This document shows positions 1 through 64,000 of a stretch of DNA of 64,000 nt, in pieces. The notes beneath the pieces were generated by a model. The model saw only the letters and a list, made by a program, of their open reading frames with translations, made no database searches and was not told where the DNA came from. The DNA lies in NCBI GenBank assembly GCA_963835535.1, contig CAWIFL010000002.1, forward strand, positions 649,011 through 713,010, given 5' to 3'. The DNA comes from an uncultured Gemmatimonadales bacterium (GTDB taxonomy: Bacteria > Gemmatimonadota > Gemmatimonadetes > Gemmatimonadales > JACORV01). Both the position numbers and the translations under genes were made by a program. Within the stretch, counting starts at the first letter, position 1, and every line of letters starts with the position of its first letter.

Positions 1-1
1 G

Positions 2-433
2 GTGGCGCGGCTGGACGAGGGGAGCGACGTGGTCATCGCGTCGCGCTACCTCCCCGAGTCCCGCGTCGTGGGCCTCTCGCATTACCGCGCATTCCTCAGC
101 TGGGGAGCGGCGCGACTCTTCCGGCTCGTCTGCCCGGTGCCCGGGGTGCGCGACTACACCTGCGGCTACCGGGCCTACCGCGCGTCGGTGCTGCGCGACG
201 CCTTCCGGCGCTGGGGACGCGAGTTCGTGGACCAGCCCGGCTTCTCCTGCATGGTGGACATCCTGCTCAAGCTGAGCCTGACGCCGGTGGTCTTCTCCGA
301 GGTCTCGCTGATCCTGCGCTACGACCGCAAGCCCGGCGCGAGCAAGATGAACGTGCGCCGCACCATCACCCAGACGCTGCGGCTGTTGCTCCGCCGCCGG
401 CTGGGCCGCTACGGGGCGCCGGCGACCCCATGA
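2..433 (+). CDS. GT2 glycosyltransferase, polyprenyl-phosphate mannose/glucose synthase-like; 5' part lies outside the window
   Basis: ORF is open to the window edge. VVIASRY...RDYTCGYRAYR...LRYDRKPGASKM matches the conserved C-terminal half of Dpm1/ArnC-type GT2 enzymes. ATGA stop/start overlap with the next ORF at 430-433. Confidence 0.6.
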   Translation: MARLDEGSDVVIASRYLPESRVVGLSHYRAFLSWGAARLFRLVCPVPGVRDYTCGYRAYRASVLRDAFRRWGREFVDQPGFSCMVDILLKLSLTPVVFSEVSLILRYDRKPGASKMNVRRTITQTLRLLLRRRLGRYGAPATP

Positions 434-1278
434 GGGCTCTGCAGCTCCTGAGCATGGCACTCGCGGCGGTCACCGTCGCGGTTCGGCCGGGTGTGGCTCA
501 GCAGTGCTCCGGTATACGGGGCGGGCGCGCCGCCGCCATCGGCGGCACGTACGTGGCCGGCGAAGCACTCGCGGCGGCCTTCCACCCCGGCGACTGGTGG
601 CAGGGTCCCGTCGGCGGCTTCCGGCTCAGCTGGGTCAACGACGGCGGGAGCCCAGCCGCGAGCCAGGACTATCTGCTTCACGTCACGGCCTCCTACGAGG
701 CGTCCCAGGCGGCAGCGCTGGCTTGGGCGTGGGCCTGCGCGTCGCCGATGACCGCGGCCTGGCTCGGCGCGGCAACGGCCTTCGCGGCCGGGCTTCCCAA
801 GAAGGTCGTGGACGGCTTCCACTCGACCGGGTTCGAGACCGCCAAGAACCTGATGAACGCCGCGGGCGCGCTGCTCCCGGTGGTGCACACGCGGTGGCCG
901 GCGACGAAGGCGGTGAGCCTCAAGGTCTGGTACTGGCCCTCGGCCGAGTTCCGCCACCGGAACGGCGCGGGAGAGCCGAACCTGCTGAGCGACTACGCGG
1001 GCCAGCGCTACTACTTGAGCTTCAATCCGGCGCGCGGCGGCATCGGACCCGCGTGGTGGCCGCGCTGGCTCGGCGTGGCCGTCGGCCACTCGACGCCGGC
1101 GTGGGTGACACAGTTCCCCGCCCAGCACGAATGGTACGCAGCGCTCGATTTGGAGTTGCGCGGCCTGCCGGTGCACACGGCGTGGTGGCCGAAGCTCGCC
1201 GCCGTGCTGGATCAGATCCACTTCCCGCTCCCCGGCGTGCGGCTCCGGGGCGGAACGCTCAGCCCCGGGTTGTTCTAG
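430..1278 (+). CDS. Secreted hypothetical protein (weakly DUF2279-like)
   Basis: N-terminal signal peptide MRALQLLSMALAAVTVAVRPGVAQQ. Coding-like composition. Motifs QDYLLHVTASY and KKVVDGFHSTGFETAKNLMNAAGA recall DUF2279 periplasmic proteins. Function unknown. Confidence 0.45.
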   Translation: MRALQLLSMALAAVTVAVRPGVAQQCSGIRGGRAAAIGGTYVAGEALAAAFHPGDWWQGPVGGFRLSWVNDGGSPAASQDYLLHVTASYEASQAAALAWAWACASPMTAAWLGAATAFAAGLPKKVVDGFHSTGFETAKNLMNAAGALLPVVHTRWPATKAVSLKVWYWPSAEFRHRNGAGEPNLLSDYAGQRYYLSFNPARGGIGPAWWPRWLGVAVGHSTPAWVTQFPAQHEWYAALDLELRGLPVHTAWWPKLAAVLDQIHFPLPGVRLRGGTLSPGLF

Positions 1279-1291
1279 GGCAAATCCCTCG

Positions 1292-2416
1292 CTACGGCGC
1301 GAAGGGCTGCACGGGATCGCCCAGCAGCGCGGCCACGATGCGCCCGGCCGCGCGGCCGTCGCCGTAGGGGTTGCCCTTCCCCGTCATGCGGCGCCGGGCG
1401 CCGGGGTCGGAGAGCAGCTCGTGCGCGGCGGCGGCGATCGTCTGGCGGCGGGTGCCCACCAGCCTCGCGGTACCCCGCTCCACCGCCTCCGGCCGCTCCG
1501 TCACGTCGCGCATCACCAGCACCGGCACGTCGAGACTGGGCGCCTCCTCCTGGATCCCGCCCGAATCGGTGAGGACGAGGTACGCTCGCTTGAGGAGCCG
1601 CACGAAGCTCACGTAGTCGAGCGGATCGAGGAGCGCGACGTTGGGCACGCCGTCGAGGATCGCCCGGACGGGCGCCTGGACGTTGGGATTGAGGTGAACC
1701 GGGTAGACGAGCTGCACGTCCTCGGGATGCGCTTCCGCGATGTCCCGCAGGGCGAGGCAGAGGTCGCGGAACGGCTCCCCGAAGCTTTCCCGGCGGTGCG
1801 CGGTCACCAGGACCAGTCGGCGCGAAGCGCCCGCGAAGCGGGCCAGCAGCGGCGCGAGATCCCCTGGACGCGAGGCCACGTCGAGCAGCGCGTCCACCAC
1901 CGTGTTGCCGGTGACGAGCACGCGCTCGGGCGCCACGCCCTCGGCGAGCAGGTTGGCGCGGGCGCCGGCCGTGGGAGCGAAGCACCAGCGCGCCGCGACA
2001 TCGGCGACGCGGCGATTGAACTCCTCCGGGAACGGCCGCGCGAAGTCGTGGGAGCGAAGCCCCGCCTCCACGTGGGCGAACGGCACTCGCTCGTGGAACG
2101 CGGCGACGGCGGCGGCCATCACGGTCGTCGTGTCGCCCTCGGCCAGGACCCAATCCGGGCGTTCGTCGCGCAGCACGCGCTCCAGGCCCGTGACGGCCGC
2201 GGCCAGCACCTCGCTCAGCGTCTGGCTCGGCCGCATGATGCCGAGGTCGAGATCGGGGTGGATGTCGAAGACCGGGAGCAGCTCGTCGAGCATCGAGCGG
2301 TGCTGGCCGGTGACGCAGACGCGCGAGACGGCGCGCCGGTCGCGGGCCAGGGCACCGAGGATCGGCGCCATCTTCACGACCTCGGGCCGGGTGCCGAGGA
2401 CGGAGAGGATCTTCAT
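1292..2416 (-). CDS. wecB: UDP-N-acetylglucosamine 2-epimerase (non-hydrolysing)
   Basis: 374-aa intact ORF. MKILSVLGTRPEVVKMAPI, VCVTGQHRSML, HVEAGLRS and the GGIQEEAPSL motif are typical of WecB/MnaA. Confidence 0.9.
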   Translation of the reverse strand: MKILSVLGTRPEVVKMAPILGALARDRRAVSRVCVTGQHRSMLDELLPVFDIHPDLDLGIMRPSQTLSEVLAAAVTGLERVLRDERPDWVLAEGDTTTVMAAAVAAFHERVPFAHVEAGLRSHDFARPFPEEFNRRVADVAARWCFAPTAGARANLLAEGVAPERVLVTGNTVVDALLDVASRPGDLAPLLARFAGASRRLVLVTAHRRESFGEPFRDLCLALRDIAEAHPEDVQLVYPVHLNPNVQAPVRAILDGVPNVALLDPLDYVSFVRLLKRAYLVLTDSGGIQEEAPSLDVPVLVMRDVTERPEAVERGTARLVGTRRQTIAAAAHELLSDPGARRRMTGKGNPYGDGRAAGRIVAALLGDPVQPFAP

Positions 2417-2429
2417 GAAGGCCTGGCCG

Positions 2430-3512
2430 TCAGTACTCCAGCGGCAATCCCACCTGCCGGCCGTCGCGGGCCGACTGGTAGATCGCGATCAGCAGCTCCA
2501 GCGAGCGCAGCCCTTCCCGCCCGTCCGTCTCCGCCGGCGCCTCGCCGCGCAGGGCCTTGATCACGTTGTCGTAGTAGAGCGCGTGGCCATGGCCGTAGAT
2601 CGAGCTGGGCTGGTAGCTCGCCTCCTGCCACTTCGCGTCGTCCTCGGCGTCGGGCTCCTTGAACTCCCAGTGCTCGATCTTGTTCACCGCGACGCCGCCC
2701 AGCCGCACCGTGCCCTTCTCCCCGAGGATCGTGACCGAGCCCTCGAGGTTCTTGGGGTAGGTGCACATCGTGACGTTGATCGAGCCCAGGGCGCCGTTGC
2801 GCCAGCGGATGGCGGCGACGCCCGTGTCCTCCACCTCGATGCGGCGCGCGAGGGTGGCGGTGTAGGCGTACACCGACTCGACCGGGCCGATGAGCCACTC
2901 CAGGAGGTCCACGTAGTGGCTGGCCTGGTTCATGAAGGCGCCGCCGTCGAACTCCCAGGTGCCGCGCCACTTTGCCGAGTCGTAGTACTCCTGCGGCCGG
3001 GTCCAGAAGACGTTGCAGGTGACCGTGTAGATGCGCCCGAACCGGTTCTTCGCGATGGCGCGCTTGACGAGCCGCACGGTGGGGTTGAGCCGGTTCTGCT
3101 TGACGACGAAGAGCTGGACCCCCGCCTTGTCGCACACCTCGACCATCCGCTTTCCGTCGTCCCAGCGGGTGGCCATCGGCTTCTCGGTCATCACGTGCCG
3201 GCCTGCCTGGGCCGCCTGGATCGCCTGTGCGGGGTGGAGGCCTGAGGGCGTCGCGAGCACGACCAGCTCTGCGTCCGACTTGGCGAGGAGGGCGTCGAGG
3301 GATGCGAAGCCGGGCGCGCCTGTCTTTTCCTGCGCCGCGGCGAGCGCCTTGGGCTCAATGTCGCAGACCGCCACCAACTCCGCGTCAGCCTTGTGGGCCT
3401 CGAGCGCGTCGAAGTGGCTCTTGGAGATCCGGCCGCAACCCACGAGCGCGACGCGGATCCGGCGGCCCCCGGGGACCGGCTTACGGACAAGCGAAGCCGA
3501 AGTTGTAGTCAT
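2430..3512 (-). CDS. Gfo/Idh/MocA-family NAD-dependent sugar oxidoreductase (WbpB/WlbA-like)
   Basis: Rossmann start RIRVALVGCGRISKSH, the MTEKPMA motif and the characteristic C-terminal alpha/beta domain. ATG at 3512 is preferred over the TTG at 3521 used by the ORF track. Confidence 0.8.
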   Translation of the reverse strand: MTTTSASLVRKPVPGGRRIRVALVGCGRISKSHFDALEAHKADAELVAVCDIEPKALAAAQEKTGAPGFASLDALLAKSDAELVVLATPSGLHPAQAIQAAQAGRHVMTEKPMATRWDDGKRMVEVCDKAGVQLFVVKQNRLNPTVRLVKRAIAKNRFGRIYTVTCNVFWTRPQEYYDSAKWRGTWEFDGGAFMNQASHYVDLLEWLIGPVESVYAYTATLARRIEVEDTGVAAIRWRNGALGSINVTMCTYPKNLEGSVTILGEKGTVRLGGVAVNKIEHWEFKEPDAEDDAKWQEASYQPSSIYGHGHALYYDNVIKALRGEAPAETDGREGLRSLELLIAIYQSARDGRQVGLPLEY

Positions 3513-3563
3513 GGCCAGCAATGGTAACGCGCCACCCCCGCGCCCCGCGAGGGCGTGCCGCTC

Positions 3564-4136
3564 TCACCCTTCCAAACGGAAGTGGGCGGACTCGGGACGC
3601 GCCAGCCATTCGGCGAGGGTCTGGGCGCTCCGGTCCTTGTCGGAGACGATCGGGTTCTTCTCGGGCCACTCGATGCCGAGGGCCGGGTCGTCCCAGCGAA
3701 TGCCGGACTCGCCCGGCTGGTTCCAGATGCTCGTGCAGAGATACTCGACATCGGCCACGTCGGAGAGGACGCAGAAGCCGCGCGCGAAGGAAGCCGGCGC
3801 CCATACCATGCGCGGGCGGGTGTCGTCGAGCGTGGTGGCGAAGTGCCTGCCCAGCGTCGGAGAGCCCTTCCGGAGATCCACCGCCACGACGCAGGCCGCG
3901 CCGCGCGCGACGCGCATCAGCTTCCCCTGCGGCGGGTCGAACTGGAAGTGCAGCCCGCGGATCGTGCCGCGGCGGGAACGGGAGAGGTTCACCTGGACGA
4001 ACGCGTCCGGGAGCCCGGCGGCGCGATAGACGTCGCTGCGGAAGACCTCGGCGAAGAAGCCGCGGTGGTCGTCGAACGTCTCTGGCGTCACGACCAGCAC
4101 GCCGGCGATGGGAGTCTGCTCGACGGTGATCCTCAT
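3564..4136 (-). CDS. rfbC: dTDP-4-dehydrorhamnose 3,5-epimerase
   Basis: 190-aa ORF with DHRGFFAEVFR and RGLHFQ..PQGKLMRV cupin motifs typical of RmlC. Confidence 0.9.
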   Translation of the reverse strand: MRITVEQTPIAGVLVVTPETFDDHRGFFAEVFRSDVYRAAGLPDAFVQVNLSRSRRGTIRGLHFQFDPPQGKLMRVARGAACVVAVDLRKGSPTLGRHFATTLDDTRPRMVWAPASFARGFCVLSDVADVEYLCTSIWNQPGESGIRWDDPALGIEWPEKNPIVSDKDRSAQTLAEWLARPESAHFRLEG

Positions 4137-4201
4137 GGGCCGGTTATGTTAGCGTCCCGGAGCGGTGGCGCAAACCCCCTGCCTCTTCGGTACTTACCTG
4201 C

Positions 4202-4256
4202 CTCTTGACGGGGCCGGTGCCGCGCCCCAAGTTTGCTTTACCTTGCAGAGTACTTT
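4202..4256 (+). promoter_or_regulatory. Candidate promoter/5' element of exporter gene 1 (block shared with 21116-21170)
   Basis: CTCTTGACGG (4202-4211) contains a -35-like TTGACG that ends exactly 32 nt before TTG 4243. It is followed by TGCAGAGTACTTT (4244-4256). The same two boxes, with the same 32-nt spacing, precede the paralogue at 21157. Confidence 0.4.
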
Positions 4257-4278
4257 GTACAACACGGCAAGCCACCCC

Positions 4279-6926
4279 ATGCGGGTGCTCCAGAGCGCCT
4301 GGCGCTTCACCCGGCGCCCGATGATCACTCTGGCCGCGATGGAGCTTGCCTCGACGCTCCTGGGCGCTGCGGCTGGGCCCCTGACCCCTAACCCCTATCC
4401 CCTAACCCCTGTCTTTCTCGCCGCCCAGCAGCCCGCCGGAGTGTCGGACCAACAGCTCCAGCAATACCTCCAGCAGCCGGGCATCGCCGACCAGCTGCGC
4501 CAGCGCATCCAGCAGAGCGGCCTCTCGGCCGACGAGATCCGCTCACGCCTCCGGGCCGCGGGTTACCCCGACAGCGCCATGAACGCCTACCTCGCCCCCG
4601 GTGCGGCGGGGGTGCAGGCGCCCGCGCCGACGCTCGAGACGCTCCGCGCCGCCACGGCGCTGGGGCTGGGGACGTTCGGGCCCTCGCCCGACACGCTGAA
4701 CGCGCTCCGCCGGGTCGTGGCGCTCTCGCAGGGGGACTCGATCCTCCTCGACTCCCTGGGCTTCGAGATCGGCCGCGACTCGATCCCCGGCCGGATGGGG
4801 AGCGACGGCGTGATGCGCCTCGACACGGCCGCGGCGCTCCGGATCTCGGCGTGGCTCAAGCGGCCCAAGGTCTTCGGCCTCGACGTCTTCAGGCGCACGA
4901 CGACGCAGTTCAGTCCGGTCGCCTCCGGGCCGGTGGACGCCGGCTACCGCCTCGGGCCGGGGGACGACCTGATCCTGATCCTCACCGGAGACGCGGACGT
5001 CGTCGAGGAGCTGCCCGTCACGCGCGAGGGGTTCGTGGTGATCCCGCAGGTAGGGCGCGTGCCGGTCGCGAACCTCACCCTGGGCGAGCTGCGGACGCTG
5101 CTCGCGACGCGGCTGGCGCGCGTGTACTCCGGCGTGAGGACGGGGACGATCCGCTACGACGTGACCGTCTCGCGGGTGCGGATGAACCAGGTGTTCGTGG
5201 ACGGCGAGGTGGTGCGGCCCGGCTCCTACCCGGTGAGCGCGCTCGGCACCGTGATGAACGCGCTCTACCTGGCGGGGGGCCCGACCGAGGCGGCCGACTT
5301 CCGCGACGTGCGCGTCATGAGGGGCGGCGCCGTGATCCAGCAGCTCGACCTCTACGACTACCTGGTCCGCGGGAACACGCGCGGCGACATCCGGCTCGAG
5401 CAGGGCGACGTGGTCTTCGTGCCGCCGGTCCAGCGGCGCGTGCAGGTCACGGGCGCCGTGCTGCGGCCGGGCTTCTACGACCTGGCCGACACGGAGGACC
5501 TGGGCGCCCTGATCCACTACGCCGGCGGGCTGCTGCCCAATGCGGATCAGGGACGGGCGCACATCGAGCGCATCCTCCCGGAGGCCCAGCGGCAGGCGGG
5601 CGGGCGCGATCGCGTGGCGATGGACGTGAACGATCTCGCCGGGGTGCTCCGGAGGGGGGGGCGGGGGGCGGCACGACGCCTCACTTCCGGCTGGAGCCCG
5701 GCGACCGCGTCACGATCTTCCCCGTCACCGAGGCCGTCCGGGGCGAGGTCACGCTGCGGGGGAGCGTCTGGAAGCCCGGCCCCTACGCCGTGGAGCCGGG
5801 GATGACGCTCTCGCGCCTCCTCGCCGAGGCGGGCGGCCTCAAGCCCGACGCGTATCTCGATCGAGCGCACGTCGTGCGCCTGATGCCGGATTCGACGCGG
5901 CGGCTGATCACCGCGGATCTGCGCTCGCTCCTCGGGCCCGGAGGGGCGATCCTGCCGAATCCGCCGGCGGCCGACGACCCGCAGCTCGCGGAGAACGACG
6001 AGGTGACGGTCTTCGCCACGCCGGAGTTCCGGCCGCCGCGCGAGATCCGGGTCTTCGGCGCCGTGCAGCACCCCGGCACCTATTCCTTCCGGGACTCGAT
6101 GACGGTGCGGGACGCCGTCATTCTCGCGGGCGGGCTCGGCGACGACGCGTATCTGCTCGAGGCGGAGATCTCGCGCCTGCCGCAAAGCCCGACGGACACC
6201 TCCGCGCTCGCCCAGATCATCCACGTCCCGCTCGACTCGAGCTACGTGATCGATCCGACGTCATACGTGCGGCGCGTCACCGCGCCGCAGGGGTCGAATC
6301 CGGTCCTGCAGCCGTCCGACTACGTCTTCGTCCGGCGGGTGCCGGGGCTGGAGCCGCAGCGGACGGTGGTCGTCACGGGCCAGGTGCGATTCCCCGGCCA
6401 CTACGCGCTGACGAGCCGGGACGATCGGCTGGCGGACGTCCTGCGCCGCGCGGGGGGCGTGACGACGAACGCGTACGTGCACGGCGCGCAGTTCTTCCGC
6501 TCGTTGGGCCATGCCGGCCGGATCGGCATCGACTTCGAGGGGGTGCTGAAGGACCAGCGCAACCGGGACAACCTGCCGCTCTTCGGCGGCGACTCGATCT
6601 ACGTGCCGGAGTACCAGCCGATCGTGAGCGTCGAAGGGGCGGTGAACAGCCCGGTCGCGGTGGCGTACGAGCAGGGGCGCGGGACGGGCTTCTACATCGA
6701 GCGGGCGGGCGGGTTCACGCGCCACGCGGACAAGGGGCGGACGTACGTGATCCAGCCCAACGGCTCGGTGTTCACGCGGAGCGCCACGCCCGAGCCGGGG
6801 GCCAGGGTCGTGGTGCCGGAGACGCCGCCGGGCGAGCGCACCAACTGGATACAGATCCTGTCCAGCGTAGGCCAGCTCCTGGTGAGCACGGTGACGCTGG
6901 CGATCCTGGCCAAGCAGGTGCTGTAG
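4279..6926 (+). CDS. Outer-membrane polysaccharide export protein (OPX/Wza-family, Poly_export + multiple SLBB repeats), paralogue 1; interrupted by one frameshift as assembled
   Basis: Two overlapping ORFs (4165-5805 and 4851-6926) together align end to end with the 21157-23832 paralogue. The frame switches inside the G8/G6 tract at 5654-5668. Repeated SLBB-like motifs are present (GAVxxPGxY, D...LxxAGG). C-terminal hydrophobic helix NWIQILSSVGQLLVSTVTLAILA. Alternative start at TTG 4243. Confidence 0.8.
4385..4410 (+). repeat. 7-bp tandem repeat (CCCCTAA/CCCCTAT) x3.7 inside the exporter-1 coding region
   Basis: Direct reading gives cccctaa cccctat cccctaa cccct, which encodes PLTPNPYPLTP just after the predicted signal/anchor segment. 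Confidence 0.85.
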
Positions 6927-6934
6927 CGGCCGTC

Positions 6935-8563
6935 CTAGCGGAGAGCGTACCTCACGCTCAGGATGACGTTCAGGTTGAAGGCGTCGTGCTGGAAGTATCG
7001 GTTGAACTCGTAGACAGCACCCACGTGGGCCAACACGTCGTAGCGGCCGAGGAAGGCGAGGCGCTCGACGGCCAGCTCGTGCTGGACGTCGAAGGCGTGC
7101 GGGATGGCCTGACTCGGCTGCGCGTTGCCTCCCTGTTGAGCCTGCAGGATCCGGGTCCACGAGAAGGTCCAGCGGCCGGTCGGGCGAGTAGGAGTCCACG
7201 GCCACGACCGACGCCCGCGCCGCCCGGTCCGCGGACGGACCCGAGCACTTGGCCCAGCTCAGTGTGGCCCTGTGTCGGCACGTCTCACGTGCGTGTAGAA
7301 CGGTCGACGGTGGCGCGACCCTGCGCCAGCACCGAGGGCTGCGTGTTCTGCAGCTTCCGCCCGCACGGCAAGCAGCCGGTTCCCGGCCCGCCGCATCACC
7401 TTGCGGAAGCCGATCGTGTAGCCGCCGTCGTGATCGGGTTCCTCGATGATATCGCGGAGATTCATGTTGTAGTCTTCGCGGCCATACTCGCCGTAGACCT
7501 CGAACCCGCTGTGCGGCAGCACCCAGCGGAAGTAGGCCGAAGCCAGCTGGTAGTCGATTTCCCTTGAGGCTGGCGTTGAGTGCCCCCTGATACCGCAGCA
7601 CCTTCAGGAGGTCGGCATGGAGGAGGCCGCCGGCCGGCCAGGGCTGGTGGGAGAAGCGCGTGACTCCAAGCTCCAGACCCGGGAGCCAGCGGGAGGTGAG
7701 GTTCAAGTTGATCCCGGTAGCGTACCTGACGCCGGCAGAGGCTGTCTCCGGCGAGAAGGCGGACTGGCTCGAGCCGTCCCCAGAGCATCCGGACGTGGAC
7801 GCGAAGAAGCCAGAGGTCCAGCGGATGAGCTGTTCCCGACGAAGGCTTGCGGGAAGCCCGCCGCGTTGTTGCCGAGGACGATCGGGAACTCGGTGGCGGG
7901 GCCCCAGTACTGATTCGCGGTGGTCACGCCTGCCGCGAGGGGACCCCAGTCGAGCCGGGCAGTGGACTGCCCGGGATCCACCCGCGCATAGGCGCCGCTT
8001 CCGAACCGCTGCGGCAGGTCAATCTGGTCGGGCAGCACGCCATCCGCGTAGGCGAGCGTTCCCGTCTCGCCGTTGGGCATCAGGGGGAAGCCGGCGTTCT
8101 GCGCGACGAACGCCATGGGGGCGACGGTCAGCGACAGCACACCCCACCGCAACGCCACGCCCGCCTGGCCGGCGAGCGTGAGGCCCCGCCCCGCCCAGAT
8201 CGGGCCGTCGTTGTAGCCATACGGGAACGTCGAGTTGTACCGCACACTCGCGGTCGGGGCCACCCAATCCACGGAGATGCCCTTCGCGGCCCGCGGCGTC
8301 AGGTCGTAGCGATCAGCCCAGGGATGGAGCGTGTCACGGGGCATGAGCCGGTCCAGCTCGGCCGGTGAGAACGCCCGGACGCCCCACGGATACGGCGCGA
8401 CCTCGCCCAGGGTCTGGAGATAGCGGAGGTAATTCTCCAGCTCGCCGCCGGCGAAGATCTCGGAGCGCCCGCCCACGCTCGGTGCGCCTTGGGCGGCGGC
8501 GGAGCGCGTGGCAGCTGCGATCGCCAGGCTGAGGAGAATCGCGGCGGGAACTGGACGAATCAC
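6935..8563 (-). pseudogene. Wzi-family (capsule assembly) outer-membrane beta-barrel, paralogue 1; at least 6 frame changes as assembled
   Basis: The N-terminal ORF 7703-8563 has a signal peptide (MIRPVPAAILLSLAIAAATRSAAAQG) and the QYWGPATEFPIVLGNNAAGFP motif. I followed homology to the 9696-11332 paralogue by hand through successive frames, with shifts near 7845, 7770, 7560, 7280, 7215 and 7165. It runs to the C-terminus ...VYEFNRYFQHDAFNLNVILSVRYALR, with the stop at 6935-6937. Confidence 0.65.
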
Positions 8564-8614
8564 GGCGTGAGCTTACTTGACCCCCCAGATGCGCGTCAAC
8601 ATCTTGACTCGCGC

Positions 8615-9676
8615 ATGGACCCCGACAAGCTCACCCTGCCGGCGCTGGTGGCCGGCATCCTCTCCCGCTGGCGCACCGTGGTCAGGGTGACGGTCGCGAT
8701 CGCCGTGCTCGCCCTGGTCCTCTCGTTCGTCCTGCCGCCCGGCTACGAGAGCCAGGCGACGTTCGTCACGAGCGACACCCAGATCCAGCTCCCCAACGGC
8801 CTCTCCGACCTGGCGAGCGGGCCCGGAGTGTCGGGCATCGTCTCGCAGCTGGGCCTGGGCGGAAGCAAGGACCCTTCGACCTCCCCGGCGTTCTACGAGC
8901 AGCTCCTGGGCAGCCGCGAATTGCTGACGCGGCTCGTGCTGTCGCCGTTCCCGGACCCGCGCAAGACGACGGCGGACAGCTCGGATCTCCTCTCCATCCT
9001 GCGGATCAGGAACGAGGATCGCGAGCGCGCGATCGAGATCGGGATCAAGCGCGCCAAGCGGGCGATGAAGGTCGGCGTGGATCCGCGGACGAGCTTCGTC
9101 TCCGTCACCGTCAGCACCCCGTGGGCGCCGCTCAGCGCCGAGGTGGCGAACCGGATCGTGGACCTGGTGAGCGCGTTCAACGGCGCGCAACGGCAGTCCC
9201 GGGCCCGGGCGCGGCGGATCTTCCTCGCGGGCCGCGTCGACAGCGCGCAGGCCGAGGTGAGCGCGGCCGAACGGGGGCTGAGCGATTTCTACGAGCGGAA
9301 CCGGCTGTGGCGCAGCTCGCCCGCGCTCATCGTCCGGGAGGCGAGCCTCCGGCGGCAGGTGGAGATGGCCGGCGAGCTGTACCTCTCGATCCGGCAGCAG
9401 TTCGAGGGCGCCCGCATCGACGAGGTCAACACCACGCCGGTGATCACCGTCGTGGACGCCGCCGTGCCGTCGCACCAGCCGCTGTGGCCCCGCCGTGTCG
9501 CCATCGTCGTCACGGCCGCTTTCGCGGGGCTCTGGCTCGGGCTGCTCTGGGTGGCGCTGCGCGTGCTCGCGGGCCACTGGGCGGCGAGCCACCCGGCGGA
9601 CGCCTCGTCCCTCCGCGATGCGATGGCCCGCACGTGGCGCGAAGCCGGCGAGACGCTGCGCCGGCGGCACGCGTAG
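8615..9676 (+). CDS. Polysaccharide co-polymerase / chain-length determinant (Wzz-like, no kinase domain)
   Basis: ATG at 8615 (MDPDKLTLPALVAGILSRW). N-terminal TM segment, long coiled-coil-like periplasmic region and a C-terminal TM segment (RRVAIVVTAAFAGLWLGLLWVAL). No Walker-A or Tyr-rich tail. Confidence 0.75.
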   Translation: MDPDKLTLPALVAGILSRWRTVVRVTVAIAVLALVLSFVLPPGYESQATFVTSDTQIQLPNGLSDLASGPGVSGIVSQLGLGGSKDPSTSPAFYEQLLGSRELLTRLVLSPFPDPRKTTADSSDLLSILRIRNEDRERAIEIGIKRAKRAMKVGVDPRTSFVSVTVSTPWAPLSAEVANRIVDLVSAFNGAQRQSRARARRIFLAGRVDSAQAEVSAAERGLSDFYERNRLWRSSPALIVREASLRRQVEMAGELYLSIRQQFEGARIDEVNTTPVITVVDAAVPSHQPLWPRRVAIVVTAAFAGLWLGLLWVALRVLAGHWAASHPADASSLRDAMARTWREAGETLRRRHA

Positions 9677-9695
9677 CCGCTCCACCGCCGTTCCC

Positions 9696-11332
9696 ATGCC
9701 GCTCACCCCCCGGGCGCTCCTTCTCGCCGGCGCGGCCGTGCTTCCGCGCCGCGCGCCGACGCTCAGGGCATCCCGTGGAGCCGCCTCGTCACCATCGGCG
9801 GCGAGGCCGACGATCGCGCCCGCGCCGCCCAGCTCCTCGGCGACACGACGCCGGGGTACCTGCTGCGCAGCGCCTCGACGCTCACCCCCGCGCTGCCGGG
9901 CGATACCACGCGGCCGCGGTGGGCGCTGCTGCTCCCCGAGGTCACGACCATCGCGAACTCGACGATCCCCTTCTCCCTCAACGACGGCTCGCTGTGGGCG
10001 GGTCGCGGGTGGAACGAGCGGGTTCGCTTCGGATTCCGGCTCGAGTCGGGGAGCTTCTTCCTGGTCGTCGCGCCGGAGGTCGTCGCCAGCCAGAACCTCC
10101 CCTACCCGATGCCCGATCCGGCCACGATCCCTCGTCAGCCGCCGGATCGGAACGCGCTGGCCAACCCCTGGCACCTCGATCCGTCCATTGACGCGCCGCT
10201 GCGCTTCGGATACACGGGCTTCTGGTCGGTGGACCCGGGCCAGACCGCGCTCGGGCTGCACGCGGGCGCCCTCACGGTCGGCGCCGGCACCGAGAACGAG
10301 TGGTGGGGCCCCGGCATTCAGAACGCCATCGTCCTGAGCGACAACGCCGCCGGCATCCCGCGGCTGTTCGTGCGCACCACGCGCCCGATCCGCACGCCCA
10401 TCGGCGACGTGGAAGGCGACTGGTTCCTGGGGGGCCTCACGGAGTCCCGCTATTTCGACACGCACCACTCCGACGCCTGGCGCTCGATCTCGGGGATCGC
10501 CCTCCTCTGGCATCCCCTCTTCGAGAGAGACCTGTCGCTCGGCATCGAGCGCACGGTGTACGCGCCGCTCGATACCTGGACCCAGCTCCCCGGGCGCATC
10601 TTCGACGTGCTCCTGGGCAGCGGCCGGCGCGCGGCCCCGTCCCCCGACACGGGCTACGTCGCCGCCCGGGACCAGATCTTCGCCCTCTTCGGGCGCTGGG
10701 TCTTTCCGAAGGACCACCTCGCCGTGCACGTCGAGTGGGCCCGCACGGTGCTGCCGTCTTCCCTCGCCGACCTGCTCACCGACCCCAACTACTCGCAGGG
10801 GTACACGCTGGGCCTCGAGTGGGGGGCTCCAGTCCACAGCGGTCGGGACCTCATCCGGTTGCAGGCGGAGGAGACGTACCTGGAGAAGAGCCCGGCGTAC
10901 CGCGACCGGCCGGAGGCGAGCTTCTACACCAGCAGCGCGGTGCCGCAGGGCTACACGCAGGACGGAAAGGTGATCGGGGCCGCGATCGGGCCAGGCGCTT
11001 CCGGCCAGTGGCTCGGGATCGACTACATCGCCCCGAAGTGGCTCGTCGGCGTCTTCGGCGGGCGGATCCGCTGGGACGACGATGCGCTGTACTCGTTCCC
11101 TACGCCGATCACGGCCACCGACGTCAACAAGTGGTGCGCGCACGACGTGTCGCTCTACGGCGGAGCCCGAGCGGCGGTCCAGAGCCCCTGGGGCCGGTTG
11201 AGCGTGTCCGTCACGCGGGGCGAGCGGCTGAACCTCTTCTTCGACAACCTCACGCAGTGCGACCCGAACCCCAACCAGAACCTCATCCTCGACGCGCGGA
11301 ACACCACGCTCGAGGTGCGCTTCACGCCGTGA
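9696..11332 (+). CDS. Wzi-family outer-membrane beta-barrel, paralogue 2; probable frameshift in the signal-peptide region
   Basis: The ENEWWGPGIQNAIVLSDNAAGIPRLFV motif is typical of Wzi. ATG 9696 gives MPLTPRALLLAGAAVL... in one frame. The mature protein (..ADAQGIPWSRLVTIGG..) continues in the frame of ORF 10109-11332. The switch lies near 9735-9765. Confidence 0.7.
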
Positions 11333-11339
11333 CGTCCGG

Positions 11340-12716
11340 ATGACGGCCTCCACCCTCACCGCCGGAGCGGCGCCGGCACCAGGGGCCGGGGCCGACGGGC
11401 TCGGCTGGGCGCTGGGCGCCTTCATCTGGCTCCTCCCCTTCCACATCCTCGCGATGGCCCTGCTGTTCGGTTTGTTCGGGGTCAGCGCGACCGTGGTGCG
11501 GGTGCTCTCGGCGTGGAAGGAGATGCTCGCGGCCGCGCTCATCGCGTTCGTGGTCGTGCGGGCGCTCGCGGGAAGCAGGCCGAGGCTCACGGTCCGGGCA
11601 GCCGATCCGGTCCTTGCCGCGCTCGGGCTCCTGGCGCTGGTGTACTTCCTCGGCGCGGGAGTGTGGTTCGGATACGACATCCCGCTCGGCGCGCAGGCCC
11701 TCGGGCTGAGGGACGCGGCGGGATTCTGCCTGCTCTACTTCGTCGGGCGCTGCGCCCCCCGGATCGCGGACGACCCTCGCTACCTGCGCGCCATCGTCGC
11801 GGTGGGGGTCGTGACGAGCGTCATCGCGATATTCGAGCGCCTGCTCGTGACTCCTGAGGCGCTCGTGCTCCTGGGCGCGACGCGGTACATCAAGGACTTC
11901 CTGGGGCTCGGGATCACGACCAGCCACAACCCGTACGGGCTCCCGGACAGCTACTGGACCATCCTCGGCAGCCACCTCGTCCAGCGGGCCGGCTCGACCT
12001 ACCTGTCGAGCCAGGGCTTCGCGGTGCAGTTCCTGGTCATACTCCCGGCGGCCACGATCGCCCTGTTCACGGCGCAGCGGCGCCGGGGATGGGCGCTCGC
12101 CGCCTGTGCCGTCCTCTGGGCGGGCCTGTTGCTCTCGATCACCAGGGTGACGACGCTCGCGTGCGTGATCCAGCTGTTCGTGCTGGCGGCGCTGTACGAC
12201 CGCTGGGGCACGGTGGTGCGTGGCGCCGCCATCGTCACGGCGGTGCTGGCGGCCGCCCTCGTCGCCGTCCCCGGCTTCGCCACCCTGGTCCTGGAGACGC
12301 TGACGTGGCAGAGCGCGAGCAGCATCTCCCATCTCGAGATCTGGGGCATGGGGCTCGCGCAGCTCCTCGAGCACCCGCTCGGCCTGGGGCTCGGGGCGGG
12401 CAGCCTGGCGGCCGCCCGCTTCGGCCTTCCCGTCATCGCCGGCGACAATCAGTACCTGACCTACTCCACGACGCTGGGCCTGCCGGGGCTGCTCCTGTAC
12501 GCCGCCGTTCTCGTCACGCTTCTCGCGGCGGGGTTGCGGGCATTCCGGACGGCCGCCACGGCGAGCGCCCGGGATTACGGCGCGCTGGTCGCGGTCGCGG
12601 CCTTGGGCATCGCGATCAATGGGATCACCACGGACCTGATCTCGAATGCGTTCCTCTCGTACACCTTCTTCTGGCTCGCCGGCACGGCGGTGAGCGCGAT
12701 CCGGGACCGGGTGTGA
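11340..12716 (+). CDS. O-antigen ligase/polymerase-family integral membrane protein (Wzy-like)
   Basis: 458-aa polytopic ORF with at least 10 hydrophobic segments. It has a Wzy_C-like loop (GSTYLSSQGFAVQFL..., LLLSITRVTTLACVIQL) and a periplasmic loop with WG..LAQLLEHPLGLGLGAG. Confidence 0.7.
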   Translation: MTASTLTAGAAPAPGAGADGLGWALGAFIWLLPFHILAMALLFGLFGVSATVVRVLSAWKEMLAAALIAFVVVRALAGSRPRLTVRAADPVLAALGLLALVYFLGAGVWFGYDIPLGAQALGLRDAAGFCLLYFVGRCAPRIADDPRYLRAIVAVGVVTSVIAIFERLLVTPEALVLLGATRYIKDFLGLGITTSHNPYGLPDSYWTILGSHLVQRAGSTYLSSQGFAVQFLVILPAATIALFTAQRRRGWALAACAVLWAGLLLSITRVTTLACVIQLFVLAALYDRWGTVVRGAAIVTAVLAAALVAVPGFATLVLETLTWQSASSISHLEIWGMGLAQLLEHPLGLGLGAGSLAAARFGLPVIAGDNQYLTYSTTLGLPGLLLYAAVLVTLLAAGLRAFRTAATASARDYGALVAVAALGIAINGITTDLISNAFLSYTFFWLAGTAVSAIRDRV

Positions 12717-13914
12717 GCGCGCCGGACGGGTGCCGAACCGGGGACAACTCCTCCGAGGCGCCGCCCGCTGGATCGCGCCCGGGCACGAGTGCCACCGGGT
12801 CGCGCGTCGCATTCGACGATTCCTACGGCCGGCTCGTGGCGATCGGCACGGGCGTCTACATCCGGAGCCTGTCCGCGGCGCTCGAGTCCCTCGTGGGCCA
12901 GCGGTTCGTGCGTGTGACGGAGCCGGTTCGCGCGGCGGCCCAAGAGCGCACGGCGCACGCCCCGCGAGCAATTCGACACGCTGATGAGGGACCTCTGGTG
13001 GCACCAGGCGGGCGCCGAGGTCGCCGCGCGGCGGCGAGGCGCCGCGCTGCTGCACATGCCCGTCGGGTTGGGGCCCCTCGCGGGCAGTCTGCCGATCGTC
13101 ACCACCGTCCACGACGTGATGCCGATCCGCTTCGCGAAGCTGTTCCGTCCGTGGTACCGGTGGTATGCGGGCGTGGTGATGCCACGACTTGGCGCGCCGG
13201 GCGCGTGCCGTCATCACCGTCTCCGAGGCCGCGAAGCAGGAGATCGTCGAGTGGTTCCGCGTCGCGCCCGAGCGGATCACCGTGATCCCCCACGGCATAG
13301 ACCCGGCGTTCGTGCCGCTCGCGGCCGGCGATCCGCAGGCCGCCGAGGTGAGGCAGCGGCATGACCTCCCGGCGGATTTCATCCTCGCGGTAGGGTCGGT
13401 GGAGCCCCGGAAGAACCTCCAGCGCCTGCTGGAGGCGGTGCACCTCCTCCGAGACCGCCCCGGGACTCGCGATGTCCGGCTCGTGCACGCGGGTCCCGAG
13501 GGGTGGCGGACGGAGGAGATCGCGGCGGCGGTGCGAAGGCTGTCGCTGGACGGCGCCGTGCGCTTCCTGGGCCACGTCCCGGCCGCGGACCTGCGCGTGC
13601 TGTTCGGCGCCGCACGCGCCTTCGTGTACCCGTCGCTCTGGGAGGGGTTCGGGATCCCCGTGCTCGAAGCGATGGCCTGCGGGTGCCCGGTCGTGGCCTC
13701 GGGCGTGGGGTCCATCCCCGAGGTGGCCGGCGGAGCAGCGCTCCTCGTGGACCCGGAATCGGTGGAGGACATCGCGGCGAGCATTGCGTCCGTGTGGAAC
13801 GGCGACCCGGTGCGCGCGGACTTGGTCCGCCGCGGCCTCGAGCGGGCCCGGAGCTTCACCTGGGATCGCGCCGCGCGCGCGACCGTCGCGGTCTATGATG
13901 CGGCCCTGGCCTGA
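12713..13914 (+). CDS. GT4 glycosyltransferase; two frameshifts as assembled
   Basis: The C-terminal ORF 13189-13914 carries the GT4 signature (PSLWEGFGIPVLEAMACGCPVV). The N-terminal parts lie in two other frames (RVAFDDSYGRL..GTGVYIRSL; LHMPVG...IVTTVHDVMPI). Shifts lie near 12940 and 13188. GTG 12713 overlaps the upstream stop (GTGTGA). Confidence 0.7.
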
Positions 13915-14416
13915 AGCGGCCGCGGCGCTCGCCGCGCTCCTGCTGGCCGCCGGGTGCACGAGCTTCGACCCTTCCGGCCAGCCGGTGCCGGACATCACCG
14001 GCACCTACGCGACGACGATCAGCCTCACGTTGCGCAACGAGTTCGAGACCCGGACCGATACGCTGGCCGCGAGGCTCACCCTCAGGGGCCTCGGATACCG
14101 CGGGCTGTTCACGGGAACGTACGCGATCCCGCCGGGCGATTCGGGGACCGTCGCCGGCACCGAGTCCTTCGACGGCACGTTCATCATTGACACCCTCGGG
14201 CCCCCGCCCAAGCCGATCGCCGCCGTCCAGTCCATCCGGGCGCTCTACCCCTGGTGCGATTGGGCCCTCCTCGGGCTTCCGCCCATCCGGGGCGCGCTTG
14301 CCGGCGACACGGTCCGCGCCACCGTCGGCCCCTCCGTGCCCTGCAGCTACCAGGTCAACGGCGGGACCGTGACCGTGAACACCACCGTGGCGTTCAGTCT
14401 TGCAGGGGTGCGGTAG
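13895..14416 (+). CDS. Small putative lipoprotein, unknown function
   Basis: ATG at 13895 in the frame of ORF 13472-14416. Lipobox-like signal MMRPWPEAAAALAALLLAAGC. Gly/Thr-rich, beta-rich mature part. No family recognised. Confidence 0.5.
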   Translation: MMRPWPEAAAALAALLLAAGCTSFDPSGQPVPDITGTYATTISLTLRNEFETRTDTLAARLTLRGLGYRGLFTGTYAIPPGDSGTVAGTESFDGTFIIDTLGPPPKPIAAVQSIRALYPWCDWALLGLPPIRGALAGDTVRATVGPSVPCSYQVNGGTVTVNTTVAFSLAGVR

Positions 14417-14420
14417 GCGG

Positions 14421-15386
14421 GTGAGGCTCGTCCCCATCGGGGTCGCCGTCGTCAACTGGAACGGGCGGGACGACACGCTCGCGTGCCTGGAGTCGCTTCT
14501 CGCGGCCGACCCTCGTCCGGCGCGCGTCGTCGTCGTGGACAACGCCTCCAGCGACGGCTCGGCCGCGGCGATCTCCGACTGGATCCGGAGCCACGGGGTG
14601 GCCGGCTTCGACGTGTTCGCTGCCGGCTCCAACGTCGGCTTCGCGGCGGCCTGCAATCTCGCGCTGGATCGCCTCGGCGCCGTCCCCGACCTGAAGCACT
14701 TCTTCCTGCTGAACAACGACGCGACCGTGGATCCGCGGTGCTTCGCCGAGATCGAGGCTGCGTCGTCGGGGGCGCCGGCGACGGGGATCCTGGGCGTGAC
14801 GATCCTGGAAGCCGGAAGTCGGCGCCCCTGGTACGCCGGAGGCCGGGTGGCGCGGTGGCGGGCGTTCGGACGGAACCTCCGGAAGGTGCCGCGCGACGGC
14901 CGTCCACTGGTGCCCACGGAATACGTCAGCGGCTGCGCGATGCTGATCTCGCGGACCGCATGGCTCGCGCTGGGCCCGCTCCCGGAGTGCTACTTCATGT
15001 ACTTCGAGGACGCGGAGTACTGCCTGCGAGCGGCCGCGGCGGGCCTCGCTGTGGCGTACGCGCCCAGGGCCGTGGTCAACCATCGAGTCGCAGGCACCGT
15101 CGAGCGCGGGGCCGTGGCCTGGGCGCTGGGTGAGTACCGGTTCGCGAGATCGCGCGCCCTGTTCGCGCGCCGCAACTTGCGCGGCGCGGTCAGGTGGAGT
15201 GCGCTCGCCTACCTGGTCGTGGTCGGCTTCGCCAAGGCCGCGCTCAGGACGCTCCGCGGGCGCCCTGCCCGCGCCTGGACGGCGTATCGCGGCACCTGGG
15301 CCGGGCTATTGGCGGTAGAAGGTCAGGGCCAGGCCGGCCGTGCCGCCGGTCAGGGTCCCGACCAGAGTGGTGTCCCCCACCAGTAG
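14421..15386 (+). CDS. GT2 glycosyltransferase (rhamnosyltransferase-like)
   Basis: IGVAVVNWNGRDDTLACLESL, VVVVDNASSDGS, FLLNNDA and YFMYFEDAEYCLR motifs. GTG 14421 is preferred as the start. The last ~80 nt overlap the convergent gene and read as low complexity, so the true 3' end may be earlier. Confidence 0.75.
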   Translation: MRLVPIGVAVVNWNGRDDTLACLESLLAADPRPARVVVVDNASSDGSAAAISDWIRSHGVAGFDVFAAGSNVGFAAACNLALDRLGAVPDLKHFFLLNNDATVDPRCFAEIEAASSGAPATGILGVTILEAGSRRPWYAGGRVARWRAFGRNLRKVPRDGRPLVPTEYVSGCAMLISRTAWLALGPLPECYFMYFEDAEYCLRAAAAGLAVAYAPRAVVNHRVAGTVERGAVAWALGEYRFARSRALFARRNLRGAVRWSALAYLVVVGFAKAALRTLRGRPARAWTAYRGTWAGLLAVEGQGQAGRAAGQGPDQSGVPHQ

Positions 15387-15968
15387 CCCGCTGAAGCTGT
15401 AAGTCGCACCCCCCGCCGTAAGCGTCAGCGCCACCGTCGTGTCCGATCGCGTGCCGGTGACCGAGGCGGGACTGGCGGGTGGAGCGATGCTGCCGGTTCC
15501 GGCCACGGAGCCGTTGCTGTCGGTGAGATCCAGGATGATCCGCGCGGAATCCTGAGATGCCGCCCACCTCCCCGTCAGCGAGGCGGCGGAATCGAGCTGG
15601 AGCGTCACCGGAATGCGCAGGCTGTCGGTCGGAACGACGATCGAGATGCTCGCGCTGTAGCTCCCCGGCGCGAGGCCGGCAGGCCGCCCGCCCACGTGCA
15701 GGAAGAAGGGCACGGTATCGCCGGTCGCGGCGAGCAGGAACCAGTTTGCGCTGACGTACGCGTGCCATCGGGCCGAAACGACCGTGTCGAGGCCGATGCT
15801 GATGTACTGGTCCGGAAGCAGCGTCGCACCGAGGCGGCCATGGAACGCCAGGCTCTCGGGCGTGACGATCAGTCGCGGCGCCCGCGTGTCCGGGACGCGC
15901 GCCTCCGTGCCGAGGCGGCAGCCGGACGTGACCGCCGCGAGCAGGAGCAGCCGAGCGAGTCGCCTCAC
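15306..15968 (-). CDS. Putative lipoprotein, unknown function
   Basis: MRRLARLLLLAAVTSGC lipobox-like signal. Thr/Ser/Gly-rich, beta-rich sequence. No family recognised. Confidence 0.5.
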   Translation of the reverse strand: MRRLARLLLLAAVTSGCRLGTEARVPDTRAPRLIVTPESLAFHGRLGATLLPDQYISIGLDTVVSARWHAYVSANWFLLAATGDTVPFFLHVGGRPAGLAPGSYSASISIVVPTDSLRIPVTLQLDSAASLTGRWAASQDSARIILDLTDSNGSVAGTGSIAPPASPASVTGTRSDTTVALTLTAGGATYSFSGLLVGDTTLVGTLTGGTAGLALTFYRQ

Positions 15969-17297
15969 GCGATCGCCCTCTCACGCACCGGGTGCCCCAC
16001 CCACCACATCGCCGCGCCGAGGAGGACCGCGTCAAGCGTGACCCTGAGCGTCCAGGCCAGGGCGGCCCCCGCGACGCCGTACGCTTCGATCAGCACCCAC
16101 GCCGCCGCCGCGTACAGCGGCAGCTCGATGAGGTGGAACATGGCCGGGATGTCGGGGCGGCCCCTGGCGAGGAGATACGCCGAGGGGAGGTACGCGAGCC
16201 CGTTGACGAGCACGCCGCCGGCCAGGATCGCGAGCGCCGTCGCCCCATTCGCGGCGTAGGCGTCGCCCAGCCACACGCTGAGCAGCGGATGCGCGAAGAG
16301 CGCGGCGAGGCCGGTGGGGAGCGCCAGGGCGGGAAGCAGGTACCAGAGCGCCCGTCCGACCAGCCGCTCGCTCTCGCGGCCCCCCCCTGCTCCGCTCTGC
16401 GCGGCACTCGCGCTCACGAGCGGGAAGAGCGCGCCCGCCAGGCTGGCCGGGACGATCGAGATCCGGATGATGGCCTCGAACGGCGCGGTGTAGTAGGCCA
16501 CGGCCGCCACGCCCGCGAGCGACGCGAGCAGGAACCGCTCGAGGTAGCCCAGGACTGGCGCGATGGCGTTCGAGACGCTCACCCAGCCGCCGTAGGCCAG
16601 CAAGCGGCCGAAGCACCGCCCAGCTCGGCCGCAGCTCCCAGCGGAACTCCGGCAGCGAGCGCCGGATCGCCACGGCCAGCGCCCAGCACGCCGCGATGCG
16701 GGTGGCCAGCAGCAGGAGCACGATCGTGGCGAGGCTGGCGCCGAGCGGCGCGGCGATGGCGGGTATGGCGAACCCCGCCACGGCCAGCGGGCCCCGCACC
16801 AGGTTGCCGAGATCGAACCGCTGCGCCCCCTCGAGGATCCCCCTGAGGCTCGCGGAGAGCACCACGAACGGGACCGAGGCGGCGAGCGCGATCAGCGCGA
16901 GGTGCGCCTCGCGATGCAGCGCGGCCGGGATGCCGAGGGCGCTCGTGAGCCATCCGCTCGCCAGCGCGAGAGCGACCCCGCCGATCACCCCGAGCCCGGT
17001 CTGGCTCGCGACCGTGAGGCCGGCCACGCGCCGCAGCTCGGCGTGCTTCCCCAGAGACAGATACTCGGCCACGTACTTGGTGGTCGCACGGCCCAGGCCG
17101 AGGTCGAGCGCCACGGCGGAACCCAGGATCGCCCAGATCAGGCCGAGCAGTCCGAACCGGGGTGCGCCGAGGTAGCGCGTGGCGATGGGGATCGCCGCGA
17201 CACCTACCAGGAGGGGGACGGCCTGGCCCAGCAGGTTGTAGAGGGTGTTCCGCGCGAGGGCGCGGCCGTGCTCAGCAGTGCTGCTCGACGTAGTCAT
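15965..17297 (-). CDS. Wzx-type polysaccharide flippase (MOP superfamily) 1; one frameshift as assembled
   Basis: The N-terminal ORF (from 17297) reads ARNTLYNLLGQAVPLLVGVAAIPIATRYLG..FGLLGLIW. The C-terminal ORF 15965-16603 continues the TM pattern. The frames join near 16600-16612. Confidence 0.7.
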
Positions 17298-18423
17298 CCA
17301 GGCGCGCCACGAACGCGTCCCACGAGTAGAGCCGCGAGCGCTCGATCCCGGCGGCTCCCATCCGCCGCGCGGCCTCGGGGTTCCCCGCGAGCCACGCCAT
17401 CCGCTCCGCGAACGCCTCCACCTTGGGCTCGAGCAGGAATCCGGTGACGCCGTCCTGCACCGTCTCGGTCGGACCGGCCCGGTTCACGGCGAGCACCGGC
17501 TTCCCGTAGGCCATCGCCTCGACGGGGACCATTCCCCACGGCTCGCTCAGCGACGGGAACACGAGCGCATAGCAGCGGTCGTACAGGCGCTCGATCTCGG
17601 CAGCGCCCGGGTCGAGCCGGAACTCGATCGCCGGCTCCTTGGACGCGAGCGAGCGCAGCGAGCGCAGGTAAGCGCCGTCCATGCGGTCCACGTCGCCGGC
17701 GATGACCAGCCGCCAGGGCGTGTCCGGGTTCAGACGCCGGAACTCCAGGAACGCCCCGATCGCCAGCTCGGCGTTCTTGGTCCACTTCACGCGACTCAGG
17801 AAGAGGAAATACGGCTCCGACGTCAGCGTCGGCCGCACCCGCGCGGGATCCACTCCCGGATGCAGGACCTCCACCCGGTCGGGCGCGCAGAGGCCCGCGC
17901 TGACTACCTGGCGGCGGACCTCCTCGCCATTCACGAACACGTGCTGGTAGTGCCGCCACGCACGCCGCGTGGCCCGGTGGTAAATGCCCCGGTACAGCGC
18001 CAGCGGCAGGCGATAGAGCGGGCGCTGCTCCAGGAGCGTCTCCCGGTACACGGGGTCGTAGACGGGCCGCACGAGCGTGTGGCAGTAGCAGATGACGGGT
18101 TTGGCGTGATTGCGGAACGTGATGAAGTCGCCCAGGCCCTCCGAGGAGACGACGAGTGCGTCGAACGTCGAAGGATCGAGCTTCTCCGCGGCGATGGTGG
18201 CGGCTCCGGTGAGCGCCTTGCCGAGCGTGCGCTTCACCGAGACGCGGTGCAGCTCGACCACCCGTTCCAGGTTCCGAAACTCCGGGAACGTCCCGTCGTA
18301 GTCCACGTGGCTGGTGTAGATCACGTACTCGTGGCGGCTGCGCGTCGCCATCTCGAGGATGCACCGCTCGGCCCCGGACCGCAGGTGCACCCATGGATAG
18401 TACAGCGCGACGCGTTTCGTCAT
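17272..18423 (-). CDS. GT4 glycosyltransferase
   Basis: Intact 383-aa ORF. C-terminal GT4 signature FPSLSEPWGMVPVEAMAYGKPVLA..GPTETV. Confidence 0.8.
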   Translation of the reverse strand: MTKRVALYYPWVHLRSGAERCILEMATRSRHEYVIYTSHVDYDGTFPEFRNLERVVELHRVSVKRTLGKALTGAATIAAEKLDPSTFDALVVSSEGLGDFITFRNHAKPVICYCHTLVRPVYDPVYRETLLEQRPLYRLPLALYRGIYHRATRRAWRHYQHVFVNGEEVRRQVVSAGLCAPDRVEVLHPGVDPARVRPTLTSEPYFLFLSRVKWTKNAELAIGAFLEFRRLNPDTPWRLVIAGDVDRMDGAYLRSLRSLASKEPAIEFRLDPGAAEIERLYDRCYALVFPSLSEPWGMVPVEAMAYGKPVLAVNRAGPTETVQDGVTGFLLEPKVEAFAERMAWLAGNPEAARRMGAAGIERSRLYSWDAFVARLDDYVEQHC

Positions 18424-19520
18424 GCGTGATACACCCGGTCCACGATGGAGGCGGTCCGCTCCCAGGAGAACCGCGCGGCGTTGGCGAAGCCACGGCGCAC
18501 CAGGTCGCCTCTCAGGGTGCTGTCATCGAGCACGCGCTCGAGCTGCGCGGCCAGCTCCTCCGGCGCGTTCGGGTCGAACGGGAGCGCCGCGTCGCCGTAC
18601 ACCTCGGGCAGCGCCGCCGCGTTGGAGCAGACGACGGGGCACCCGCAGCTCATCGCCTCGAGCACGGGCATGCCGAATCCCTCGAAGAGCGAGGGGAAGA
18701 CGAAGGCCGCCGCGGTGTTGTACAACCCGACCAGGGCCTCGGTGTCAACGGACTCGAGGTGGTGGACGACGCCGCCCAGCCCCTTCTCTGCCACGAACCG
18801 GAACACGTCTCCAGCTTCCCATCCCCGCCGCCCGACGAGGACGAGGTGCAGGTCGTCGCGGCGGCGCGCACGCACCATCTCGTACGCCCTCAGCAGCGTG
18901 ACCAGGTTCTTGCGGGCCTGGATAGCGCCGACGTAGAGGAGGAACTCGAACGCAAATCCGGTCCGCCGCCGGGCCTCGGCCCGGCCCTCCGCGTCCAGCG
19001 GCCGGAAGACGCTCCGGTCGGCGGCGCAGGGCGTGACCGTGATCTGCCCCTCGTCCACGCCGTACCGATCCGCGATCGAGCGCCTGGAGAATTCCGACAG
19101 CGTCAGTAGGTGATCCGCGTGCCGCGCCGCGAACCGCGTCAGCCACGTCATGCGCGCCCGCTCCACCGGGGCGTAGGCGCGAGGGAGGTCCAGGAACGCG
19201 AGATCGTGAATAGTGACCACCTTCCTCGCCCGGAAGGCGGGGAAGAAGTTGAACGGGACGTGCAGCACGTCGAGGTCCAGCCGGCTGCAATAATACGGTA
19301 TCTCGACGGCGCGCTGCCAGTAGACGGATCGCGCCGCAAGCGGCAGGTGGGTCAGCCGGTCCCCCGGGAGGCGTTGCCGCCCTGCCAGACGGTACGAGAA
19401 CACGTAATACTCGTCGTCCGGCCGCGCGATCGTTGAAAGGTGCCTCAGGATGTTCTCGAAGTAAAGCTCGTTGCCGCCGTGGCGCACACCGACGAAGTGG
19501 GCGTCCACACCGATGCGCAT
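18420..19520 (-). CDS. GT4 glycosyltransferase
   Basis: Intact 366-aa ORF beginning MRIGVDAHFV. FPSLFEGFGMPVLEAMSCGCPVV signature. 4-nt overlap with the downstream GT4. Confidence 0.8.
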   Translation of the reverse strand: MRIGVDAHFVGVRHGGNELYFENILRHLSTIARPDDEYYVFSYRLAGRQRLPGDRLTHLPLAARSVYWQRAVEIPYYCSRLDLDVLHVPFNFFPAFRARKVVTIHDLAFLDLPRAYAPVERARMTWLTRFAARHADHLLTLSEFSRRSIADRYGVDEGQITVTPCAADRSVFRPLDAEGRAEARRRTGFAFEFLLYVGAIQARKNLVTLLRAYEMVRARRRDDLHLVLVGRRGWEAGDVFRFVAEKGLGGVVHHLESVDTEALVGLYNTAAAFVFPSLFEGFGMPVLEAMSCGCPVVCSNAAALPEVYGDAALPFDPNAPEELAAQLERVLDDSTLRGDLVRRGFANAARFSWERTASIVDRVYHA

Positions 19521-19533
19521 CAGTCTCCCGGTC

Positions 19534-21090
19534 CTACGCCGCGCCGCGGCGGCGGACCACGGCCGGGATCGTGAGGAGGAGGATCTTGAGGTCCAGCCAG
19601 AGGGACCAATCGCGCAGGTACTCGGTGTCCAGGGCCACGACCTCCTCGAAGTCCACGATGTCGCTGCGGCCGCTCACCTGCCAGAGGCCGGTGATCCCGG
19701 GCTTCATGCCGAGGCGACCGAAGTGGTGGATCTCGTAGTAGTCGAGGTCGCTCTCGAAGAAGGGCCGCGGGCCGACGAGGGACATCTCTCCCTTGAGGAC
19801 GTTCCAGAGCTGCGGCAGCTCGTCGAGGCTCCAGCGCCGCAGCCACGCGCCGACGCGCGTCACCCTCGGGTCCTCGATGATCTTGAAGAGCCGCGGGTCG
19901 CCGGAATGGTTGAGATGGGCGAGCTTCCCCTTCAGGCCATCGGCGCCGTCCTGCATCGTCCTGAGCTTCCACATCCTGAACGGCCGCCCGCCGATCCCCG
20001 CGCGCCTCTGGGTGAAGAACACCGGGCCCCTGGAGCCGAGCTTGATGGCCACGGCGAGCACGGCGAAGACCGGAGAGAGAATCAACAGGCCGAGGGCGCC
20101 GGCCAGGAAGTCCATGGCACGCTTCACCAGGAACTGTTGGGCCTTGAGCGTCTGGCCGACCAGCTCGACCAGCGGCAGGCCGCGCTTCCAGACGACGACC
20201 GGGCTCACGCCGGGGACTTCGAAGACCGGCGGCACGGCGAAGATGTGGCACCCCGACGTCACGGCGTGGTCCACCACCTCGCGCAGTGTCGCCCGGTCCA
20301 CGGCGCCGCACAGCACCACCGTCTCGACCCGACGCTCGTGGATGATGCCGGGGAGCATCGCCACGTGGCCGAGGGATTCGGGATGCGCGGGCGCCGCCAC
20401 GTCCACGAAGCCCAGGACCGCGTGCTCGGAGCGGTGGGCGAAGGCCCGCTGGTTGCCGACGCTGCGGCAGGCGGCCGCGGGCCCGACCAGGACGGTGCGC
20501 GAAGACGCCGGCTGCCGGCCGATGATGCGGGCGTCCACGGCCTCGAGCGTGAGGCGGAAGACCGCAACCACGGCCCAGAGGGTCAGGGTGGTGACCGCGT
20601 ACTGCGCAGCCACGAGCGCGAGGCCATGGCCCCAGAATGGCGCCCAGAGCGGCAGGGCCGAAGCGAGCGCGCACCCGAGGAGGAGGCGGGTCGGGTCTCG
20701 CCTGTGGTCGCCGGCGCCGTAGTTGCCCGTGACCACGAGACCGGCCAGGAGCGCCGCGGCAAATTGCCACCCCCCGAACGCCGCGTCAGGGTAGAGCGAG
20801 CGGACGGGGGCGGCGAGAGCCGGCCCCAGCGCGGCACGCTCGCCGACCAGACGGTACAGCGCCCGAACCGCCCAGAACGCCGCGAGATCGGAGACGGCGA
20901 GGACGATCACCCGCGCCACCTCGCGCACCAGGTGCCGGCGCAGGATGCGGGGCGCCCGGCGCTGCAGCCCCATCTTGAGGTGGCCGGCGCCGTCTTCGCG
21001 TTCGGTTACGAGGGTCAACTCGGCCAGGTCCGCCTCACGGAGGGACGCCAGTAGGGTTTCGGCGCGTTCAAAGCTAACTTCCGCTGCCAC
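19534..21090 (-). CDS. Polyprenyl-phosphate hexose-1-phosphate transferase (WbaP/CpsE/EpsB-type initiating enzyme)
   Basis: The C-terminal catalytic domain reads KRAMDFLAGALGLLILSPVF...GSRGPVFFTQRRAGIGGRPFRMWKLRTM...DELPQLWNVLKGEMSLVGPRP. An N-terminal TM bundle plus a central Rossmann-like region are present. The true start may be internal (MGLQRR...). Confidence 0.85.
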   Translation of the reverse strand: MAAEVSFERAETLLASLREADLAELTLVTEREDGAGHLKMGLQRRAPRILRRHLVREVARVIVLAVSDLAAFWAVRALYRLVGERAALGPALAAPVRSLYPDAAFGGWQFAAALLAGLVVTGNYGAGDHRRDPTRLLLGCALASALPLWAPFWGHGLALVAAQYAVTTLTLWAVVAVFRLTLEAVDARIIGRQPASSRTVLVGPAAACRSVGNQRAFAHRSEHAVLGFVDVAAPAHPESLGHVAMLPGIIHERRVETVVLCGAVDRATLREVVDHAVTSGCHIFAVPPVFEVPGVSPVVVWKRGLPLVELVGQTLKAQQFLVKRAMDFLAGALGLLILSPVFAVLAVAIKLGSRGPVFFTQRRAGIGGRPFRMWKLRTMQDGADGLKGKLAHLNHSGDPRLFKIIEDPRVTRVGAWLRRWSLDELPQLWNVLKGEMSLVGPRPFFESDLDYYEIHHFGRLGMKPGITGLWQVSGRSDIVDFEEVVALDTEYLRDWSLWLDLKILLLTIPAVVRRRGAA

Positions 21091-21115
21091 GAGCGGCTAC
21101 TGACATTGCGCGCCT

Positions 21116-21170
21116 CTCTTGACGGATGGGGTGACGTGAAGCACATTCACTTTGCCATGCAAAGTACTTT
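21116..21170 (+). promoter_or_regulatory. Candidate promoter/5' element of exporter gene 2 (block shared with 4202-4256)
   Basis: CTCTTGACGG (21116-21125). Its TTGACG ends 32 nt before ATG 21157. TGCAAAGTACTTT follows at 21158-21170. It lies in a 66-bp divergent intergenic region. Confidence 0.4.
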
Positions 21171-23832
21171 TTCGCGCCCGATCGTGTTCCTGGTGGCCCT
21201 GGAGCTGGGGTTGACAGCTTCTCGGGGGCGGCTGGGTGGTCGCTACACCCTACACCCTACACCCTATCACCCTCGCCTTTGGCCGCCCAGCAGATCCCTA
21301 CTAGGCCCGCCAACGTCTCCGACCAGCAGCTGCAGCAGTACACCCAGCAGCCGGGGATGGGGGCCCAGATCCAGCAGGCGATCCAGCAGAGCGGCCTGAC
21401 GCCGGACCAGATCAGGGCGCGCCTGCGCGCGGCGGGATACCCCGAGAACCTGATTGACCAGTACATGCAGGCCCCGGCGGCCGGGCAGGCGGTGCCGAAC
21501 CCCACAGCGCAAATGCTGAGAGCGGTGTCGGCTTTGGGCATCGGCACCTTTGGAGCGCTTCCCGATACGCTTGCCGCCCGCCGCGACTCGATCTTCCTGA
21601 CGCGCGACGATTCCCTGCTCCTCGACTCCCTCGGCTTCACGATCGGCGTGGACTCGATCCCGACCAGGCGGGATACGCTCGGCTTCCTGCGCATAGACTC
21701 GCTGGCCACGTTCCGGTTGGCGGAGCGGGTGCACCGCCTGCGAGTCTTCGGCCTCGACGTCTTCCGGCGCACGACGACGCAGTTCAATCCCGCGGCCACC
21801 GGGCCTGTGGACCCCGACTACCGGCTCGGGCCGGGTGACCAGCTCGTGCTGATCCTCACCGGGGATGTGGAGACGGGTGTCGAGCTACCCGTCACACGGG
21901 AGGGCTTCATCGTCATCCCGCAGGTGGGGCAGCTCTACGTGGCCAACCTCACGATGGACCAGCTCCGGGACCTGCTCTACTCGCGGCTGGGACGGGTGTA
22001 CTCGGGGGTCAAGCGCGGGGCAGGCGCGACCACGCACTTCCAGGTCGCCGTGTCGCAGGTCAGGGTGAATCAGATCTTCGTGACCGGCGAGGTGGCGCGG
22101 CCCGGCGCATTCTCGGTGAGCGCTCTGGGCACGGTGATGAACGCGCTTTACGCCGCGGGCGGGCCGACCGAGCACGCCGACTTCCGTGGGGTGAAGGTGA
22201 TGCGGGCCGGGAAGGCGGTCGCGACGCTCGACCTTTACGACTATCTGCTGTCGGGGAACACTCGCAACGACGTCCGGCTCGAGCAGGGCGACGTGGTCTT
22301 CGTGCCACCCGTGAGCCGTCGCGTGGAGATCCGGGGCCAGGTGATGCGGCCGGCGCTGTACGATCTGGCCCAGGGGCAAGACCTCCGCGAATTGATCCAG
22401 ATGGCCGGCGGACTTCTGCCGCAGGCGTACACGGGGCGTGCGCAGATCGAGCGAATTCTCCCGCCCGACCAGCGGCCGCCGGGGGGCCGGGACCGCACCG
22501 TGGTGGACGTGGATCTCGCGGCTGCGCTGGGTCCCGGTGCCCCGTCCGTCCAGCTGGAGCCGGACGACCGGATCACGATCTTCGGCGTGAGCGTTCCGGT
22601 CAGGAACCGCGTCGTCGTCAAGGGCGACGTGTGGCGGCCGGGGGCGTACCAGGTCGATTCGGGGATGAAGCTGACCCAGCTCATCGCGGAGGCCGGAGGG
22701 CTGAAGCCCGACGCGTATCTGGACCGCGCGCACATCGTGCGATTGAACCCGGATTCGACTCGGGTCCTGATCCCGGTCAGCCTCGTGGGCATCCCGCCCC
22801 AAGGCGCGCCGGACTCCGGGCCCGCCGACACCCTACACCCTACACCCTACACCCATCTTGCCCCTACTGGGCATATCGCGTTCGATCCAGATCTCCAAGA
22901 GTTCGACGAAGTTACAGTCTATTCACGCACGGCCTTCCGCCCGACGCGGCAGATCGTGGTGTACGGCAACGTCCAGCATCCCGGCTTGTTCGCGTTCACC
23001 GACTCCCTGACCTTGCGGGACGCGGTGATGATGGCCGGGGGCTTGAGGGACGACGCGTACCTGTTGGAGGCGGAGATCTCGCGGATCCCCGAGCATCGGA
23101 CGGAGGGGGAGCTGGCCCGCGTGATCCAGGTCCCGCTCGATTCCAGCTACGTGTTCGACCCGACCGGCTACCTCAGCCGGCCGGCCGGGTCGGCCGCTCG
23201 GTCGCCCCGGCTCGAGCCGTACGACAACATCTTCATCAGGCGGGTCCCGGGCTGGGACCTCCAGCGGAACGTCTACATCACGGGCGAAGTGAAGTTCCCC
23301 GGCCGGTACACGCTCACGCGTCGCGACGAGAAGTTGCTGGATGTCCTCGACAGGGCCGGCGGGCTCACGCCGGACGCGTACATCGGCGGGGCGCAGTTCT
23401 ATCGAGCGCAGGGGAATGCGGGCCGCGTCGGCATTGACCTGAACAGGATCCTGAAGGACTCGACGTACAGGGACAACATGATCCTGTTCGCCGGCGACTC
23501 GCTGTACGTGCCGCAGTACCAGCCGGTGGTCTCGGTGGAAGGCGGCGTCAACAGCCCGGTGACGGTCGCCTATGTGCCCGGGCAGGGTACGTCGTACTAC
23601 ATTGACCGGGCGGGCGGGTTCTCGCGGCGCGCGGACAAAGGGCGGACCTACGTGGTGCAGCCCAACGGCTCGGTCGAGCGCGCGCAGCGCCACGCCGCAG
23701 CCGGGGGCGCGCGTCGTGGTGCCCGAGGTGCCGCCGGGTGAGGAGAGGACCAACTGGGCCGGGATTCTGAGCGCCGTCGCGACCATCCTCACCAGCGCGC
23801 TGACGATCGTGCTGGTGGTCCAGCGCCTGTGA
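21157..23832 (+). CDS. Outer-membrane polysaccharide export protein (OPX/Wza-family, multi-SLBB), paralogue 2; two frameshifts as assembled
   Basis: The main ORF 21279-23741 is collinear with paralogue 1. The N-terminus (MQSTFSRPIVFLVALELGLTAS) lies in another frame, with the switch at the G5 run 21224-21228. The C-terminal helix (NWAGILSAVATILTSALTIVLVV) lies in ORF 23572-23832, with the switch in the GC-dinucleotide run 23678-23685. Confidence 0.8.
21243..21270 (+). repeat. 7-bp tandem repeat (CTACACC) x3 perfect plus 1 imperfect unit in the 5' coding region of exporter 2
   Basis: Direct reading gives ctacacc ctacacc ctacacc ctatcac. It shares an identical 22-nt stretch (acaccctacaccctacacccta) with 22828-22849. 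Confidence 0.85.
22828..22855 (+). repeat. 7-bp tandem repeat (ACACCCT) x3 perfect plus 1 imperfect unit in the interior of exporter 2
   Basis: Direct reading gives acaccct acaccct acaccct acaccca, which encodes DTLHPTPYTH. The aligned position in paralogue 1 has no equivalent insert. Confidence 0.85.
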
Positions 23833-23963
23833 CGCCGGAGGCGTGAGCCGGCCGCCTTCGCCGTGCAGATGAGTTGGGACGATCATGGTACGGCACACAT
23901 CTCCGTCGAGCCGGCTTAGAACCGAAAATCGCCGGCCCGTCGGGCTTAGGGCCTGCCAGGCAT

Positions 23964-24854
23964 CTAGCGGAAGACGAAGTAGAACAGCCGGCCGTACACT
24001 TCCCGCCAAGCCAGTTCCGTCAGTCTGAGCGCCTCCGCCGTCGGCAGAAAATCGAGCACGCTGAAGGCGCGGTGCGCCGACACCTGAAAGTCCACCGGAA
24101 AAGGCACCACCGTCATCCCGGCGCCCTCGAAGAGGCGCCGGGCACGTGCCATGTGGTAAGCGGAGGTCACCAGGAGAACGCGCGGAGCGGTCGCCCGGTC
24201 TGCCGGCGCCGAAAGCCGGCCCCGCAGGAGCGTCGCCACGGCCAGCGCCTCTTCCGCGGTGTTCGTGACACGACCGGTGGTCAAGATGCCGCCGGCGGGC
24301 ACTCCCATCTCCTTGGCATAGCCGGCAAGGACCTCGCCCTCCGGCTCGGCCTGGGGTCTCCCCGGCACCAGGCCATTGGTGAACACCAGCAGCGGCGCCT
24401 TCCCCGCCTTGAACAGCTCCACGCCGCCGAAGAAGCGATCGGGATCCTCCCATTCGCTGATGGCGGCTTTGCCCGGAGCCACAATGCGCCCCCCGCTCAA
24501 TACGACGATGGCGTCGGCCCCGGGCGCGTTCGTGGCCGGTATCCTCTCCGCCGATCCTTCCACCGCCCGGATCACCAGCGCGCTCACCAGAGGCGTGCTG
24601 CTCAGCCACAACAGCGCGAGGCCGGCCCAGATCAGAGCCCGGCGGCGCATCCAGAGTCCGGCCAGCACCAGGAACAGCGTGATGCCGACCGGCAGGAAGA
24701 AGACGGGGAGGGCTCTGTGGAGGTAGATCAGGTTCCCGTCACCTGCTTGTAGACGCTGAGAGTCTGGGCAGCGATGGCCTCCCAACCGTATCGCTCGCGC
24801 TGCAGCTGGCGCGCGTTCCGTGCCATCCAGGCCCTGGTATCGCCCTCGAGACAT
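23964..24854 (-). CDS. DUF218 (YdcF/ElyC/SanA-like) membrane-anchored protein; start uncertain
   Basis: N-terminal TM segments (LPVFFLPVGITLFLVLAGLWMRRR, LIWAGLALLWL) followed by the DUF218 core (DAIVVLSGG..., VLLVTSAYHMARA). The ATG at 24854 would overlap the upstream GT4 by 127 nt, so the real start is probably nearer 24740. Confidence 0.7.
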   Translation of the reverse strand: MSRGRYQGLDGTERAPAAARAIRLGGHRCPDSQRLQAGDGNLIYLHRALPVFFLPVGITLFLVLAGLWMRRRALIWAGLALLWLSSTPLVSALVIRAVEGSAERIPATNAPGADAIVVLSGGRIVAPGKAAISEWEDPDRFFGGVELFKAGKAPLLVFTNGLVPGRPQAEPEGEVLAGYAKEMGVPAGGILTTGRVTNTAEEALAVATLLRGRLSAPADRATAPRVLLVTSAYHMARARRLFEGAGMTVVPFPVDFQVSAHRAFSVLDFLPTAEALRLTELAWREVYGRLFYFVFR

Positions 24855-25903
24855 CGCGCCACCGCTGTCGCGATTGCGGCGGCGTCCCTAGGCAGCACCA
24901 GGTAGCCGGTTACTCCGTCCTCGATCATCTCCGACAGCCCCCCTACTCGGGTCGACACCACGGGAATGCCGGCGGCGTAAGCCATGGCTGTGCTCCCGCT
25001 CTGGGATGCCGTCACATAGGGTTGCACCAGCACATCTGTCGCCGAGACATACGCCTGGAGATCGGCCAGCGGCAGGTAGCGCACGTCGAGGATACAGTTC
25101 TGCGCGCCACAGCTGCGGTCCAGGCGCGCTTCGACCTCTTCCTTGCTGCCCGCGAGTATCGAGCCCGCGATCACGAAGAACGTCTCAGGTTGCAGCCTGC
25201 GAATGAGGGGCAGCGAGTCAATGAAGTACTCCAGGCCCTTGTAAGGCCGGATGTGGCCCAGGAAGCTGATGACGCTCCTGCCCGCGGCGCGTCGTCTCAC
25301 CTGCGCGAGGAGACCCTGGTTCGCCGGGCACGCCGCGAACAGCGGTCCGTAGTCGCCGTGGGGGATGACCGATATCTTGCCGGCGCTGATACCCGCCCGG
25401 TCCACGATCTCCCGCCGGGTATACTCGCTTAAGGCTATCACGTGGTCGACCTGCTGGTAGATCCGCGTGAAGGACCTCACGTGCCCCGGCTTGAACTCCT
25501 GCGGAAAGGGGTTGTGGGCCGTGTAGACGACCTTACGTCCCATCAGGCGAAGGGTCCGGATCACCCACCGATCGACCGCCGGCCAGGGTGCCCACATGAC
25601 GTGAACGAGCGTGATGCGCCTGATCAGCACGTACGACAGCAGCATCACCCAGTCGAGAGGGTACTCAAGCGCCCGCAGCGCTCTCCGCACAACGGCGGAT
25701 GTCGTGATCCGTCCCGCCGCCCACGCCACGAGGAAGAAGGGGCGTATGACTCGCAAGCGCGGGGGATCAGGAAGCCCCTCGTAGGGAAATCTGGTGGTGG
25801 CGTAAACGACGGCCGCGCCGTTCCGTGCCAGATGCGACAGCAGGCAGAAATTGTAGTTCGCGGAGAACAGAGCGGGGTCCACCACCAAGTAGCTGGGAGT
25901 CAT
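24728..25903 (-). CDS. GT4 glycosyltransferase
   Basis: ATG 25903 (MTPSYLVVDPA) forms an ATGA overlap with the upstream stop. C-terminal QPYVTASQSGSTAMAYAAGIPVVSTRVGGLSEMI signature. The rest of the 565-aa ORF upstream is antisense read-through. Confidence 0.75.
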   Translation of the reverse strand: MTPSYLVVDPALFSANYNFCLLSHLARNGAAVVYATTRFPYEGLPDPPRLRVIRPFFLVAWAAGRITTSAVVRRALRALEYPLDWVMLLSYVLIRRITLVHVMWAPWPAVDRWVIRTLRLMGRKVVYTAHNPFPQEFKPGHVRSFTRIYQQVDHVIALSEYTRREIVDRAGISAGKISVIPHGDYGPLFAACPANQGLLAQVRRRAAGRSVISFLGHIRPYKGLEYFIDSLPLIRRLQPETFFVIAGSILAGSKEEVEARLDRSCGAQNCILDVRYLPLADLQAYVSATDVLVQPYVTASQSGSTAMAYAAGIPVVSTRVGGLSEMIEDGVTGYLVLPRDAAAIATAVARCLEGDTRAWMARNARQLQRERYGWEAIAAQTLSVYKQVTGT

Positions 25904-27102
25904 GTCTGTGGGGACGGAGCGCGGTGATCCAGCTGCGTACCGAGGATCGCCGACAGGCGGGCCACCCCCGCGGAGAACGAAAAGCGCTGCACGTAGAGAG
26001 TCTGAATCCGTCGGCGCGTCGCAAGGTCCGGCGGCGCCAGTCGCACGCGCTCCAGCGCGGCGACACACTCGTCCGGCCAGCGAAACACCTGGAGCAGCGG
26101 ACTCGGAAGCAGGTCCGCGTACCCACGCGCCGATACCGCGTGACTGACGACCGGCAAGCCGCAGCGCAGGCCGTCGCTCACCCGCAACTTCAACCCGCTG
26201 CCCAGGCGGAACGGCGCGACGTAGACATCGGCGTGCCGGACGACGGCATCCATCTCCCCGGGATCCGGCACCAGGCGGACACCGGCCTGCGCCACCAACC
26301 GTCGGACCTTGCTGGTCGGCGCACGCCCGGCCACAGTCACCATCACGTCCGGCACCCGGGCCTTGAGCCGCGGGTAGATTTCCGTGAGGAACCAAGCCAC
26401 ACCGTCCACGGTCTGCGCATCGCACAACGATCCCGTGGTCACGACATGGAATGGCCGCCTGTCCGGCGACTCCACATCCGGCGTGGTTGGCGACAATCTG
26501 TCGAAGCGGGCAAAGGTCCCGAGGACCTCCGTGGCCCGGCCTTCTGCCATCCCATACAAGTCACGCAGGCGCTCCTGGTCCTCACGGGTCATCGCCAAGT
26601 TGATGGAGCTGTGGTGCACGGCCATCCGCTCGTTCTTCCTGATGACGTGGACGAGCCGGGGACGGAGGAGGACATTCGATTCAGTGCTGGCGATGTAGTC
26701 AACTTCCACGTTATGATGCACCGTCACCACGGGAATGCCCATACCAGCCAAGCGGGGGGCGAAACGGCCGATTCGCGAGCGGTCGAGCAGGGCGAGCGCA
26801 GGAAGCTCCTCGGCGGCCGAGAGCCACCGGTCCACGAACGGAGACAGCAAGTCGTAACCGCGCGCTGTGGCGAGCCACCACACCTTCTGCCAGGTGCTGC
26901 GACGCGGGACCACGACGTACCGGCCGGCGGGCCTGGGCAAGGGGACACTTTGCAGCTCCTCTCGTCCGATGATCGTCAGGCAGGCTCCATACAGGTAGCT
27001 CATGGCCTGCAGCAGCGCCACGGTATGCTGCACGCCTCCGCCGCCCGAGGTTCCGGACGCCGTGAGGAACCAGACCGCCCCCCCCCGATGCACGTCAGGC
27101 AC
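25900..27102 (-). CDS. GT-B fold glycosyltransferase (GT1/GT4-like)
   Basis: 400-aa ORF. The C-terminal half reads VVTTGSL...VDGVAWFLTEIYPRL...VTVAGRAP...DVYVAPFRLGSGLKLRVSDGLRCGLPVVS, typical of Glyco_trans_1-type domains. Confidence 0.6.
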   Translation of the reverse strand: MPDVHRGGAVWFLTASGTSGGGGVQHTVALLQAMSYLYGACLTIIGREELQSVPLPRPAGRYVVVPRRSTWQKVWWLATARGYDLLSPFVDRWLSAAEELPALALLDRSRIGRFAPRLAGMGIPVVTVHHNVEVDYIASTESNVLLRPRLVHVIRKNERMAVHHSSINLAMTREDQERLRDLYGMAEGRATEVLGTFARFDRLSPTTPDVESPDRRPFHVVTTGSLCDAQTVDGVAWFLTEIYPRLKARVPDVMVTVAGRAPTSKVRRLVAQAGVRLVPDPGEMDAVVRHADVYVAPFRLGSGLKLRVSDGLRCGLPVVSHAVSARGYADLLPSPLLQVFRWPDECVAALERVRLAPPDLATRRRIQTLYVQRFSFSAGVARLSAILGTQLDHRAPSPQT

Positions 27103-28435
27103 GGAGCCTCGCCAGGACCCTGGCGAACACGTCCTTCTCCGCTGCCGTCACCCAAGCGACCCGCCAGCGAAACCCGGTCCTCCCGTGCACGTAGGCGAGT
27201 GTCAGAACAGTCATCAGGATGCCTCCGAGGACGTTCCCCATCGCCAGCCCCTTCGCCCCCTCGAGCCTCCCCAGGATCACATAGCAGGCGAGCGTTCCCA
27301 GCGCCGAAGGCAGCACCGCCAGGAAAAAGACCTCCTGGATCCGGTGGACAACGGTGCCATAGGAAATGAGCGGTCGGAAGGTGTTGTACAAGCACAGCCC
27401 CGCGACGATGTAGAACCCCAGCGTGTAGATCTCTTCGACGTCTCTTCCGACAACGATCTGGATCGCAAGCCGACCCAGGAGGGCATACGCCACCAAAACC
27501 GCGAGGCTCACGAGGAAGCAGTACTTGACGAAGAGGAACGTGATCTCATCCTGGCGCCGCGCGTCCTGGGTGTGGCTGAGCCCCAACGTCGCGTTGTACT
27601 GGAGGATCTGGGGCACGACCTTGGTGAAGTTCCCCATCTGCAGGGCGATGTTGTAGTTCCCCACGGTGCGGAACGGTGCCCCCAGCCAGCCGAGGATCAG
27701 GAGGTCCGCCCGGTAGATGACGTTGGTCATGACGCCGATCAGGTGTGACCAGAGCGAGAAGCCGACCAGGCTCTCCAGGATCAACCGGCGGCTGCCAGAG
27801 CCGCCGAGAACGCCACGCAGGGGGAAGATCCTCCTCGCGTATCCGGCCGTCAGCGCCAGGCCGACAAACGCGACCGCCGCGTTCTTCACCGAAACGTAGA
27901 GCGCGGTGGGCACCAGGAGCGCCCCCGCCGACACGGTGATGTTGGTCACCGAGGACACCAGGTTCACCCTGGTGAGCATCGCCTGGCGGAAATCCACGTT
28001 GAGCAGGGTCGTGAATGGCTCGGCCACGTACAACAGCATGATGGATAGGGCGTTCACGGCCAGAACCAGGAGCATGGCGGGATCGTCATACCTGCGATAC
28101 AGGAAGAGGCCGATCCCCACGCTTAGGACCAGGACCACGAGGCACTTCGCGAGCGCGAACAGCACGAACGCTCGCATGTACTCGCGGATCCGCCCCTTGA
28201 CCTTCTCGTAGTCGCGCAACAGGACGGCGCTCACGCTCACGTTCAGCATGTTGAAGATCACGCCGTAGCTCAGGACGACGGACAGCATCCCGTACTCCTG
28301 CCGCGTGAGCGAGCGCACAATCAGCGTCGTCACGACCAGGACCGTGATGACATCGAGCGCCCGCTGGATCCCCATGTTCAGGATGGACAGCCCGACATTG
28401 TCGCGAAGGGACGGGCGCGTCCCGGCGTCCGTCAT
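27095..28435 (-). CDS. Wzx-type polysaccharide flippase (MOP superfamily) 2
   Basis: Intact polytopic ORF of about 12 TM segments. ATG 28435 (MTDAGTRPSLRDNVGLSILN) forms an ATGA overlap with the upstream acetyltransferase stop. Confidence 0.75.
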   Translation of the reverse strand: MTDAGTRPSLRDNVGLSILNMGIQRALDVITVLVVTTLIVRSLTRQEYGMLSVVLSYGVIFNMLNVSVSAVLLRDYEKVKGRIREYMRAFVLFALAKCLVVLVLSVGIGLFLYRRYDDPAMLLVLAVNALSIMLLYVAEPFTTLLNVDFRQAMLTRVNLVSSVTNITVSAGALLVPTALYVSVKNAAVAFVGLALTAGYARRIFPLRGVLGGSGSRRLILESLVGFSLWSHLIGVMTNVIYRADLLILGWLGAPFRTVGNYNIALQMGNFTKVVPQILQYNATLGLSHTQDARRQDEITFLFVKYCFLVSLAVLVAYALLGRLAIQIVVGRDVEEIYTLGFYIVAGLCLYNTFRPLISYGTVVHRIQEVFFLAVLPSALGTLACYVILGRLEGAKGLAMGNVLGGILMTVLTLAYVHGRTGFRWRVAWVTAAEKDVFARVLARLRA

Positions 28436-29070
28436 GTCCCGCCGGCGGACCGGTTCTCCCACCGGCCCGTGAGATGGTTGTAACGCTTGACGATCGCTGC
28501 GGGATTGCCAGCGACCACGCAGTAGTCAGGCACGGGCACGGTGACGACGGCGTTGGCCCCGACGACGACGTTGCGCCCGAGGGTCACGCCGCCGAGCACG
28601 CAGGCGCCGCGCCCGATCCAGCTCCCCCGTCCGATCCGGATCGGTCCGGTGCTAAAAGGCTGCTGCTCCTTGATCGGCCTGTGAATGTCATCGTAGCCGT
28701 GATTCCCGTTGATGAGCTGGACGAAGGCCGCGAACAGGCAATCATCTTCGATCACGATTTCGTCGAAGGAGGCGACGACGTGCGCGAACCCGTTCGCGAA
28801 CCGGACGTTCTTGCCGATGACGAGCCGGCTCGCAGGCGTCGCCAGCAGGTGCGTGTACTCATCGAACTGGCAGTTGTCGCCGATCGAGATGTTTTCCGGG
28901 CACGAGATCTTCACGCTTCTCGGAATGACAGGGCCGTAGTGCCTCCCCCACCCGATGTTGTCTCCGTAGGCTCCGAAGATCCGTCGGTAGTACGGAAGGA
29001 ACACGAGGCGATACGGAACCCGGAGCAACCGATTGCCGATCCGTCGCGCCAGGCTGTTCGTCAGGAACAC
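28432..29070 (-). CDS. Hexapeptide-repeat (LbH) O-acetyltransferase
   Basis: Left-handed beta-helix repeats: IGDNCQF, IGKNVRF, IGRGSWIGRGACVLGGVTLGRNVVVGANAVV. Confidence 0.8.
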   Translation of the reverse strand: MFLTNSLARRIGNRLLRVPYRLVFLPYYRRIFGAYGDNIGWGRHYGPVIPRSVKISCPENISIGDNCQFDEYTHLLATPASRLVIGKNVRFANGFAHVVASFDEIVIEDDCLFAAFVQLINGNHGYDDIHRPIKEQQPFSTGPIRIGRGSWIGRGACVLGGVTLGRNVVVGANAVVTVPVPDYCVVAGNPAAIVKRYNHLTGRWENRSAGGT

Positions 29071-29117
29071 GGGAACCCGCTCGGTTTGGGGGTCGAGGCG
29101 TCCACATGCACGGCCTT

Positions 29118-29951
29118 CTACATCGCCTTCGAGAACACCAGCACCCTGGTACTAACGTCCGCAGGCAAGACCTTGGCAAGCGAGTAGTCAAGCGCCGAGC
29201 ATGCACGATCGAGACTGCGCCACCGCAGCCGATCCACCATGAGCTTGAGGATCGCGTAGTAGGCCTGGAACTTAAAGACACTCACCAGCGTCATGCTCCG
29301 CCGCTCGAACTCGCGAACGATCTCTTTGAAGTAAAAATGGTTGACGTGCGCTCCCGGATGGTGATTGTACGGCTGAGCTTTCCACCGAAGGGTCTTCCAA
29401 TTGACGTCGTGCAGAACTGAATATCCGCCAAAGACCGACGGCACGATGACCAGGCAGAGGCCGCCGCATGGGAGCATGGTGCCGATCCGGTCCAGCCATA
29501 GCCGATACTCGACAATGTGCTCGAGGACCGAGTCCAGCAGAACTACCGAGAAACATCCGTCGAGGTCAATGTCCGGAAAACGGCCCGAGATGAAGTGGAT
29601 GTTGCGCAAGCCTTCGGCATCGGCCAGCACCGCTCCGCATCGGATGGCGTCCCCGTCGACATCCAGACAGACGAACTCCCTCGGGCATTGCCTGGCCAAC
29701 TCGCGCGTCACGCTCCCTGTTCCGCCGCCAATGTCAAGAACCGGGAGGGCGATGTCGCAGCCGTGGACCTGACGCACCAGGAATTCGACCTTCTTCCTCT
29801 GTATGTAATTGAGCGTAGGCGCGAACAAGGCCTGTAGCTGCTCATCGCTGAGCGAGGATATCGACCAGCCATAGACGCGAGTCCACGGCGCGGCGACGTT
29901 CTTCTCCTGCAGAATGCGGCGGATCTCACCCAATGCGGCGGACGCTCTCAT
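29118..29951 (-). CDS. Class I SAM-dependent methyltransferase
   Basis: SAM motif I VLDIGGGTGSVTRELA, with downstream acidic and motif II/III residues. ATG 29951 forms an ATGA overlap with the upstream stop. Confidence 0.75.
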   Translation of the reverse strand: MRASAALGEIRRILQEKNVAAPWTRVYGWSISSLSDEQLQALFAPTLNYIQRKKVEFLVRQVHGCDIALPVLDIGGGTGSVTRELARQCPREFVCLDVDGDAIRCGAVLADAEGLRNIHFISGRFPDIDLDGCFSVVLLDSVLEHIVEYRLWLDRIGTMLPCGGLCLVIVPSVFGGYSVLHDVNWKTLRWKAQPYNHHPGAHVNHFYFKEIVREFERRSMTLVSVFKFQAYYAILKLMVDRLRWRSLDRACSALDYSLAKVLPADVSTRVLVFSKAM

Positions 29952-30823
29952 CTGCAAGCACCGTTCATGGCCATCGGAGCCTCGATCCGGCACACTGCGT
30001 CCCATCGCAGCGTCTCTCCCTTGCCCAGTCGGGCCATGGGATAGGCGCTCGGCGAAAAGACGCGAGCGAGCCTGCCCCGCCATGGGCGCCGCTCACCGCG
30101 GTACCACAATGCCTCCCTGAAGAGCGGCACCGCCAGCAGCGGAGCGCTCACGATCCGTGGCAACGACCGCGTACCGAACCACCGGGAGCACAGCTTGATC
30201 ACTTCCCTATCCCAGGACCCCGGCAGCATCCGGAGGTGGAGCGTCCAGGCGCCGTCGCCATCGCGGAGATAGACGTGAGCCCTCATGCGGGCCGGCACGG
30301 TCGCTCCGACGGCCACGACGCGCACGGAGAAGCGGTCGTTTCCGACGGAGGCCTCTTCAACCGGGTACTGGTAGTGCACGCGACTCTCGGCGTACGGCAG
30401 GGCGCGGCCGGCGATATATCCCCTGGGGAACCAGGAGGCTAGAAATCGATAGCGCAGGACGAAATCCATCAGCGTGGTGTCTTCCAGGCAGGTCAGCGTG
30501 CACGTCCGGCGGAACGCGCGCGGCCCCTCCAGCCGCTCCGCAAGCTCCAGTCGAACCATCCCCTCCCGCAGTCGCACGATCTGGAGCAGATCGCGACCAT
30601 CGCCCCTGGTCGTTGCCTGCTCCTCGAGCAACTCGTACCGGTACCCGACGCCGTCCTCCAGGGAGTAGAACGCCGACGAGTCGGCGAACTCGACGCCCCA
30701 GGGTAGAATGGCGTTCTGGCCGTCCACGGACAGCTCCCGGAGGGCCCTCCCCCCGTAGACCGGGCCGGAAAACTCCGGCAACGGAGGAGCCGCGCGCGTC
30801 TCGGCAGCGCCGCCGGCCGTCAC
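29948..30823 (-). CDS. Hypothetical protein, no recognisable family
   Basis: 291-aa ORF with GTGA and ATGA coupling to both neighbours, coding-like composition, no signal peptide and no TM segment. Confidence 0.55.
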   Translation of the reverse strand: MTAGGAAETRAAPPLPEFSGPVYGGRALRELSVDGQNAILPWGVEFADSSAFYSLEDGVGYRYELLEEQATTRGDGRDLLQIVRLREGMVRLELAERLEGPRAFRRTCTLTCLEDTTLMDFVLRYRFLASWFPRGYIAGRALPYAESRVHYQYPVEEASVGNDRFSVRVVAVGATVPARMRAHVYLRDGDGAWTLHLRMLPGSWDREVIKLCSRWFGTRSLPRIVSAPLLAVPLFREALWYRGERRPWRGRLARVFSPSAYPMARLGKGETLRWDAVCRIEAPMAMNGACR

Positions 30824-31734
30824 TCCAGGCTCCCACCGACGAGCAGCTGCGCGTACCGCAGCCAGGCCTTGCCGTTGCCCTTCCAGAGCGCGATGGACCT
30901 CCTAAGGGCCGTTTTGGCGAGATCACGGTCGCCCGCCAGGGCCGCCCGGTGAGCCAGCCAGCGGTACTTCTCCGAGAGGTTCTTGGTCATGCCCGTCCGC
31001 TCGTAGAGAGCCGCATGCTTCGCGTAGCATCGATGGAATCCTTCGAGCGCCCCGGGCGAGGTGCCGATCCTCGCCCTGCCGTGCTTGTGATGCAGAGCCA
31101 GCACTTCCTGCGCCAGATCCACGTCGTACCCGGCCTCGGCGATTCGCGTCCACATGTCCCAGTCCTGACAGCTCGGCAGGCTTTCGTCGAACCATCCCGC
31201 CCTCTCCAGCACCGCGCGTCGGACAACGACCGTGGGCGAAGGGACGAAGCACGCATCCAGCAGTTCCGCGAGGACGCACCCGCGGTGGGCGGCGCGGTAC
31301 CGCTCCAGGACGGTGCCGTCCTCGTCCACGGCGTCCGCCCATGCATAGACCAGTCCCAGCCGTTCCCCCGAGGCCCGCACCACCGCCGCCTGCCGCTCGA
31401 GCTTGGCCGGCAGCCATTCGTCATCATCGTCCACAAAGGCGACCAGCTCCCCCTGCGACTCCGCGATGCCCCGGTTCCGGCAATACTGGGCGCCCCGGTT
31501 CTCCTTGTTTCTCAGGAACCGCAGCGGAAAGTCCCTAGAGAACTGCGCCTCGACGCGCTCGTAGGCCTGGCGGTCCGCCGATGCGTCGTCAACGACCACG
31601 ACGTCGAAGTCCCTGAATGACTGGCGCCGGATGGACTCGAGCAGGCGCGCCAGGAAGTCCGCACGGTTGAAGCTCGGGATCACGACGCTGAACAGGCTCA
31701 CGGAAGCACCCCGAGACGCAGACGGACCGTGCAT
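30820..31734 (-). CDS. GT2 glycosyltransferase
   Basis: FSVVIPSFNRADFLARLLESI, VVVVDDASAD and VAFVDDDDEW (DxD) motifs. Alternative start at GTG 31701, which forms a GTGA overlap with the upstream stop. Confidence 0.8.
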   Translation of the reverse strand: MHGPSASRGASVSLFSVVIPSFNRADFLARLLESIRRQSFRDFDVVVVDDASADRQAYERVEAQFSRDFPLRFLRNKENRGAQYCRNRGIAESQGELVAFVDDDDEWLPAKLERQAAVVRASGERLGLVYAWADAVDEDGTVLERYRAAHRGCVLAELLDACFVPSPTVVVRRAVLERAGWFDESLPSCQDWDMWTRIAEAGYDVDLAQEVLALHHKHGRARIGTSPGALEGFHRCYAKHAALYERTGMTKNLSEKYRWLAHRAALAGDRDLAKTALRRSIALWKGNGKAWLRYAQLLVGGSLE

Positions 31735-33269
31735 CGCGCCGACGGCTCCCGCGCGACCAGGACCTGCAGCGGCCCGCCCCAGTAATACTCCCGGGTCGGC
31801 TGAATCTCCATGGGCACCGAGAACTCCACGACCGCACCGCCGCGGACGACGAAGGTGCGCTCGTCCCGGCGCAGCACCTGGTCGAACAGGTAGCGCGCGA
31901 AGGGCTTCCCCGCACCGAGCATCAAGTCCTGCACGACGATTCCATCGTCCGCGAAGCGGAACCGCCGCACCAGAAGCCCCCGCAGCGTCAGAACCACCAA
32001 GCAGTTGCCCAAGAAGAGCGACCACAGGCGTCCGTCCCGCAACAGCCGGCGGCGCCCCCTTCGCTCGATCGCCGGTAGGGGAATGCCGGCCGAGGAGTAC
32101 AGCGTGGAACCAAACTGCTCGCCACCGTACGAGGGAGTGACTCGCTTCCCGTTCCACACCACGTACGGAAACGGCAAGTCGTTCGTCCAGTAACCGCCTC
32201 CCCCGCCCCAGCCTCCGCCCGGCCGCGATACGACCGCCTCATAGCTGCGGGTGCGCGACACCAAGAAGTCGCGGTCCCGGTAGCCGGCCGGCGGCGGGGC
32301 CTGCTCGCGGGGAGGCGCCCCGTCGAGCACGTCCGCGGCCTTCCCCAAGAAGACGCCCAGAAACGGGAGGTAGTCGAAGTAGTTGTTGTAGGCGTACCAT
32401 CCCGGGAACCGGGGATCGCCGGCCGCCTCCGAAGGCGGATATCCTTCCTCGACTTCGTTCAGCACCAGCGGGAAGCTCCCATCGGAACGCCGGTGACCTT
32501 CCAGGTAGGCTACGCATCGCGCGAGGGCCGACAAGTGGCGGGGGGTCCCGAACTGCCGGTACGCGATCGCGAGGAGGCAGGCGAGCGCCCCGTAGCCGAA
32601 CGACTGCTCTTGTCCCCGCCCCACGTAGAGCGTGTCGCCCGTCCGAAGAACGAAGGGCTCGATGAAGTTCGCCGCGTGGCGGAAGCGGTCCAGGAAGAAC
32701 GGCTCCCCCCCAAGCGCGTGGATCTCCGCGACCAGGACGGCCGAGAAGCAATGGTACTGGAAGCTGCGCACGTTCGGCTGGTCGCAAATCAGCCCGGACC
32801 GCGACTGGCAGCGGCGGAGGACGTCGGCCGCCGCGCGCGACGCCTCGGCGGTCTCGATGCCGGCCAGGTGGCGCGTGCACGATCGCAGGAGCGCCCAGTT
32901 CGTTACGGGCGTGCCTCGAAACCGGAGCGGTAGCGCAAGTTCCTTCACTGCCTGATCGCCGGTCGTCCGGTACAGAGAGCACCAGGCGTACTTGTTGAAC
33001 TCCCAATGGAAGGACGGATCCTCCTTGTCCTTCTCGCGGTAGAGGTCGAACAGCCGCGGCACCAAGGAGGCATATGGCGAGCCCGGCTGCCCGAGCAGTA
33101 GCGCCGAGAACGATTCGCCGTAGAAGGAGCGCGCGGGCAGCTTCCCATGCGAGAGCAGCACGCCGTGGAGGTAGCTCGCTATGCCATCGGACAGACCGCG
33201 AAGGCGCCGGGCGAGGCCGACGGGCGCCGCCCAATCTTCCGCCGGAGCCATCGGTGGAGGCCCGGTCAT
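31698..33269 (-). CDS. Hypothetical 523-aa cytoplasmic protein, possibly alpha/alpha-toroid plus beta-sandwich (heparinase II/III-like)
   Basis: ATG 33269 forms an ATGA overlap with the upstream stop. No signal peptide. Helical N-terminal two-thirds with SDGSFPLVLNE and WYAYNNYFDYLPFLG, and a beta-rich C-terminal third. The family assignment is only an impression. Confidence 0.4.
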   Translation of the reverse strand: MTGPPPMAPAEDWAAPVGLARRLRGLSDGIASYLHGVLLSHGKLPARSFYGESFSALLLGQPGSPYASLVPRLFDLYREKDKEDPSFHWEFNKYAWCSLYRTTGDQAVKELALPLRFRGTPVTNWALLRSCTRHLAGIETAEASRAAADVLRRCQSRSGLICDQPNVRSFQYHCFSAVLVAEIHALGGEPFFLDRFRHAANFIEPFVLRTGDTLYVGRGQEQSFGYGALACLLAIAYRQFGTPRHLSALARCVAYLEGHRRSDGSFPLVLNEVEEGYPPSEAAGDPRFPGWYAYNNYFDYLPFLGVFLGKAADVLDGAPPREQAPPPAGYRDRDFLVSRTRSYEAVVSRPGGGWGGGGGYWTNDLPFPYVVWNGKRVTPSYGGEQFGSTLYSSAGIPLPAIERRGRRRLLRDGRLWSLFLGNCLVVLTLRGLLVRRFRFADDGIVVQDLMLGAGKPFARYLFDQVLRRDERTFVVRGGAVVEFSVPMEIQPTREYYWGGPLQVLVAREPSARCTVRLRLGVLP

Positions 33270-34321
33270 TCGGGAGGCCTTCCCGCGCGGCGCCGCACGC
33301 GAGCGATCGCGTCCAGCCACTTCTTCTTCCAGTCCTGGTAGCCGTGGTGTCGCACCACGTACTCGCGGGCCCGCACGGAGAAGACCGCGTGCGCGGCTCG
33401 AATCGTGGGGAGCCGGTCCGCAAACTTCTGCGCTACAGTTTCCCAGGGGCCACCCACAACGAATTCCGGGATCTCGCGCGCGATATCCGGTCCGGCGCCG
33501 ACCGACGTCATCACGATGGGCGTGCCGCACGCCATGGCCTCGAGCGCCACGATGCCGCACCCTTCGAAACGGCTAGGAAGGAGCAAGACGCTGTAACGGG
33601 TGTAATACGAAGGCAGCTCCTCGTTGGGGACGTTGCCGAGCCAGCCAAGCCGGGAGTCGCGCGGCCGGACCGAGGTCACGCAGTCGATGGGTACGCCAGC
33701 GTCGGCCAGCTTCCCGAGGATGTCAAACCCCTTCCCGAAGTAGTCGGAAGAACCGACGAACAGACACCGCTGGCTCTTCGGGATGTCCGGAGCGGGTCGG
33801 AACCGTTCCACATCTATGGCGTTGTCTATGACCATGTCCACGTGGACGCCCTGCTCTTCGAGCACGCGCGCGAGGGTGCGCGAGACCGCGACCACGTATT
33901 TCCCGCTGGCCCCGATCTTCTGCTGGTCCGCCAGCCGCATCAGCCCGCGGTACCTGCGCTCGGCGATCCAGGGACGCAACGCCCTGGCATATCCGAAGTA
34001 GCAACCGTGAAAGGTGTTGACCGCCGCCGGGTGGCGCACGCCGAAGCTGAACTCGCCGTTGCAGATGACCACGTCAGTGTTCGCCGAGTGATGCCGGGCA
34101 AAGTGACGGGCCAGCAAGCGGTTGAGCCCAAAGAGCCTCTTCTTCAACCGAACCAACGCTCCGCCGCCGATGGCCTCCTGGCTTATGACTCGAGTCTCGA
34201 ACCCCTCCTGGTCCAGCATCGCGACCAGCATCGCGTTCACCGTCTCGACGCCGCCGTGATACCTGGCGTGAGGCGTCAGAACGGCCACCGATGGACGTCT
34301 CGCGGACGGCTCCGGGATCAT
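33266..34321 (-). CDS. GT4 glycosyltransferase
   Basis: ATG 34321 (MIPEPSARRPSVAVLTP) forms an ATGA overlap. C-terminal LLPSRFEGCGIVALEAMACGTPIVMTSVGAGPDI signature. Confidence 0.8.
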   Translation of the reverse strand: MIPEPSARRPSVAVLTPHARYHGGVETVNAMLVAMLDQEGFETRVISQEAIGGGALVRLKKRLFGLNRLLARHFARHHSANTDVVICNGEFSFGVRHPAAVNTFHGCYFGYARALRPWIAERRYRGLMRLADQQKIGASGKYVVAVSRTLARVLEEQGVHVDMVIDNAIDVERFRPAPDIPKSQRCLFVGSSDYFGKGFDILGKLADAGVPIDCVTSVRPRDSRLGWLGNVPNEELPSYYTRYSVLLLPSRFEGCGIVALEAMACGTPIVMTSVGAGPDIAREIPEFVVGGPWETVAQKFADRLPTIRAAHAVFSVRAREYVVRHHGYQDWKKKWLDAIARVRRRAGRPPE

Positions 34322-35280
34322 CGGAGGCCCCAGCGCCGCAGCGCCTGGCCCACGTAGTGCCTCGCCAGGCGCCCGACCACGTGTGCCGCGACGAAACGAC
34401 CCTGCATGTACAGGATGGGCGCCCGTATGCCCAGCCGGTCGCGAATCACGCCGCGATGCCTCCGGAGCACCTTCCAGTTGTTCCGGCAGGCCCTCCATTC
34501 ATATCCGATCGGGGTCGTAGAGGCGCGGCAACCGCCTCCGTCCCGGGTTCGCGTGAGGTCCACTAGGACCGGACGGACGCAGGCGATCATCCGGAATCCC
34601 GCGGCGATCGCCTTCAGCTGGAAATCGGTTTCGTCCCGGTAGCCGCTGGTTCCGAGCGTCTCGTCGTAGCTCACCCTGTCGAGCACGGCCCGGCGCATCA
34701 GCATCACCCCGCAAGCCAGCGGCGTGACGACCGAGGCCGGAAACGTCGTAGCGGCGAGCACGCTTCGCGAACAAAGCTCCAGCGTGTGCCGGTGGAACAG
34801 CGGCGGCGCCCCAGCCGCGGACGCGGCGATCGACGGCAGCCCGTCGAGCACCGCCGACTCCGGAAGGATGTGGAGCGGCGCTGCGATATCGGCGTCCTGC
34901 GCCTCCATCTCCCGTGACATGATCACCAGCCCCTCGTCTGGCACCGGCAGCATGTCGTCATCTGCGAAGAACACCAGCGGCGCCGTCGCTTCGCGCGCGC
35001 CCGCGTTCCGCGCGGCGGATGGCCCCAGATTCGTTGGGAGATGAACGCATGTTAGGTGCATGCCCCGTCGCGCCTCATCCTCGAGCCACTGCCGCGACCC
35101 ATCGGTGCTACCGTCGTTGACCACGATGACGCGACGAACCTCCGGTCGTCGGAGGTAGAAGGCCGCGACTCGCGGCAATGCCCACAGCCGGTTGTAGGTG
35201 GGAATTACGACGTCTATGACGCCCGCCAGGCCCGTGTTCACCCCCTGCGGCGCAGTGCGGTGCTCGTCCCGATGGGCCAT
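34318..35280 (-). CDS. GT2 glycosyltransferase
   Basis: IDVVIPTYNRLWAL, VIVVNDGSTDGS and FFADDDM motifs. Intact 320-aa ORF. Confidence 0.8.
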   Translation of the reverse strand: MAHRDEHRTAPQGVNTGLAGVIDVVIPTYNRLWALPRVAAFYLRRPEVRRVIVVNDGSTDGSRQWLEDEARRGMHLTCVHLPTNLGPSAARNAGAREATAPLVFFADDDMLPVPDEGLVIMSREMEAQDADIAAPLHILPESAVLDGLPSIAASAAGAPPLFHRHTLELCSRSVLAATTFPASVVTPLACGVMLMRRAVLDRVSYDETLGTSGYRDETDFQLKAIAAGFRMIACVRPVLVDLTRTRDGGGCRASTTPIGYEWRACRNNWKVLRRHRGVIRDRLGIRAPILYMQGRFVAAHVVGRLARHYVGQALRRWGLR

Positions 35281-35284
35281 CGCA

Positions 35285-36037
35285 CTAGATGAGGTGCTTC
35301 CTGAGGCCGTGCCACGCGTAGCTGACCATCATCCGCGCCGACGCGACGAGGCCGAGCCCCTCCCGTCTTCGATAGATGCCCCAGGTCATTAGATACCCGC
35401 GCACCTTGTTCGCGGAGAGCGAATTGGCCCGCACGCGATAGATCGTCAGCGGCTCCGGCATGCCATAGGCCCTGTGCCCTTCGTGGAGAATCTCCAGCCA
35501 CAGCGCATAGTCATGGGACCGGCGCAAGTCAGGGAAGAACCGGGGTCCGAGCACGTTCCTGTCAAGCATGACAGTCGAGCATCCGATGGCATTCGTCCCC
35601 AGCAGGGACTTGTAGCTCACCTGCAACGGCGGACGGAACACGCGACCGGACAAAACACCGTCTTCCGAGGACTTCTCGTAGGCGGTGTAGCTGAGAGCGG
35701 CCCCCGTCACCTCCATGAGGGCAAGCTGCCGGGCGAGCTTCTCGGGCCTCCAGAGGTCATCCGCGTCGAGAAAGGCGACAAACCTGCCCTGCGCCAGCTT
35801 CAACCCGTGGTTGCGCGCGGCGGCTCCGCCTCGCGGGTGAGCCAGACGTTCCAGGCGCACCCGGGGATCCTCCCCACTATGCTCGAGCGCGATCGCCGCC
35901 GAGTCGTCTCGGGACCCGTCATCTATAACCAGCAGCTCCCAATCCCTGAACGTCTGCCCCTGGACCGATCGTATCGCCACGTCCAGCCAGCGACCGGCGT
36001 TGTGGCACGGGGTAATGACGGAAACCAGGGGCGTCAT
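35285..36037 (-). CDS. GT2 glycosyltransferase
   Basis: ATG 36037 (MTPLVSVITPCHNAGRWLDVAIRSV). LLVIDDGSRDDS and FLDADDLW motifs. As assembled, the upstream gene reads into it without a stop. Confidence 0.75.
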   Translation of the reverse strand: MTPLVSVITPCHNAGRWLDVAIRSVQGQTFRDWELLVIDDGSRDDSAAIALEHSGEDPRVRLERLAHPRGGAAARNHGLKLAQGRFVAFLDADDLWRPEKLARQLALMEVTGAALSYTAYEKSSEDGVLSGRVFRPPLQVSYKSLLGTNAIGCSTVMLDRNVLGPRFFPDLRRSHDYALWLEILHEGHRAYGMPEPLTIYRVRANSLSANKVRGYLMTWGIYRRREGLGLVASARMMVSYAWHGLRKHLI

Positions 36038-37049
36038 GACCCCCGCCCCCAACACCACGGTCACGATGATAATGGGCAAGTAAGCGATCATCACTCCCAG
36101 CGATCCGTCCAGCGATCCCCGCGCGACCAGTACGGCGAGGGGCAGCAACCAGCAGAGATTGATGACGCCGACCGAGATGGTGACCGGCCGGTGCGCGCCC
36201 CACAACTGGGCCGCGTGCTGGTAGGCGTGGCTCCGGTGCGCCTCGTAGAACCTGTCGCCCCGCGCCACACGGCGAATCAGCGTCACCGTAGCGTCTACCA
36301 CGAAGACACCGAGCAGTACCGCCCAGCTCCAGAAGAGCCGGGGCGCCAGCCAGCCCGCCTGCAGCGAGAGCGCCGCCAGCATCAGCCCGAGAAAGCCGCT
36401 GCCGGAATCGCCCATGAAAATCTTCGCCGGGGGCCAGTTCCAGACCAGAAAACCCGCGGTCGCCGCCGCCAGCACCAGCGGGACAAGCCACTGTGAAGAT
36501 CCCGGGGCCGCGATGAGGGCAGACAGCACGCCGCCCAAGCAGACCGTGATCCCCTCGACGCCGGCGATGCCGTCTATGCCGTCCATGAAGTTGGTGAGGT
36601 TGAGCAGCCACACCAGGTACAGGGCTGCGAGAACGTAGCCGACAAAGCCGAAGTGGTGCTCCGACCCGAGCAGCGGGACGGGCGGCATACCGCCCAGCCA
36701 CACTAGGATCCACCCAGCGGCGACGAAAGGGCGCCAGCAGGCGCCACTGCGGCGCGATGTGCCGATGGTCGTCCACCGCGCCGATCGCGGCGACGATCGC
36801 CCCTCCGCCCGGAAGGCCCCACACCACGGACCAGTCCTCGAGGCCCATCCACCCCAGCACCGGCAGTGCGGCCAGCGTGGTCAGCGCGATGGCGATCCCG
36901 CCGCCGCGCGGCGTCGGCCGCGTGTGCGAGCTGCGCGCGTTGGGGAGATCCATCACCTCGCGGCGGACGGCGTAGCGCTGCGCCGCGCCGGCCAGGAGCC
37001 AGCTCAATGCCGCCGCCGCGGCGCCAAGGAACAGCCAGTGAAGACTCAC
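36038..37049 (-). CDS. Polyprenyl-phosphate N-acetylhexosamine-1-phosphate transferase (WbpL/WecA/MraY family, GT4-PNPT); one internal frameshift and no stop as assembled
   Basis: GTG 37049 forms a GTGA overlap with the epimerase stop. The N-terminal part carries MDLPNARSSHTRPTPRGGGIAI. After a frame switch near 36725-36735 it continues NLTNFMDGIDGIAG...FMGDSGSGFLG. Confidence 0.75.
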
Positions 37050-38042
37050 GCCGACGGCATCCGCCGGGCCCGAAACCAGGCCGCGGTCGCGGCCAGACCC
37101 GCTGACAGGCTGTGCGGCGGGACGTACCCGGTTCTCCTCAGCCGCGTCGAGTCGAGGACCAGCGAACCGGTCAGACCGTCCATGCCGTTCGCACTTATCC
37201 CGATAGGCACCACTCGCGAAACAAGCTCCGCGATCACTCCCCCCAGTCGCAGCAGCGCCGGCGGCACGGCCACCAGGCGGGCCGGGACATCGAGGGCCTG
37301 CGCGACCGCCCGCACGAGAAGCGGCGTGGACACGATCTCGGGGTCCGCAACCACGTACGTGCCCTCCGACCTCCCGTCGGCCAGAACCGCGAGCAGCGCC
37401 GCAACGAGGTTGCCGACGAACAGCATGCTGCGCTGGTTCCTGACGGCGCCCACGGGGATCGGAAGCCCACGGTCCACGACCTGGAACAAGCCGAAGCAGG
37501 TTGCCCTTCATGCCCGGCCCGTATACGAGCGGAGGGCGGAAGATCAGCGCTCTCATCCCGGCGCCGGCGGCCACTTCACGCACCAGGCCCTCGGCCTCCA
37601 GCTTGCTCACGCCGTACGCGCTGACCGGCGCCGGCGCCGTCGCTTCGTTGACGGGCCGCTCACTCTTCCCGCACGTCGCGGCGATAGAGCTCATGAAGAG
37701 GAAATGCCGCACGCCAGCGCGCTCCGATTCCTCGAGCAGCGCCCGCGTGCCCTCCACGTTGACGCGCCGGAATTCGTCGGACCTGAGGGCGTCCCGGATC
37801 ACGACGTGGACCGCACCCGCCAGGTGGACGACGGTACGCACGCCGTCCAGCGCAGCGCCGAGCGCGGCGCGATCGAGCAGATCCCCGGAGACGGCCGCGA
37901 CACCCGCCGGAAGTGACGTGGCGGGTGGCAGCACGAGCGCGCGCACCCTCATCCCGGAGCCGACGAGCGCCCGCGAGACGTGCTGGCCGATGAAGCCGGT
38001 GGCGCCCGTGACGAGCACAACGTCACCGCCGTCGCCTGCCAC
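37046..38042 (-). CDS. NAD-dependent sugar epimerase/dehydratase (extended SDR); one frameshift as assembled
   Basis: VLVTGATGFIGQHV, SSIAA and YGVSKLEAE motifs in the first frame. The C-terminal 147 aa (FQVVDRGLPIPVGAVRNQRSMLFVGNL...) lie in ORF 37046-37489. The switch is near 37483-37493. Confidence 0.75.
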
Positions 38043-38043
38043 G

Positions 38044-39048
38044 TCAGCTCCCACCCCCTGTCGGGCGCCCCGCTTCGAGCGCCTCCCGAATCCAGGCGGC
38101 CGTCTGGTCAACGCCCTGCTGGAGTGTGTAAGGGAGCGGGCCGCAGATCTCCTGCGTCGCCGACAGATCCAGCTGGTAAGCCGTCAACACGTTGTTAAGT
38201 CGGAATGTGTTGAACGGGAATCGACGAGCTCCGGCGAGGTTCAGAAGGTCCCCGACGTGCGCGGCCGTCCTGGCGACCATCAGGGGCATGGTACGGATCG
38301 GCGGGCCGCCGAGAGCGAGCCTAAACCGCTCCGCCCAATCTTCAATCGCGAGCGGCTCGTAGTCGGCGAGATAGAACACCCGGCGATGGATCCTCGCCGG
38401 CGGCGCCTCGGCCAGTCGCAGGTATTGGTGCACGACGTTGCCGATGTAGCCGTAGGATTTGCGGGTCGGCCCTCTGCCGACGTGGAAGTAGCGTCCGTCG
38501 CGCAGCATCCGGAAGAAGCGCAGATAGTGCGGGTTCATTCGCGCGCCCCAGATGGTCGTGGGACGCACCAGGCACCAGGGCACACCTCCGCCGTCGCCGG
38601 CGCGGACGATCTGCTCGGTGCGCACCTTGCTCCGGCCATACTGCGTGGTCGGGCAGTAATCCCCGTCGTGCGCCGCACGGTAGCCGATCCGGCACACCAG
38701 CTGCGTGGACGTGCACACGAACCGGCGCACGCCCGGCGTTGCGCCGATCGCCGCCACCAGGTGCTCGACACCGGCGATGTTGGCGGCGTATCCTGTTTCG
38801 AGATCGGCGTGCTCGTCGAGATCGGTCCGTGCGGCGAGGTGAAAAATGACTTCCGGTTGGAACCGCTGCAGTTGACCCGTCAAGCCAGGGAGGTCGAGCA
38901 GGTCGCAGTCACGCTGCTCCACGCCCTCGATCGGCGTGTGACCAGTCCGCCTGTCGAGCCCGAGAACCTGATCGCCGCGGCGCGCCAGAGCGTCCGCGAG
39001 GTGACTCCCGATGAAGCCTGAGGTACCGGTCACCAGCACCCTGGTCAT
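38044..39048 (-). CDS. NAD-dependent sugar epimerase/dehydratase (extended SDR)
   Basis: ATG 39048 (MTRVLVTGTSGFIGSHLADAL). YGRSK catalytic motif. First gene of the long minus-strand operon. A GGGGAG Shine-Dalgarno-like element lies 13 nt upstream. Confidence 0.8.
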   Translation of the reverse strand: MTRVLVTGTSGFIGSHLADALARRGDQVLGLDRRTGHTPIEGVEQRDCDLLDLPGLTGQLQRFQPEVIFHLAARTDLDEHADLETGYAANIAGVEHLVAAIGATPGVRRFVCTSTQLVCRIGYRAAHDGDYCPTTQYGRSKVRTEQIVRAGDGGGVPWCLVRPTTIWGARMNPHYLRFFRMLRDGRYFHVGRGPTRKSYGYIGNVVHQYLRLAEAPPARIHRRVFYLADYEPLAIEDWAERFRLALGGPPIRTMPLMVARTAAHVGDLLNLAGARRFPFNTFRLNNVLTAYQLDLSATQEICGPLPYTLQQGVDQTAAWIREALEAGRPTGGGS

Positions 39049-39202
39049 GTGGTCGGTAATCTCCCCTGACGAGGCCGTCTGCGTCGCTCGTTCGCCGAGA
39101 AGTATAGCAGTCGCAGGCGGTTGCGAAAACCTCGCCACCGACCGAACTTAGGGGCCAGCCGCGGCAAAGAGCCGCGTCACTTTCCGACTATGCGGAGGAT
39201 GA
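39049..39202. promoter_or_regulatory. Divergent intergenic region between the minus-strand operon and the plus-strand GME-like gene
   Basis: 154 bp lacking a credible ORF. GGAGGA lies 5 nt before ATG 39203. A TATACT -10-like hexamer on the minus strand (39101-39106) lies ~50 nt upstream of ATG 39048. No convincing -35 element. Confidence 0.3.
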
Positions 39203-40193
39203 ATGTCCGTGGAACGCGTCTTGATAGCGGGAGGAGGAGGGTTCATCGGCGGGCACCTCGCCGCTGAATTGCGCCGCCGGGGATGCGCCGTCCGAGCCGT
39301 GGACATCAAGCCAATCGAAGAGTGGTATCAGGTCTTCGACGATGTGGAGAACGTCGTCGCCGACCTCAAGCTCCGGGAGGCATGCGAGCGTGCCTGTCGC
39401 GGCGTCGACACCGTGTATCAGCTCGCGGCCGACATGGGAGGCATGGGCTTCATCGAGAACAACAAGGCGCTGTGCATGCTCTCAGTGCTCATCAACACCC
39501 ACATGCTCCAGGCGGCCCGCGCGGCCGGGGTCAGCCGGTACTTCTACTCCTCTTCGGCGTGCGTGTACAACGCAGACAAGCAGACGCTCGACCAACGTCG
39601 TGCCTCTCAAGGAGGAAGACGCCTATCCCGCGATGCCCGAGGACGGCTACGGGTGGGAGAAGCTCTTCTCGGAGCGGATGTGCCGGCATTTCCGCGAGGA
39701 CTTCGGCTTCCCACGCGCGTGGCCCGGTTCCACAACGTCTACGGCCCGCTTGGCACGTGGGACGGCGGACGGGAGAAGGCTCCCGCGGCGATTTGCCGGA
39801 AGGTCATTCACGCGCTGGAGAACCGGCGAGAACGGCATCGAGATCTGGGGCAGCGGGGAGCAGACGCGTTCGTTCATGTACATCGACGACTGCATCAAGG
39901 GCATCCTGCAAATTACGGCCAGCGACATCATCGAGCCCATCAACCTCGGATCCAACGAGCTCGTCACGATCAACCAGCTCGTGGACATCGTCGAGGACAT
40001 CGCCGGCGTGAAACTCGAGCGCCGCTACAACCTCGCGGCCCCGAAGGGCGTCAACGGACGCAACTCCGACAACACGCGCATCAAGAAGCTCCTGGGATGG
40101 GAGCCGTCCATTCCCCTGCGCACGGGCATGGAAACCACTTATCGCTGGATTCACGACGAATACGTGAAAGCCAACGGCGCCAAGCGTTCGTGA
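39203..40193 (+). pseudogene. GDP-mannose 3,5-epimerase homologue; three frameshifts as assembled
   Basis: Segments in alternating frames together reproduce the GME pattern: RVLIAGGGGFIGGHL, LAADMGGMGFI, SSSACVY | NVVPLKEEDAYPAMPEDGYGWEKL | RVARFHNVYGPLGTWDGGREKAPAAICRK | IEIWGSGEQTRSFMYIDDC...GRNSDN. Switches lie near 39590, 39712 and 39820. Confidence 0.75.
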
Positions 40194-41461
40194 CGGCGCA
40201 GGCGCAGGCGACGCCGGCGGCCGCCACGCGGCCGCCTCGCCCGAAGACCATCGTTCTCCTCTGCCAGCATTTCTTCCCCGAGATGATCTCGACGGGGATC
40301 CACATGACGGAACTGGCCGTCGCCCTCACGCGACTGGGCTGGGCCATCAGCGCCGTCTGCGCCCAACCACGCCTGCTGGTCGCAACCAACAACGCGCGCG
40401 TCCCGACCCAAATGACATACCAAGGCATCAGGATAGCCAGATCCGGCGCCTTGGGTTCACATGACGGCCTCGCGAGCCGGCTGCTCTTCGCGATGACGTT
40501 TTCGCTGACCAGCATCGTGCAGGTCCTCCGTGTCGGGCGCGGGGCGCGGGGCGTCGTCCTGACAACCAACCCTCCTTTCCTTGGCTTGGCGGCGTGGCTG
40601 ATCAGCAAGATGCGTTTCTTACCCTACGCGCTCATTGTCTACGATGTCTACCCGGAGATCGCAGTTCGCCTCGGCGTGGTCCGAGCCGGGTCCTTCCTGG
40701 AGCGCCTGTGGGAGCATCTGACTCGGGCCGTGCTGAACGAGGCCGCCGCAGTGATCGTGATCGGCCGGGACATGGAACCGATCATCGCGGCCAAGATGCG
40801 ACCCGACCGCCGAGAGCGCATTCGACTCATCCCGAACTGGTCGGACGACCACGTCGTCGCTCCGATGCGGCCGGAGGAGAACCCGTTCATTCAGGAGCAT
40901 CACCTTCACGGGCGGTTTGTCGTCCAGTACGCCGGTCGAATGGGGCGCACGCACAACCTCGAGCCGCTGGTCGCGGCAGCCGATCTGCTGCGTGACGAGG
41001 GCATAGTCTTCCAGTTCATCGGCGATGGGGCAAAACGTAGTGACCTGCTCACGCTGTGTCGCGTCCAGGGCTTGTCAAACGTCGTGTTCCTTCCCTACCA
41101 GCCGATGGAGCGGCTGCGCGAGATGCTGGCAGCCGCTGACGTCTCCGTGGTATGCCTGGAGCGCCAGTTCACCGGACTCTCGGTGCCCAGCAAGACCTAC
41201 GGCGTGATGGCTGCGGGAAGGCCAATCCTCGCCTTCCTCGATCCGGAGAGCGAGATAGGACGAACAATCGTGGAGAACAACTGCGGTGTGGTGCTTCGGG
41301 ATCCCACTGGCACGCAAGTGGCTTCTATCGTCCGCGAGCTGAAGCAGAATCGTGCCCGACTCGAGCGAATGGGGCAGAACGGCCGATCCGCGTTTCTGGC
41401 GAACTACACGCTCAGTCTCGCAGCCCAGCGGTACGATGCCTGCCTATCCGCCGTGCTCTGA
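40190..41461 (+). CDS. GT4 glycosyltransferase (WcaI-like)
   Basis: GTG 40190 forms a GTGA overlap with the GME stop. It begins KTIVLLCQHFFPEMISTGIHMTELA. The C-terminal part reads VSVVCLERQFTGLSVPSKTYGVMAAGRPILA. Confidence 0.7.
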   Translation: MTAQAQATPAAATRPPRPKTIVLLCQHFFPEMISTGIHMTELAVALTRLGWAISAVCAQPRLLVATNNARVPTQMTYQGIRIARSGALGSHDGLASRLLFAMTFSLTSIVQVLRVGRGARGVVLTTNPPFLGLAAWLISKMRFLPYALIVYDVYPEIAVRLGVVRAGSFLERLWEHLTRAVLNEAAAVIVIGRDMEPIIAAKMRPDRRERIRLIPNWSDDHVVAPMRPEENPFIQEHHLHGRFVVQYAGRMGRTHNLEPLVAAADLLRDEGIVFQFIGDGAKRSDLLTLCRVQGLSNVVFLPYQPMERLREMLAAADVSVVCLERQFTGLSVPSKTYGVMAAGRPILAFLDPESEIGRTIVENNCGVVLRDPTGTQVASIVRELKQNRARLERMGQNGRSAFLANYTLSLAAQRYDACLSAVL

Positions 41462-42658
41462 CCTGCCATTTGCAGCGGCGGGCCGTAGCACCTCTCGGTA
41501 CAGGGTCTCAAGCCGTGACACCACCGCAGGAAGCGTGTAGTCCCGAACGAGGATCTCTCGGCCTGCCGCCCCAAAGCGTGCGCGCAAGCCGGGATCATCA
41601 AGCAGGCGCCGCAACCCGCTAGCCATCGCCTTGCTCTCGCACGGGACAACGATCGCGGCTCGATCCCGAAATGCTGGCGCCAGCTGGCAGCCTTCTGAGA
41701 GAAGCATCGGCCGAGATGCGGCGCAAGCCTCCAGAACCACCATCCCGAAGGAATCGTAGCGGCTTGGCAGCGCGAACACATCCGCGTCGATCATGGCTTC
41801 GATTACCTCCCTATCGTCGTGTAGCGGGCCCGTCATCACGATGGATCGCCCCCGCGCAGCGCGAGCAATCATCTCTCGCAGTTGCCCTGCGAGCCCATGA
41901 TCGGGGCCAACGAGCACGAGCACCGCATCCGCAGCCTGGAGCTCGCAGAAAGCTCGCAGGAGCACGTCGGGCCCCTTCGTCAGCTCGAGCCGCCCAAGGA
42001 ACAGGACCATGCGGCTCTCCGGCGCAATGCTGTGACGGGCGCGAAATCGCCCGCGCTCGGGAAGCGGCTCAAGACGCGTGAGATCGAGCCCATTGGGCAC
42101 GACAACGGAGCGCTCCCGGCTCACTCCCGCTTGCGCGAAAAGCTCCCTCTCGCTTTCCGTATCAGCGATGAAGCGGGAAGCGCCCTCAAGCAGCGGCCGT
42201 CCTAGCCATCGGTCGTAGACTCGCTTGAGCCGCTGACTCCGCTCTCCAGGCCGAAGGGTTCCGTGTGGCTGAAGCAGGTATGGCACTCCAGCTCTCCGCG
42301 CAGCCCGAGCGGCTGCGTAGGCGAGGAACGATCGGAACTCATGTAGATGCAGGAGGTCGTGCACCCTCAGTTCGGCCTCCAGCCGCCGCGCGGCTCCATG
42401 GACGTAGTGTGGACCGAAGCTCCCTGGCCACCAAGGAATCGTCGACGTCCGGAGGTAGACCACCCGAACTCCGTCCTCGGTAATGCGCTCCTCCGTACCA
42501 GGAAAGAGTGACGTGCGCCGATCTCTGCGATTGGTGCAGATGTACGTGACTTGATGTCCGCGAGCCACCAGCGCTCGGGCGTTGGCCTGCGCGACTCGTA
42601 CGGAGCCGCCGAGGTTGTCTCCGGCACCGAAGCCGAGAGCCTCAAAAAGTATGCGCAT
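41444..42658 (-). CDS. GT4 glycosyltransferase
   Basis: Intact 404-aa ORF beginning MRILFEAL. Signature DADVFALPSRYDSFGMVVLEACAASRPMLLSEG. Its 3' end overlaps the convergent gene by 18 nt. Confidence 0.8.
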   Translation of the reverse strand: MRILFEALGFGAGDNLGGSVRVAQANARALVARGHQVTYICTNRRDRRTSLFPGTEERITEDGVRVVYLRTSTIPWWPGSFGPHYVHGAARRLEAELRVHDLLHLHEFRSFLAYAAARAARRAGVPYLLQPHGTLRPGERSQRLKRVYDRWLGRPLLEGASRFIADTESERELFAQAGVSRERSVVVPNGLDLTRLEPLPERGRFRARHSIAPESRMVLFLGRLELTKGPDVLLRAFCELQAADAVLVLVGPDHGLAGQLREMIARAARGRSIVMTGPLHDDREVIEAMIDADVFALPSRYDSFGMVVLEACAASRPMLLSEGCQLAPAFRDRAAIVVPCESKAMASGLRRLLDDPGLRARFGAAGREILVRDYTLPAVVSRLETLYREVLRPAAANGRSEHGG

Positions 42659-42931
42659 GTCGGTGGGCTGGCCGCGCTATCTAGCAGGCAATGTACGGAA
42701 AATGCGCCGCTTGACTTCGCCGGCGTCCGCGAGCGCCAGGTGGTAGTCCGCCGGAACGCCGATCTCCAGGTGCGGTGAGGAACCGGTCAAGGCGCGCACC
42801 TCCGCGATATCCGCACAGCGGCGCGCAACGCACGCGGAAGCCGTTCCGCGCTCACACGGCCGCCAGCGTGAAACCAACACACCCCACGCCAATGACGGCG
42901 ACCTGCGTCGTGTTGTTGCTCGCGTCCGGAC

Positions 42932-44098
42932 TCATGACGCTCCCGTGGCGCCGGCCCGGGCCAGCAGCTCGGCGTAGACGTGACGAAGAACCTCCACCTC
43001 GCGCTCGACCCCGAACTCGGGCGCCCGAGCCCGTCCGGCCTGGGACAGTCGCCCCCACAACGCGGCGTCTCGCAGCAGGCGCACCACTCCCGCGGCGATG
43101 GCTGCGGGGTCCTTGGGTGGGACCACCAGCCCGTCCTCGCCGTGCCGGACGATCTCCGGCACCACGGCCACGTTCGTCGTCACGAAGGGCGTGCCGACCA
43201 GCCACGCCTCGAGGAGTACCCGGGGCAGGCCGTCGTAGCCAGGGTCTGACGGGAACACGAACACGTCCAGCTGCGCCATCGCGCTGCGCCCCTCTGGCAC
43301 CCACCCCACGAAATCCACCCGGTCCCGAACCCCCATGTCACCCGCAAGCGCCTCGAGCGACGGGCGGTAGGAACCATCCCCCACCACGCGGAAGCGCACC
43401 TCCGGGACCGCCTGGACGATGGCCGGAGCGGCCCGCAGCAGGTGCTGCACCCCCTTTTCCGGGATGAGCTCCCCGATTGTGCCCACGACGGGCTGATCGC
43501 GCCGCAGTCCCTGACGCGGGGCGTCGCCCGCATCCAGTTCTACGCCGCTGTATAGCACCTGCACCTGATCCGGGGCGTACCCGAATTCCTCGATCAGCTC
43601 ACGCCTCGTCGCCCCGGAGATAGCCAGCACCCGGTCGATGCGGCGTCGCGCCAAGCCGATGCCGGCACGGTAGAGACGCGCCTTCCACGCCGACGTGTGC
43701 GCCACGAGATAGCCGATTCCCGACGACACTACCACCGGCACGCCAGCCAGTCGCGCCGCCACGCTACCGAGGATATCCCCCTGGACCATCACCGAATGCA
43801 CGATGTGGGGACGCTCGGCCTTGAACAAACGCCGCAGCGCAGCGATCGCGGGCACGTAGAGCAACGCCGGAGACCGCAGTGCACCGACGTGGATTAGCCG
43901 CACGTGAGGCCAGGGCGCCAACGCGGCCTCGACCCGCTCAGGCTCGCGCGAAAAGTATGCCAGAGACAGATCGTAGCAGTCCGCCGTGAGGTGCCGGATC
44001 CATCCCCGAAGTATGTCAAAGCCCCCGCCACGCGCTACCAGGGGGGAAACCACCCAAATGACCTTGAGCCGCGACACGGGCGCGAAATCTACGGCCAT
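42932..44098 (-). CDS. GT4 glycosyltransferase
   Basis: LKVIWVVSPLVARGGG at the N-terminus. FVFPSDPGYDGLPRVLLEAWLVGTPFVTTNV signature. ATG 44098 is preferred over 44152. Confidence 0.75.
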   Translation of the reverse strand: MAVDFAPVSRLKVIWVVSPLVARGGGFDILRGWIRHLTADCYDLSLAYFSREPERVEAALAPWPHVRLIHVGALRSPALLYVPAIAALRRLFKAERPHIVHSVMVQGDILGSVAARLAGVPVVVSSGIGYLVAHTSAWKARLYRAGIGLARRRIDRVLAISGATRRELIEEFGYAPDQVQVLYSGVELDAGDAPRQGLRRDQPVVGTIGELIPEKGVQHLLRAAPAIVQAVPEVRFRVVGDGSYRPSLEALAGDMGVRDRVDFVGWVPEGRSAMAQLDVFVFPSDPGYDGLPRVLLEAWLVGTPFVTTNVAVVPEIVRHGEDGLVVPPKDPAAIAAGVVRLLRDAALWGRLSQAGRARAPEFGVEREVEVLRHVYAELLARAGATGAS

Positions 44099-44161
44099 CC
44101 ACTCGAGGACACCAGCGGAGCGACGATTGCAATACGATTCTCGGCGACCCACATTTCACGC

Positions 44162-45619
44162 GTGGGCACGCAAGATCTCGCGCTCCCTAGGGTCCAGGCC
44201 GGTCTGGGGGCCGACAGCCCCGGCGGTCGCCTCACGACCAAGGCGACCGCCGGTTATCTCGCGGGCAGTGCGCTTGTGGCTGCGTTGGGCGCAATGGTCC
44301 ACTCCGGTCCGCAAACCGACGCTCTGGTCGCCGGTGCGTTCCTCGCCGCATTGCCCTGGCTGCTGGCAGCCAGCACCGAGTCGCTGCTGGTTCTCACCGT
44401 GCTCGCGCTCCCGTTCGACACGTGGAAGATCTGGTCGGTGCTGTCCGCTACGAATGTGCTTATCACGATCGTGGTTCTCCGGATGGTCTTCGACGCCGCG
44501 CGCGGGGTGCGCCGGTTGCGGCCGAGTTTCGCGTACCGGCCACTCCTTGCGGTGGGCTTCGCCGTCGTCGCATCGACCGCGTTGGCCGCGGATCGCGCCA
44601 GCGCCGCCCGCCTTCTTGTGTCGGTGTTCGGGGCCGGTGGCTTCGCCGTGGCTCTTGTGAACTACGCTGACCGCCCACAGGTACGCGAGCGTCTGCTCGA
44701 TGCCCTCTTTGCAGCCAGTCTCGTGATGAGCACGACGGCGATTGTACAGTTCATTGCGTACCAATACGGGCGGGAATTGTGGGCCCCCTCTGCGGCGTAC
44801 TATGTGTACAATCTCGGCAGCTACCAGATCAAGGCGAGCGGCCTGTTCAACGCGCCCGGCAACCTTTCGGCCTACCTTCTGCCTGGCGTCGCGTGCGGCT
44901 TGGTCTTGTGGGGCCGACCACTGCCCGGCGTTCAACGTGCGATTCGCAATATCGCCACCGTGCTCTGCGTCGCGGCATCCGCACTCACCTTCACACGCGC
45001 GTCGCTGCTGACAATCGCAGTTCTTGGCACCGGCATCGCCATTGCGAAGTTATCCAGCCGGCTGCGCCATGTGTGGACGGCAGTGCTCACCGCGATCACA
45101 CTGTCCGCGGTCGCAGCGATTGTTGCCGGCCCGAGGTTGATTGCGTTCCTCACCGCAATGAGTCCGTTCTCTGTCTATAGCCGTGCGAGTATCTACCTAG
45201 GTGCGCTCGACAGCTTCCGAGCGCACCCGGTCTTCGGCACGGGACTCGGCGCGCAGGTTCACCAGAACTGGACGAATCCGGAGTTGTACGACCTCGCCTC
45301 CTCGGTAACATCCCAGGACATTGGCGCGAACACCGTCGCCCCGCGCGATACGCACAGCACGCCGCTGCAGATCGCCGTCGACATGGGGATAGTCGGGCTG
45401 CTTGCCTACGGGTGGCTGTTTGCTGCGACGTTCCGCCGCGGAGTCCGCGCTGTACGAGCGCCGGATCAGGACGATCGGGCCGTGGCGGCGGCGATGCTGG
45501 CCGCCACCCTCGGCACGCTCTTTGTGCTTCTCTTCAACGATGGTGTGGCGATGAAGCCACTGTGGATGATGCTCGGGTTGCTGTGGACCCTGGCACCCGG
45601 GGCATCAACCGCCTCCTGA
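44162..45619 (+). CDS. O-antigen ligase/polymerase-family membrane protein (Wzy-like) 2
   Basis: Polytopic ORF with a Wzy_C-like segment (ALTFTRASLLTIAVLGTGIA) and a periplasmic loop containing HPVFGTGLGA. The start (GTG 44162) is uncertain. The upstream part of ORF 43904-45619 is antisense to the GT4. Confidence 0.7.
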   Translation: MGTQDLALPRVQAGLGADSPGGRLTTKATAGYLAGSALVAALGAMVHSGPQTDALVAGAFLAALPWLLAASTESLLVLTVLALPFDTWKIWSVLSATNVLITIVVLRMVFDAARGVRRLRPSFAYRPLLAVGFAVVASTALAADRASAARLLVSVFGAGGFAVALVNYADRPQVRERLLDALFAASLVMSTTAIVQFIAYQYGRELWAPSAAYYVYNLGSYQIKASGLFNAPGNLSAYLLPGVACGLVLWGRPLPGVQRAIRNIATVLCVAASALTFTRASLLTIAVLGTGIAIAKLSSRLRHVWTAVLTAITLSAVAAIVAGPRLIAFLTAMSPFSVYSRASIYLGALDSFRAHPVFGTGLGAQVHQNWTNPELYDLASSVTSQDIGANTVAPRDTHSTPLQIAVDMGIVGLLAYGWLFAATFRRGVRAVRAPDQDDRAVAAAMLAATLGTLFVLLFNDGVAMKPLWMMLGLLWTLAPGASTAS

Positions 45620-46691
45620 CCGCCTCCGCAGCCTCGGGAGCAGAGGGCCAACTCGCCTGCGAAACGTCGCCGCCACGGCCTGCAGTTGCTCACGCTGCAA
45701 CTCGTAGAACACCGCCCAGCTTGCCGTCAGTCCGAGCATCACGACAGCGACGCCAATGAGTGTCCGGCTCCGGTTTGGAGCCGACTTGCGAGTTGGGACC
45801 AGCGCCGGCTCTATCACCGTGAGCACAGGCGACTCGTCGGCCTCCCTGATGCGGGCCAGCTCCAGCTCCCGGCTGAGTGAGAGGTAGAGGTCCTGTCTGA
45901 TGTCCAGCTGTCGCCTCAGCCGCCCCTCCTCGAACCGTAGGGCCGGCGATTTGTCGAACGACCGGTTCCGCTCGTAGAACCCGCGCAGCGCGGCCTCGGC
46001 CTCGGTGAGGGCACCCTCAGCCTCGTGCACCCGCGATTCCGTGAAGACCCGGCGGCTCTTCGCCTGGGACTGCCGAGAGTCCCGGTTGAACAGCAGCAGG
46101 CGGTGCACGAACTCGTCGGCTATGCCGGCGGCGAGGGCTGGCTTGGCCGCGACCACGGTGAGACGCACTACACCGGTCGGGCGGTCAACCGAGAACGTCG
46201 GTGAGCCCGCGCAGCGTATTGGCTGCGCGCTCCAGGCGTCGGGGGAGCGGTTCCGTGCCGGGCTCCAGGTAGTCCACCAGCGTGGCGGAGTCCGATGCCT
46301 CGCCCGCCTGCCCGCGCATGAGCCCTCCGAACCGGGTCTGCAGGACGCCGTAAACGATGGGTGTACTGCGCAGCAAGTCGCCGTAGAACTGCGGAGTCTG
46401 CCCCGGCTCGGCTGCGCCGACCGTGATCCCGGCCACCGCCGCCAGGCCGGCCAGGGTGGAGCTGGCGCTGCCGGCGCGCGTCTCCGGCACGAAACTGGTC
46501 ACCGCCCTGTAGCTGTTGGGCGTCAGGAGCACGAAGACAAGGGCGACGACGGACGCCGCTGCCGCGACCCCGATCACGGCGCGCCACCGACGGGCCAGCG
46601 CCACAGCCACGTCCACGAGGAGCGGGTCTCGATCCACACCAGCTGCAGTCCCGTTGGCCATGTCTACCTCAACCCTCGTTGCGCTGCTCAC
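45605..46691 (-). CDS. Polysaccharide co-polymerase (Wzz-like) 2; one frameshift as assembled
   Basis: ORF 46185-46691 holds the N-terminal TM segment and Wzz-like start. ORF 45605-46168 holds the coiled-coil region FYERNRSFDKSPALRFEEGRLRRQLD, similar to paralogue 1, plus the C-terminal TM segment. The frames join near 46165-46190. Confidence 0.7.
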
Positions 46692-46694
46692 CGT

Positions 46695-47312
46695 CTAGCG
46701 GCGCTCGCCCACCACCCGCGCGGGGATGCCAACGGCGATGGCGTACGGAGCGAGATCCTTGGTGACGATCGCCCCGGCGCCCACCACAGCGCCCGTCCCG
46801 ACCGTCACCCCACCCAAGACTACGACCCCCACACCGAGCCACACGTCGTCGCCGACGATAACGTCGGCTTCTTCAAACCCTTGCTCGCGGATCAGCCGAG
46901 CCCGGTCCTTGTACCGATACTGGCCGCCGACCAGTGAGACGAACTGGGCAATGCGGACGTCGTGCCCGATCTGTATCCGCCGACTACTGCGGATGTTGAC
47001 GTGAGCCCCGATGTAGACGTCGTCGCCGATCTCCACTACGGCCCCTTCGTCGACTGCGATCTCACACCCCTGCATCACGGCACTCCGATCGCCGACCCTC
47101 AGCGTCCCATCGGCAAGAACGGTAACGCTCCCGAGCCCACGCAACGTGGATCCGCGACCGAGCTTCAAGATGGCGCCGTGGTTGAGAAGGAGCGACGTGG
47201 ACCACGCGACGCGGCTTCGTCGCGCCGGGAATGTAGCAGCGAGCGCCACTTTCTTGAACGCACCCCGAGCACGACGTGCGAACGGGGCGAGCAGGAATGA
47301 AGGCCCGGCCAT
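46695..47312 (-). CDS. Hexapeptide-repeat (LbH) acetyltransferase
   Basis: Repeats IGDDVYIGAHVNI, IGHDVRIAQFVSL and VGDDVWLGVGVVVLGGVTVGTGAVVGAGAIV. Confidence 0.8.
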   Translation of the reverse strand: MAGPSFLLAPFARRARGAFKKVALAATFPARRSRVAWSTSLLLNHGAILKLGRGSTLRGLGSVTVLADGTLRVGDRSAVMQGCEIAVDEGAVVEIGDDVYIGAHVNIRSSRRIQIGHDVRIAQFVSLVGGQYRYKDRARLIREQGFEEADVIVGDDVWLGVGVVVLGGVTVGTGAVVGAGAIVTKDLAPYAIAVGIPARVVGERR

Positions 47313-47319
47313 CGGCGCG

Positions 47320-49014
47320 TCAGTCTAGCGCCGCGTCATCGTGCATACGAGCGGCCAAGAACGGTGTGCCCTCGACGATCCCGCGGCACACGGCGTCGAG
47401 GTTCGCGTCTTTCCCTTCGTCCAATTCGGACAGGGACGCATAGCGCAGCTCTGGGAGATTCCCAACGGACTCGTAGCGCACCTGGTGGAGTGAAATCGAT
47501 GCGCGGAAAATGGCGTAATACGCATAGCGACGCCATGCCTCGATGCGGGCAGCGTCACCCTTGGCGATCCGGCCCGACAAGACCGCGTCAAGCGCTGCGC
47601 GATACTCCTCGCGCGTCGCGGGTTCTATGGAGAGCCCCAGGCCACGGTAGTAAACGTCGCCCGCCAGAATCACGGGAACGCCCCGCACGCCCATCTCGAT
47701 CCCGGTCGTCGAGCCGTACACGAGACCGCAGTCTGCCAGGCTCATCAGCACGTAGGAGCTCGCGCCGCTCTCTGGGGGCACAACGATCACGTTGGGGGGC
47801 AGCGTCGGGAATCGTTGCCGCAGCAACTCGACCACCGAATCGCGTCCCGCTCCGGGGAGGATCACCTCCGCAGGGTGAACCCGAATGACGAGCTGCGCCT
47901 CCGGCCGCTCCGCAAACGCACCCACCGTTTCCACGATCCAATCCGCCATGCCGCCGAACCCAATGTCCCGCTCGAACAGGGTGGAGTCCCAGGTGATGTT
48001 CGGGAAGAGCACGGCGAGCCGCCTCGAGCGGTCGATGGCAAACTCGGCGCAGATCGCCTCGGCCGAGGACTCCAGGTTCGGGAAGTAATTGAGGAGGTAT
48101 CCCCCGCCCGTCGCGCGCTCGGCCAGATACCGGTCCAGGCGCTCGCTCTCCTCGCGGGTCAGCGGCTGGTTCGCAAACTGCGGCCAGTAGGCCGGATCCG
48201 CCACATCGGTGGCGCGATCATGCCGGAAAAAGAATGTCTCCGGCCGGAAGCCGACTTCCCAGGTGATCACATGAACGCGGCGGCGCTCCGCCGCCTCGAC
48301 CATGATCCATTCCGGGGCAAATAGGCCGTTCAACAGCACCACGGCATCCGGCCGGCGCCGGTCCAGCAGCAACTCGCACGCGTCCACCAGCCACACAGCC
48401 GAAACCAGCCACTCGCGATAGGTGGCGAGCGATTCCGGGTCTGCCGTGATCTTGTCAGTGCGCAGGAAGTGCGCCACCGAATGCCGCGTTAAGCGGCCGA
48501 TCGCATAGCCGCGATACTCCATGCCGGGGTAGTCCGGCGGGGCGAGCGCATCCACCAACGCCTGCGCCCGTTTCCGCGCTCCGGGAGGGAGTAGCTGGCC
48601 GAGCCACTCGGTGTCATGGCCGACCAGACGATGGCCGTGACTAGCGTACAGATGGCAGGCCCGACACACCCAGTGGCTGAGACGGGGGTAGTTGCCAGTG
48701 TTGCAGCTTCTCTTGAGCACACGATCGCAGCCCAGGACGGCCACGGAATGGCCGCGGCGCTGCAAGCTCCAGGCCAGAGTCGTGACCATCGCCACCTGGT
48801 CGCGCTCCTGCCGCGTCGCGAAGAACAGCACCCGCTTCCCGCCCGCGCCGGCCGTCGGGGGGGGTGCCCCACGCCGCAAGCGTCGCAGTTGCCGGAAGTA
48901 CGCGGTCTCGAGCCACGGCAGCGCGAGACGGGCGCGCCACCAGAGGAACAGGCCCAGCCGCCATGCCGCAGGGACCCGGCCGCGGAAGAACGCCTTGAGG
49001 CGCCGCACGCTCAT
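47320..49014 (-). CDS. Capsule-polysaccharide-biosynthesis-type GT-B enzyme (KpsS/KpsC, PF05159-like) 1
   Basis: ATG 49014 (MSVRRLKAFF). RVLFFATRQERDQVAM...GHSVAVLGCD, a Cys cluster (SCNTG...HWVCRAC) and IRVHPAE in the C-terminal Rossmann half. The family call comes from overall pattern only. Confidence 0.45.
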   Translation of the reverse strand: MSVRRLKAFFRGRVPAAWRLGLFLWWRARLALPWLETAYFRQLRRLRRGAPPPTAGAGGKRVLFFATRQERDQVAMVTTLAWSLQRRGHSVAVLGCDRVLKRSCNTGNYPRLSHWVCRACHLYASHGHRLVGHDTEWLGQLLPPGARKRAQALVDALAPPDYPGMEYRGYAIGRLTRHSVAHFLRTDKITADPESLATYREWLVSAVWLVDACELLLDRRRPDAVVLLNGLFAPEWIMVEAAERRRVHVITWEVGFRPETFFFRHDRATDVADPAYWPQFANQPLTREESERLDRYLAERATGGGYLLNYFPNLESSAEAICAEFAIDRSRRLAVLFPNITWDSTLFERDIGFGGMADWIVETVGAFAERPEAQLVIRVHPAEVILPGAGRDSVVELLRQRFPTLPPNVIVVPPESGASSYVLMSLADCGLVYGSTTGIEMGVRGVPVILAGDVYYRGLGLSIEPATREEYRAALDAVLSGRIAKGDAARIEAWRRYAYYAIFRASISLHQVRYESVGNLPELRYASLSELDEGKDANLDAVCRGIVEGTPFLAARMHDDAALD

Positions 49015-49024
49015 TCCCGCGCCC

Positions 49025-50511
49025 TCATCGGCGGGCGCCGAAAAGGCGATGCCCGGCGAAGCGGGCACAGGCCCCCAGCAGCGTCTCGTCGTCGTGGCCG
49101 ACCAGGCGAGAGAGCGCGCGCGGGGGACCGGAGACCGCCTCGCGGCACTCAAGCACGCGGTCGCGTTCCGCGTCCCTGCGCTGCGCCAGGCGCCGCGTCA
49201 CGGCCGCCTTCGGCCCGGCGACGAGGCGCGCAACCAGTGCCGCGACCGATCGGACCTGCAAGCGCCGCCCAGCCCGGCGCGCCTCGCGGTGGCAGTATGC
49301 GCCCGCGTCCGCTCGCAGCCGGCCCCGGAGCGCCCGCGCGGCCTCGGGCGGCGGGGCAGCCGCCGCGGCACGCTCCTCCAACACGCGCCACACCCGCTTC
49401 GACGCCTGGCCGTCAATCGGCCCCAAGTAGGCCTCAACGAACGCCATCCGGTCACGCTCCTGTGCCTTGGTCGGCAGCCTCGGCTCAACGTCTCGCAGAC
49501 GGCGCCCCAGGTCCTCGGCGGAGACGGCGACCTCAATGCAACCGTCCAGTTCGTGGTAGGGGAGCAGGAGTCCCTTGACCCGCTGGACGGCGTCGGTCCA
49601 GAACGTGTACACGACCCGCTTGCCCGCAGCCATCGCCTCCGCGAGCGCCGTCGTCTGGAAACCCACGACGACGTCGCTGGAAACGATCAGCTCCCGCGTG
49701 TCTGCGTCCCCGGGGAGGAGCGTCACTCGCGGCACGCCGTCGATCCGCCGATGAATCCCCTCCAGCATCTCGGCGTTGTGCTGGGGATGGGGCTTCATGA
49801 GCACCTCCACCCGCCCTTCCGCAGCGACGTTGCGGAGAACTGCCTCGGTCTCGCGATACATCGCCTCCCAAGGCCGGTGCGCAGCGCCGAGCCCCCGCTC
49901 CTCGTCGTAGGCGTCGAGGTCGTAGCACAGGAAGAGAACGCGGTGCCCCCCCCCGCCGCGCGCCGCGGCCAGCGCTCCGGATGCCGATAGTAGTCGAAGC
50001 GCGGCTGCCCGGCCACCGCAACCTGCTCAGGCTCCGCACCGGCCGCCACCCAGAACACCTTCGACTTCTCGCAGCACGTGGTCATCCAGTCGCCCTTGAA
50101 GGGGAACCACCGGCGCATCTCCCCGGCGTGCTTGGCCAGCGAGGTGGCGGAGACACCCGTCTCCTTCTGGACGACCACGAAGGGCACTCCCAGCTCGCGG
50201 CAGGCGTCGATCACGTCGCGGATGTAGAAGAACGTATCCGATGGCGAGACGAACAGCTCGAAAGGGAAGACGCGATAGAGGTCCCGCAGGAGCTCAAAGG
50301 CCAGCGTCCGGTAGCGCGTGCGCGCTTCCGCGTATTCCGCCGCGTGGTAGCGAGCGAGGTCGCTGCCCCACACGTCCCGCGGGAAAAAGCGCTCCGCCAC
50401 CCGGGCGAAGTACATCGGTGACACAGTGCGGATCACGTGCCGCCCGTCGTCCGCGAGCTGCAGCTCCACGATGTCCTGCGCGAAGTGATGGTCCAGGATG
50501 AGAACGTTCAT
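49025..50511 (-). CDS. Capsule-polysaccharide-biosynthesis-type GT-B enzyme (KpsS/KpsC-like) 2; frameshift in a C9 run
   Basis: The N-terminal ORF starts at ATG 50511 (MNVLILDHHF...SPSDTFFYIRDVIDACRELGVPFVVVQKE). The C-terminal ORF 49025-49861 contains VLMKPHPQ. The frames join exactly at the C9 run 49946-49954 (...RRAAGGG | HRVLFLCYDLDAY...). Confidence 0.45.
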
Positions 50512-50518
50512 GGCCACC

Positions 50519-52039
50519 TCAAGAACGCGCGGGAGCGACCCGCAACCCCACGAGCGAACGCAACAGCGCGCGCTCCGGCGCGTCGGTCCCGATGGTGACA
50601 AAGAGCGCGGCTGCCAAGACCAACGCCCCGCCGCCGTACGCCGCCGCGAGCACCAACGTGTCCGCCGGGCGCACGATGCTGAGGCCGCCAACCACTGCTG
50701 CGCCGATCAGCGCTGGCGGGTACGCCCTCACAAGCACCTGCTGGGCCAGCTCCTTCACACCGATGTCTAGGGTCCGCAGGCACAGCCGGAGGTAGAGGAC
50801 CGACGAGACCGAGTTGCCGACCAGAGTCCCCCACAGCACGCCGGCGATGCCCAGCCACGGGGTTGCCACGATGCTGATCAGTAGGTTCAGCCCGGTCGTC
50901 CAAACGGCGATGCGCACGATGGCGGCGATGCGGTCCATCCCTACCATCAGGTTCCAGCCGACCTGGACCAGCCCGAAGTACAGCGTGTAGACCAGCATCA
51001 GGCGGACTAGGCCGGCGTCCACGGTGAACGCCGGGCCCAGCCAGAGCCGCAACAGGGGGCGTGCCAACACCATGATCACCAGCGAGATGGGCACGGAGAT
51101 CGCCACGGAGTACTTCGTCGCCGTCATAAACAGCTTGCGCAACTGCGGCCGGTCGCCGACGGCGTAGAGCGCCGACGCCCCGGGCATGACCACCGAGCTG
51201 ATGAAGCCGGTGGCGATCAGGGCGAGGGCATGGAACCGAGCAACGACATCGTAGTGGGTCAGCGCAGTCGTGGTCATCATCACGCCGAGGATGGCCTTGT
51301 CCATCTGATTGTATACCAGCCCGTTGATGCGCAACAGCAGCATCTGGCCGGAGACCCGGGCCATCCGCATCACTGCCGGTCCCGACACCTGGCGGGAAAG
51401 GCGCAGCGACGGCAGCAGACGTCGCGCGGCGACACTCGCCGCCAGCAAGTTCGCACCCGACAGCACGAGTACCACGACCCCGAGCATTACGGCCCCCGCT
51501 CCGTTCCGAAGTGCGACCACGGCCGCCACGGCGAAGATCGTGGAGCGGGCCGCGTCGAAGGCCGCCAGCAGGTCGTAACGTTGAAGCCCTTCGATTACGC
51601 CGAGGACAGCCATGGCAGGGAATTCGATGAGCGACTGCAGCGCCATGATCGTCAATAGCACTTCGGCCGTGCGGACGAGCTCGGGCGGGATGTTGAAGGT
51701 CCGCGTAAGGAAGGCGTACGCGAAGACGAGGACGAGGAGCGCCGCGACGACGGCGATAGCGGCGAAGGCCGCCAGCGCCGCACTGAAGAGCACGTTCACG
51801 CGGTCTGTCTCGCCTCGCGCGTGGTGCTCCGCGATTTGCTTGACGAGGGCCCCTTGGATGCCCAATGAGAACAGAGAAAGGTAGCCCGCCACCGAAAACG
51901 AGAGTACGAGGACCCAGACCCCGTAGAGCGCGGCGCCGAGAGACCGGATCAGGAAGGGCGTGAGGATCACGCTGACGGCCATGCGCCAGACGAAGCCGAG
52001 CATCGTGAGCACGGAATTGCTCGCCACCCGCCTCAGCAC
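50519..52039 (-). CDS. Wzx-type polysaccharide flippase (MOP superfamily) 3
   Basis: Intact 506-aa polytopic ORF, beginning MLRRVASNSVLTMLGFVWRMAVSVILTPFLIRSLGAALYGVW. Confidence 0.75.
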   Translation of the reverse strand: MLRRVASNSVLTMLGFVWRMAVSVILTPFLIRSLGAALYGVWVLVLSFSVAGYLSLFSLGIQGALVKQIAEHHARGETDRVNVLFSAALAAFAAIAVVAALLVLVFAYAFLTRTFNIPPELVRTAEVLLTIMALQSLIEFPAMAVLGVIEGLQRYDLLAAFDAARSTIFAVAAVVALRNGAGAVMLGVVVLVLSGANLLAASVAARRLLPSLRLSRQVSGPAVMRMARVSGQMLLLRINGLVYNQMDKAILGVMMTTTALTHYDVVARFHALALIATGFISSVVMPGASALYAVGDRPQLRKLFMTATKYSVAISVPISLVIMVLARPLLRLWLGPAFTVDAGLVRLMLVYTLYFGLVQVGWNLMVGMDRIAAIVRIAVWTTGLNLLISIVATPWLGIAGVLWGTLVGNSVSSVLYLRLCLRTLDIGVKELAQQVLVRAYPPALIGAAVVGGLSIVRPADTLVLAAAYGGGALVLAAALFVTIGTDAPERALLRSLVGLRVAPARS

Positions 52040-52842
52040 GCCAGAGCCCCCCGCTTCCTCAATATGATCGTTCGCAGAAACATCCCCGGGACCGCTTCGC
52101 GAGACTCCTCGTCCTTCGCCACGTCCACGTCGCCTCGGCCCGCGAGCCAGCCCGCGTAGTCGTGATTGTAGATCCTGAAGTCGGCGCCGAGGTGCTCGAT
52201 CCCGGGTGGCTCAGACGGGTTCCGGTACTCCACGAGCACAACGTAGGCGCCGCTCACCCGCAGCAGTTCCTCGAGGCCCCGACGCGCATCCGACGCGGGG
52301 AGATGCATGATCAATGCGGACGTGAACACGACGGAGAACGAAGCGGTGCGGAACGGCAGCGCATACGCGCTGGCGCCCGCGAGCAGAGCCCGCCCGGGCG
52401 CCGAAGCGCAGCGGAGCGCGGCGACCCCGACGTCGATGCCGACGAGCTGTGCCGTGGGGACGCGCTCGGCGAGCAGCGCAAGGTTCGCGCCGAAGTTGCA
52501 GCCGACCTCAAGCACCGACGTCGGGGCGAGCGCAACGAGGTCATCCACCAGGGCGAGGCGCCGTCGGTCCGCGGCGTAGCCGCGGCGATTGCGCTCTGCC
52601 CACGCCGTCGCTGACCGCCTCCACACTGCCTCATCCTCACCCGCTCGCAGGCTGACGCCCACCCACGCGGCAATCCCGGCCTTCGCCGCACGGGCAGCGG
52701 CGCTGACGAAGAGCGTCTCCCCGGCGTAGGCCAGGGCCTCGCCGAGCCCGAGTGGGCGCCGGCAGAGCGCGTATAGGAAACGGTACGCGCGGCGCAGCGG
52801 CGTGATGCGCCGAAGACGGTCGCGCAGCGGTGCGGGCAGCAC
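52033..52842 (-). CDS. Class I SAM-dependent methyltransferase
   Basis: SAM motif I VLEVGCNFGANLALLA, with downstream IDVG and VVFTSALIMHL. Confidence 0.65.
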   Translation of the reverse strand: MLPAPLRDRLRRITPLRRAYRFLYALCRRPLGLGEALAYAGETLFVSAAARAAKAGIAAWVGVSLRAGEDEAVWRRSATAWAERNRRGYAADRRRLALVDDLVALAPTSVLEVGCNFGANLALLAERVPTAQLVGIDVGVAALRCASAPGRALLAGASAYALPFRTASFSVVFTSALIMHLPASDARRGLEELLRVSGAYVVLVEYRNPSEPPGIEHLGADFRIYNHDYAGWLAGRGDVDVAKDEESREAVPGMFLRTIILRKRGALAC

Positions 52843-53024
52843 GGTCCTACCCCGGGGCCCGGAGGGTGCGGCAGCCGGAGTTCTGCCGGATTAGGCGTTC
52901 GAACATCGTGTCCCGGCCGATGCGCGTCGAGACCTTGCGCGGCAGTCGAGTCGAGGTCGTGCGCGCCTGCGCCGGCGCTACCACCCGTCGTGCCGCGCTC
53001 ACCGCCGACCCCACCAGAGAAGCA

Positions 53025-53915
53025 TCACGCCTTGGCCCAGAGACTGGGCACGACGACCGCCTCGGGAAGATCCCGCAGCGCAGCGATCAGCGCCGTCTTG
53101 ATGTCGGGCCAGCCCGGTGGCGGCGGGCTGGAGGCGAAGGAGAGGTCCTCCTCGAGGTGCGCCATCGTGTCGACACCGAACACAATGTGGTCCGCCGGCC
53201 CGTCCAGGGCGAAGCGGAACGCCGCCTCCGCGGGAGAGATGCCGAACCGCACACAGACCCGCTGGAACGCCTTCACGAACGGCCGCGCATGCGCCAGGCG
53301 GTCCGGAACGCTGGCGGGCTCCATGACGACCAGACCCTGGCAGAACGGCGACCGTGCGTACACGCGGGTACCGCGCTCGCGCGCCCGGTCGAACACACCG
53401 GAAGCCGCGAACCGCCGGTCGAAAACCGAATACGGCAACTGCACGATGTCCTGGCCGGGGAGGAGGGCGTCGAACTCGCTCGGGAAGTAGATCGACGCCC
53501 CCACGTGCTGGCAGAGACCCCCGTCACGGGCCGCGAGCAGGGCCGCGACCATTGCGGGGTCCGCGCCGTACTGCGGCGTGTGGAACAGGATGCCGAGCGG
53601 CGACTCGGCGCTCCGCGCCAGGCGCGTGCGGCTCGCCAGGACCTCACTCGCGACCAGGCGGGGGAGGTGGTCGGGGTGCGCCGAGAGGAGCGGCAGCAGT
53701 TTCGTGGTCAGCGGCACCCCTGGTGAGACGGCGCTGCCGATGAGTTCTTCGGCCACGCCGTAGGCCGCGGCCGTGTCCAGCCCGAGCCCGGCCCGTTCCG
53801 CTGCCCGCAGCATTTCGACGCACTCCGCACGCGTCGGGGCCCGCTTCGCGTTAAGTCCGTAGCGGGTGCGGTCATGCCCTCCGAAGGCCGCAGTTCCGAG
53901 GCACAGCCGTCGCAT
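53025..53915 (-). CDS. Aldo/keto reductase family oxidoreductase
   Basis: ATG 53915 (MRRLCLGTAAFGG). LDTAAAYG motif and TIM-barrel-like periodicity. Confidence 0.65.
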   Translation of the reverse strand: MRRLCLGTAAFGGHDRTRYGLNAKRAPTRAECVEMLRAAERAGLGLDTAAAYGVAEELIGSAVSPGVPLTTKLLPLLSAHPDHLPRLVASEVLASRTRLARSAESPLGILFHTPQYGADPAMVAALLAARDGGLCQHVGASIYFPSEFDALLPGQDIVQLPYSVFDRRFAASGVFDRARERGTRVYARSPFCQGLVVMEPASVPDRLAHARPFVKAFQRVCVRFGISPAEAAFRFALDGPADHIVFGVDTMAHLEEDLSFASSPPPPGWPDIKTALIAALRDLPEAVVVPSLWAKA

Positions 53916-53991
53916 CACGCCGTCATCTCCTCCTCCAATCGGGTGGCGGCCCCCCTCGGCGCGCCGCGCTCCGGATCCAAAGCGCCCGGAC

Positions 53992-55049
53992 TCACGCCTC
54001 CCGTACGAGGGGCCAGGACAGAGGCGTACCCCGCGCGATGTCGCACGCCGCCGCCTTGCCGATGACCCCGTCCAAAAACCGGGGGGCCAATCCGTACCCC
54101 GGGCGGATCGATCGAACGTTCCTCGCCGTGAACCGCTGCCCCGCTGCCACATCCTCGACGACGTACAGGGACCGTCGGAGCACGACACTCCCTTCCTCAG
54201 CGACTCCCGGTCCGAACGTCGCACGCCCCAGCATCCCCTCCGCCCGGCGCACCTCGCGCACCAGCTCCCCGAGCTCCGCGGGCTCAAGCGAGAAATGGCT
54301 GTCCACACCCCCGTCCGAGCGCCGCAGCGTCAGGTGCTTCTCCACCAGGCAGGCGCCCAGCGCGACCGCAACCACCGGCGCTAGGTGTCCGCCGCTGTGG
54401 TCGGACAGCCCAACGAGACAGCCCGTCTCGGCGGCGAGCACGGGGATGCTGCGCAGGTTCATCGAGTCGTCGGGAGCGGGATAACTGCTCGTGCACTTGA
54501 GGATCACCACGTCAGCGACCCCTGTTTCGCGCAATACGTCGACCGCGTGCACGATCTCGTCGCGCGTCGCCATCCCCGTCGAGAGGATGACGGGCTTTCG
54601 CGTCTTCGCGACCACCCGCAGGAGTGCGTCGTCCACCAGCTCGAACGACGCGATCTTGTACGCCGGAGCCTCCAGGGCCTCCAGAAACTCCACCGCCGTG
54701 GCGTCGAACGGCGTTGAGAAGATCTCCATGCCGAGGCCGCGGGCCTCAGCGAAAAGCTCCGCGTGCCACTCCCACGGCGTGTGCGCCTCGCCATACAGAT
54801 CGTAGAGCGTCCGCCCCCCCACGGCCCGCCCCCGGGGACGACGAAGTCTGGCTTGGCGCAATCTATCGTAAGAGTGTCCGGCGTATACGTCTGCAGCTTG
54901 ATCGCGTCCACTCCCGCAGCGGCCGCGGCGCGGACGAGCTCAAGCGCGCGCTCGCGGCTTCCGTTGTGGTTGCCGGAAAGCTCGGCAACCAGGAAGGCTG
55001 GTCGCCCGTGGCCCACCGTCCGCTGGCCTATGCTAACCGTGTGTTCCAT
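53992..55049 (-). CDS. pseI: Pseudaminic acid synthase-like nonulosonate synthase (NeuB family); frameshift in a C7 run
   Basis: FLVAELSGNHNGS, DAIKLQTYTPDTLT | TLYDLYGEAHTPWEWH, YKIASFE, PVILSTGMAT, LKCTSSYPAP, GLSDHS and a C-terminal SAF domain. The two ORFs join at the C7 run 54813-54819. Confidence 0.8.
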
Positions 55050-55083
55050 ATCATGCCCGTCGTCCCCAAGAGAGCGAGAACAC

Positions 55084-57111
55084 CTAGTTCAATCGCTTGA
55101 ATGCCGCGTGACATACCGGTCCTTTCAGAAGGCTGATCGCATTCCGACCATTTTCGCACTCTGCGATCAACCCGAATACCGGATCAAGCGCCTCAAAGTA
55201 CCGATCTACAATCGAGCCGGTGTGTTCGACGCAGACATACACAGAGTCCGCCGCCAGGAATCCCTTCTTGAGCATCTCTTGCGTGAGCAAGGTCTTGTAA
55301 GCGAGTGCATTGGCGCTTTGGATAGTAAAGCCGGCCAGGGCGGGCAAGCCCCAGTGACTGATCCTGAGCCCATGCGTGTCCGCCAATTGTTGCCACCGCT
55401 TTCTGACCTGCAGCCCCATCTTGGTGATGGTCTCCCAGGACTTCGTTCGCTCCATCACATCCAGGGTCGCCAGGGCGGCAGTCGGGCCGATGCGCTCGGT
55501 CCAGAACGTGCTGCTGATGAAGGTCTCTTGGGCGGCTTCCATGACTTCACGTTTGCCAATGCACGCTGTGATGGCGTAGCCGTTGCCAAGTGCCTTGCCG
55601 AACATGGCCATATCGGGCTGTACACCGTGTTTCTTGTGCAGGCCACCGAAGGTCTCGCGGAAACCTGACGTGCATTCGTCAAAGATCAGGACAATGCCTT
55701 TGTCCGTGGCCAGCTTGCGGATCTTTTCAAGGAAGCCATCTTCCGGCGCAACGTTGCGGGACACCTCCATCATGATCACGCCGATGTCGTGCTCACGCAT
55801 CAGGCCTTCAAGTTCTGGGAAACTGTTGTAGCGGAACGGCAGCACACTGCCACGGAGGCTCCGAGGAACACCCTTAGGTTGCAGGCCCGGCAACAGATGG
55901 CCGGCGAGGTTCTCTTCGTCCCCCAGGTTGGCGGCAAGATACCAGTCATGCCAGCCGTGGTAGCCGCAAATGGCCACCTTGTCTTTTCCGGAAGCCGCAC
56001 GTGCGATCCGGATGGCGATCGCATTGGCCTCGCCGCCCGAGCGTGCCAATCTCACCATGTCGGCCCAAGGATGCATGGCGACCAAACGTTCGGCCAAATA
56101 GACCTCCTCCGGGCAGTTGAGGGTGGACATGTTGCCGGCGGCAACGGTGCGCTGCACAGCTTCGTCCACTTCCGGATGGCCGTAACCGAGGATATTCGTG
56201 CCGATGCCCATGATCGACATGTCAGTATATTCGCGCCCATCCATATCCCAGACCTTGCAGCCTTTGGCTTTGCTGAAGTAGGCGGGCCATTGTTCTGGCA
56301 AGAACATTTCGGCACGCTTTGATAGCAGCATGTTGCCACCCGGAATCACCCTTTTGGCGCGCTTCCAGAGTTTCTGTCCGGTACTCATCATCGCTCCTTC
56401 GTTGCGACTCAAGCGTTGATTGGCGGCAAAAAGGTCGGGCCTAGCCTTGCGTAATCGCATGACTTCAAGCCAAGAGAAGTCTGTGCGCAGCGCGAAACTC
56501 TCGTAGACGGCCTTGATGACCGCAAGGTCCTCCGGCTCATCGACCGTCCAGCGTTCGCCGGAACAGTCCTCCGTGTGGGAGATGTTGAGGATGCGGAATT
56601 GGCCGGATTCCCGGATATAGGTGGTGACATGCTCGCGTTCGTGCGGCTGGCCTGCCCTTTGCCACGCGGTTCGCAGGGCAGCGAATGTGAATGCCTCGGT
56701 ATCGAGACCATCCGGATAGGTGGGCGGGTTGGTATTGCAGGCGTAATCGGCGCCGCCAGCCTTCAACGGGGCAATGACGCTATCGACAATCTGAGGGTCT
56801 ATTAGCGGACAGTCGCCTGTGATGCGTACCACGATATCCGGCTCACGGACTGCGGCAGCCTGGTAATAGCGATCCAGCACATCGTCTTCGCTGCCCCGAA
56901 AGACGCTGTAGCCAAGCCTGCGAACGTGATCAACCAGCGGCTGGTTGCGAGGGTCTTGTGTGGTGGCGACCACGATCTGGTCGATCTGTTGCGATCTGGC
57001 CAGTCGTCTGAGCAACAACTCAATCATCGGCACCCCACCAATGGGTTGCATGACCTTGCTGGGGAAACGAGTTGACCCCATGCGAGCTTGGACGATGGCA
57101 AGGACTTTCAC
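55084..57111 (-). CDS. Fusion protein: SpsF/CMP-type cytidylyltransferase (N-terminal ~240 aa) plus class-III PLP aminotransferase, glutamate-1-semialdehyde aminomutase-like (C-terminal ~430 aa)
   Basis: The N-terminal domain reads MKVLAIVQARMGSTRFPSKVM...RITGDCPLID. The C-terminal domain reads ARSGGEANAIAIRIARA, DECTSGFR and MAMFGKALGNGY (PLP lysine). Intact 675-aa ORF in the lower-GC block. Confidence 0.75.
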   Translation of the reverse strand: MKVLAIVQARMGSTRFPSKVMQPIGGVPMIELLLRRLARSQQIDQIVVATTQDPRNQPLVDHVRRLGYSVFRGSEDDVLDRYYQAAAVREPDIVVRITGDCPLIDPQIVDSVIAPLKAGGADYACNTNPPTYPDGLDTEAFTFAALRTAWQRAGQPHEREHVTTYIRESGQFRILNISHTEDCSGERWTVDEPEDLAVIKAVYESFALRTDFSWLEVMRLRKARPDLFAANQRLSRNEGAMMSTGQKLWKRAKRVIPGGNMLLSKRAEMFLPEQWPAYFSKAKGCKVWDMDGREYTDMSIMGIGTNILGYGHPEVDEAVQRTVAAGNMSTLNCPEEVYLAERLVAMHPWADMVRLARSGGEANAIAIRIARAASGKDKVAICGYHGWHDWYLAANLGDEENLAGHLLPGLQPKGVPRSLRGSVLPFRYNSFPELEGLMREHDIGVIMMEVSRNVAPEDGFLEKIRKLATDKGIVLIFDECTSGFRETFGGLHKKHGVQPDMAMFGKALGNGYAITACIGKREVMEAAQETFISSTFWTERIGPTAALATLDVMERTKSWETITKMGLQVRKRWQQLADTHGLRISHWGLPALAGFTIQSANALAYKTLLTQEMLKKGFLAADSVYVCVEHTGSIVDRYFEALDPVFGLIAECENGRNAISLLKGPVCHAAFKRLN

Positions 57112-57205
57112 GCCAGCAACTGTGGGGTCCCGCCCGCCGATACCCTGGGTTGCACGGTTGAGTCTCCCATCCTCAACGAGTCTTGAGGTCGGACATTGGA
57201 TCGCA

Positions 57206-57889
57206 TCACCCAGCTGCAGGGTCCGCGCTCAGGGCACCGATGACACTCATGAAATGCCCAAGGTCGGGAATGCAATACCGCGCCTCATAGCCCGGCTTCG
57301 CCTCAGCGTTCCTGTGCGCCCCCGTGAGCACGCGGACCGTATTCATCCGGACTTCGCGCAGGCCAACAAAGTCCTTCGCCGGGTCATCTCCAACGTAGGT
57401 CATGTCCGCCCAGTCGCATCTCTCGGCCTCGCGAATGCGCTCAAAGCAATAGGTTGAAGGTTTAGCATACTGGATGCCATAACGATGAGTAATGAAGATC
57501 CGGCGGAACAGGGGCGCGATTGCCAGAGCTTCAATCTTGTGTTGCTGCACAATCTTGTGGCCATCAGTGACAACATAGAGTGGGTGGCCTTTCAGCTTTG
57601 GCAGCAAGTCCCTTGCATCTGGATAGAGCGACAGGTGTGGCGTATGATGCCGATACGCCCGCACGCATTTGTGCACCAAGCTTCTGCTATAACGACCACG
57701 CGATTCCAGCCAACGATCAAAGATCGCGCCGCGACCTTCACGATCTAGCACATCCAGCATAAAATGAAACGACGCGTCGAGGTCCCAGCCGAACAGGGCA
57801 CGACCGAAAGCCGCGACAGATCTCAGGCCGCTTTCCACGTATGCGCGTTCATCATAAAGCGTATCGTCAAGATCAAAAATCAGAACCAT
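57206..57889 (-). CDS. HAD-superfamily hydrolase/phosphatase
   Basis: ATG 57889 (MVLIFDLDDTLYDE, the DxDxT motif I). VVTDGH (motif II-like) and YVGDDPAKDF (motif IV-like). Confidence 0.7.
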   Translation of the reverse strand: MVLIFDLDDTLYDERAYVESGLRSVAAFGRALFGWDLDASFHFMLDVLDREGRGAIFDRWLESRGRYSRSLVHKCVRAYRHHTPHLSLYPDARDLLPKLKGHPLYVVTDGHKIVQQHKIEALAIAPLFRRIFITHRYGIQYAKPSTYCFERIREAERCDWADMTYVGDDPAKDFVGLREVRMNTVRVLTGAHRNAEAKPGYEARYCIPDLGHFMSVIGALSADPAAG

Positions 57890-59792
57890 AGATATGAATA
57901 TCGTCGGGGACGCGGACTTGACGCACCTCGCCAGAAATGCGGTCAAAGGGATAATCACCCAAATCTGCCCCACTGGTTTCAAGCAGGCTCCAGTAGAACA
58001 CGTCAAGCCCCGCCGCAATAGACGCCGTGGATGCACCACCAAAGCGCGTGTTACATTCGATGACGTGAATACCCTTGTGTAAATCCACCATCGCCTGCAC
58101 AACCACGGGGCCACGCACCTTCAGGGCCTGCACCACCACTCCAATCGCCGCTTCAATATCCGTATCGCGGAAGGTCGTTGTGACCTGTGACTCACCAGAC
58201 AGAACGAGGTCACGAGTGCGCAGCACGAGGGCCTTCACCTGATGGGAACGGGTTGCCCAAGCATCAATACTGATTTCGATACCTTCAAGGAACGGCTGAT
58301 AGATCGCGTCCTCCAACCTCGCGCCGTGCGCAAGTGCGGCCGCTCGGTCAAGATTGAGGCCAATTGACCGGGCACCGGCCCCATAACGCTCCTTCGCCAC
58401 ATATGGCCCCTTACCCACTTCATCAGGGTGCAGGCCCGCCGGGACGAAGGGCAACCCTCTAGCCAGGCCAAACTGCGCAAAGGCGAGCTTGTCACGGCAT
58501 GTCTCGACGCTTTCAACAGGCGAGACAACAACCTCAACGCCTTCTGCGGCAAACCGTTCTCGATTCCGGGACCAGAAAAGTAGCTCGTCATCCCGTGTTG
58601 GAATAACAACATGGATCTTGCGTCGCTTGCATCCGGCTACAAGCACCTCAATGGCAGCATCATCGAATCTTGGCGTGCGCCAGAACCCGTCAGCCACGTA
58701 GCGCGCTAGTGCGTTGTGATCGAGATCGCCGGCGATAACCTGGCTGCTAGGACTGACCCTCCGTGCGGCCTTCTGTACCGCCCGGACAAGCGGGATCTTC
58801 CTAGATGCACAGGTTACCAAGACGTTACCCAACGGCGCCGCCGCCACCTCACTGGCAGTAAGTCTTCCCATTTCATGAGCAATGACTTCCTGAATCCCAC
58901 TCTCAAGATCGTATTCAGGCACCCAGCCGACCGCCTTGCGGTATGCGGTCATGTCAGCCTGTGACGCTTCGAAGGGAATGTCAGAATTCTCTTCCCGCAC
59001 CTTCATGTTGGGGAAATGTGTGCGTAGGATGTCAACCACGTCCTGGACCGTGCGAGCACGTCCCGTACCAAGATTGAGAATACCTGCGACTGCATCGGCG
59101 TCCGCCAACCGAATCAAGCCTTCCGCCGAGTCCTTGGCGTACACGTAGTCAAACATGCCTTCTGGTCGGTAGACCGTAATTGACTCACCGGCGAGCAGCG
59201 CCCGGACCCAGCGCGAAATCACATCCCGTGAGTTGCGCCCGTAGCCACGATAAATTCGCGCACAGGCCGTCGTAAATGACTCGGCGCAAAACCTATCCAG
59301 AAAACGCAATTCAATTTCATGCGCGAACTTGGCCATACCAGTCAGATTGCGCGGCAGGACAGGGGCCGATTCCCTCAACGAAACAGGTGCGGTTTGCGGC
59401 CCATCAAACTGATACTGCGCTTGATCATAGATGAGGTAACTGGACGCGAAAACGACCCGCTTCAGAGACGGCACGCCCTTGGCGATGGTCATCAAGTGAT
59501 GGCTGAGCCGCACATTGTGCCAGTAGTTCTCTTCCCAGAAGCCATATGTCTCGGTGGAGCGTTCAAAGGTGGCGGCCAAATGGATGAACACATCGGGGGC
59601 AAAGGCCTCTAATTCACCCTTGGTTATCAGATTAAGGTCACCCTGGCGATAGCGTACCTCCTTAGCGAAGCCGGCGGGACGCGGCTTCAAGTCACCCACA
59701 AGAACCTTGGCGCCACGCGCGAGCAGCCGTGGGATCATTTCCAACCCGATTACCCCAGCACCACCGCTAACGAAGACTCGTTTGTTTTCCAT
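57873..59792 (-). CDS. Fusion protein: atypical extended-SDR domain (N-terminal ~310 aa) plus ATP-grasp ligase domain (C-terminal ~320 aa)
   Basis: The N-terminal domain has RVFVSGGAGVIG and FASSYLIY, but the YxxxK position reads PRNLTGMAK. The C-terminal domain has VLVTCASRKIPLV..., IPTRDDELLF, CRDKLAFAQF, YVAKERYGAGARSIG, QPFLEGIEISIDA and VIECNTRFGG, an ATP-grasp pattern. Confidence 0.7.
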   Translation of the reverse strand: MENKRVFVSGGAGVIGLEMIPRLLARGAKVLVGDLKPRPAGFAKEVRYRQGDLNLITKGELEAFAPDVFIHLAATFERSTETYGFWEENYWHNVRLSHHLMTIAKGVPSLKRVVFASSYLIYDQAQYQFDGPQTAPVSLRESAPVLPRNLTGMAKFAHEIELRFLDRFCAESFTTACARIYRGYGRNSRDVISRWVRALLAGESITVYRPEGMFDYVYAKDSAEGLIRLADADAVAGILNLGTGRARTVQDVVDILRTHFPNMKVREENSDIPFEASQADMTAYRKAVGWVPEYDLESGIQEVIAHEMGRLTASEVAAAPLGNVLVTCASRKIPLVRAVQKAARRVSPSSQVIAGDLDHNALARYVADGFWRTPRFDDAAIEVLVAGCKRRKIHVVIPTRDDELLFWSRNRERFAAEGVEVVVSPVESVETCRDKLAFAQFGLARGLPFVPAGLHPDEVGKGPYVAKERYGAGARSIGLNLDRAAALAHGARLEDAIYQPFLEGIEISIDAWATRSHQVKALVLRTRDLVLSGESQVTTTFRDTDIEAAIGVVVQALKVRGPVVVQAMVDLHKGIHVIECNTRFGGASTASIAAGLDVFYWSLLETSGADLGDYPFDRISGEVRQVRVPDDIHIYGSDF

Positions 59793-59800
59793 CTCTCCAT

Positions 59801-60352
59801 TTACCGTTCGTATGAACTGATGCAGCCATGCACGATCGAATCCACAGGCTGGCCATCGATTATCACGTGATGCCTTAGCGTTCCTTCTCGGCGAAAGCCC
59901 GCAGCCTCCAGCACAGCGATATGATGAGTGCGCGTCGCATAGGTTTCCGTGAAGATGCGCTCTAGTCCCAAGTCTTCAAAAGCAAGGGTCTTCATCAGCT
60001 TGAGGAATGGAGCAAAGTACCGCGTATAGTCACCTTTCCTGCCGGCCAGAAGCGGGTTCAACAGGAATGAGACTTCGGCTCGACGATGCTCCCAAGCGAT
60101 ATGTACAAGCGCGCCATATCCGATAGCAACCTCATTCTCCAGATAGATAAGAAGAATATTCCTTGGCCGCGGCACGTCCATTTCCGGCCAGACATAGGTA
60201 TCGTAGTACTCGCGTTGCTGATCAGGGGTAATGACCTCTGACTGCCGTAGGACACTCATCTGCGCGTTTCGCCACTGCCGAATGCTCTCGATATCGCTCG
60301 GCTGCACAGCCGCGAGAGCAAGCGCGCCATCTTGCAGCTTCCGCCTCGGCAT
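59801..60352 (-). CDS. GNAT N-acetyltransferase, PseH-like
   Basis: ATG 60352. LAAVQPSDIESIRQWRNAQMSVLRQSEVITPDQQREYY resembles the PseH/FlmH N-terminal signature. A GNAT core follows (IGYGALVHIAWEHRRAEVSFLL). Confidence 0.6.
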   Translation of the reverse strand: MPRRKLQDGALALAAVQPSDIESIRQWRNAQMSVLRQSEVITPDQQREYYDTYVWPEMDVPRPRNILLIYLENEVAIGYGALVHIAWEHRRAEVSFLLNPLLAGRKGDYTRYFAPFLKLMKTLAFEDLGLERIFTETYATRTHHIAVLEAAGFRREGTLRHHVIIDGQPVDSIVHGCISSYER

Positions 60353-60632
60353 ACATCTGTAGCTTCTTAGAGATTGCCCGTCCACATTGCTCCTCCAGCA
60401 CTTGGCACGTCCCGTCACGTGTCACTATACCTGCCACGTGCTCGCGCGGCGGATACAATGCGCGTCAGCGCCCCACAGCTGGCCGCCGCGGCGTGGCATC
60501 CTGACACGTCACCGAACTGTCGTATCGGCATGCGAGCTGAACTGCGCCCGCCCAAACGGCGCCCCATGGTCCGGTACCCGCCGACCTTTGCTGCGGCCAA
60601 GCTGCTTGTGGTCTGCGACCTAGCTGCTGCCC

Positions 60633-61823
60633 TCAGTGCCCGGCTGGCACTGGGGCTACGCGGCGCATCACGACCGTCAGCGCGTCGCACACGCGCGCGA
60701 CATCGGTGTCCTTCATCGCGTGGTACATCGGAATGCTGATCTCGTGCTCGTACCACCATTCGGCGTGCGGAAATTGCTGCGGGCCGTACCGCGCGAGATA
60801 GAATGGCTGCTTGTGGATCGGGATGTAGTGGACCTGCCCGCCAACACCCAGCCCCGCTAGATCGGACAGGACCTGCGCGCGGCGCTCGACGAGGACCGGG
60901 AACAGGTGATAGGCGTGCGTGCGGCCGGTCGGCTCCGCCTGCAATCCGATCCCCCGCACGCCCGCGAACGCTTCCCGGTACCGTGCCGCGATCGCACGCC
61001 GACGAGCCAGCCCAGCCTCAAAGCGCAGCAACTGGCTGGTACCGAGCGCCGCGAGGATGTCCGGCATCCGGTAATTGAAGCCGAGACGCTGCATCTCGTA
61101 CCACCAGGGACCCTCATGCCACTGCAGCCGCTGCGAGTCGCGCGTGATCCCGTGCGTGCGCAGCATCCGTGCCCGCTCAGCAAGATCCGCCCGGCTGGTC
61201 ATCACCGCCCCGCCCTCGCCGGTCGTGATGTGCTTGACCGGATGGAAGCTGAGCGTGGCGAACGCCGACGTGCTGGCGTCACCCACCTTCCTTACGCGGC
61301 CCTGTGCGTCCGTCCATGTGGCGCCGGGAGCATGGCAGGCATCCTCGATCAGTTCCACGCCGTAGCGCGAGCACAGCTCGCCGACCCGCACTAGGTCGCA
61401 CGGAAGGCCCGCGTAATGCACCACCACTACCGCCCGGAGGCGTCCCGGGCCCCGGTAGTCAGCGAGCAGCTCCTCGAGCGCTTGCGCCGACAGAAGACCT
61501 GTGTCCGGTTCCACGTCCACGAACGCGACGTCCGCGCCGCAGTATAGCGCGGCGTTGGCCGAAGCCACAAAGGTGATCGGTGGAACGACGACGACATCAC
61601 CGGGACCGATGCCGAGGGCCAGCATTCCGACGTGCAAGGCAGCAGTGCCCGAGCTCACGGCCACAGCCTCCTCAGCGCCGAACCGCTGGCACAGTGCCGT
61701 CTCGAATTGCCCAACGGCCGGGCCCTGCGTCAGCCAGTCGCCCCGCAGCACCCGAACCACCGCTTCGATGTCATCGTCGTCAATATGGTGATGCCCGTAT
61801 GGGATCACCGGCCCGTCAGTCAT
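60633..61823 (-). CDS. pseC: DegT/DnrJ/EryC1-family PLP aminotransferase, PseC-like (UDP-4-keto-6-deoxy-hexose transaminase)
   Basis: Intact 396-aa ORF. IPYGHHHIDDDDIEAVVRVLRGDWLTQGP, SSGTAALH, the SFHPVKHITTGEGG lysine motif and LRTHGI. Confidence 0.8.
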   Translation of the reverse strand: MTDGPVIPYGHHHIDDDDIEAVVRVLRGDWLTQGPAVGQFETALCQRFGAEEAVAVSSGTAALHVGMLALGIGPGDVVVVPPITFVASANAALYCGADVAFVDVEPDTGLLSAQALEELLADYRGPGRLRAVVVVHYAGLPCDLVRVGELCSRYGVELIEDACHAPGATWTDAQGRVRKVGDASTSAFATLSFHPVKHITTGEGGAVMTSRADLAERARMLRTHGITRDSQRLQWHEGPWWYEMQRLGFNYRMPDILAALGTSQLLRFEAGLARRRAIAARYREAFAGVRGIGLQAEPTGRTHAYHLFPVLVERRAQVLSDLAGLGVGGQVHYIPIHKQPFYLARYGPQQFPHAEWWYEHEISIPMYHAMKDTDVARVCDALTVVMRRVAPVPAGH

Positions 61824-62821
61824 GCGTCAATTGGCTCCGTCTCCGCTGGATCGAGGCCGAGCTCTACCAGCATGGCGCGCATCCGCTCTACGCTGAGCCA
61901 CTCCGTGTTCCGGTCGGAGGCGTACTCGAAGCGGTCCGGTACTCGCGGTGCGTCTTCATAGTTGCTCCCGTCCCAGTAATCCAGCTGGGGACAAACAACA
62001 AAGTGGTGCGGAAACTCGACGGTGCGAGGCGCGTCATCTGCCGGGATCATCAGCTCGTGTAGTTTCTCGCCCGGGCGAATGCCGACTTCGAGGATGTCGC
62101 AACCGGGAGCGACTGCCTCCACGAGGTCGAGGATCTTCATGGACGGGATCTTGGGCACGAACAGCTCACCACCGTGCATCGTGCGCGCCGCCATCAGGAC
62201 GAAGTCCACGCCGTGATCGAGGGTGATCCAGAATCGTGTCATGCGACGGTCGGTCACCGGGATTACCCCCGTCTGGCGCTGCTTGAGGAAGTAGGGGATC
62301 ACGCTGCCGCGGCTTCCCATGACGTTCCCGTATCGCACCACCGAAAAGCGGGTATTACGAGAGCCCACGTAGCTCTGCGCCGTGACGAACAACTTGTCCG
62401 AAACGAGCTTGCTCGCTCCGTACAGATTGATGGGCATCGCCGCCTTGTCAGTCGAGAGCGCCACGACACGCTCCACCCCGCAGTCAATGGCGGCGTCGAT
62501 CACGTTCATGGCGCCGTGCACGTTGGTCTTGATGCACTCGAACGGATTGTACTCCGCGATCGGCACGTGTTTCAATGCCGCCGCGTGGATCACTGTGTCG
62601 ATCCCGTGCATTGCGCGCATCAACCGGTCACGGTCACGGACGTTGCCGATGAAGAAGCGCAGCCGGGGGTCCGAGAACTCGCCAGCCATCTCGTACTGCT
62701 TGAGTTCGTCGCGGCTGTAAACCACGATGCGCTCAGGATCGTGCTCGCCCAGCATCCGGCGCACGAACGCCCTGCCGAACGACCCGGTACCGCCGGTGAC
62801 GAGGATCTGGTTCATGCTCAT
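61820..62821 (-). CDS. pseB: UDP-N-acetylglucosamine 4,6-dehydratase (inverting), PseB/FlaA1-like
   Basis: ILVTGGTGSFGRAF, HAAALKHVP, LSTDKAAMPINLYGASKL and VRYGNVMGSRGSVIP. 4-nt overlap with pseC. Confidence 0.85.
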   Translation of the reverse strand: MSMNQILVTGGTGSFGRAFVRRMLGEHDPERIVVYSRDELKQYEMAGEFSDPRLRFFIGNVRDRDRLMRAMHGIDTVIHAAALKHVPIAEYNPFECIKTNVHGAMNVIDAAIDCGVERVVALSTDKAAMPINLYGASKLVSDKLFVTAQSYVGSRNTRFSVVRYGNVMGSRGSVIPYFLKQRQTGVIPVTDRRMTRFWITLDHGVDFVLMAARTMHGGELFVPKIPSMKILDLVEAVAPGCDILEVGIRPGEKLHELMIPADDAPRTVEFPHHFVVCPQLDYWDGSNYEDAPRVPDRFEYASDRNTEWLSVERMRAMLVELGLDPAETEPIDA

Positions 62822-62831
62822 GAAGACCGGA

Positions 62832-64000
62832 CTAACCGTGAAGCGGGATCGCGTCGCGCGAGCGCTGCCCGTCGACTGTGCCGGAGCCCACCGCCTCCCC
62901 GCGCGCCCGGTCAAGATCAGGGAATAGCTTCCTCAACGATGCGGCCACATCACTATCATTGCCATCGCGCAGTGCATGTTCCCACGCCTCGACCCGGCTG
63001 CTCATCGTCGTGCCGCCGCAGCCGCCGTCGGTGAATACGAGACGCACTTTCGGGATCGCGGTCGGGCGGGTCTGCTCGTCGGGCGAGAGCAGCTGTTCAT
63101 GGAGCCGCTCTCCAGGGCGGAGACCGGTGTACACGATCCTGCCTCCGTCCCTATTGTCTAACCCAGCCAAGTGCAACAAGTTCTTCGCGAGGTCCTCGAT
63201 TCGCACCGGCTCACCCATCTCAAGCATCGCAATGCTCCCGCGCACCTCCGGCAAGAGCGAGGCTTGCAGGATCAACTGCACGGCCTCCTGGATCGTCATG
63301 AAGTACCGGGTCGCCTCGGGGTCCGTGACGGTCAGCGGCCTGCCGCTCTCCAGCTGCCTCTTGAAGATGGGGAGCACGCTTCCGTTGCTGCCAAGCACGT
63401 TGCCGAACCGGACGGCCGCGTACGTCGTGCCCTGGTGCCGTTGCCTGCAGCTCCAACACGACGAGTTCGGCGAGGCGCTTCGTCGCACCCATCACGCTCA
63501 CGGGCTGAACGGCCTTGTCGGTGCTCACGAGAACGAACTTGTCCGTGCCGTGGCGGCCCGCAGCGTCCGCCACCCGCCACGTGCCGATCACGTTGTTGCG
63601 GATAGCCTCGCGCTGGTTGCACTCCATCATCGGCACGTGCTTGTAGGCGGCGGCGTGATAGACTCGCTCCGGCCGGTGCTCGCGGAACACCCTCTCCACT
63701 GCCGCCGGATCAACGATGTCGCCGATCACCGGGACAAGGGTGAGATCGCGGGTGCTTCTCGCGCAACTCCATCCCGATGTAGAACAGATCCGTTTCGGCC
63801 TGGTCAAACAGCACCAGCGTCCCGGGGCCGTGAAGGGCAACCTGACGCGCCAGCTCCGAGCCAATGGAGCCCGCAGCGCCAGTGATCAGGACCCGCCGGC
63901 CCCGCAGGTCCGCAGCCAACTCGGGCAGAGTGAGCTGCACCGGCTCCCGCCCGAGCAGATCCTCGATTCGGACATCGCGGAGCTGATTGATACGGACGTC
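62832..64000 (-). CDS. CapD/WbpM/PglF-type polysaccharide biosynthesis dehydratase, C-terminal catalytic part; 5' end beyond the window; two frameshifts as assembled
   Basis: VLITGAAGSIGSEL, HAAAYKHVPMME, STDKAVQPVSVMGATKR and VRFGNVLGSNGSVLP are spread over three frames. Switches lie near 63748 and 63445. Confidence 0.7.

Follow-up and report, generated by a model that had tools for sequence, protein, structure and literature searches.

Phase-variable surface and capsule loci that rely on simple sequence repeats (SSRs) include siaD of Neisseria meningitidis, with its poly-C tract, and the LPS genes of Haemophilus influenzae, with their tetranucleotide tracts; among the cyanobacteria, heptanucleotide tandem repeats are named STRR. 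Heptanucleotide tracts are also found in hmw1A and hmw2A of H. influenzae, including the intragenic tract (AATTTTG)14, and for heptamers of this species a hypermutability threshold of more than two units has been used (PMC2651432). A further class, the G-rich heptamer repeats of the GGGNATC type, has been described in Xanthomonas and Nostoc (Rehm et al. 2015, PMC4692102).

Here we describe heptamer arrays in two exporter genes of an uncultured Gemmatimonadales bacterium, both located in a 64-kb stretch of DNA, hereinafter the window, which is the entire sequence that was analyzed. The genes and their arrays are as follows.

4279-6926, plus strand: exporter gene 1, encoding a Wza-like OPX protein with a Poly_export domain and several SLBB domains; the frame is broken near 5652-5672 in this assembly.
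4378-4412, plus strand: heptanucleotide array of exporter gene 1, five units (CCCCTGA CCCCTAA CCCCTAT CCCCTAA CCCCTGT), in frame, encoding PLTPNPYPLTPV.
21157-23832, plus strand: exporter gene 2, which shares about 60% identity with its paralogue, gene 1; its frame breaks are judged against intact orthologues.
21241-21277, plus strand: array of exporter gene 2 at the site equivalent to that of gene 1 (CGCTACA CCCTACA CCCTACA CCCTATCA CCCTCGC), encoding SLHPTPYTLSPSP.
22828-22854, plus strand: second array of exporter gene 2, (ACACCCT)x3.9, in a hypervariable loop, encoding TLHPTPYT.

Like the SSR contingency loci, the gene 1 array is a non-triplet tandem repeat close to the 5' end of a surface-structure gene, such that a change in unit number shifts the frame, and a natural inactivating unit-number variant exists, in this case in an orthologue (L132). 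Unlike those loci, which typically consist of 6-40 perfect units and belong to host-adapted pathogens, the arrays described here comprise 4-5 interrupted units, their ON length is conserved across species, and the organism belongs to a free-living, uncultured lineage. The resemblance to the GGGNATC and STRR repeats lies in the heptamer itself, which combines a G/C tract of 3-4 bases with a short spacer, in the preference for about four tracts, and in the C-rich strand being the transcript strand.

The products of both genes are members of the Wza/OPX family (Poly_export, PF02563, combined with SLBB, PF10531) and score well over the curated Pfam cut-offs, with 49.8 bits each for PF02563 (cut-off 28) and, for PF10531 (cut-off 27), 74.9 and 109.3 bits in the two fragments of gene 1 and 180.2 bits in gene 2; the NCBIfam equivalog scores of the host exporters are all under their respective cut-offs. 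The exporter neighborhoods are EPS loci with Wzz/GNVR, Wzy_C, flippase, glycosyltransferase and Bac_transf genes. Unlike the described Wza/OPX proteins, these exporters are about 880 aa long and contain 4-5 SLBB domains, and an N-terminal insertion encoded by a repeat is no described feature of the family. Gene 1 has candidate starts at TTG 4243, ATG 4279 and ATG 4321, and an intact orthologue (P0200, 880 aa) that is 98% identical to it.

The initial annotation, made from the sequence alone, had recorded a 7-bp repeat of about 3.7 units at 4385-4410; the repeat is genuine and slightly longer, extending over five units. Each of these consists of a C-tract, a T and 2-3 variable bases, and the whole is translated as a proline-rich stretch preceding the AQQ processing region. 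TRF reports 4378-4410 with a period of 7, 4.7 copies, 88% matches and a score of 52, and the pattern CCCCTNNCCCCTNNCCCCT has three overlapping matches against 0.00 expected from 100 dinucleotide-preserving shuffles. The array is read in the frame of ATG 4279 as P-L-T-P-N-P-Y-P-L-T-P-V, with the hydrophobic core of the signal peptide directly on its 5' side and an LAAQQ motif on its 3' side. In its third unit, TAT takes the place of the in-frame TAA of a perfect unit, and the longest perfect run within 4378-4412 is CCCCTAACCCCTA, or 1.9 units. An origin by chance or as an artefact was rejected on the strength of the shuffles and of independent short-read assemblies that also contain the array. 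Two other roles were considered and discarded, namely programmed ribosomal frameshifting, for which there is no X XXY YYZ site in the required frame, and a role in mRNA structure, the array being an unpaired loop in the minimum-free-energy fold of 4230-4460.

The paralogue was likewise described correctly as having a different heptamer at the equivalent place: positions 21243-21273 hold (CTACACC)x3 with degenerate units and encode LHPTPYTL. A third array of the window, in the middle of gene 2 (22828-22854), was absent from that annotation; at its place, the 94%-identical locus L121 has (CCCCGGA)x3.9, with the C-tracts in register. The uninterrupted runs in the two gene 2 arrays are 3.4 and 3.9 units long, and the stop-free unit CCCTACA is found at three sites. 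In the window, there are three C-tract (CCCT-type) heptamer arrays of at least three units, all inside the two exporter genes, and no strong heptamer array lies outside an exporter gene in the window or in about 60 kb of related loci. The repeat module is common to both exporter paralogues and to orthologues in other Gemmatimonadales, at the same site.

Orthologues at 73-98% identity have a heptamer array at this site that comprises 4-5 units and 12 codons (L121, L122, L123, L125, L126, L127, L130, L131 and L144); the 12 codons are kept in about 20 orthologous alleles, and the gene 2 array of the window has 13. The unit types among the same-site arrays (CCCTAAC, CCCTACA, CACCTGA, CACCTRC and CCCCTAA) are alike within an array and unlike between arrays. 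The clearest case is the pair L121 and L131, which are 93% identical overall and yet differ at 14 of the 35 array bases, two of the substitutions being repeated in every unit; the identity between units is 0.74-0.90 within an array, compared to 0.64 for same-position units of these two loci. Wherever a unit would put a stop codon in frame, that unit is changed without exception (TAT in gene 1, TAC in L121 and L122, TGG in L127 and L131). At the protein level, the array peptide changes non-synonymously between orthologues that are 93-96% identical (NPYT, ATWH, DTWH, TPYT), and the two array types are exchanged between the paralogues P0239 and P0262 of a related MAG relative to the window.

Outside the clade, the signal peptide of the homologues is of the plain kind and ends in ...ALAAQQ, which makes the array-coded peptide an insertion; that the array is dispensable follows from the orthologues in which it has been lost or has decayed (P0124, P0126, P0127 and P0129-P0131). 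A recent lineage-specific insertion, suggested by the best 120 homologues, in which the peptide is missing, was overturned by the close orthologues that have the array. The initial annotation had allowed that conservation might be explained purely at the protein level; this explanation fails, given that unit replacement is concerted and non-synonymous and that a stop-avoiding unit is always present. The comparison indicates that the repeat is kept at the DNA level and not as a protein motif.

Variation in unit number was found once among about 20 alleles. Compared to L127 and L128, L132 has no mismatches over 5,466 bases and a single 14-base gap, which corresponds to exactly two array units and, in the one assembled contig on which this observation is based, places the signal peptide out of frame with the mature protein; the gene in these three loci is an 87%-identical orthologue of the paralogue, gene 2. 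In the gene 1 cluster (90% identity; representative P0200), all 12 N-termini have the same array length of five units, as does the DNA of L144. The initial annotation had named an invariant unit number as a point against its reading; in view of the two-unit deletion in the paralogue's orthologue, unit number is not strictly invariant, and the gene 1 array is constant in the alleles compared. In L144 the OFF allele results from the loss of a single base, 3 bases upstream of the array. When N-terminally truncated gene calls were used as a proxy for OFF alleles, P0125 proved to be in frame, P0254 is a true array deletion and P0269 is a 1-base deletion adjoining the array, not within it; exporter genes with such an array are often liable to be mis-called in annotation as N-terminally truncated. 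A survey of metagenomes with the conserved 5' motif yielded only three relevant loci, all of them in frame. On the evidence of the L132 deletion, slippage does appear to occur in this array family.

The frame status of the window itself was discarded as evidence for OFF states. The break in gene 1 coincides with the following feature.

5650-5672, plus strand: G8 and G6 runs (GGAGGGGGGGGCGGGGGGCGG) at the frame shift of gene 1; orthologues read VLRGGGGGATPHF straight through.

Relative to its intact orthologues, gene 2 has 2 extra bases near 21216, about 20 bases upstream of the array, and 1 extra base near 23680, at the 3' end, and the flippase gene of the window is also frameshifted, by 1 extra base at 16602. 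Because frameshifts occur elsewhere in the window, including the G-tract of gene 1, its own frame status is unreliable; the 714-kb source contig is possibly a long-read assembly.

The explanation that we favor, at a probability of roughly 0.6, is that the array is an in-frame, low-copy heptanucleotide microsatellite that evolves at the DNA level under frame constraint and is a mutational ON-to-OFF hotspot. Concerted evolution would result from replication slippage, conversion between misaligned units, or both, by which variant units spread along the array; selection to keep the reading frame open would hold the total at about five units (12 codons), and the same selection would force a point change in the unit that would otherwise give an in-frame TAA or TGA. 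The gain or loss of one or two units would uncouple the signal peptide from the mature protein and abolish export, and the array would therefore act as a mutational hotspot. The repeat, its in-frame position, the concerted replacement of units without change in length and a single natural allele lacking two units are directly observed; slippage as the mechanism, the reversibility of the OFF state and its ecological importance, for instance through loss of the capsule under phage pressure, are our inference. Several observations weigh against the microsatellite explanation: there is only that one unit-number variant among about 20 alleles, the gene 1 array with its maximum of 1.9 uninterrupted units lies under the threshold of more than two units for heptamers (PMC2651432), length-preserving conversion could give concerted evolution without an OFF intermediate, and the frame breaks of L144 and of the window lie outside the array.

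A stronger claim is that the array is a true contingency locus, selected for its mutability and mediating reversible, high-frequency ON/OFF switching of the capsule/EPS exporter. The gene 1 array is indeed a non-triplet tandem repeat within an open reading frame, and the initial annotation was right that the 7-bp unit is no multiple of three and that the array occupies the 5' end of a gene for surface-polysaccharide export. The array persists in both paralogues and in orthologues with 73-98% protein identity, its periodicity outlasts complete turnover of the units, and the two-unit deletion allele stands in an otherwise identical 5.5-kb background. By frame arithmetic, a gain of 7 bases (one unit) would restore ATG 21157 of gene 2 to the mature frame, and the redundancy provided by two exporter paralogues would make OFF states tolerable. 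Against switching, the units are very few and interrupted; the heptamer threshold of PMC2651432 is exceeded by both gene 2 arrays and not by the gene 1 array, and in-frame variants of 2, 8 or 11 units, which would be expected of a fast switch, are not seen among the approximately 20 alleles, in which the ON length is constant. Only a single OFF allele is attributable to the array, the gene 2 break in the window maps upstream of it, and other genes in the assembly are frameshifted too. The "classical contingency-locus design" claimed originally for gene 1 thus does not hold, with fewer than two uninterrupted units and a length kept in all 12 N-termini of the cluster and in L144. The broader contingency proposal is partly supported, by the non-triplet 5' array and the deletion allele; the interruptions, the near-constant length and the position of the other OFF alleles outside the array tell against it, and as a fast, reversible switch we consider it doubtful. 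The literature library that was searched contains no report found of SSR phase variation in Gemmatimonadetes.

A related proposal, which we regard as speculative and rather unlikely, is that the heptamer module is both a selected evolvable switch and a microhomology junction at which 5' modules and array types are exchanged between the paralogues. Slippage would toggle capsule export ON and OFF, and the 5' modules exchanged would consist of the promoter and the signal peptide. The 5' end of gene 1 is a mosaic, and this feature, together with the swapped array types and the spread of CCCTACA to three sites, is consistent with such exchange.

The arrays could also act as G-quadruplex or i-motif elements, in which the G-rich template strand (GGGGTTA or GGGTGTA, at least four tracts) would fold into a quadruplex and modulate transcription or replication of the exporter genes, in the manner of the GGGNATC repeats. 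The three arrays account for three of the six canonical G4 motifs in the window, and all three are on the exporter template strand; regular-expression search and ViennaRNA both identify at least four G3-4 tracts antisense to the genes. With quadruplex energies, ViennaRNA predicts a 4-layer structure at -38.6 kcal/mol for the gene 1 array and 3-layer structures for both gene 2 arrays, and the 4-5 tracts fit the reported preference for four units (PMC4692102). The G-tracts, unlike those of the GGGNATC and STRR repeats, are not the conserved element of the repeat: the same-site arrays of L127, L131 and L130 (CACCTGA or CACCTRC) have no C3 tract and are predicted to form a hairpin or, at best, a 2-layer G4, so that G4 capacity is not the conserved trait. 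The GGGNATC and STRR repeats are, moreover, mainly intergenic and under-represented in coding sequence, whereas the arrays described here are translated and hold a fixed position within one gene family. As a point of resemblance, the genome collection contains at least 120 occurrences of the exact 21-mer (CCCTACA)3, most of them cyanobacterial, and in three other Gemmatimonadales MAGs this 21-mer is intergenic, once as an inverted pair. We judge a G-quadruplex function to be improbable.

A remaining possibility is that only the protein matters: the array would encode a fixed-length, proline-rich linker that joins the signal peptide to the mature domain, and its DNA periodicity would be incidental. 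This reading is already disfavored and very improbable: it would account for the constant 12 residues and for the LTP...LTP kept in many orthologues, but selection on a 12-residue peptide cannot produce a 7-base period, the DNA changes are concerted and non-synonymous rather than synonymous and unit-independent, the periodicity and the homogeneity of the units persist through peptide change at 93-96% identity, and the segment is missing altogether from many functional orthologues.

To our knowledge, nearly all documented cases of surface structures switched by repeat-driven frameshifts come from host-adapted pathogens with long perfect tracts. Here, several species of an uncultured lineage from soil and peat retain a short heptamer array at the same position of a capsule/EPS exporter, with concerted turnover of the array units and at least one natural, repeat-mediated knock-out allele. 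Even if non-adaptive, it is a clean natural case of a microsatellite under reading-frame constraint, in which the length is fixed, one variant unit avoids the stop codon and the units drift towards a stop-free form. Should the array be both switch and junction, an uncultured, non-pathogenic phylum would possess a contingency system that works with only 4-5 units. If switching does take place, contingency behavior would extend to environmental Gemmatimonadota, and very short non-triplet repeats could serve as switches, perhaps under phage pressure on the capsule.

The heptanucleotide repeat that the initial annotation noted within exporter gene 1 is confirmed by direct reading of the sequence, by TRF (4378-4410, period 7, 4.7 copies, 88% matches, score 52) and by shuffling: the degenerate three-unit pattern has 3 overlapping matches, against 0.00 expected from 100 dinucleotide-preserving shuffles. 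As had also been claimed, the paralogue (gene 2, ~60% identical to gene 1) carries a different heptamer at the equivalent place. The arrays are as follows.

4378-4412, coding strand: main array, gene 1, five units, CCCCTGA CCCCTAA CCCCTAT CCCCTAA CCCCTGT
21243-21273, coding strand: gene 2 N-terminus, (CTACACC)x3 and degenerate units
22828-22854, coding strand: gene 2 mid-gene loop, (ACACCCT)x3.9, a rotated form of the CTACACC unit

The 64 kb contain no other C-tract (CCCT-type) heptamer arrays with at least three units, and each of the three is in one of the two exporter genes, on its coding strand. The main array is in the frame opened by the ATG at 4279 (product PLTPNPYPLTPV), and the peptide it encodes has the hydrophobic stretch MITLAAMELASTLLGAAAG before it and FLAAQQPAGVSDQQ after it.

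Both genes encode Poly_export (PF02563) and multiple SLBB (PF10531, PF22461) domains, with scores above the curated cut-offs, and resemble EpsE and PEP-CTERM-type exporters with scores below the equivalog cut-offs; their homologues carry Gemmatimonadales annotation. The two EPS loci that house them include genes for UDP-GlcNAc 2-epimerase, a GFO/IDH/MocA oxidoreductase and dTDP-sugar epimerase, for Wzz/GNVR, a Wzi-like protein and Wzy_C, and for GT2 and GT4 glycosyltransferases, a flippase and Bac_transf. A conserved palindromic DNA motif, CA(A/G)AGTACTTTG, was observed at the 5' end of the exporter genes (4246-4257 and 21147-21171; CACTTTGCCATGCAAAGTACTTT in gene 2), with a conserved CTCTTGAC upstream of it, and also in the related loci L121, L122, L131 and L132. 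This motif is read in different frames by different orthologues (MQST... versus ...LCATKY...), its exact 20-mer is also present in eight unrelated-looking metagenome contigs (L134-L137, L140-L143), and it looks like a putative promoter or operator element, not coding sequence.

In the more distant exporter homologues, the signal peptide is plain and ends in ...ALAAQQ. A segment of constant length is found at exactly the array site in the gene 1 cluster (98% identity) and in the clade around gene 2 (71-97%), with the peptides SLTPNPYTLTPA, SLTPATWHLTPI, S-TPDTWHLTPV, SLTPDTWPLTPS, PLTPTPYTLTPV, PLPPTPYTLPPV, PLRPTPYTLTPV, RLPPATYHLLPD, PLTP(N/D)PYPLTPV and PLHPTPYTLTPA. Each of these peptides is encoded by some five heptamer units in tandem, the unit type varying among loci.

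Unit types at the array site in gene 1 and related loci
L121, L122: CCCTAAC, with one CCCTACA unit
L123, L125, L126: CCCTAC(A/C)
L127, L131: CACCTGA
L130: CACCTRC
Gene 1, L144: CCCCTAA

The CCCTACA unit, which is stop-free in all frames, occurs at three sites, two of them in gene 2 (the N-terminus, in the window, and the loop) and the third N-terminal in three orthologues of gene 1. The loop that holds the mid-gene array is hypervariable across the exporter family; the array reads (ACCCTAC)x3.9 in the window, in L122 and in the homologous proteins P0164 and P0239, and (CCCCGGA)x3.9, with the C-tracts in register with those of the window, in the 94%-identical L121 (2182-2227). The mid-gene site behaves like the N-terminal one. 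A degenerate CCGGGCC-type array is also seen in the gene 2 hypervariable loop of L127 (4733-4766).

L121 and L131 are 93% identical overall, yet differ at 14 of the 35 array positions, with the same two substitutions in every unit; the identity of units within arrays is 0.74-0.90, compared to 0.64 for same-position units between these two loci. A perfect (CCCCTAA)3, (CCCTAAC)3 or (CACCTGA)3 would contain a stop in every frame, and in each real array it is the very unit in which TAA or TGA would be read as a codon that has TAT, TAC or TGG instead. The amino acid changes within the arrays are non-synonymous (NPYT, ATWH, DTWH, TPYT) and the 7-base period is retained. Together, the concerted change, the avoidance of stops and the non-synonymous change with the period kept show that the evolving entity is the DNA repeat and not the peptide.

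The arrays may also be exchanged between the paralogues. The first ~60 residues of gene 1 (signal peptide, array and AQQ...VSDQQLQQY; 4279-4460) look like those of the gene 2 clade, and the exporter P0188, which is 78% identical to gene 1 over the rest of the protein, lacks them. In a related MAG, which carries MGD0993288 and MGD0993301, each of the two paralogues has the array type that its counterpart has in the window, and the proteins P0245 and P0123 have identical C-terminal ~700 residues (compared by eye) but different 5' modules and signal peptides. Across gene 1, P0188, P0245, P0262 and P0239, the 5' ends are mosaic. These observations suggest that recombination or conversion may have taken place at the array or close to it.

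The proposal that unit gain or loss makes the gene 1 array a contingency locus is supported in part: a two-unit deletion allele exists in an orthologue, but the array is imperfect and its length almost invariant. The allele is L132 (ENA ERZ27249770, contig k141_438662), which aligns with L127 and L128, from two JGI metagenomes, over 5,466 bases with 0 mismatches and one 14-base gap. This gap is exactly two units (ACACCTG ACACCTG GCACCTG ACACCCG to ACACCTG ACACCCG) and puts the mature exporter out of frame with the signal peptide, the gene call beginning at an internal Met (P0254, 821 aa). L132 is a predicted natural knock-out allele, mediated by the repeat, on a background without any other difference, and is the best evidence for the contingency idea. 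Such a deletion is mechanistically available to the main array as well, given that a 12-base direct repeat (CCCCTAACCCCT) occurs in it at both 4385 and 4399, 14 bases apart, although none was observed in this type of array among the 12 N-termini of the gene 1 cluster and L144. On the other side, all 12 of these N-termini have the same length, L144 has five units as in gene 1, and L133, L138 and L139 are in frame; no array was seen that differs by plus or minus three units and so stays in frame. L144, a short-read JGI contig whose exporter is a close orthologue of gene 1 from the same 90% cluster, has lost one base at a distance of three bases upstream of the array (GGCTGGG to GGCGGG; L144 about 245-255, window 4371-4377), which creates a TGA in the first unit, so that the gene is called from a GTG just after the array (P0269). 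L144 is another natural OFF allele, with a cause outside the repeat.

The window itself (products P0242 and P0268) contains further frame breaks. Gene 1 shifts frame within GGAGGGGGGGGCGGGGGGCGG (G8 and G6 runs; 5650-5672), where 98%-identical orthologues have the uninterrupted reading VLRGGGGGATPHF; the cause is either an assembly error in the homopolymers or a second frameshift site of this exporter, of the homopolymer type. In gene 2, the mature part is out of frame with the ATG at 21157, and a second break lies near the 3' end. Comparison with the syntenic, 92%-identical contig L122 over 8.7 kb identified only three frame-breaking differences.

16602: +1 base, flippase
21216: +2 bases, gene 2, upstream of the array
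23680: +1 base, gene 2, 3' part

The split of the flippase across ORFs 16032-17297 and 15965-16603 is confirmed by Pfam, and the gene is intact in L122 (441 aa). A GT4 gene near 13190 (about 13160-13200) also appears split. One extra heptamer unit would, by frame arithmetic, also bring gene 2 back in frame, though the break maps upstream of the array. The source contig, on which P0242 and P0268 are recorded, has 714,473 bases and is possibly a long-read assembly, and the breaks are either assembly errors or real mutations (pseudogenisation); since they could be errors, the ON/OFF status of the window was left out of the evidence.

The closest described class to these arrays is that of the G-rich heptamer repeats of Xanthomonas and Nostoc, which are mostly intergenic, with four units preferred, and form G-quadruplexes in vitro (PMC4692102). 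Of the 6 canonical G4 motifs in the 64 kb, 3 are supplied by the window arrays, with 3-4-layer quadruplexes predicted on the template strand; the CACCTGA and CACCTRC arrays of orthologues lack G3 tracts, and no such quadruplex is predicted for them, so that G4 capacity is not the conserved property. The exact 21-mer (CCCTACA)3 was found in at least 120 stretches of a species-representative genome collection, and the matches listed are mostly cyanobacterial, with Phycisphaeraceae, Saprospiraceae, Nitrospirae and three other Gemmatimonadales MAGs among the remaining hosts. The strongest of the listed matches are in filamentous cyanobacteria (Oscillatoria SIO1A7, Lyngbya CCY1209, Sphaerospermopsis, Limnospira, Microcystis), and the fetched 8-kb loci L001-L120 yield 538 period-7 TRF rows in total, ~4.5 per locus. 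In all three other Gemmatimonadales MAGs, the arrays are intergenic.

L019, 395-462: inverted G-rich/C-rich pair, hairpin possible between genes
L071, 3289-3320 and 3825-3892: array of ~10 units directly behind a stop codon; another array abutting a start codon on its upstream side
L111, 2765-2823: 8-unit array in a divergent intergenic region

The exporter array may be a selected switch that is reversible: for such a role speak its position, its occurrence in both paralogues and the fact that it has outlasted the replacement of all its units; against it speak the imperfect tract and the near absence of length polymorphism. More economical than any other reading is that of an in-frame microsatellite, in which slippage and/or misaligned conversion would keep the units homogeneous while a reading-frame filter would fix the length at five units and dictate one variant unit per array. 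Such an array would be a frameshift hotspot able to abolish export, loss of frame being seen once, in an orthologue. The feature belongs with the known SSR frameshift hotspots in surface-polysaccharide genes, among which it is unusual in having very few copies, a length that stays constant and units that are replaced in concert.

Follow-up and report, generated by a model that had tools for sequence, protein, structure and literature searches.

Homopolymer contingency loci include the poly-G tracts in capsule and LOS genes of Campylobacter jejuni and the poly-C tract in siaD of Neisseria meningitidis, and we know of no contingency-locus system for surface polysaccharides in the Gemmatimonadota, the uncultured peat/soil phylum considered here. 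We analysed a stretch of 64,000 nucleotides from an uncultured member of this phylum (hereafter the window, meaning the whole stretch), in which a polysaccharide export gene, exporter gene 1, changes reading frame within a compound poly-G tract. The gene resembles the described contingency loci in that a G/C run of at least 8 nt lies inside a capsule/EPS coding sequence, a change of one base in either direction toggles the frame, and an open reading frame is kept on both sides. Unlike in those loci, the relatives of this gene show no tract-length polymorphism, the tract is interrupted in several strains and long runs are not enriched. The host is also different, being a soil/peat bacterium of 70% G+C whose G-runs come from glycine codons, and the affected gene is an exporter, not a glycosyltransferase or a polymerase.

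As a protein, exporter 1 is comparable to E. coli Wza (2J58) and PslD, with which it shares a Poly_export (PES) domain followed by SLBB, a hydrophobic C-terminus, and Wzz/GNVR, Wzy_C, Wzx and Wzi neighbours. Wza has about 380 aa, whereas exporter 1 has about 880 aa with six SLBB repeats and is without a lipobox; the lipobox cysteine found in E. coli Wza is not universal in the OPX family. Also unlike Wza, two diverged paralogues (60% identity) are present in one locus here.

Long-read assemblies are known to retain gene-fragmenting indels as residual errors, above all at low or modest coverage (PMC9262707; PMC8812927), and the phenomenon itself is described in these two sources and in PMC12007338. 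The window is like such assemblies in that single-base indels unique to one assembly split conserved genes into adjacent ORFs without nonsense codons, long runs are hit preferentially (three of the seven runs of at least 7 nt), and the contig is very long (714 kb). It is unlike them in that the residual errors of Nanopore sequencing are described chiefly as errors of homopolymer length, whereas the breaks in the window are mostly +1 changes away from homopolymers, with one gene holding a dense group of them, and in that the tract itself is 5 nt off its relatives.

Exporter gene 1 and its frame switch

Exporter gene 1 (4279-6926, forward strand) codes for an OPX/Wza-like outer-membrane polysaccharide export protein of about 880 aa that occupies two frames in this sequence. 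Pfam searches placed Poly_export (PF02563, E 6e-13) and two SLBB stretches (PF10531, E 7e-21) in its 5' part and four SLBB stretches (E 7e-32) in its 3' part. Solved structures exist among its relatives for Wza-type exporters only, the nearest being Wza 2J58, and Wza, PslD and related chains match residues ~247-396 of the protein. Intact homologues have 860-890 aa, the best of them (P0001) being 98% identical; homologues of 800-900 aa number over 2,000, and the named ones among them belong to Gemmatimonadota/Gemmatimonadales. The C-terminus, which in Wza forms the helix of the outer-membrane pore (D4), is hydrophobic (...NWIQILSSVGQLLVSTVTLAILAKQVL) and is kept in the members of the cluster around P0001. 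No cysteine occurs in the first ~60 residues of the translation from the ATG at 4279, and the N-terminus is thus without a Wza-type lipobox. In two relatives (L010 and L014) the neighbours of the orthologue code for a dTDP-sugar isomerase, Wzi, Wzz/GNVR, a second Wzi, Wzy_C, GT4, GT2 and a Wzx flippase, and the same association with genes of the Wzx/Wzy pathway and a PCP (Wzz-like) gene is also seen in the window. Domain content and neighbours together identify an OPX exporter in a Wzx/Wzy-type polysaccharide locus; judged by its domains and context, exporter 1 is a member of the OPX/Wza family.

The frame changes at 5654-5668 (forward strand), where G8 (5654-5661), a single C (5662) and G6 (5663-5668) are flanked by cgga on the 5' side and cggc on the 3' side. 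The ORF at 4165-5805 (codon starts at positions with remainder 1 on division by 3) reads ...DVNDLAGVLRR (...RDRVAMDVNDLAGVLRR), followed by low-complexity nonsense until the stop at 5805. The ORF at 4851-6926 (remainder 0) begins with nonsense and makes sense just 3' of the tract (...TTPHFRLEPGDRVTIF; ...TTPHFRLEPGDRVTIFPV...), ending with the stop at 6926. The 5' fragment, as it would be called (4279-5805, forward strand, 508 aa), therefore consists of true coding sequence to ~5653 and of 50 out-of-frame codons to a TGA, and the 3' part (5669-6926, forward strand) runs from TTPHFRLEPGD... in the other frame through a putative C-terminal hydrophobic helix to the stop. A database protein encoded on a contig of 714,473 nt, P0132 (NCBI/ENA), has exactly the same sequence as the 5' fragment. 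As the genome has ~70% G+C, the GC content by codon position sharply marks the coding frame, and a frame HMM based on GC3 put the switch at 5650/5651. The first-pass annotation had located the break in this tract and had proposed that a single-G change restores a protein of ~880 aa. Both claims are borne out, the former by the tract sequence and the two-ORF translation and the latter by the unbroken protein of 882 aa that begins at the ATG 4279 once one G is added; removal of two Gs also restores the frame.

The same annotation held that both halves of the gene align with the intact middle of paralogue 2, a second OPX exporter (21279-23832, forward strand). The alignment stands (both halves match 21216-23675 with 60% identity over 828 aa) and the middle is intact, but paralogue 2 is itself shifted by +1 near its 3' end, where one extra G at ~23680 (GAGC[G]CGCGC) breaks the frame. 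This frame change was seen by tblastn and confirmed in the sequence, and alignment with L006 and L002 shows it to be a single extra base in the window.

The tract in relatives

Assemblies from JGI, ENA, Logan and NCBI contribute 18 proteins to the cluster around P0001 at 90% identity. The 12 of them listed at full length all keep the frame, with LR[G/A/R]GGGGATPHF at the tract. At the DNA level, eight contigs that are ~95-96% identical to the window were available, mostly from SPRUCE peat metagenomes and several of them MEGAHIT 'k141' contigs. Their copies of the gene are in frame without exception, with 14 nt between CTCC and GGC as compared to 19 nt in the window. Five of them (L001, L005, L008, L009 and L011) carry G7-C-G5 at the tract, two (L012 and L013) carry GG-A-G10 and one (L014) carries G3-C-G9. 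No polymorphism of tract length was thus seen among the eight DNA copies and the 12 full-length proteins, which differ by substitutions only, and the window alone departs in length. At the tract, the window is 5 nt and not 1 nt away from each of the relatives, so at least part of the length difference is probably real. To judge by the three substitution alleles in the relatives, the tract site clearly changes fast. The size of this difference (5 nt, not 1 nt) and the uninterrupted G9 and G10 that relatives carry in frame count against reading the break as an error. A cluster member of 374 aa whose start is the first Met 3' of the tract (P0122) was considered as an independent frameshifted copy and was rejected, since its gene is cut by the contig end at position 8 of L010.

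In the protein alignment the tract corresponds to a loop that just precedes the 'LEPGDRVTIF' strand, and homologues of at most 78% identity are five residues shorter there; the poly-Gly insert encoded by the tract in the SLBB module is thus lineage-specific. A tract of this kind is rare by chance: 0.06 occurrences of the 15-mer with at most one mismatch are expected per window, and matches appeared in 6 of 100 shuffled sequences. G-runs of at least 8 nt number two in the window against ~1.6 expected under a first-order model based on run counts, and the run-length statistics show no over-representation of long G/C runs in the window for its base composition. The compound tract is accounted for by coding, namely by a poly-glycine loop that is also present in the relatives.

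Frame breaks elsewhere in the window

Counting the one in exporter 1, the 64-kb window has at least 15 frame breaks, most of them single-base insertions outside repeats. The affected genes include paralogue 2, two Wzi genes and those for a GT4 glycosyltransferase, a Wzx flippase, NeuB, a PseB-like dehydratase and epimerases. The comparison with close relatives covers part of the window, and breaks elsewhere were read from Pfam profiles that are split across adjacent overlapping ORFs. When intact ORFs of relatives were searched against the window in translation, frame changes came up in exporter 1, both Wzi genes, GT4, Wzx and paralogue 2.

The most heavily affected is a Wzi-like gene next to exporter 1 (6938-8572, reverse strand), in which a dense cluster of ~8 window-specific single-base insertions between 7182 and 7838 produces several frame changes and coincides with lower identity; those outside repeats include 7182, 7212, 7354, 7556, 7771 and 7833. 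L005, L010 and L014 each carry an unbroken copy (516-543 aa). The second Wzi gene (forward strand) has one base missing ~12 codons in, at 9743-9744, a gap that is the same against L005, L010 and L014, and tblastn gave a frame change at 9743/9752. The GT4 gene (12713-13914, forward strand) has single-base insertions at 12917 (GTG[A]CGG) and 13189 (GAC[T]TGG), whereas L010 and L014 have an unbroken copy of 373 aa. The Wzx-type flippase gene (15965-17483, reverse strand) is split by one extra base at 16602 (CAGC[A]AGC), and its two ORFs cover positions 1-191 and 206-271 of the Pfam Polysacc_synt profile, in agreement with tblastn. In the Polysacc_synt_2 gene for a PseB/CapD-like dehydratase (62832-63885, reverse strand), the split lies at ~63444 (the two ORFs cover profile positions 53-156 and 155-288), and the frame HMM predicts a further change at ~63748. 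An epimerase gene is truncated at ~37494 according to its Pfam profile.

Two further breaks coincide with long runs. The gene of a NeuB-family sugar-acid synthase (reverse strand) changes frame at a C7 run (54814-54820, G7 on the coding strand), as seen by three-frame translation, and its profile is divided between the ORFs at 54504-55049 (positions 1-34) and 53992-54861 (positions 41-239). A C9 run (49946-49954, reverse strand) marks a probable break in a gene of unknown function, where the GC3 frame shifts across the run and the downstream frame is without a start codon for 112 nt; this break was seen by GC3 and three-frame translation.

The window-specific indels are nearly all +1 changes outside repeats (including those at 12917, 13189, 16602 and 23680), with one -1 change at 9743. 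Most sites are supported by three independent relatives, several in the Wzi-like gene by four, 12917 and 13189 by two and 16602 by one. We counted 7-10 gap clusters with a net length that is not a multiple of three when the relatives of the control described next were compared with the window over about 7-14.5 kb. As a control, L005, L010 and L012, which are short-read-style contigs of related populations, were compared with L014 over 9-10 kb, and not one such cluster was found. On the strength of this control, together with the agreement of independent relatives, we rejected the idea that the gaps come from misalignment of diverged DNA.

Three of the seven runs of at least 7 nt in the window sit at frame breaks (G8-C-G6, C9 and C7), and all three are one base short or two bases long; being off in one direction, they fit a systematic mis-sizing of long runs. 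Nine other runs of at least 6 nt in the region covered by relatives carry no length error. Since these runs are correct and most breaks are in non-repeat sequence, the error process is not simply homopolymer-driven, and a purely homopolymer-driven model, which fits only in part, was rejected for the same reasons. A random insertion in a given tract of 15 nt would be unlikely unless long runs are far more error-prone, an observation that counts against reading the break in exporter 1 as an error.

Origin of the frame break

We infer, with a probability of roughly 75%, that the break in exporter 1 arose as an indel error in the consensus or assembly and that the genome itself does not have it. 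The damage in the window is indel-only, biased towards insertion, mostly in non-repeat sequence, confined to one assembly and located in genes under purifying selection, and such a combination is the signature of consensus error. Frame-shifting indels that are unique to the window occur in unrelated genes, and the indel-only damage is found without raised dN/dS. The caveat attached to the first-pass annotation, that such a tract might be a sequencing or assembly error, thus turns out to be the better-supported reading, given at least 15 frame breaks seen in the window only, mostly outside repeats, and relatives that are intact. Exporter 1 would then be a functional Wza-like exporter whose tract encodes a poly-glycine loop that varies between strains, and the true tract would most likely be one G longer (LRRGG[A/R]GGGTTPHF) or two Gs shorter (LRRGGGGGTTPHF). 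The window sequence would be error-rich and probably part of a long-read, metagenome-derived contig; a contig as long as 714 kb from an uncultured peat/soil lineage suggests a long-read assembly. Three strain alleles coexisting at the loop would further confuse the consensus, and the hotspot in the Wzi-like gene may likewise be variable between strains.

Read as an error, the break is mainly a warning about sequence quality, with about one frame-breaking indel per 3-4 kb in the window. Split genes or 'pseudo' genes, short ORFs and apparent switches in the window, and probably in the whole 714-kb contig, should be given no biological reading without read support.

The main alternative is slipped-strand phase variation, in which the length of the poly-G tract would switch the exporter, and hence capsule/EPS, OFF and ON, and the assembly would have caught an OFF variant. 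Several properties of the locus are in keeping with it. The G8 and the G6 that follows lie inside the coding sequence, the G8 having the length needed for slippage (~7-8 nt or more for G/C), the frame is open on both sides of the tract with low dN/dS, and a second exporter paralogue is present. Relatives carry at this site an uninterrupted in-frame G9 (L014) or G10 (L012 and L013), which is long enough to slip in many bacteria, and the breaks in NeuB and in the gene of unknown function likewise lie in long G/C runs within polysaccharide genes. We nevertheless regard phase variation as unlikely. The repeat and the selected open frames are there, but a length polymorphism is absent from the eight DNA copies and 12 proteins, which come from many samples, and the breaks are not confined to repeats, at least 10 of them lying outside repeats where slippage does not explain them. 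In addition, the substitutions that interrupt the run (G3-C-G9 and G7-C-G5) are hard to square with a long pure tract being selected for, long runs are no commoner than the base composition predicts, and the difference from the relatives is +5 nt rather than a simple gain or loss of one base. The proposal that the poly-G tract serves as a phase-variation switch is therefore unsupported, as the relatives share one in-frame length, runs are not enriched and most breaks in the window are in non-repeat sequence. The wider version, that the poly-G of the exporter loop and the NeuB and 49946 runs are all real slipped-strand switches, with G9/G10 as the ON state and the window as OFF, seems distinctly doubtful from the sequences compared. 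If the break at the tract proved heterogeneous, homopolymer phase variation of capsule/EPS export would be extended to free-living Gemmatimonadota, which would be a modest but real advance.

Fixed inactivation, by which exporter 1 would be a recent pseudogene in a decaying polysaccharide locus along with paralogue 2, Wzi, GT4, Wzx and NeuB, would account for the breakage of many genes of one functional locus together and for the dense cluster of ~8 indels and the lower identity in the Wzi-like gene. It is improbable in view of the kind of damage: nearly all changes are +1 insertions, and nonsense codons, larger deletions and IS elements are lacking. Spontaneous indels in bacteria are deletion-biased, and real decay yields nonsense substitutions too. 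We found no internal nonsense codon in the coding segments of the window, save one at 7287 in the indel-riddled stretch of the Wzi-like gene, and no internal stop in either true frame of exporter 1; the damage is thus indel-only. Moreover, all these genes are intact in relatives at 95-96% identity, and the dN/dS ratios of exporter 1 against four relatives are 0.08-0.16 upstream of the break and 0.015-0.10 downstream. These ratios show strong purifying selection on both halves of the gene, and an old pseudogene was rejected on the low dN/dS and the lack of nonsense codons.

Programmed recoding, in which the uncorrected sequence would still give the full-length protein by ribosomal frameshifting or by slippage of transcription along the G run, could draw on the homopolymer at the junction and on two frames that are both open and conserved, but it is extremely improbable because the relatives are all in frame at the site and none needs it, a conserved slippery heptamer or stimulator is absent there, known transcriptional slippage takes place on long A/T runs, and more than 10 non-repeat breaks would also have to be covered. 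A change of length that leaves the frame unbroken is seen in the Wzx gene, where an in-frame insert of 6 nt creates a C8 run at 16380-16387.

Frame break in paralogue 2 and arrangement of the exporter genes

Like exporter 1, the second OPX exporter gene, paralogue 2 (21279-23832, plus strand), is frame-broken, here within 23670-23700. Compared with the related loci L006 and L002, the window gene carries a single extra G at about 23680 (GAGC[G]CGCGC), and another frame encodes its final ~45 residues, with the C-terminal helix among them. L006, the Gemmatimonadales MAG SPRUCE_616 / Ga0187885 contig, is a relative with 80% identity. Exporter 1 (window 4279-6926) and paralogue 2 have their L006 orthologues in tandem at 7071-12490, whereas ~14 kb separates the two genes in the window, and the locus has therefore been rearranged.

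Single-base breaks in the Wzi, GT4 and Wzx genes

The Wzi-like gene (6938-8572, minus strand) contains about eight window-specific single-base insertions and is read in several frames. These insertions crowd into ~650 nt (7182-7838), making the gene ~30 times as error-dense as the remainder of the region compared, and it is also in this stretch that divergence among the relatives is highest. The second Wzi gene (plus strand) is broken by a single-base deletion outside repeats at 9743, and is intact in the three related loci that cover the site (L005, L010 and L014). Two single-base insertions, at 12917 and 13189 and likewise outside repeats, break the GT4 gene (12713-13914, plus strand), which is unbroken in L010 and L014, the relatives covering both sites. 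The Wzx gene (15965-17483, minus strand) is broken by a single-base insertion outside repeats at 16602, a site at which L014, the only relative covering it, has the gene unbroken. The C8 run of Wzx (16380-16387) is a 6-nt in-frame insertion relative to L014 (GGCCC------GC), and represents a second G-rich, Gly/Arg-coding loop insert specific to the window sequence.

Other G/C homopolymers

In the NeuB-family synthase gene (minus strand), the frame switches within a coding-strand G7 run (54814-54820), and the reading ...GPWGGRTLYDLYGEAHTPWEWH... would be regained if this run were G8 or G5. A C9 run at 49946-49954 (G9 on the coding minus strand) probably marks a frame break between two ORFs (49795-50706 and 49025-50026), both without a Pfam match; the downstream frame lacks a start codon for 112 nt. 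Another C9 run (27078-27086), situated directly past the upstream gene's stop and ~6 codons inside a minus-strand gene starting near 27102, appears to be in frame.

Low-G+C region, dehydratase and epimerases

The stretch at 54.8-60.7 kb shows a drop in G+C from ~70% to ~57% (at 56-60 kb). No clear coding frame emerged there from the GC3 frame model, which calls coding frame from third-codon-position G+C; this DNA may be of foreign origin or atypical in some other way. The Polysacc_synt_2 dehydratase (62832-64000, minus strand) is split at ~63444 and possibly a second time at ~63748. An epimerase (36703-38183, minus strand) is truncated near 37494, at profile position 177/240, and in a further epimerase fragment (39203-40185, plus strand) frames alternate across 39298-40185.

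Follow-up and report, generated by a model that had tools for sequence, protein, structure and literature searches.

A conserved promoter-like element and palindrome at the 5' end of polysaccharide-exporter genes in Gemmatimonadales: a predicted cis-regulatory module

The two polysaccharide-exporter genes in a 64-kb stretch of Gemmatimonadales DNA (the whole stretch that was analysed, called the window hereafter) appear to be headed by a conserved cis-regulatory module of about 100 bp, which is predicted to stand before OPX/Wza-type genes in Gemmatimonadales. In the proposed mechanism, the TTGACG of a first conserved box (box 1) would be the -35 element of a sigma-70-type promoter, and CAnnTT, 17 nt downstream, its -10-like element. 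Transcription would start at the start codon or about 2-3 nt ahead of it, so that the mRNA would be near-leaderless. An AT-rich palindrome with the consensus A-CTTTG-N5-CAAAG-T followed by ACTTT, which begins 2 nt past the -10-like hexamer, would cover the predicted transcription start and the first codons, and its position and symmetry suggest an operator for a dimeric DNA-binding regulator. Such a regulator would keep RNA polymerase from binding or from escaping the promoter and thereby switch the exporter gene of each polysaccharide locus, and the MQST N-terminus encoded at the second conserved box (box 2) would be a by-product of a start codon lying within a DNA element. We give this mechanism in full, comprising a functional -35 in box 1, an mRNA that is near-leaderless and a protein-binding operator in the palindrome, about an even chance (probability roughly 0.5). 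The combined promoter, near-leaderless and operator reading appears better supported than the reading of box 2 as a conserved MQST peptide, and that box 2 is an element at the nucleotide level is concluded with high confidence.

The window has a G+C content of 67%, and its content throughout is polysaccharide biosynthesis and export, with glycosyltransferases, two Wzy, flippases, Wzz, Wzi, NeuB and sugar-modifying enzymes; the nearest related loci are found in Gemmatimonadales MAGs and peat metagenomes. The exporter paralogues are large OPX/Wza-family proteins of about 890 aa, both with Poly_export (PF02563) and SLBB (PF10531/PF22461) domains, and are 61% identical to each other once frame-corrected. 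Intact counterparts exist for both, namely an 892-aa ORF for the frame-broken copy 1 (L034) and an 889-aa ORF with 96% identity to copy 2, beginning at the same ATG (L018). The divergent neighbour is rmlC beside copy 1 and a Bac_transf priming transferase beside copy 2. In copy 1, the presumed TTG start at 4243 is accompanied by an in-frame ATG at 4279, right before the signal peptide, as an alternative start. A Pfam scan of about 45 ORFs of the window turned up no gene for a transcription factor, a sigma factor or a NusG-like protein. The features of the window are as follows.

4134..4174, minus strand: start of the divergent rmlC (TTTGCG 4174-4169, 17 nt, TAACAT 4151-4146, 9 nt, ATG 4136)
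4189..4194, plus strand: distal -10-like GGTACT of copy 1, from the alignment (GATACT in the orthologues L006 and L039)
4202-4211, plus strand: box 1 of copy 1, CTCTTGACGG, with TTGACG at 4205-4210
4228..4233, plus strand: -10-like CAAGTT of copy 1, 17 nt past TTGACG and 9 nt ahead of TTG 4243
4236..4250, no strand: degenerate palindrome core of copy 1, CTTTACCTTGCAGAG, with 2 mismatches to CTTTG-N5-CAAAG and in the same form in L034
4243..6926, plus strand: OPX/Wza-family exporter gene, copy 1, with a frame break in a G8/G6 run near 5652-5668 in this assembly
4244-4256, plus strand: box 2 of copy 1, TGCAGAGTACTTT, downstream of TTG 4243
8577..8617, plus strand: third composite of the window, TTGACC-17-CATCTT-9 nt-ATG 8615, upstream of the Wzz/GNVR chain-length gene and without a palindrome
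21102..21107, plus strand: distal -10-like GACATT of copy 2, 11 nt ahead of TTGACG, from the alignment only
21116-21125, plus strand: box 1 of copy 2, CTCTTGACGG, with the -35-like TTGACG at 21119-21124
21142..21147, plus strand: -10-like CACATT of copy 2, 17 nt past TTGACG and 9 nt ahead of ATG 21157
21149..21165, no strand: perfect inverted repeat ACTTTGC-CAT-GCAAAGT of copy 2, with the core CTTTG-N5-CAAAG at 21150-21164, centred on the start codon and followed by ACTTT
21157..23832, plus strand: OPX/Wza-family exporter gene, copy 2, with Poly_export and 5 SLBB domains, and frame breaks near 21218-21224 and at about 23679 in this assembly
21158-21170, plus strand: box 2 of copy 2, TGCAAAGTACTTT, comprising the right arm of the palindrome and a third ACTTT unit, in codons 1-5 (M Q S T F)

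An earlier note on this DNA had described two boxes shared by the exporter paralogues at identical spacing, and the sequence bears this out at these positions in both copies, with a distance of exactly 32 nt from TTGACG to the start codon (TTG 4243-4245 in copy 1, ATG 21157-21159 in copy 2). CTCTTGACGG and TGCARAGTACTTT occur only at the two exporter genes of the window, with a start-to-start distance of 42 nt, and neither box is found elsewhere in the 64 kb at 0 mismatches. Homologous loci were then fetched by protein similarity, so that retrieval was blind to the boxes; 8 came from genomes, 9 from exact-protein look-ups and 80 from metagenomes. Class L is made up of 13 non-redundant 5' regions, which are both window copies and 11 homologous loci from other Gemmatimonadales assemblies (L001, L002, L006, L018, L019, L029, L033, L034, L042, L048 and L054). 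TTGAC lies exactly 31 nt ahead of the box-2 core in all 13, which equals the 42-nt box-to-box offset of the window. The form TTGAC(G/T/C/A) is present at this fixed offset throughout class L and also upstream of almost all exporter homologues, and the boxes and their spacing are kept among relatives at 57-96% protein identity. The constant offset in the 13 class L sequences argues that the similarity of the boxes is under selection and is not left over from a recent duplication. The claim that conservation is absent between the boxes was at most partly right, since 17 of 32 positions are identical between copies 1 and 2 and the CA..TT and CTTT columns are invariant across the orthologue alignment. 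Searched at one mismatch, AAGTACTT gives 15 matches against 2.8 expected, mostly inside coding sequence, an excess that may come from codon structure that dinucleotide shuffles fail to keep.

Box 1 looks like the -35-like element of a promoter kept before polysaccharide-exporter genes across Gemmatimonadales. In both copies, TTGACG matches TTGACA at 5 of 6 positions and is followed, after a spacer of exactly 17 nt, by CAnnTT, which has A2 and T6, lacks T1 and agrees with TATAAT at 3 of 6 positions. Because of this poor -10-like hexamer, a strict E. coli-style scan called 0 promoters. The pattern TTGAC[CG]-17-CAnnTT has 3 matches in the window against 0.2 expected, at both exporters and the Wzz/GNVR gene. 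In its relaxed form, TTGACN-17-[CGT]AnnYT, it has 82 matches against 4.7 expected in the window and loci together (about 470 kb), 80 of them on the exporter-coding strand. Exporter homologues as distant as 45% identity nearly all have the composite upstream, and it also precedes the Wzz orthologue in L005 and glycosyltransferase genes in L067 and L091. This breadth supports the earlier suggestion that TTGACG acts as a -35 with a 17-nt spacer and a weak -10 (CAAGTT or CACATT). In clades at 45-52% identity the leader is about 30-47 nt long and the spacer contains a conserved GTTAG, and it is the persistence of the composite whatever its distance to the start codon that makes it promoter-like. 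A sigma-54 promoter (TGGCAC-N5-TTGCW, with a GG/GC spacing of 10 nt) was rejected on reading the sequence; copy 1 has TTGCA and no GG element at -24, and copy 2 has GCAC...TTTGC with a spacing that is 2 nt too long. A second promoter-like pair, TTGnnn-17-GAyAyT, can be read from the alignment 10-14 nt upstream of box 1 in most loci. If this distal pair were active, both boxes would lie inside the leader, and a reading of the repeat as an RNA element or attenuator would gain weight.

The distance from the -10-like hexamer to the start codon makes a near-leaderless exporter mRNA plausible. The gap is 9 nt at both exporter copies, at wzz (8615 in the window, and the orthologous site L005:4578) and at rmlC; in L040, L068, L078 and L090 it measures 8 nt, and the ORF that diverges from wzz (TAAGCT, GTG 8563) has a gap of 6 nt. 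No GGAGG-like sequence is present in the 9-nt gaps of the exporters (CACTTTGCC / TGCTTTACC). Both sequence hallmarks of leaderless genes are thus found here, a -10-like element within 6-10 nt of the start codon and the absence of a Shine-Dalgarno sequence. In Mycobacterium tuberculosis, the -10 box of leaderless genes lies 6-8 nt from the start (PMC6028130), and in Deinococcus deserti an mRNA with a 5'UTR of 1-3 nt still counts as leaderless (PMC4007540); set beside these, the 9-nt gap makes a 5'UTR of about 0-3 nt plausible. As in the leaderless mRNAs of Actinobacteria and Deinococcus (PMC6028130, PMC4007540, PMC4633059), there is no room for a Shine-Dalgarno sequence, and several genes of the locus that come first in their operons show the pattern. 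The present case differs in that the gap exceeds the typical one by 1-3 nt, which makes a 5'UTR of 1-3 nt likelier than a true 0-nt leader. It differs also in that copy 1 and the L006 group use TTG or GTG with an alternative downstream ATG, and in that other clades of the exporter family have this type of promoter ahead of a leader of about 40 nt. TTG in copy 1 is an unfavourable codon for leaderless initiation; copy 2 has ATG. The gene at 39203 has a clear GGAGG, which indicates that the organism also uses leadered mRNAs. The earlier proposal of a near-leaderless mRNA, or of a conserved operator or 5' element, therefore agrees with the 9-nt gap, which recurs at wzz 8615 and rmlC 4136, and with the palindrome in box 2; its leaderless part we infer from the geometry.

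Box 2 consists of the right arm of an inverted repeat and an extra ACTTT. The core of this repeat, CTTTG-N5-CAAAG, has 22 matches in about 470 kb against 0.1 expected, of which 21 are at exporter 5' ends. The remaining one belongs to L036, in which a glycosyltransferase gene is preceded by a second, truncated copy of the entire 5' module, with promoter, core and a stub of the signal peptide. At no gene other than these exporter 5' modules was the core found in the window and loci. Its 5-nt centre is invariant and its arms are conserved as sequence in 36 non-redundant sequences, a set that was itself picked by core match. The start codon, by comparison, occupies different positions relative to the core.

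Start codon at +7 relative to the core: M-Q-S-T, in class L
Start codon at +4: M-I-Q-S-Q, in L035
Start codon at -6: M-x-L-C-A-x-K, in class B (L008, L009, L014, L022-24, L028, L030, L031, L036, L055 and L058)
Start codon at -10: M-K-T-T-L-F-R-K, in L040
Core untranslated, no peptide: L027, L032/L044 and L043
Core untranslated, in-frame TAG inside the core: L037
Core untranslated, GCAGAGTACTTTG kept without any start codon: L039

L057 has an upstream ATG and the core as in class B. This sliding of the start codon around a fixed DNA element appears to be the most unusual aspect of the module. What all architectures have in common is an element just downstream of promoter-like hexamers, with no fixed relation to the start codon, and because the former position is shared and the latter is not, a role at the DNA level in transcription is favoured. 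Between the palindrome and the nearest -10-like hexamer lie 2-3 nt in loci of classes L and C, about 11 nt in those of class B and 18 nt in L040; the upstream regions of class B could not be simply aligned to those of class L, since the distance between the promoter-like element and the core differs. If transcription begins about 7 nt past CAnnTT, the left arm would be untranscribed in classes L and C.

These registers weigh heavily on the idea, also raised in the earlier note, that box 2 simply encodes a functional N-terminal peptide (MQST...) and that box 1 is an ordinary promoter remnant shared by paralogue descent. In class L the box-2 start is in an open frame with the exporter ORF in each of the 9 tested loci, even where 30, 54 or about 100 nt are inserted, which suggests that translation really begins there, and distant homologues begin with M-x-S-T-H using other codons (TCG ACC), so that a weak peptide-level signal exists at the N-terminus as well. 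Against the peptide, however, the same DNA is read in other frames or stands in non-coding leaders, the annotated N-termini otherwise vary greatly among 120 homologues, and Q-S-T-F of copy 2 is written in four rare codons, CAA-AGT-ACT-TTT (P about 7.5e-6 given the peptide, from the codon usage of the window). The varying frame and position of the core, together with the four rare codons, lead us to reject a mere MQST N-terminus, and the peptide explanation is scarcely credible. A recombination footprint, in which the module would be a junction for the exchange or duplication of polysaccharide-locus cassettes and the palindrome itself would have no regulatory role, is in our estimate very improbable. 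The truncated module before the glycosyltransferase gene of L036 would fit it, as would the presence of the module at paralogous loci within one genome, in the window and in the MAG SPRUCE 616 (L002 and L006). Conservation is nevertheless concentrated in short motifs at fixed spacing with diverged flanks, which is the pattern of a functional site and not of recent exchange, and the palindrome is kept among the relatives that share the boxes, down to 57% protein identity (range 57-96%).

The operator reading of the palindrome has also to be set against two explanations in which the transcript matters. If the distal TTGnnn-17-GAyAyT is the real promoter, the boxes would be transcribed within a leader of about 45-50 nt, and the repeat would act as an RNA hairpin, with the start codon in its loop in class L, or as a weak attenuator with a U-run. 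The distal pair is present in most loci with 17-nt spacing and A2/T6 in its hexamer, copy 2 can form a 7-bp hairpin (-6.5 kcal/mol, z = -2.9) that is followed by ACTTTTT and was flagged as terminator-like by the scan, and there are G.U-compatible variants (CTTTG/CAGAG) and one compensatory pair in L039 (CTCTG/CAGAG). In copy 1, however, the hairpin is not formed, and the 88- and 92-nt contexts are no stabler than shuffles (z -0.5 and -0.7). Covariation was assessed in a gapless alignment of 36 non-redundant sequences with 28 distinct rows, whose choice by core match limits the test; the 7-bp helix is 88% paired there, 474 of 500 shuffles of the 3' partners pair equally well, and the score between the arms is below the shuffle mean. 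The stem is moreover AU-rich and weak for a genome of 67% G+C, the T-run is specific to class L, and the start codon has no fixed place relative to the hairpin, being found in its loop, 3 nt ahead of it or 27-45 nt past it. Rfam gave no match at the gathering threshold in the whole window and nothing relevant at E<=1 in 20950-21350, on which ground a known RNA family was rejected, and the absence of covariation, the weak folding and the missing hairpin in copy 1 speak against an RNA hairpin under selection. We regard the distal-promoter explanation as unlikely. A role in early elongation, as a loading or pause site for a specialised NusG-type factor, in the way that ops/JUMPStart serves RfaH, or through a -10-like TACTTT (at about +12 to +17) that causes sigma-dependent promoter-proximal pausing, has a slender chance. 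In its favour, the conserved element falls where transcription of the leading gene of a polysaccharide locus begins, a niche that ops/JUMPStart also occupies (PMC6391919); TACTTT fits TAnnnT, and L004 has four tandem (T/C)ACTTT units. Yet no ops sequence is present near either start, no NusG-like gene was seen among the scanned ORFs of the window, and TACTTT after the core is specific to class L. The exposed non-template strand read by RfaH is shorter than 17 nt, so that the 17-nt palindrome exceeds it. The ops element of enterobacterial polysaccharide operons, besides, sits in longer untranslated leaders (PMC6391919).

Compared with known systems, the palindrome is most likely, as a prediction, an operator for a dimeric regulator. 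Sigma-70 promoters with a palindromic operator over the transcription start include those with LexA SOS boxes, and lac O1 is centred at +11. The module resembles them in TTGACG, the 17-nt spacer and a -10-like hexamer with A2 and T6, in the placement of a short, AT-rich palindrome, its centre fixed at 5 nt, on the predicted start or immediately past it, and in half-sites conserved as sequence without covariation. It differs in having CAnnTT in place of TAnnnT as its -10, and in that the predicted operator overlaps the start codon and is translated in different frames by lineage; to our knowledge, CTTTG-N5-CAAAG matches no nameable operator. The enterobacterial JUMPStart/ops-RfaH system is alike in that a short conserved element lies just past the promoter of many polysaccharide clusters of one lineage, at paralogous loci, whereas the Gemmatimonadales element is unrelated in sequence, palindromic and situated at the start codon instead of in a long leader. 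JUMPStart/ops itself, with the 12-nt ops GGCGGTAGnnTG in the leader, was rejected because ops is absent near the starts and no NusG paralogue was found nearby; no GGCGGTAG occurs in the exporter 5' regions, and its four matches in the window are inside distant coding sequence. The NusG-like UpxY factors of Bacteroides capsule loci offer a possible further parallel. The invertible capsule promoters of Bacteroides are similar in that several polysaccharide loci per genome share promoter-region sequences. No inverted repeats flank the promoter here, and this, with the 80:2 strand bias, led us to reject an invertible promoter; as 80 of the 82 promoter-like matches face the exporter gene, no locus was seen flipped.

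Several observations count against the proposed mechanism. The -10-like hexamer has no T1, and the distal pair is also conserved, which would give a leader of about 45-50 nt if it were the real promoter. The distance between hexamer and palindrome is not constant across classes. Copy 1 combines a TTG start with a degenerate palindrome, and no regulator gene is present among the scanned ORFs of the window. Furthermore, the palindrome has no copies at other genes in the 470 kb that could define a regulon, and the M-x-S-T-H of distant homologues, with its other codons, suggests that N-terminal conservation is partly at the peptide level.

The finding would represent a lineage-specific cis-regulatory module. 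The literature searched contained no description of it, nor of any promoter, operator or transcription-start data from Gemmatimonadota. As a tentative and rather doubtful extension, the module may be a polysaccharide-locus leader of Gemmatimonadales, in which a dedicated promoter and a palindromic site mark the exporter gene of paralogous loci and one regulator switches or chooses among these loci. If true, its function would parallel that of JUMPStart/RfaH or of the UpxY/UpxZ circuits of Bacteroides, with another element as its basis. The element appears to be constrained so strongly that the start codon has repeatedly shifted around it, with at least four translated registers or none. The module therefore offers a natural example of a cis-element that constrains the first codons of a gene, and it bears on the annotation of start codons, which are mis-called in several exporter entries of the databases (P0005 and P0095, for example). 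Gemmatimonadota are abundant in soil and peat, and experimental genetics is almost absent in this phylum. The promoter form TTGACN-17-CAnnTT, the likely near-leaderless start and the 17-bp palindrome, which could serve as bait for the regulator, would together give a testable handle on how these bacteria control the export of extracellular polysaccharide, which matters for soil aggregation, desiccation tolerance and biofilms.

A shortened second copy of the exporter 5' module, which comprises a promoter-like composite (TTGACN-17-CAnnTT) and the palindrome core at the head of the gene, was found in the homologous locus L036 at 880-1080. In this copy, the promoter-like region comes with ATG-CCA-CTTTGCGCCACAAAG and with a stub that resembles a signal peptide and ends in AQQPTPSQ. 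The copy lies 1.4 kb upstream of the true exporter gene, with a GT4 glycosyltransferase ORF immediately downstream. This duplicate suggests that the module duplicates or recombines as one unit.

The promoter geometry extends to the distant exporter clades (L059-L097 and L010-L017), in which the 17-nt spacer is conserved as well, in the form TTGACG-N8-(A/C)GTTAG-N3/4-CAnnTT (for example, L066:681 and L010:1433), and the leaders have CCCTTGGGARAAAGC in common. A conserved spacer is uncommon in a plain sigma-70 promoter, and in these clades it may signal the use of a specialised sigma factor or an extra contact by a protein. The distant homologue L015 carries a perfect 26-bp palindrome, CCATGATAGCTAATTAGCTATCATGG, at about 1395-1425, with the exporter promoter on one side and, on the other, a divergent gene of the XRE family (HTH_3/HTH_31); this palindrome is probably the XRE-family regulator's own operator. 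In L010, L013, L016, L017 and L096, the gene directly upstream of the exporter is small and encodes a 23S_rRNA_IVP (PF05635) domain; in L096 it is also preceded by the promoter-like composite.

Within the window, the chain-length gene wzz (ATG 8615, + strand) is separated by 51 nt from an unannotated ORF on the opposite strand (GTG 8563), and each has a -35/-10-like pair spanning the promoter of the other:
Within 8561-8617, + strand: pair of wzz, TTGACC-17-CATCTT-9-ATG.
Within 8561-8617, - strand: pair of the ORF at GTG 8563, TTGACG-18-TAAGCT-6-GTG.
By sequence, the two predicted promoters are divergent and overlap, and in each the spacing to the start codon is that of a short leader.

Around the boxes of the two exporter genes (copy 1, 4243..6926; copy 2, 21157..23832; both + strand), CCTGCCTCTT forms a perfect 10-nt direct repeat at 4178-4187 and 4197-4206, 19 nt apart, whose second unit extends into the TTGACG-bearing box 1 of copy 1; the repeat is not present at copy 2. 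When up to one mismatch is allowed, AAGTACTT occurs at 15 sites in the window versus 2.8 expected from dinucleotide shuffles. All are internal to coding sequences except the two sites at box 2, the right palindrome arm at the start codon, and the excess may reflect codon structure rather than a motif.

Both exporter genes are interrupted by frame shifts in this assembly:
5650-5670: break in copy 1, at a G8/G6 run, 5 nt extra relative to L034.
21215-21230: first break in copy 2, +2 nt near 21218-21224 relative to L018.
23675-23685: second break in copy 2, +1 nt near 23679 relative to L018.
In the close relatives L018, L019 and L034, the exporter ORFs are unbroken (886-892 aa). The coding sequences also hold heptanucleotide arrays, directly past the signal peptide and once internally, which encode P/T/Y-rich linkers:
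4378-4410: CCCCTAA, 4.7 copies.
21243-21273: CTACACC, 4.3 copies.
22828-22854: ACACCCT, 3.9 copies.
Between copy 2 and L018, which are 96% identical, the array differs in both sequence and length. Seven is not divisible by three, so the exporter reading frame would shift if the number of repeat units changed. The breaks are either assembly errors or the result of recent inactivation or phase variation.

Database start codons are evidently misplaced in several exporter homologues (e.g., P0005 at L014:932 and P0095 at L016:747). In one case the annotated start is too far upstream and falls in the promoter-like region; in another it is too far downstream, beyond the signal peptide. The conserved 5' module could serve to correct the start calls of these exporter genes.

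What the first reader, a model, noticed from the sequence alone, without database searches (positions are those of the whole stretch)
22828..22855. Second copy of the same heptamer array deep inside exporter gene 2
- A 22-nt stretch (acaccctacaccctacacccta) is identical to the 5' array at 21245-21266.
- It lies ~1.6 kb downstream in the same gene, as an insert relative to paralogue 1. Paralogue 1 reads GAILPNPPAADD where paralogue 2 reads PADTLHPTPYTHLAPTG.
- Two identical slippage-prone arrays in one gene could also mediate a ~1.6-kb internal deletion by recombination.
Basis: seen in the sequence. Interest (0 to 1): 0.6.

Follow-up and report, generated by a model that had tools for sequence, protein, structure and literature searches.

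The report
Heptamer repeat inside polysaccharide exporter gene
A real, stably inherited four-unit 7-base repeat is translated in frame within a floppy loop of a Gemmatimonadales polysaccharide exporter; it belongs to a known class of bacterial heptamer repeats and shows no sign of acting as a genetic switch.

Summary
ACACCCTACACCCTACACCCTA occurs exactly at 21245-21266 and 22828-22849, with none expected by chance, and both sites are period-7 arrays of about 4 units.

- **Reproducibility:** the internal array is not an artefact. It is base-for-base identical in at least 10 independent metagenome or MAG contigs, always with the same copy number.
- **Location:** it is read in frame (TLHPTPYT) within a predicted disordered, hypervariable loop of an SLBB domain of a Wza/OPX-type exporter.
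- **Sister alleles:** these carry a different heptamer array, (CCCCGGA)x4, at the same site. The array allele is only 9 nt longer than they are. The extra length relative to paralogue 1 is the whole loop, which all gene-2 orthologues share.
- **The 22-nt identity is private to this genome:** close relatives have a mixed 5' array (CCCTAAC/CCCTACA).
- **Best reading:** a heptanucleotide simple-sequence repeat of the widespread (CCCTNNN)n, G-quadruplex-capable class. It turns over by slippage and probably by short templated copying from the older 5' array.
- **Not supported:** there is no evidence for phase variation or for a 1.6-kb deletion.
- **Frame breaks:** both exporter genes in this window are frame-broken, but the breaks lie at single-base indels outside the arrays. 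These are probably assembly errors.

Interest is modest.

The parts
22828..22854 (+). Internal heptamer array (ACACCCT)x3.9, or 22825-22854 x4.3 with one mismatch. It is translated in frame as T-L-H-P-T-P-Y-T(H). It has four CCC tracts on the coding strand.
   Evidence: The DNA is identical in L001, L003, L011 and L203-L209.
21243..21273 (+). 5' heptamer array (CTACACC)x4.3, with one 8-nt unit CCCTATCA. By homology it lies in the signal-peptide-coding region, just before the LAAQQ motif.
22779..22907 (+). Hypervariable loop-coding segment (SLVGIPPQGAP...DPDLQEFD) of an SLBB domain, which contains the internal array. It is 129 nt here, 117-120 nt in other gene-2 orthologues and 84 nt in paralogue 1.
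   Evidence: The AlphaFold model gives pLDDT below 50 and no secondary structure for residues 509-533, between strands 495-500 and 544-549.
21157..23835 (+). Exporter gene 2, a Wza/OPX-type protein with Poly_export plus 5 SLBB domains. ATG 21157 is the homology-inferred start. The intact ORF as sequenced is 21279-23741. The end near 23835 is inferred from orthologues. Single-base insertions at 21216, 21228 and 23680 break the frame.
4378..4410 (+). Equivalent 5' heptamer array (CCCCTRA)x4.7 in paralogue 1, encoding PLTPNPYPLTP before LAAQQ.

Best explanation
The internal array is a genuine, heritable heptanucleotide simple-sequence repeat, (CCCTACA) of about 4 units. It belongs to the widespread heptamer SSR class with a CCCT core, which is G-rich on the opposite strand.

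It lies in frame within a disordered, sequence- and length-variable loop of an SLBB domain of a Gemmatimonadales Wza/OPX polysaccharide exporter. It is simply translated there as a Pro/Thr-rich stretch.

It is a derived allele. It replaced an older (CCCCGGA)-type heptamer array at the same site. This step is inferred from the outgroup.

Its unit is the one long present in the array of the signal-peptide-coding region of the same gene. The most economical origin is therefore short templated copying from the 5' array (template switching or short-patch conversion), followed by slippage and homogenisation. This step is inferred, not shown.

In this genome the 5' array was itself homogenised to CCCTACA, which created the 22-nt identity.

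At four units the array is genetically stable. It is not operating as a rapid ON/OFF switch.
For: - **Real and reproducible:** the array and its copy number are identical in L001, L003, L011 and L203-L209, from several samples and assemblers. The peptide is the same in P0001, P0121, P0122, P0124 and P0045, and in P0127 apart from one residue just after the array-encoded stretch.
- **Tolerant site:** the loop varies in length and sequence across 35 loci. The model gives pLDDT below 50 for residues 509-533.
- **Site-specific heptamer periodicity with different units:** L002 and L004 have (CCCCGGA)x3.9. The outgroup L005/L006 has a degenerate CCGGGNC periodic version.
- **The CCCTACA unit is old at the 5' site:** it is seen in L001-L004 and in L012, a 73% orthologue, and as the TPYTL peptide in P0008, P0012 and P0014. 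At the internal site it occurs only in the clade with at least 95% identity.
- **The 5' array is the fastest-changing part of the gene:** it shows 17-33 differences per 100 nt against about 3 elsewhere. Three allelic versions occur among strains that share the internal array.
- **Known class:** (CCCTACA)n was found in more than 120 genome stretches. Most are cyanobacteria, and two other Gemmatimonadales are among them. Heptameric G-rich SSRs with a preference for four units are described in PMC4692102.
- **Period 7 is enriched** among tandem repeats in 0.8 Mb of related loci: 33 arrays, against 6 for period 8.
Against: - Copying from the 5' array is inferred only from the shared unit and the relative ages of the alleles. 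The flanks share no similarity, and relatives with the internal array have just one CCCTACA unit at the 5' site.
- Independent origin from a mutationally favoured CCCT-core unit cannot be excluded.
- The count of contigs without copy-number change covers consensus assemblies only. It does not cover minority reads.
- The three arrays make up 3 of only 6 canonical G4 motifs in the window. That could mean they are not neutral.
Confidence: 0.55

Rival explanations
1. Convergence. The two arrays arose independently by replication slippage, because CCCT-core heptamers are mutationally favoured. On this view the shared unit and the 22-nt identity are coincidence, not copying.
For: (CCCTNNN)n arrays with mixed units are common in unrelated phyla. 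No flank similarity exists between the two sites. Slippage within the 5' array alone can explain its homogenisation.
Against: There are about 2,300 possible heptamer units. The same unit recurs in cis within one gene, and a second same-unit pair (5' plus internal) occurs in an rmlB-like gene of L056. These are the only two same-unit pairs among 33 period-7 arrays.
Confidence: 0.17
2. Selected DNA structure. Four C3 tracts spaced 7 nt apart put a canonical G-quadruplex motif on the template strand, and an i-motif on the coding strand. This would modulate transcription or replication of the exporter gene.
For: All three arrays satisfy (G3+N1-7)x4 on the antisense strand. They are 3 of only 6 such motifs in 64 kb, where a shuffle expects 24 +/- 5. 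ViennaRNA with G4 enabled places a quadruplex in the minimum-free-energy fold. The arrays have about four units, as in the G4-forming heptamer repeats of PMC4692102. L002's (CCCCGGA)x4 is also G4-capable.
Against: G-tracts are not conserved in all alleles with heptamer periodicity. L006 and L203 at the 5' site, and L005/L006 at the internal site, have only C2 tracts. Other heptamer arrays in related loci lack G3 tracts (GACGGCC, TCTGACG). 'About four units' is also what a detection threshold produces. The shuffle ignores codon structure. No function was found for this class even in the reference study.
Confidence: 0.12
3. Contingency locus. Gain or loss of 7-nt units shifts the frame and switches the exporter, and hence the exopolysaccharide, ON and OFF.
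For: The unit length is not a multiple of 3. A change of +/-1 or +/-2 units gives stops at residues 574-721 and removes the last SLBB domains and the C-terminal helix. The gene is a surface-polysaccharide gene. SSRs near N-termini are a known phase-variation signature (cited in PMC4692102).
Against: No copy-number variant was found in at least 10 independent contigs or in any member of the 90% clusters. The array has only about 4 units. The frame breaks in this window lie outside the arrays, at 21216, 21228 and 23680.
Confidence: 0.08
4. Recombination substrate. The two identical arrays mediate deletion of the roughly 1.6 kb between them.
For: There are 22 nt of perfect direct identity. One register (1590 nt) would be in frame.
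Against: No deleted allele was seen among the 120 listed homologues or the cluster members. The identity is private to this genome. By established knowledge, 22 nt is at or below the minimal efficient length for RecA-dependent recombination, and RecA-independent deletion falls steeply with distance. The product would lack the Poly_export domain and three SLBB domains.
Confidence: 0.04
5. Assembly or sequencing artefact.
For: The window has several probable single-base indel errors.
Against: The array is base-for-base identical in many independent short-read assemblies.
Confidence: 0.01

Closest known systems
G-quadruplex-forming heptameric simple-sequence repeats (GGGAATC in Xanthomonas, GGGGAYT in Nostoc; Rehm et al. 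2015, PMC4692102)
   Same: It has a 7-nt unit with a G3-4 tract on one strand and about four units. The G-rich strand is antisense to the gene. The 5' copies lie close to the ORF start. The unit sequence varies between relatives at the same locus.
   Different: Those repeats are mostly intergenic and under-represented in coding DNA. Here the arrays are translated in frame. The unit is different (TGTAGGG). Genome-wide dispersal in this organism could not be tested.
Cyanobacterial short tandemly repeated repetitive (STRR) heptanucleotides (Calothrix/Anabaena; own knowledge, and cited in PMC4692102)
   Same: These are tandem heptamers with a C-rich core. The very unit CCCTACA is abundant in cyanobacterial genomes.
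   Different: The phylum is different and so is the context, which is coding here. The function of STRRs is equally unknown.
Neisseria opa CTCTT repeats in the leader-peptide coding region (own knowledge)
   Same: A repeat whose unit is not a multiple of 3 sits in the signal-peptide-coding part of a surface-related gene.
   Different: The opa repeats are long and vary in number at high frequency, switching the frame. Here there are about 4 units and no copy-number variation was observed.

Membership tests
Heptameric G-rich (G4-capable) SSR class | Tandem 7-nt unit containing a G3+ tract, equivalent to a C3+ tract on the other strand | tested here: met
   (ACACCCT)x3.9 at 100% identity; four CCC tracts.
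Heptameric G-rich (G4-capable) SSR class | Four or more G-tracts that fit the canonical quadruplex motif | tested here: met
   The regex (G3+N1-7)x4 is met on the antisense strand at 22821-22847, 21248-21272 and 4378-4402. A G4 appears in the ViennaRNA minimum-free-energy fold, computed with RNA parameters.
Heptameric G-rich (G4-capable) SSR class | Quadruplex actually forms (CD or melting in K+) | not testable with these tools
   This needs biophysics on d(TGTAGGG)4.
Heptameric G-rich (G4-capable) SSR class | Many copies dispersed over the genome, mostly non-coding | tested here: inconclusive
   Only 3 arrays occur in the 64-kb window, all within the two exporter genes. The source genome was not recovered. 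The same unit is found in two other Gemmatimonadales MAGs, in apparently non-coding sequence or at gene starts.
SSR contingency locus (phase variation) | A change in unit number alters the reading frame or the promoter | tested here: met
   A change of +/-1 or +/-2 units gives premature stops.
SSR contingency locus (phase variation) | Copy-number polymorphism among close relatives or within populations | tested here: not met
   The array is identical in at least 10 contigs and in all cluster members. Read-level data are not available.
Wza/OPX outer-membrane polysaccharide export protein (host gene) | Poly_export (PES) domain followed by SLBB domains and a C-terminal hydrophobic helix | tested here: met
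   Pfam gives PF02563, PF10531 x5 and PF22461. The C-terminal helix is present in orthologues. It is out of frame here because of the indel at 23680.
Diversity-generating retroelement target | A template/variable repeat pair of about 100 nt with adenine-specific differences, and a nearby reverse transcriptase | tested here: not met
   The repeat is 22 nt and identical, with no extension. The alleles differ by whole-unit replacement, not by A-specific changes. Presence of a reverse transcriptase was not searched for.

The most novel reading that the evidence does not exclude
In Gemmatimonadota polysaccharide loci, heptamer arrays may be seeded in cis. On this reading, an array at the 5' end of a gene is copied into a loop-coding site deep inside the same gene. 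This is seen in the exporter here and, independently, in an rmlB-like gene of L056. The copying creates paired direct, often G4-capable, repeats that bracket most of the gene. Such pairs could serve as an unrecognised device for loop diversification, or for programmed inactivation or deletion of surface-polysaccharide genes.
Probability: 0.08. Interest if true: 0.7.

Novelty: new member of a known kind. Interest (0 to 1): 0.33.

Why it matters
Heptamer repeats are over-represented in many bacteria, but their origin and function remain unexplained. This locus offers a clean natural series. The same two sites of one gene carry heptamer arrays with different units in different lineages, and the arrays are translated in frame. 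That makes it possible to study how such arrays are born, homogenised and replaced.

As a practical warning, the frame breaks in both exporter genes of this window are unrelated to the arrays. They probably reflect assembly quality, so they should not be read as phase variation.

Tried and rejected
- **Source genome:** None of them matched the window, so the genome-wide count in the source organism is unknown.
- **Exact look-ups of window proteins:** the transferase at 19534-21090 and P0125, which equals gene 2, returned no contig. The sequencing technology of the source therefore could not be established.
- **Literature:** a search for the unit sequence gave only primer noise. Nothing was found on Gemmatimonadetes SSRs.
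- **Rfam:** no family matched in the window.
- **Phase-OFF reading of gene 2:** I first thought the out-of-frame signal peptide reflected slippage in the 5' array, a phase-OFF state. I rejected this. Relative to five relatives, the frame is broken by two single-base insertions upstream of the array, at 21216 and 21228. The array region itself differs by +3 nt.
- **G4 conservation as the unifying feature:** only partly supported, because several alleles and several other heptamer arrays lack G3 tracts.
- **Recent recombination import:** an identity profile gave no clear block of identity around the array.
- **Structure model:** overall confidence was low (mean pLDDT 57, pTM 0.24). I used it only for local disorder and ran no fold search.

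Full report
**1. Observation**

The 22-mer ACACCCTACACCCTACACCCTA occurs exactly at 21245-21266 and 22828-22849. None of 100 dinucleotide-preserving shuffles gave a match. Tandem Repeats Finder calls 21243-21273 as period 7 x4.3 and 22828-22854 as period 7 x3.9 at 100% identity. It also calls a third period-7 array, (CCCCTAA)x4.7, at 4378-4410. The direct repeat does not extend into the flanks.

**2. The gene**

- The ORF 21279-23741 (820 aa) has one Poly_export domain and five SLBB domains. This makes it a Wza/OPX-type polysaccharide exporter.
- Its relatives are Gemmatimonadales.
- A paralogue lies at about 4279-6926.
- In orthologues, the 5' array lies in the signal-peptide-coding region just before the LAAQQ motif. 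There it encodes (P)LTP(N/T)PYTLTP.
- The paralogue has its (CCCCTRA)x5 array at the equivalent place.

**3. The internal site**

The internal array encodes TLHPTPYT(H) at residues 517-525.

- **Disordered loop.** This stretch lies in a long loop between two strands of an SLBB domain. An AlphaFold model gives pLDDT below 50 and no secondary structure for residues 509-533. The flanking strands are 495-500 and 544-549. The overall model is poor, so I used only this local signal.
- **Variable length.** Across 35 related loci, the segment between SL(V)GIP and DPxLQEFD varies from 42 to 129 nt and is highly variable in sequence.
- **Not the insert.** All orthologues of gene 2 have the long form, at 117-120 nt. 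Paralogue-1-type genes have 84 nt. So the 'insert relative to paralogue 1' is the loop as a whole.
- **A small length difference.** The array allele is 129 nt, only 9 nt longer than its sister alleles.

**4. Reproducibility and stability**

The internal array and its immediate flanks are base-for-base identical in L001, L003, L011 and L203-L209. These are contigs from several JGI, NCBI and Logan samples.

The same peptide is in P0001, P0121, P0122, P0124 and P0045. It is also in P0127, apart from one residue just after the array-encoded stretch.

No copy-number variant was seen, either in frame or out of frame. The array is therefore real, inherited and stable at the level of consensus assemblies.

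**5. Other alleles at the same site**

- L002 and L004 are 94% identical to the window in DNA. At exactly this place they carry (CCCCGGA)x3.9, encoding GPGPRTPDPG.
- The outgroup pair L005/L006 (87-88%) has a degenerate CCGGGNC-periodic version of that array.
- The site has therefore been heptamer-periodic for some time. The (ACACCCT)x4 allele is the derived state.

**6. The 5' site**

| Sequence | 5' array |
|---|---|
| L001-L004 | CCCTAAC CCCTAAC CCCTACA CCCTAAC CCCTGCT |
| Window | CCCTACA x3, then CCCTATCA |
| L203 | CCTGACA / CCTGCCA units |
| L006 | (GACACCT)x4 |
| L012 (73% orthologue) | CCCTACG CCCTACA CCCTACA CCCTCACA |
| Many other orthologues | no array |

- The CCCTACA unit is therefore old at the 5' site and young at the internal site.
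- The 22-nt identity between the two sites is private to the window's genome.
- The 5' region is the most divergent 100 nt of the gene between close relatives, with 17-33 differences against about 3 elsewhere.
- I infer that the internal array was seeded from the 5' array by short templated copying and then homogenised by slippage. This is not shown, and independent convergence remains possible.

**7. What class the array belongs to**

Most were cyanobacteria. There were also Planctomycetes, Nitrospirae, Bacteroidota, Acidobacteria and two other Gemmatimonadales.
- In those genomes the arrays usually lie in apparently non-coding sequence or at gene starts. Some are heterogeneous (CCCTNNN)n runs.
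- Rehm et al. (PMC4692102) describe G-rich heptameric SSRs in Xanthomonas and Nostoc. These show a preference for four units, in-vitro quadruplex formation, a position near ORF starts on the antisense strand, and no known function. The paper cites earlier work showing that heptamers are over-represented among bacterial SSRs.
- The arrays here fit that class in unit length, G-tract content, unit number and strand. They differ in being translated.
- In 0.8 Mb of related loci, period 7 is enriched: 33 arrays, against 6 for period 8 and 4 for period 9.

**8. G-quadruplex reading**

All three arrays place a canonical (G3+N1-7)x4 motif on the template strand. They are 3 of only 6 such motifs in the window, where a block shuffle gives 24 +/- 5. 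ViennaRNA with quadruplexes enabled puts a G4 in the minimum-free-energy fold.

Against selection for G4:

- Several alleles keep the heptamer period but lose the G3 tracts (L006, L203, L005/L006).
- Other heptamer arrays in related loci have no G3 tract.
- The shuffle ignores codon structure.

**9. Phase-variation reading**

A change of +/-1 or +/-2 units would truncate the protein at residues 574-721. A change of +/-3 units keeps the frame. No such variants were found (section 4), and four units is short for a hypermutable tract.

Gene 2 is out of frame with its signal peptide in this window, but the array is not the cause. Relative to L001-L004 and L203, the window has single-base insertions at 21216 and 21228, upstream of the array. 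It has another at 23680 that throws the C-terminal helix out of frame.

Other frame breaks in the window:

- Paralogue 1 switches frame inside a G8-C-G6 tract at 5654-5668, whereas the L005 orthologue is continuous.
- A further uncompensated insertion lies at 16603.
- GC3-phase switches inside genes at about 36750-37830 and 39540-40230 suggest more.

Taken together, these look like consensus indel errors. Pseudogenisation is the alternative. Neither points to array slippage.

**10. Deletion reading**

The exact register deletes 1583 nt, which is out of frame. The neighbouring registers delete 1576 or 1590 nt, and only the last is in frame. No deleted allele was seen. The identity exists only in this genome. 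The idea is possible as a rare accident. It is unsupported as a mechanism.

**11. A parallel case**

In L056, an rmlB-like dTDP-glucose dehydratase gene has (GACGGCY)x4 just upstream of its start. It has the same array about 850 nt downstream, in a variable loop encoding GRQPSAVSAR. L056 and the window are the only same-unit pairs among the 33 period-7 arrays. This hints at copying in cis, but the numbers are small.

**12. Verdict**

This is a real but ordinary heptamer SSR in a tolerant loop, and a new member of a known class whose function is not understood.

Noticed in passing
window 21216, 21228, 23680, 16603: There are uncompensated single-base insertions relative to all close relatives (L001-L004, L011, L079, L203). 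They break gene 2 at its signal peptide and its C-terminal helix, and break a gene around 16603. They are probably assembly indel errors; otherwise these genes are pseudogenes.
   Followed up: partly
window 5654-5668: Paralogue 1 changes frame inside a G8-C-G6 tract. One more G would restore an intact exporter, as in the L005 orthologue. This is either a homopolymer error or a poly-G phase-variable tract.
   Followed up: partly
window 21149-21165: A perfect palindrome, ACTTTGCCATGCAAAGT, spans the inferred ATG of gene 2. The motif ACTTTG-N5-CAAAGT recurs 13 times in 757 kb of related loci. Wherever I compared positions, it lies at the start of an OPX exporter gene, so it is a candidate operator.
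   Followed up: partly
L002 2197-2227 and L004 1895-1925: A different heptamer array, (CCCCGGA)x3.9, occupies the orthologous internal site. L005/L006 carry a degenerate version of it.
   Followed up: yes
L056 91-118 and 958-986; L059 1361-1392: An rmlB-like gene has the same heptamer array (GACGGCY)x4 just upstream of its start and again inside a variable loop about 850 nt downstream. L059 has (CGTCAGA)x4.6 at the 5' place only.
   Followed up: partly
L018 3225-3254: A perfect (CGTTCCC)x4.3 array lies immediately upstream of the MCGIV start of an asparagine-synthase-like gene.
   Followed up: no
window, whole: Only 6 canonical G-quadruplex motifs occur in 64 kb at 68% GC, where a block shuffle expects 24 +/- 5. 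Three of the six are the heptamer arrays.
   Followed up: partly
L112 395-462: In another Gemmatimonadales MAG, (TAGGGTG)n and (CACCCTA)n face each other as an inverted pair that could form a hairpin. The pair lies just upstream of a long open frame.
   Followed up: no
window 23832 onward, compared with L002: Synteny with L002 ends right after the exporter gene and different sugar-modification genes follow. The polysaccharide locus is therefore mosaic between close strains.
   Followed up: no
window 16383-16390: A C8 tract is 6 nt longer than in L001 and L003 (GGCCCCCCCCTGC against GGCCC------GC). This is an in-frame length difference inside a gene.
   Followed up: no
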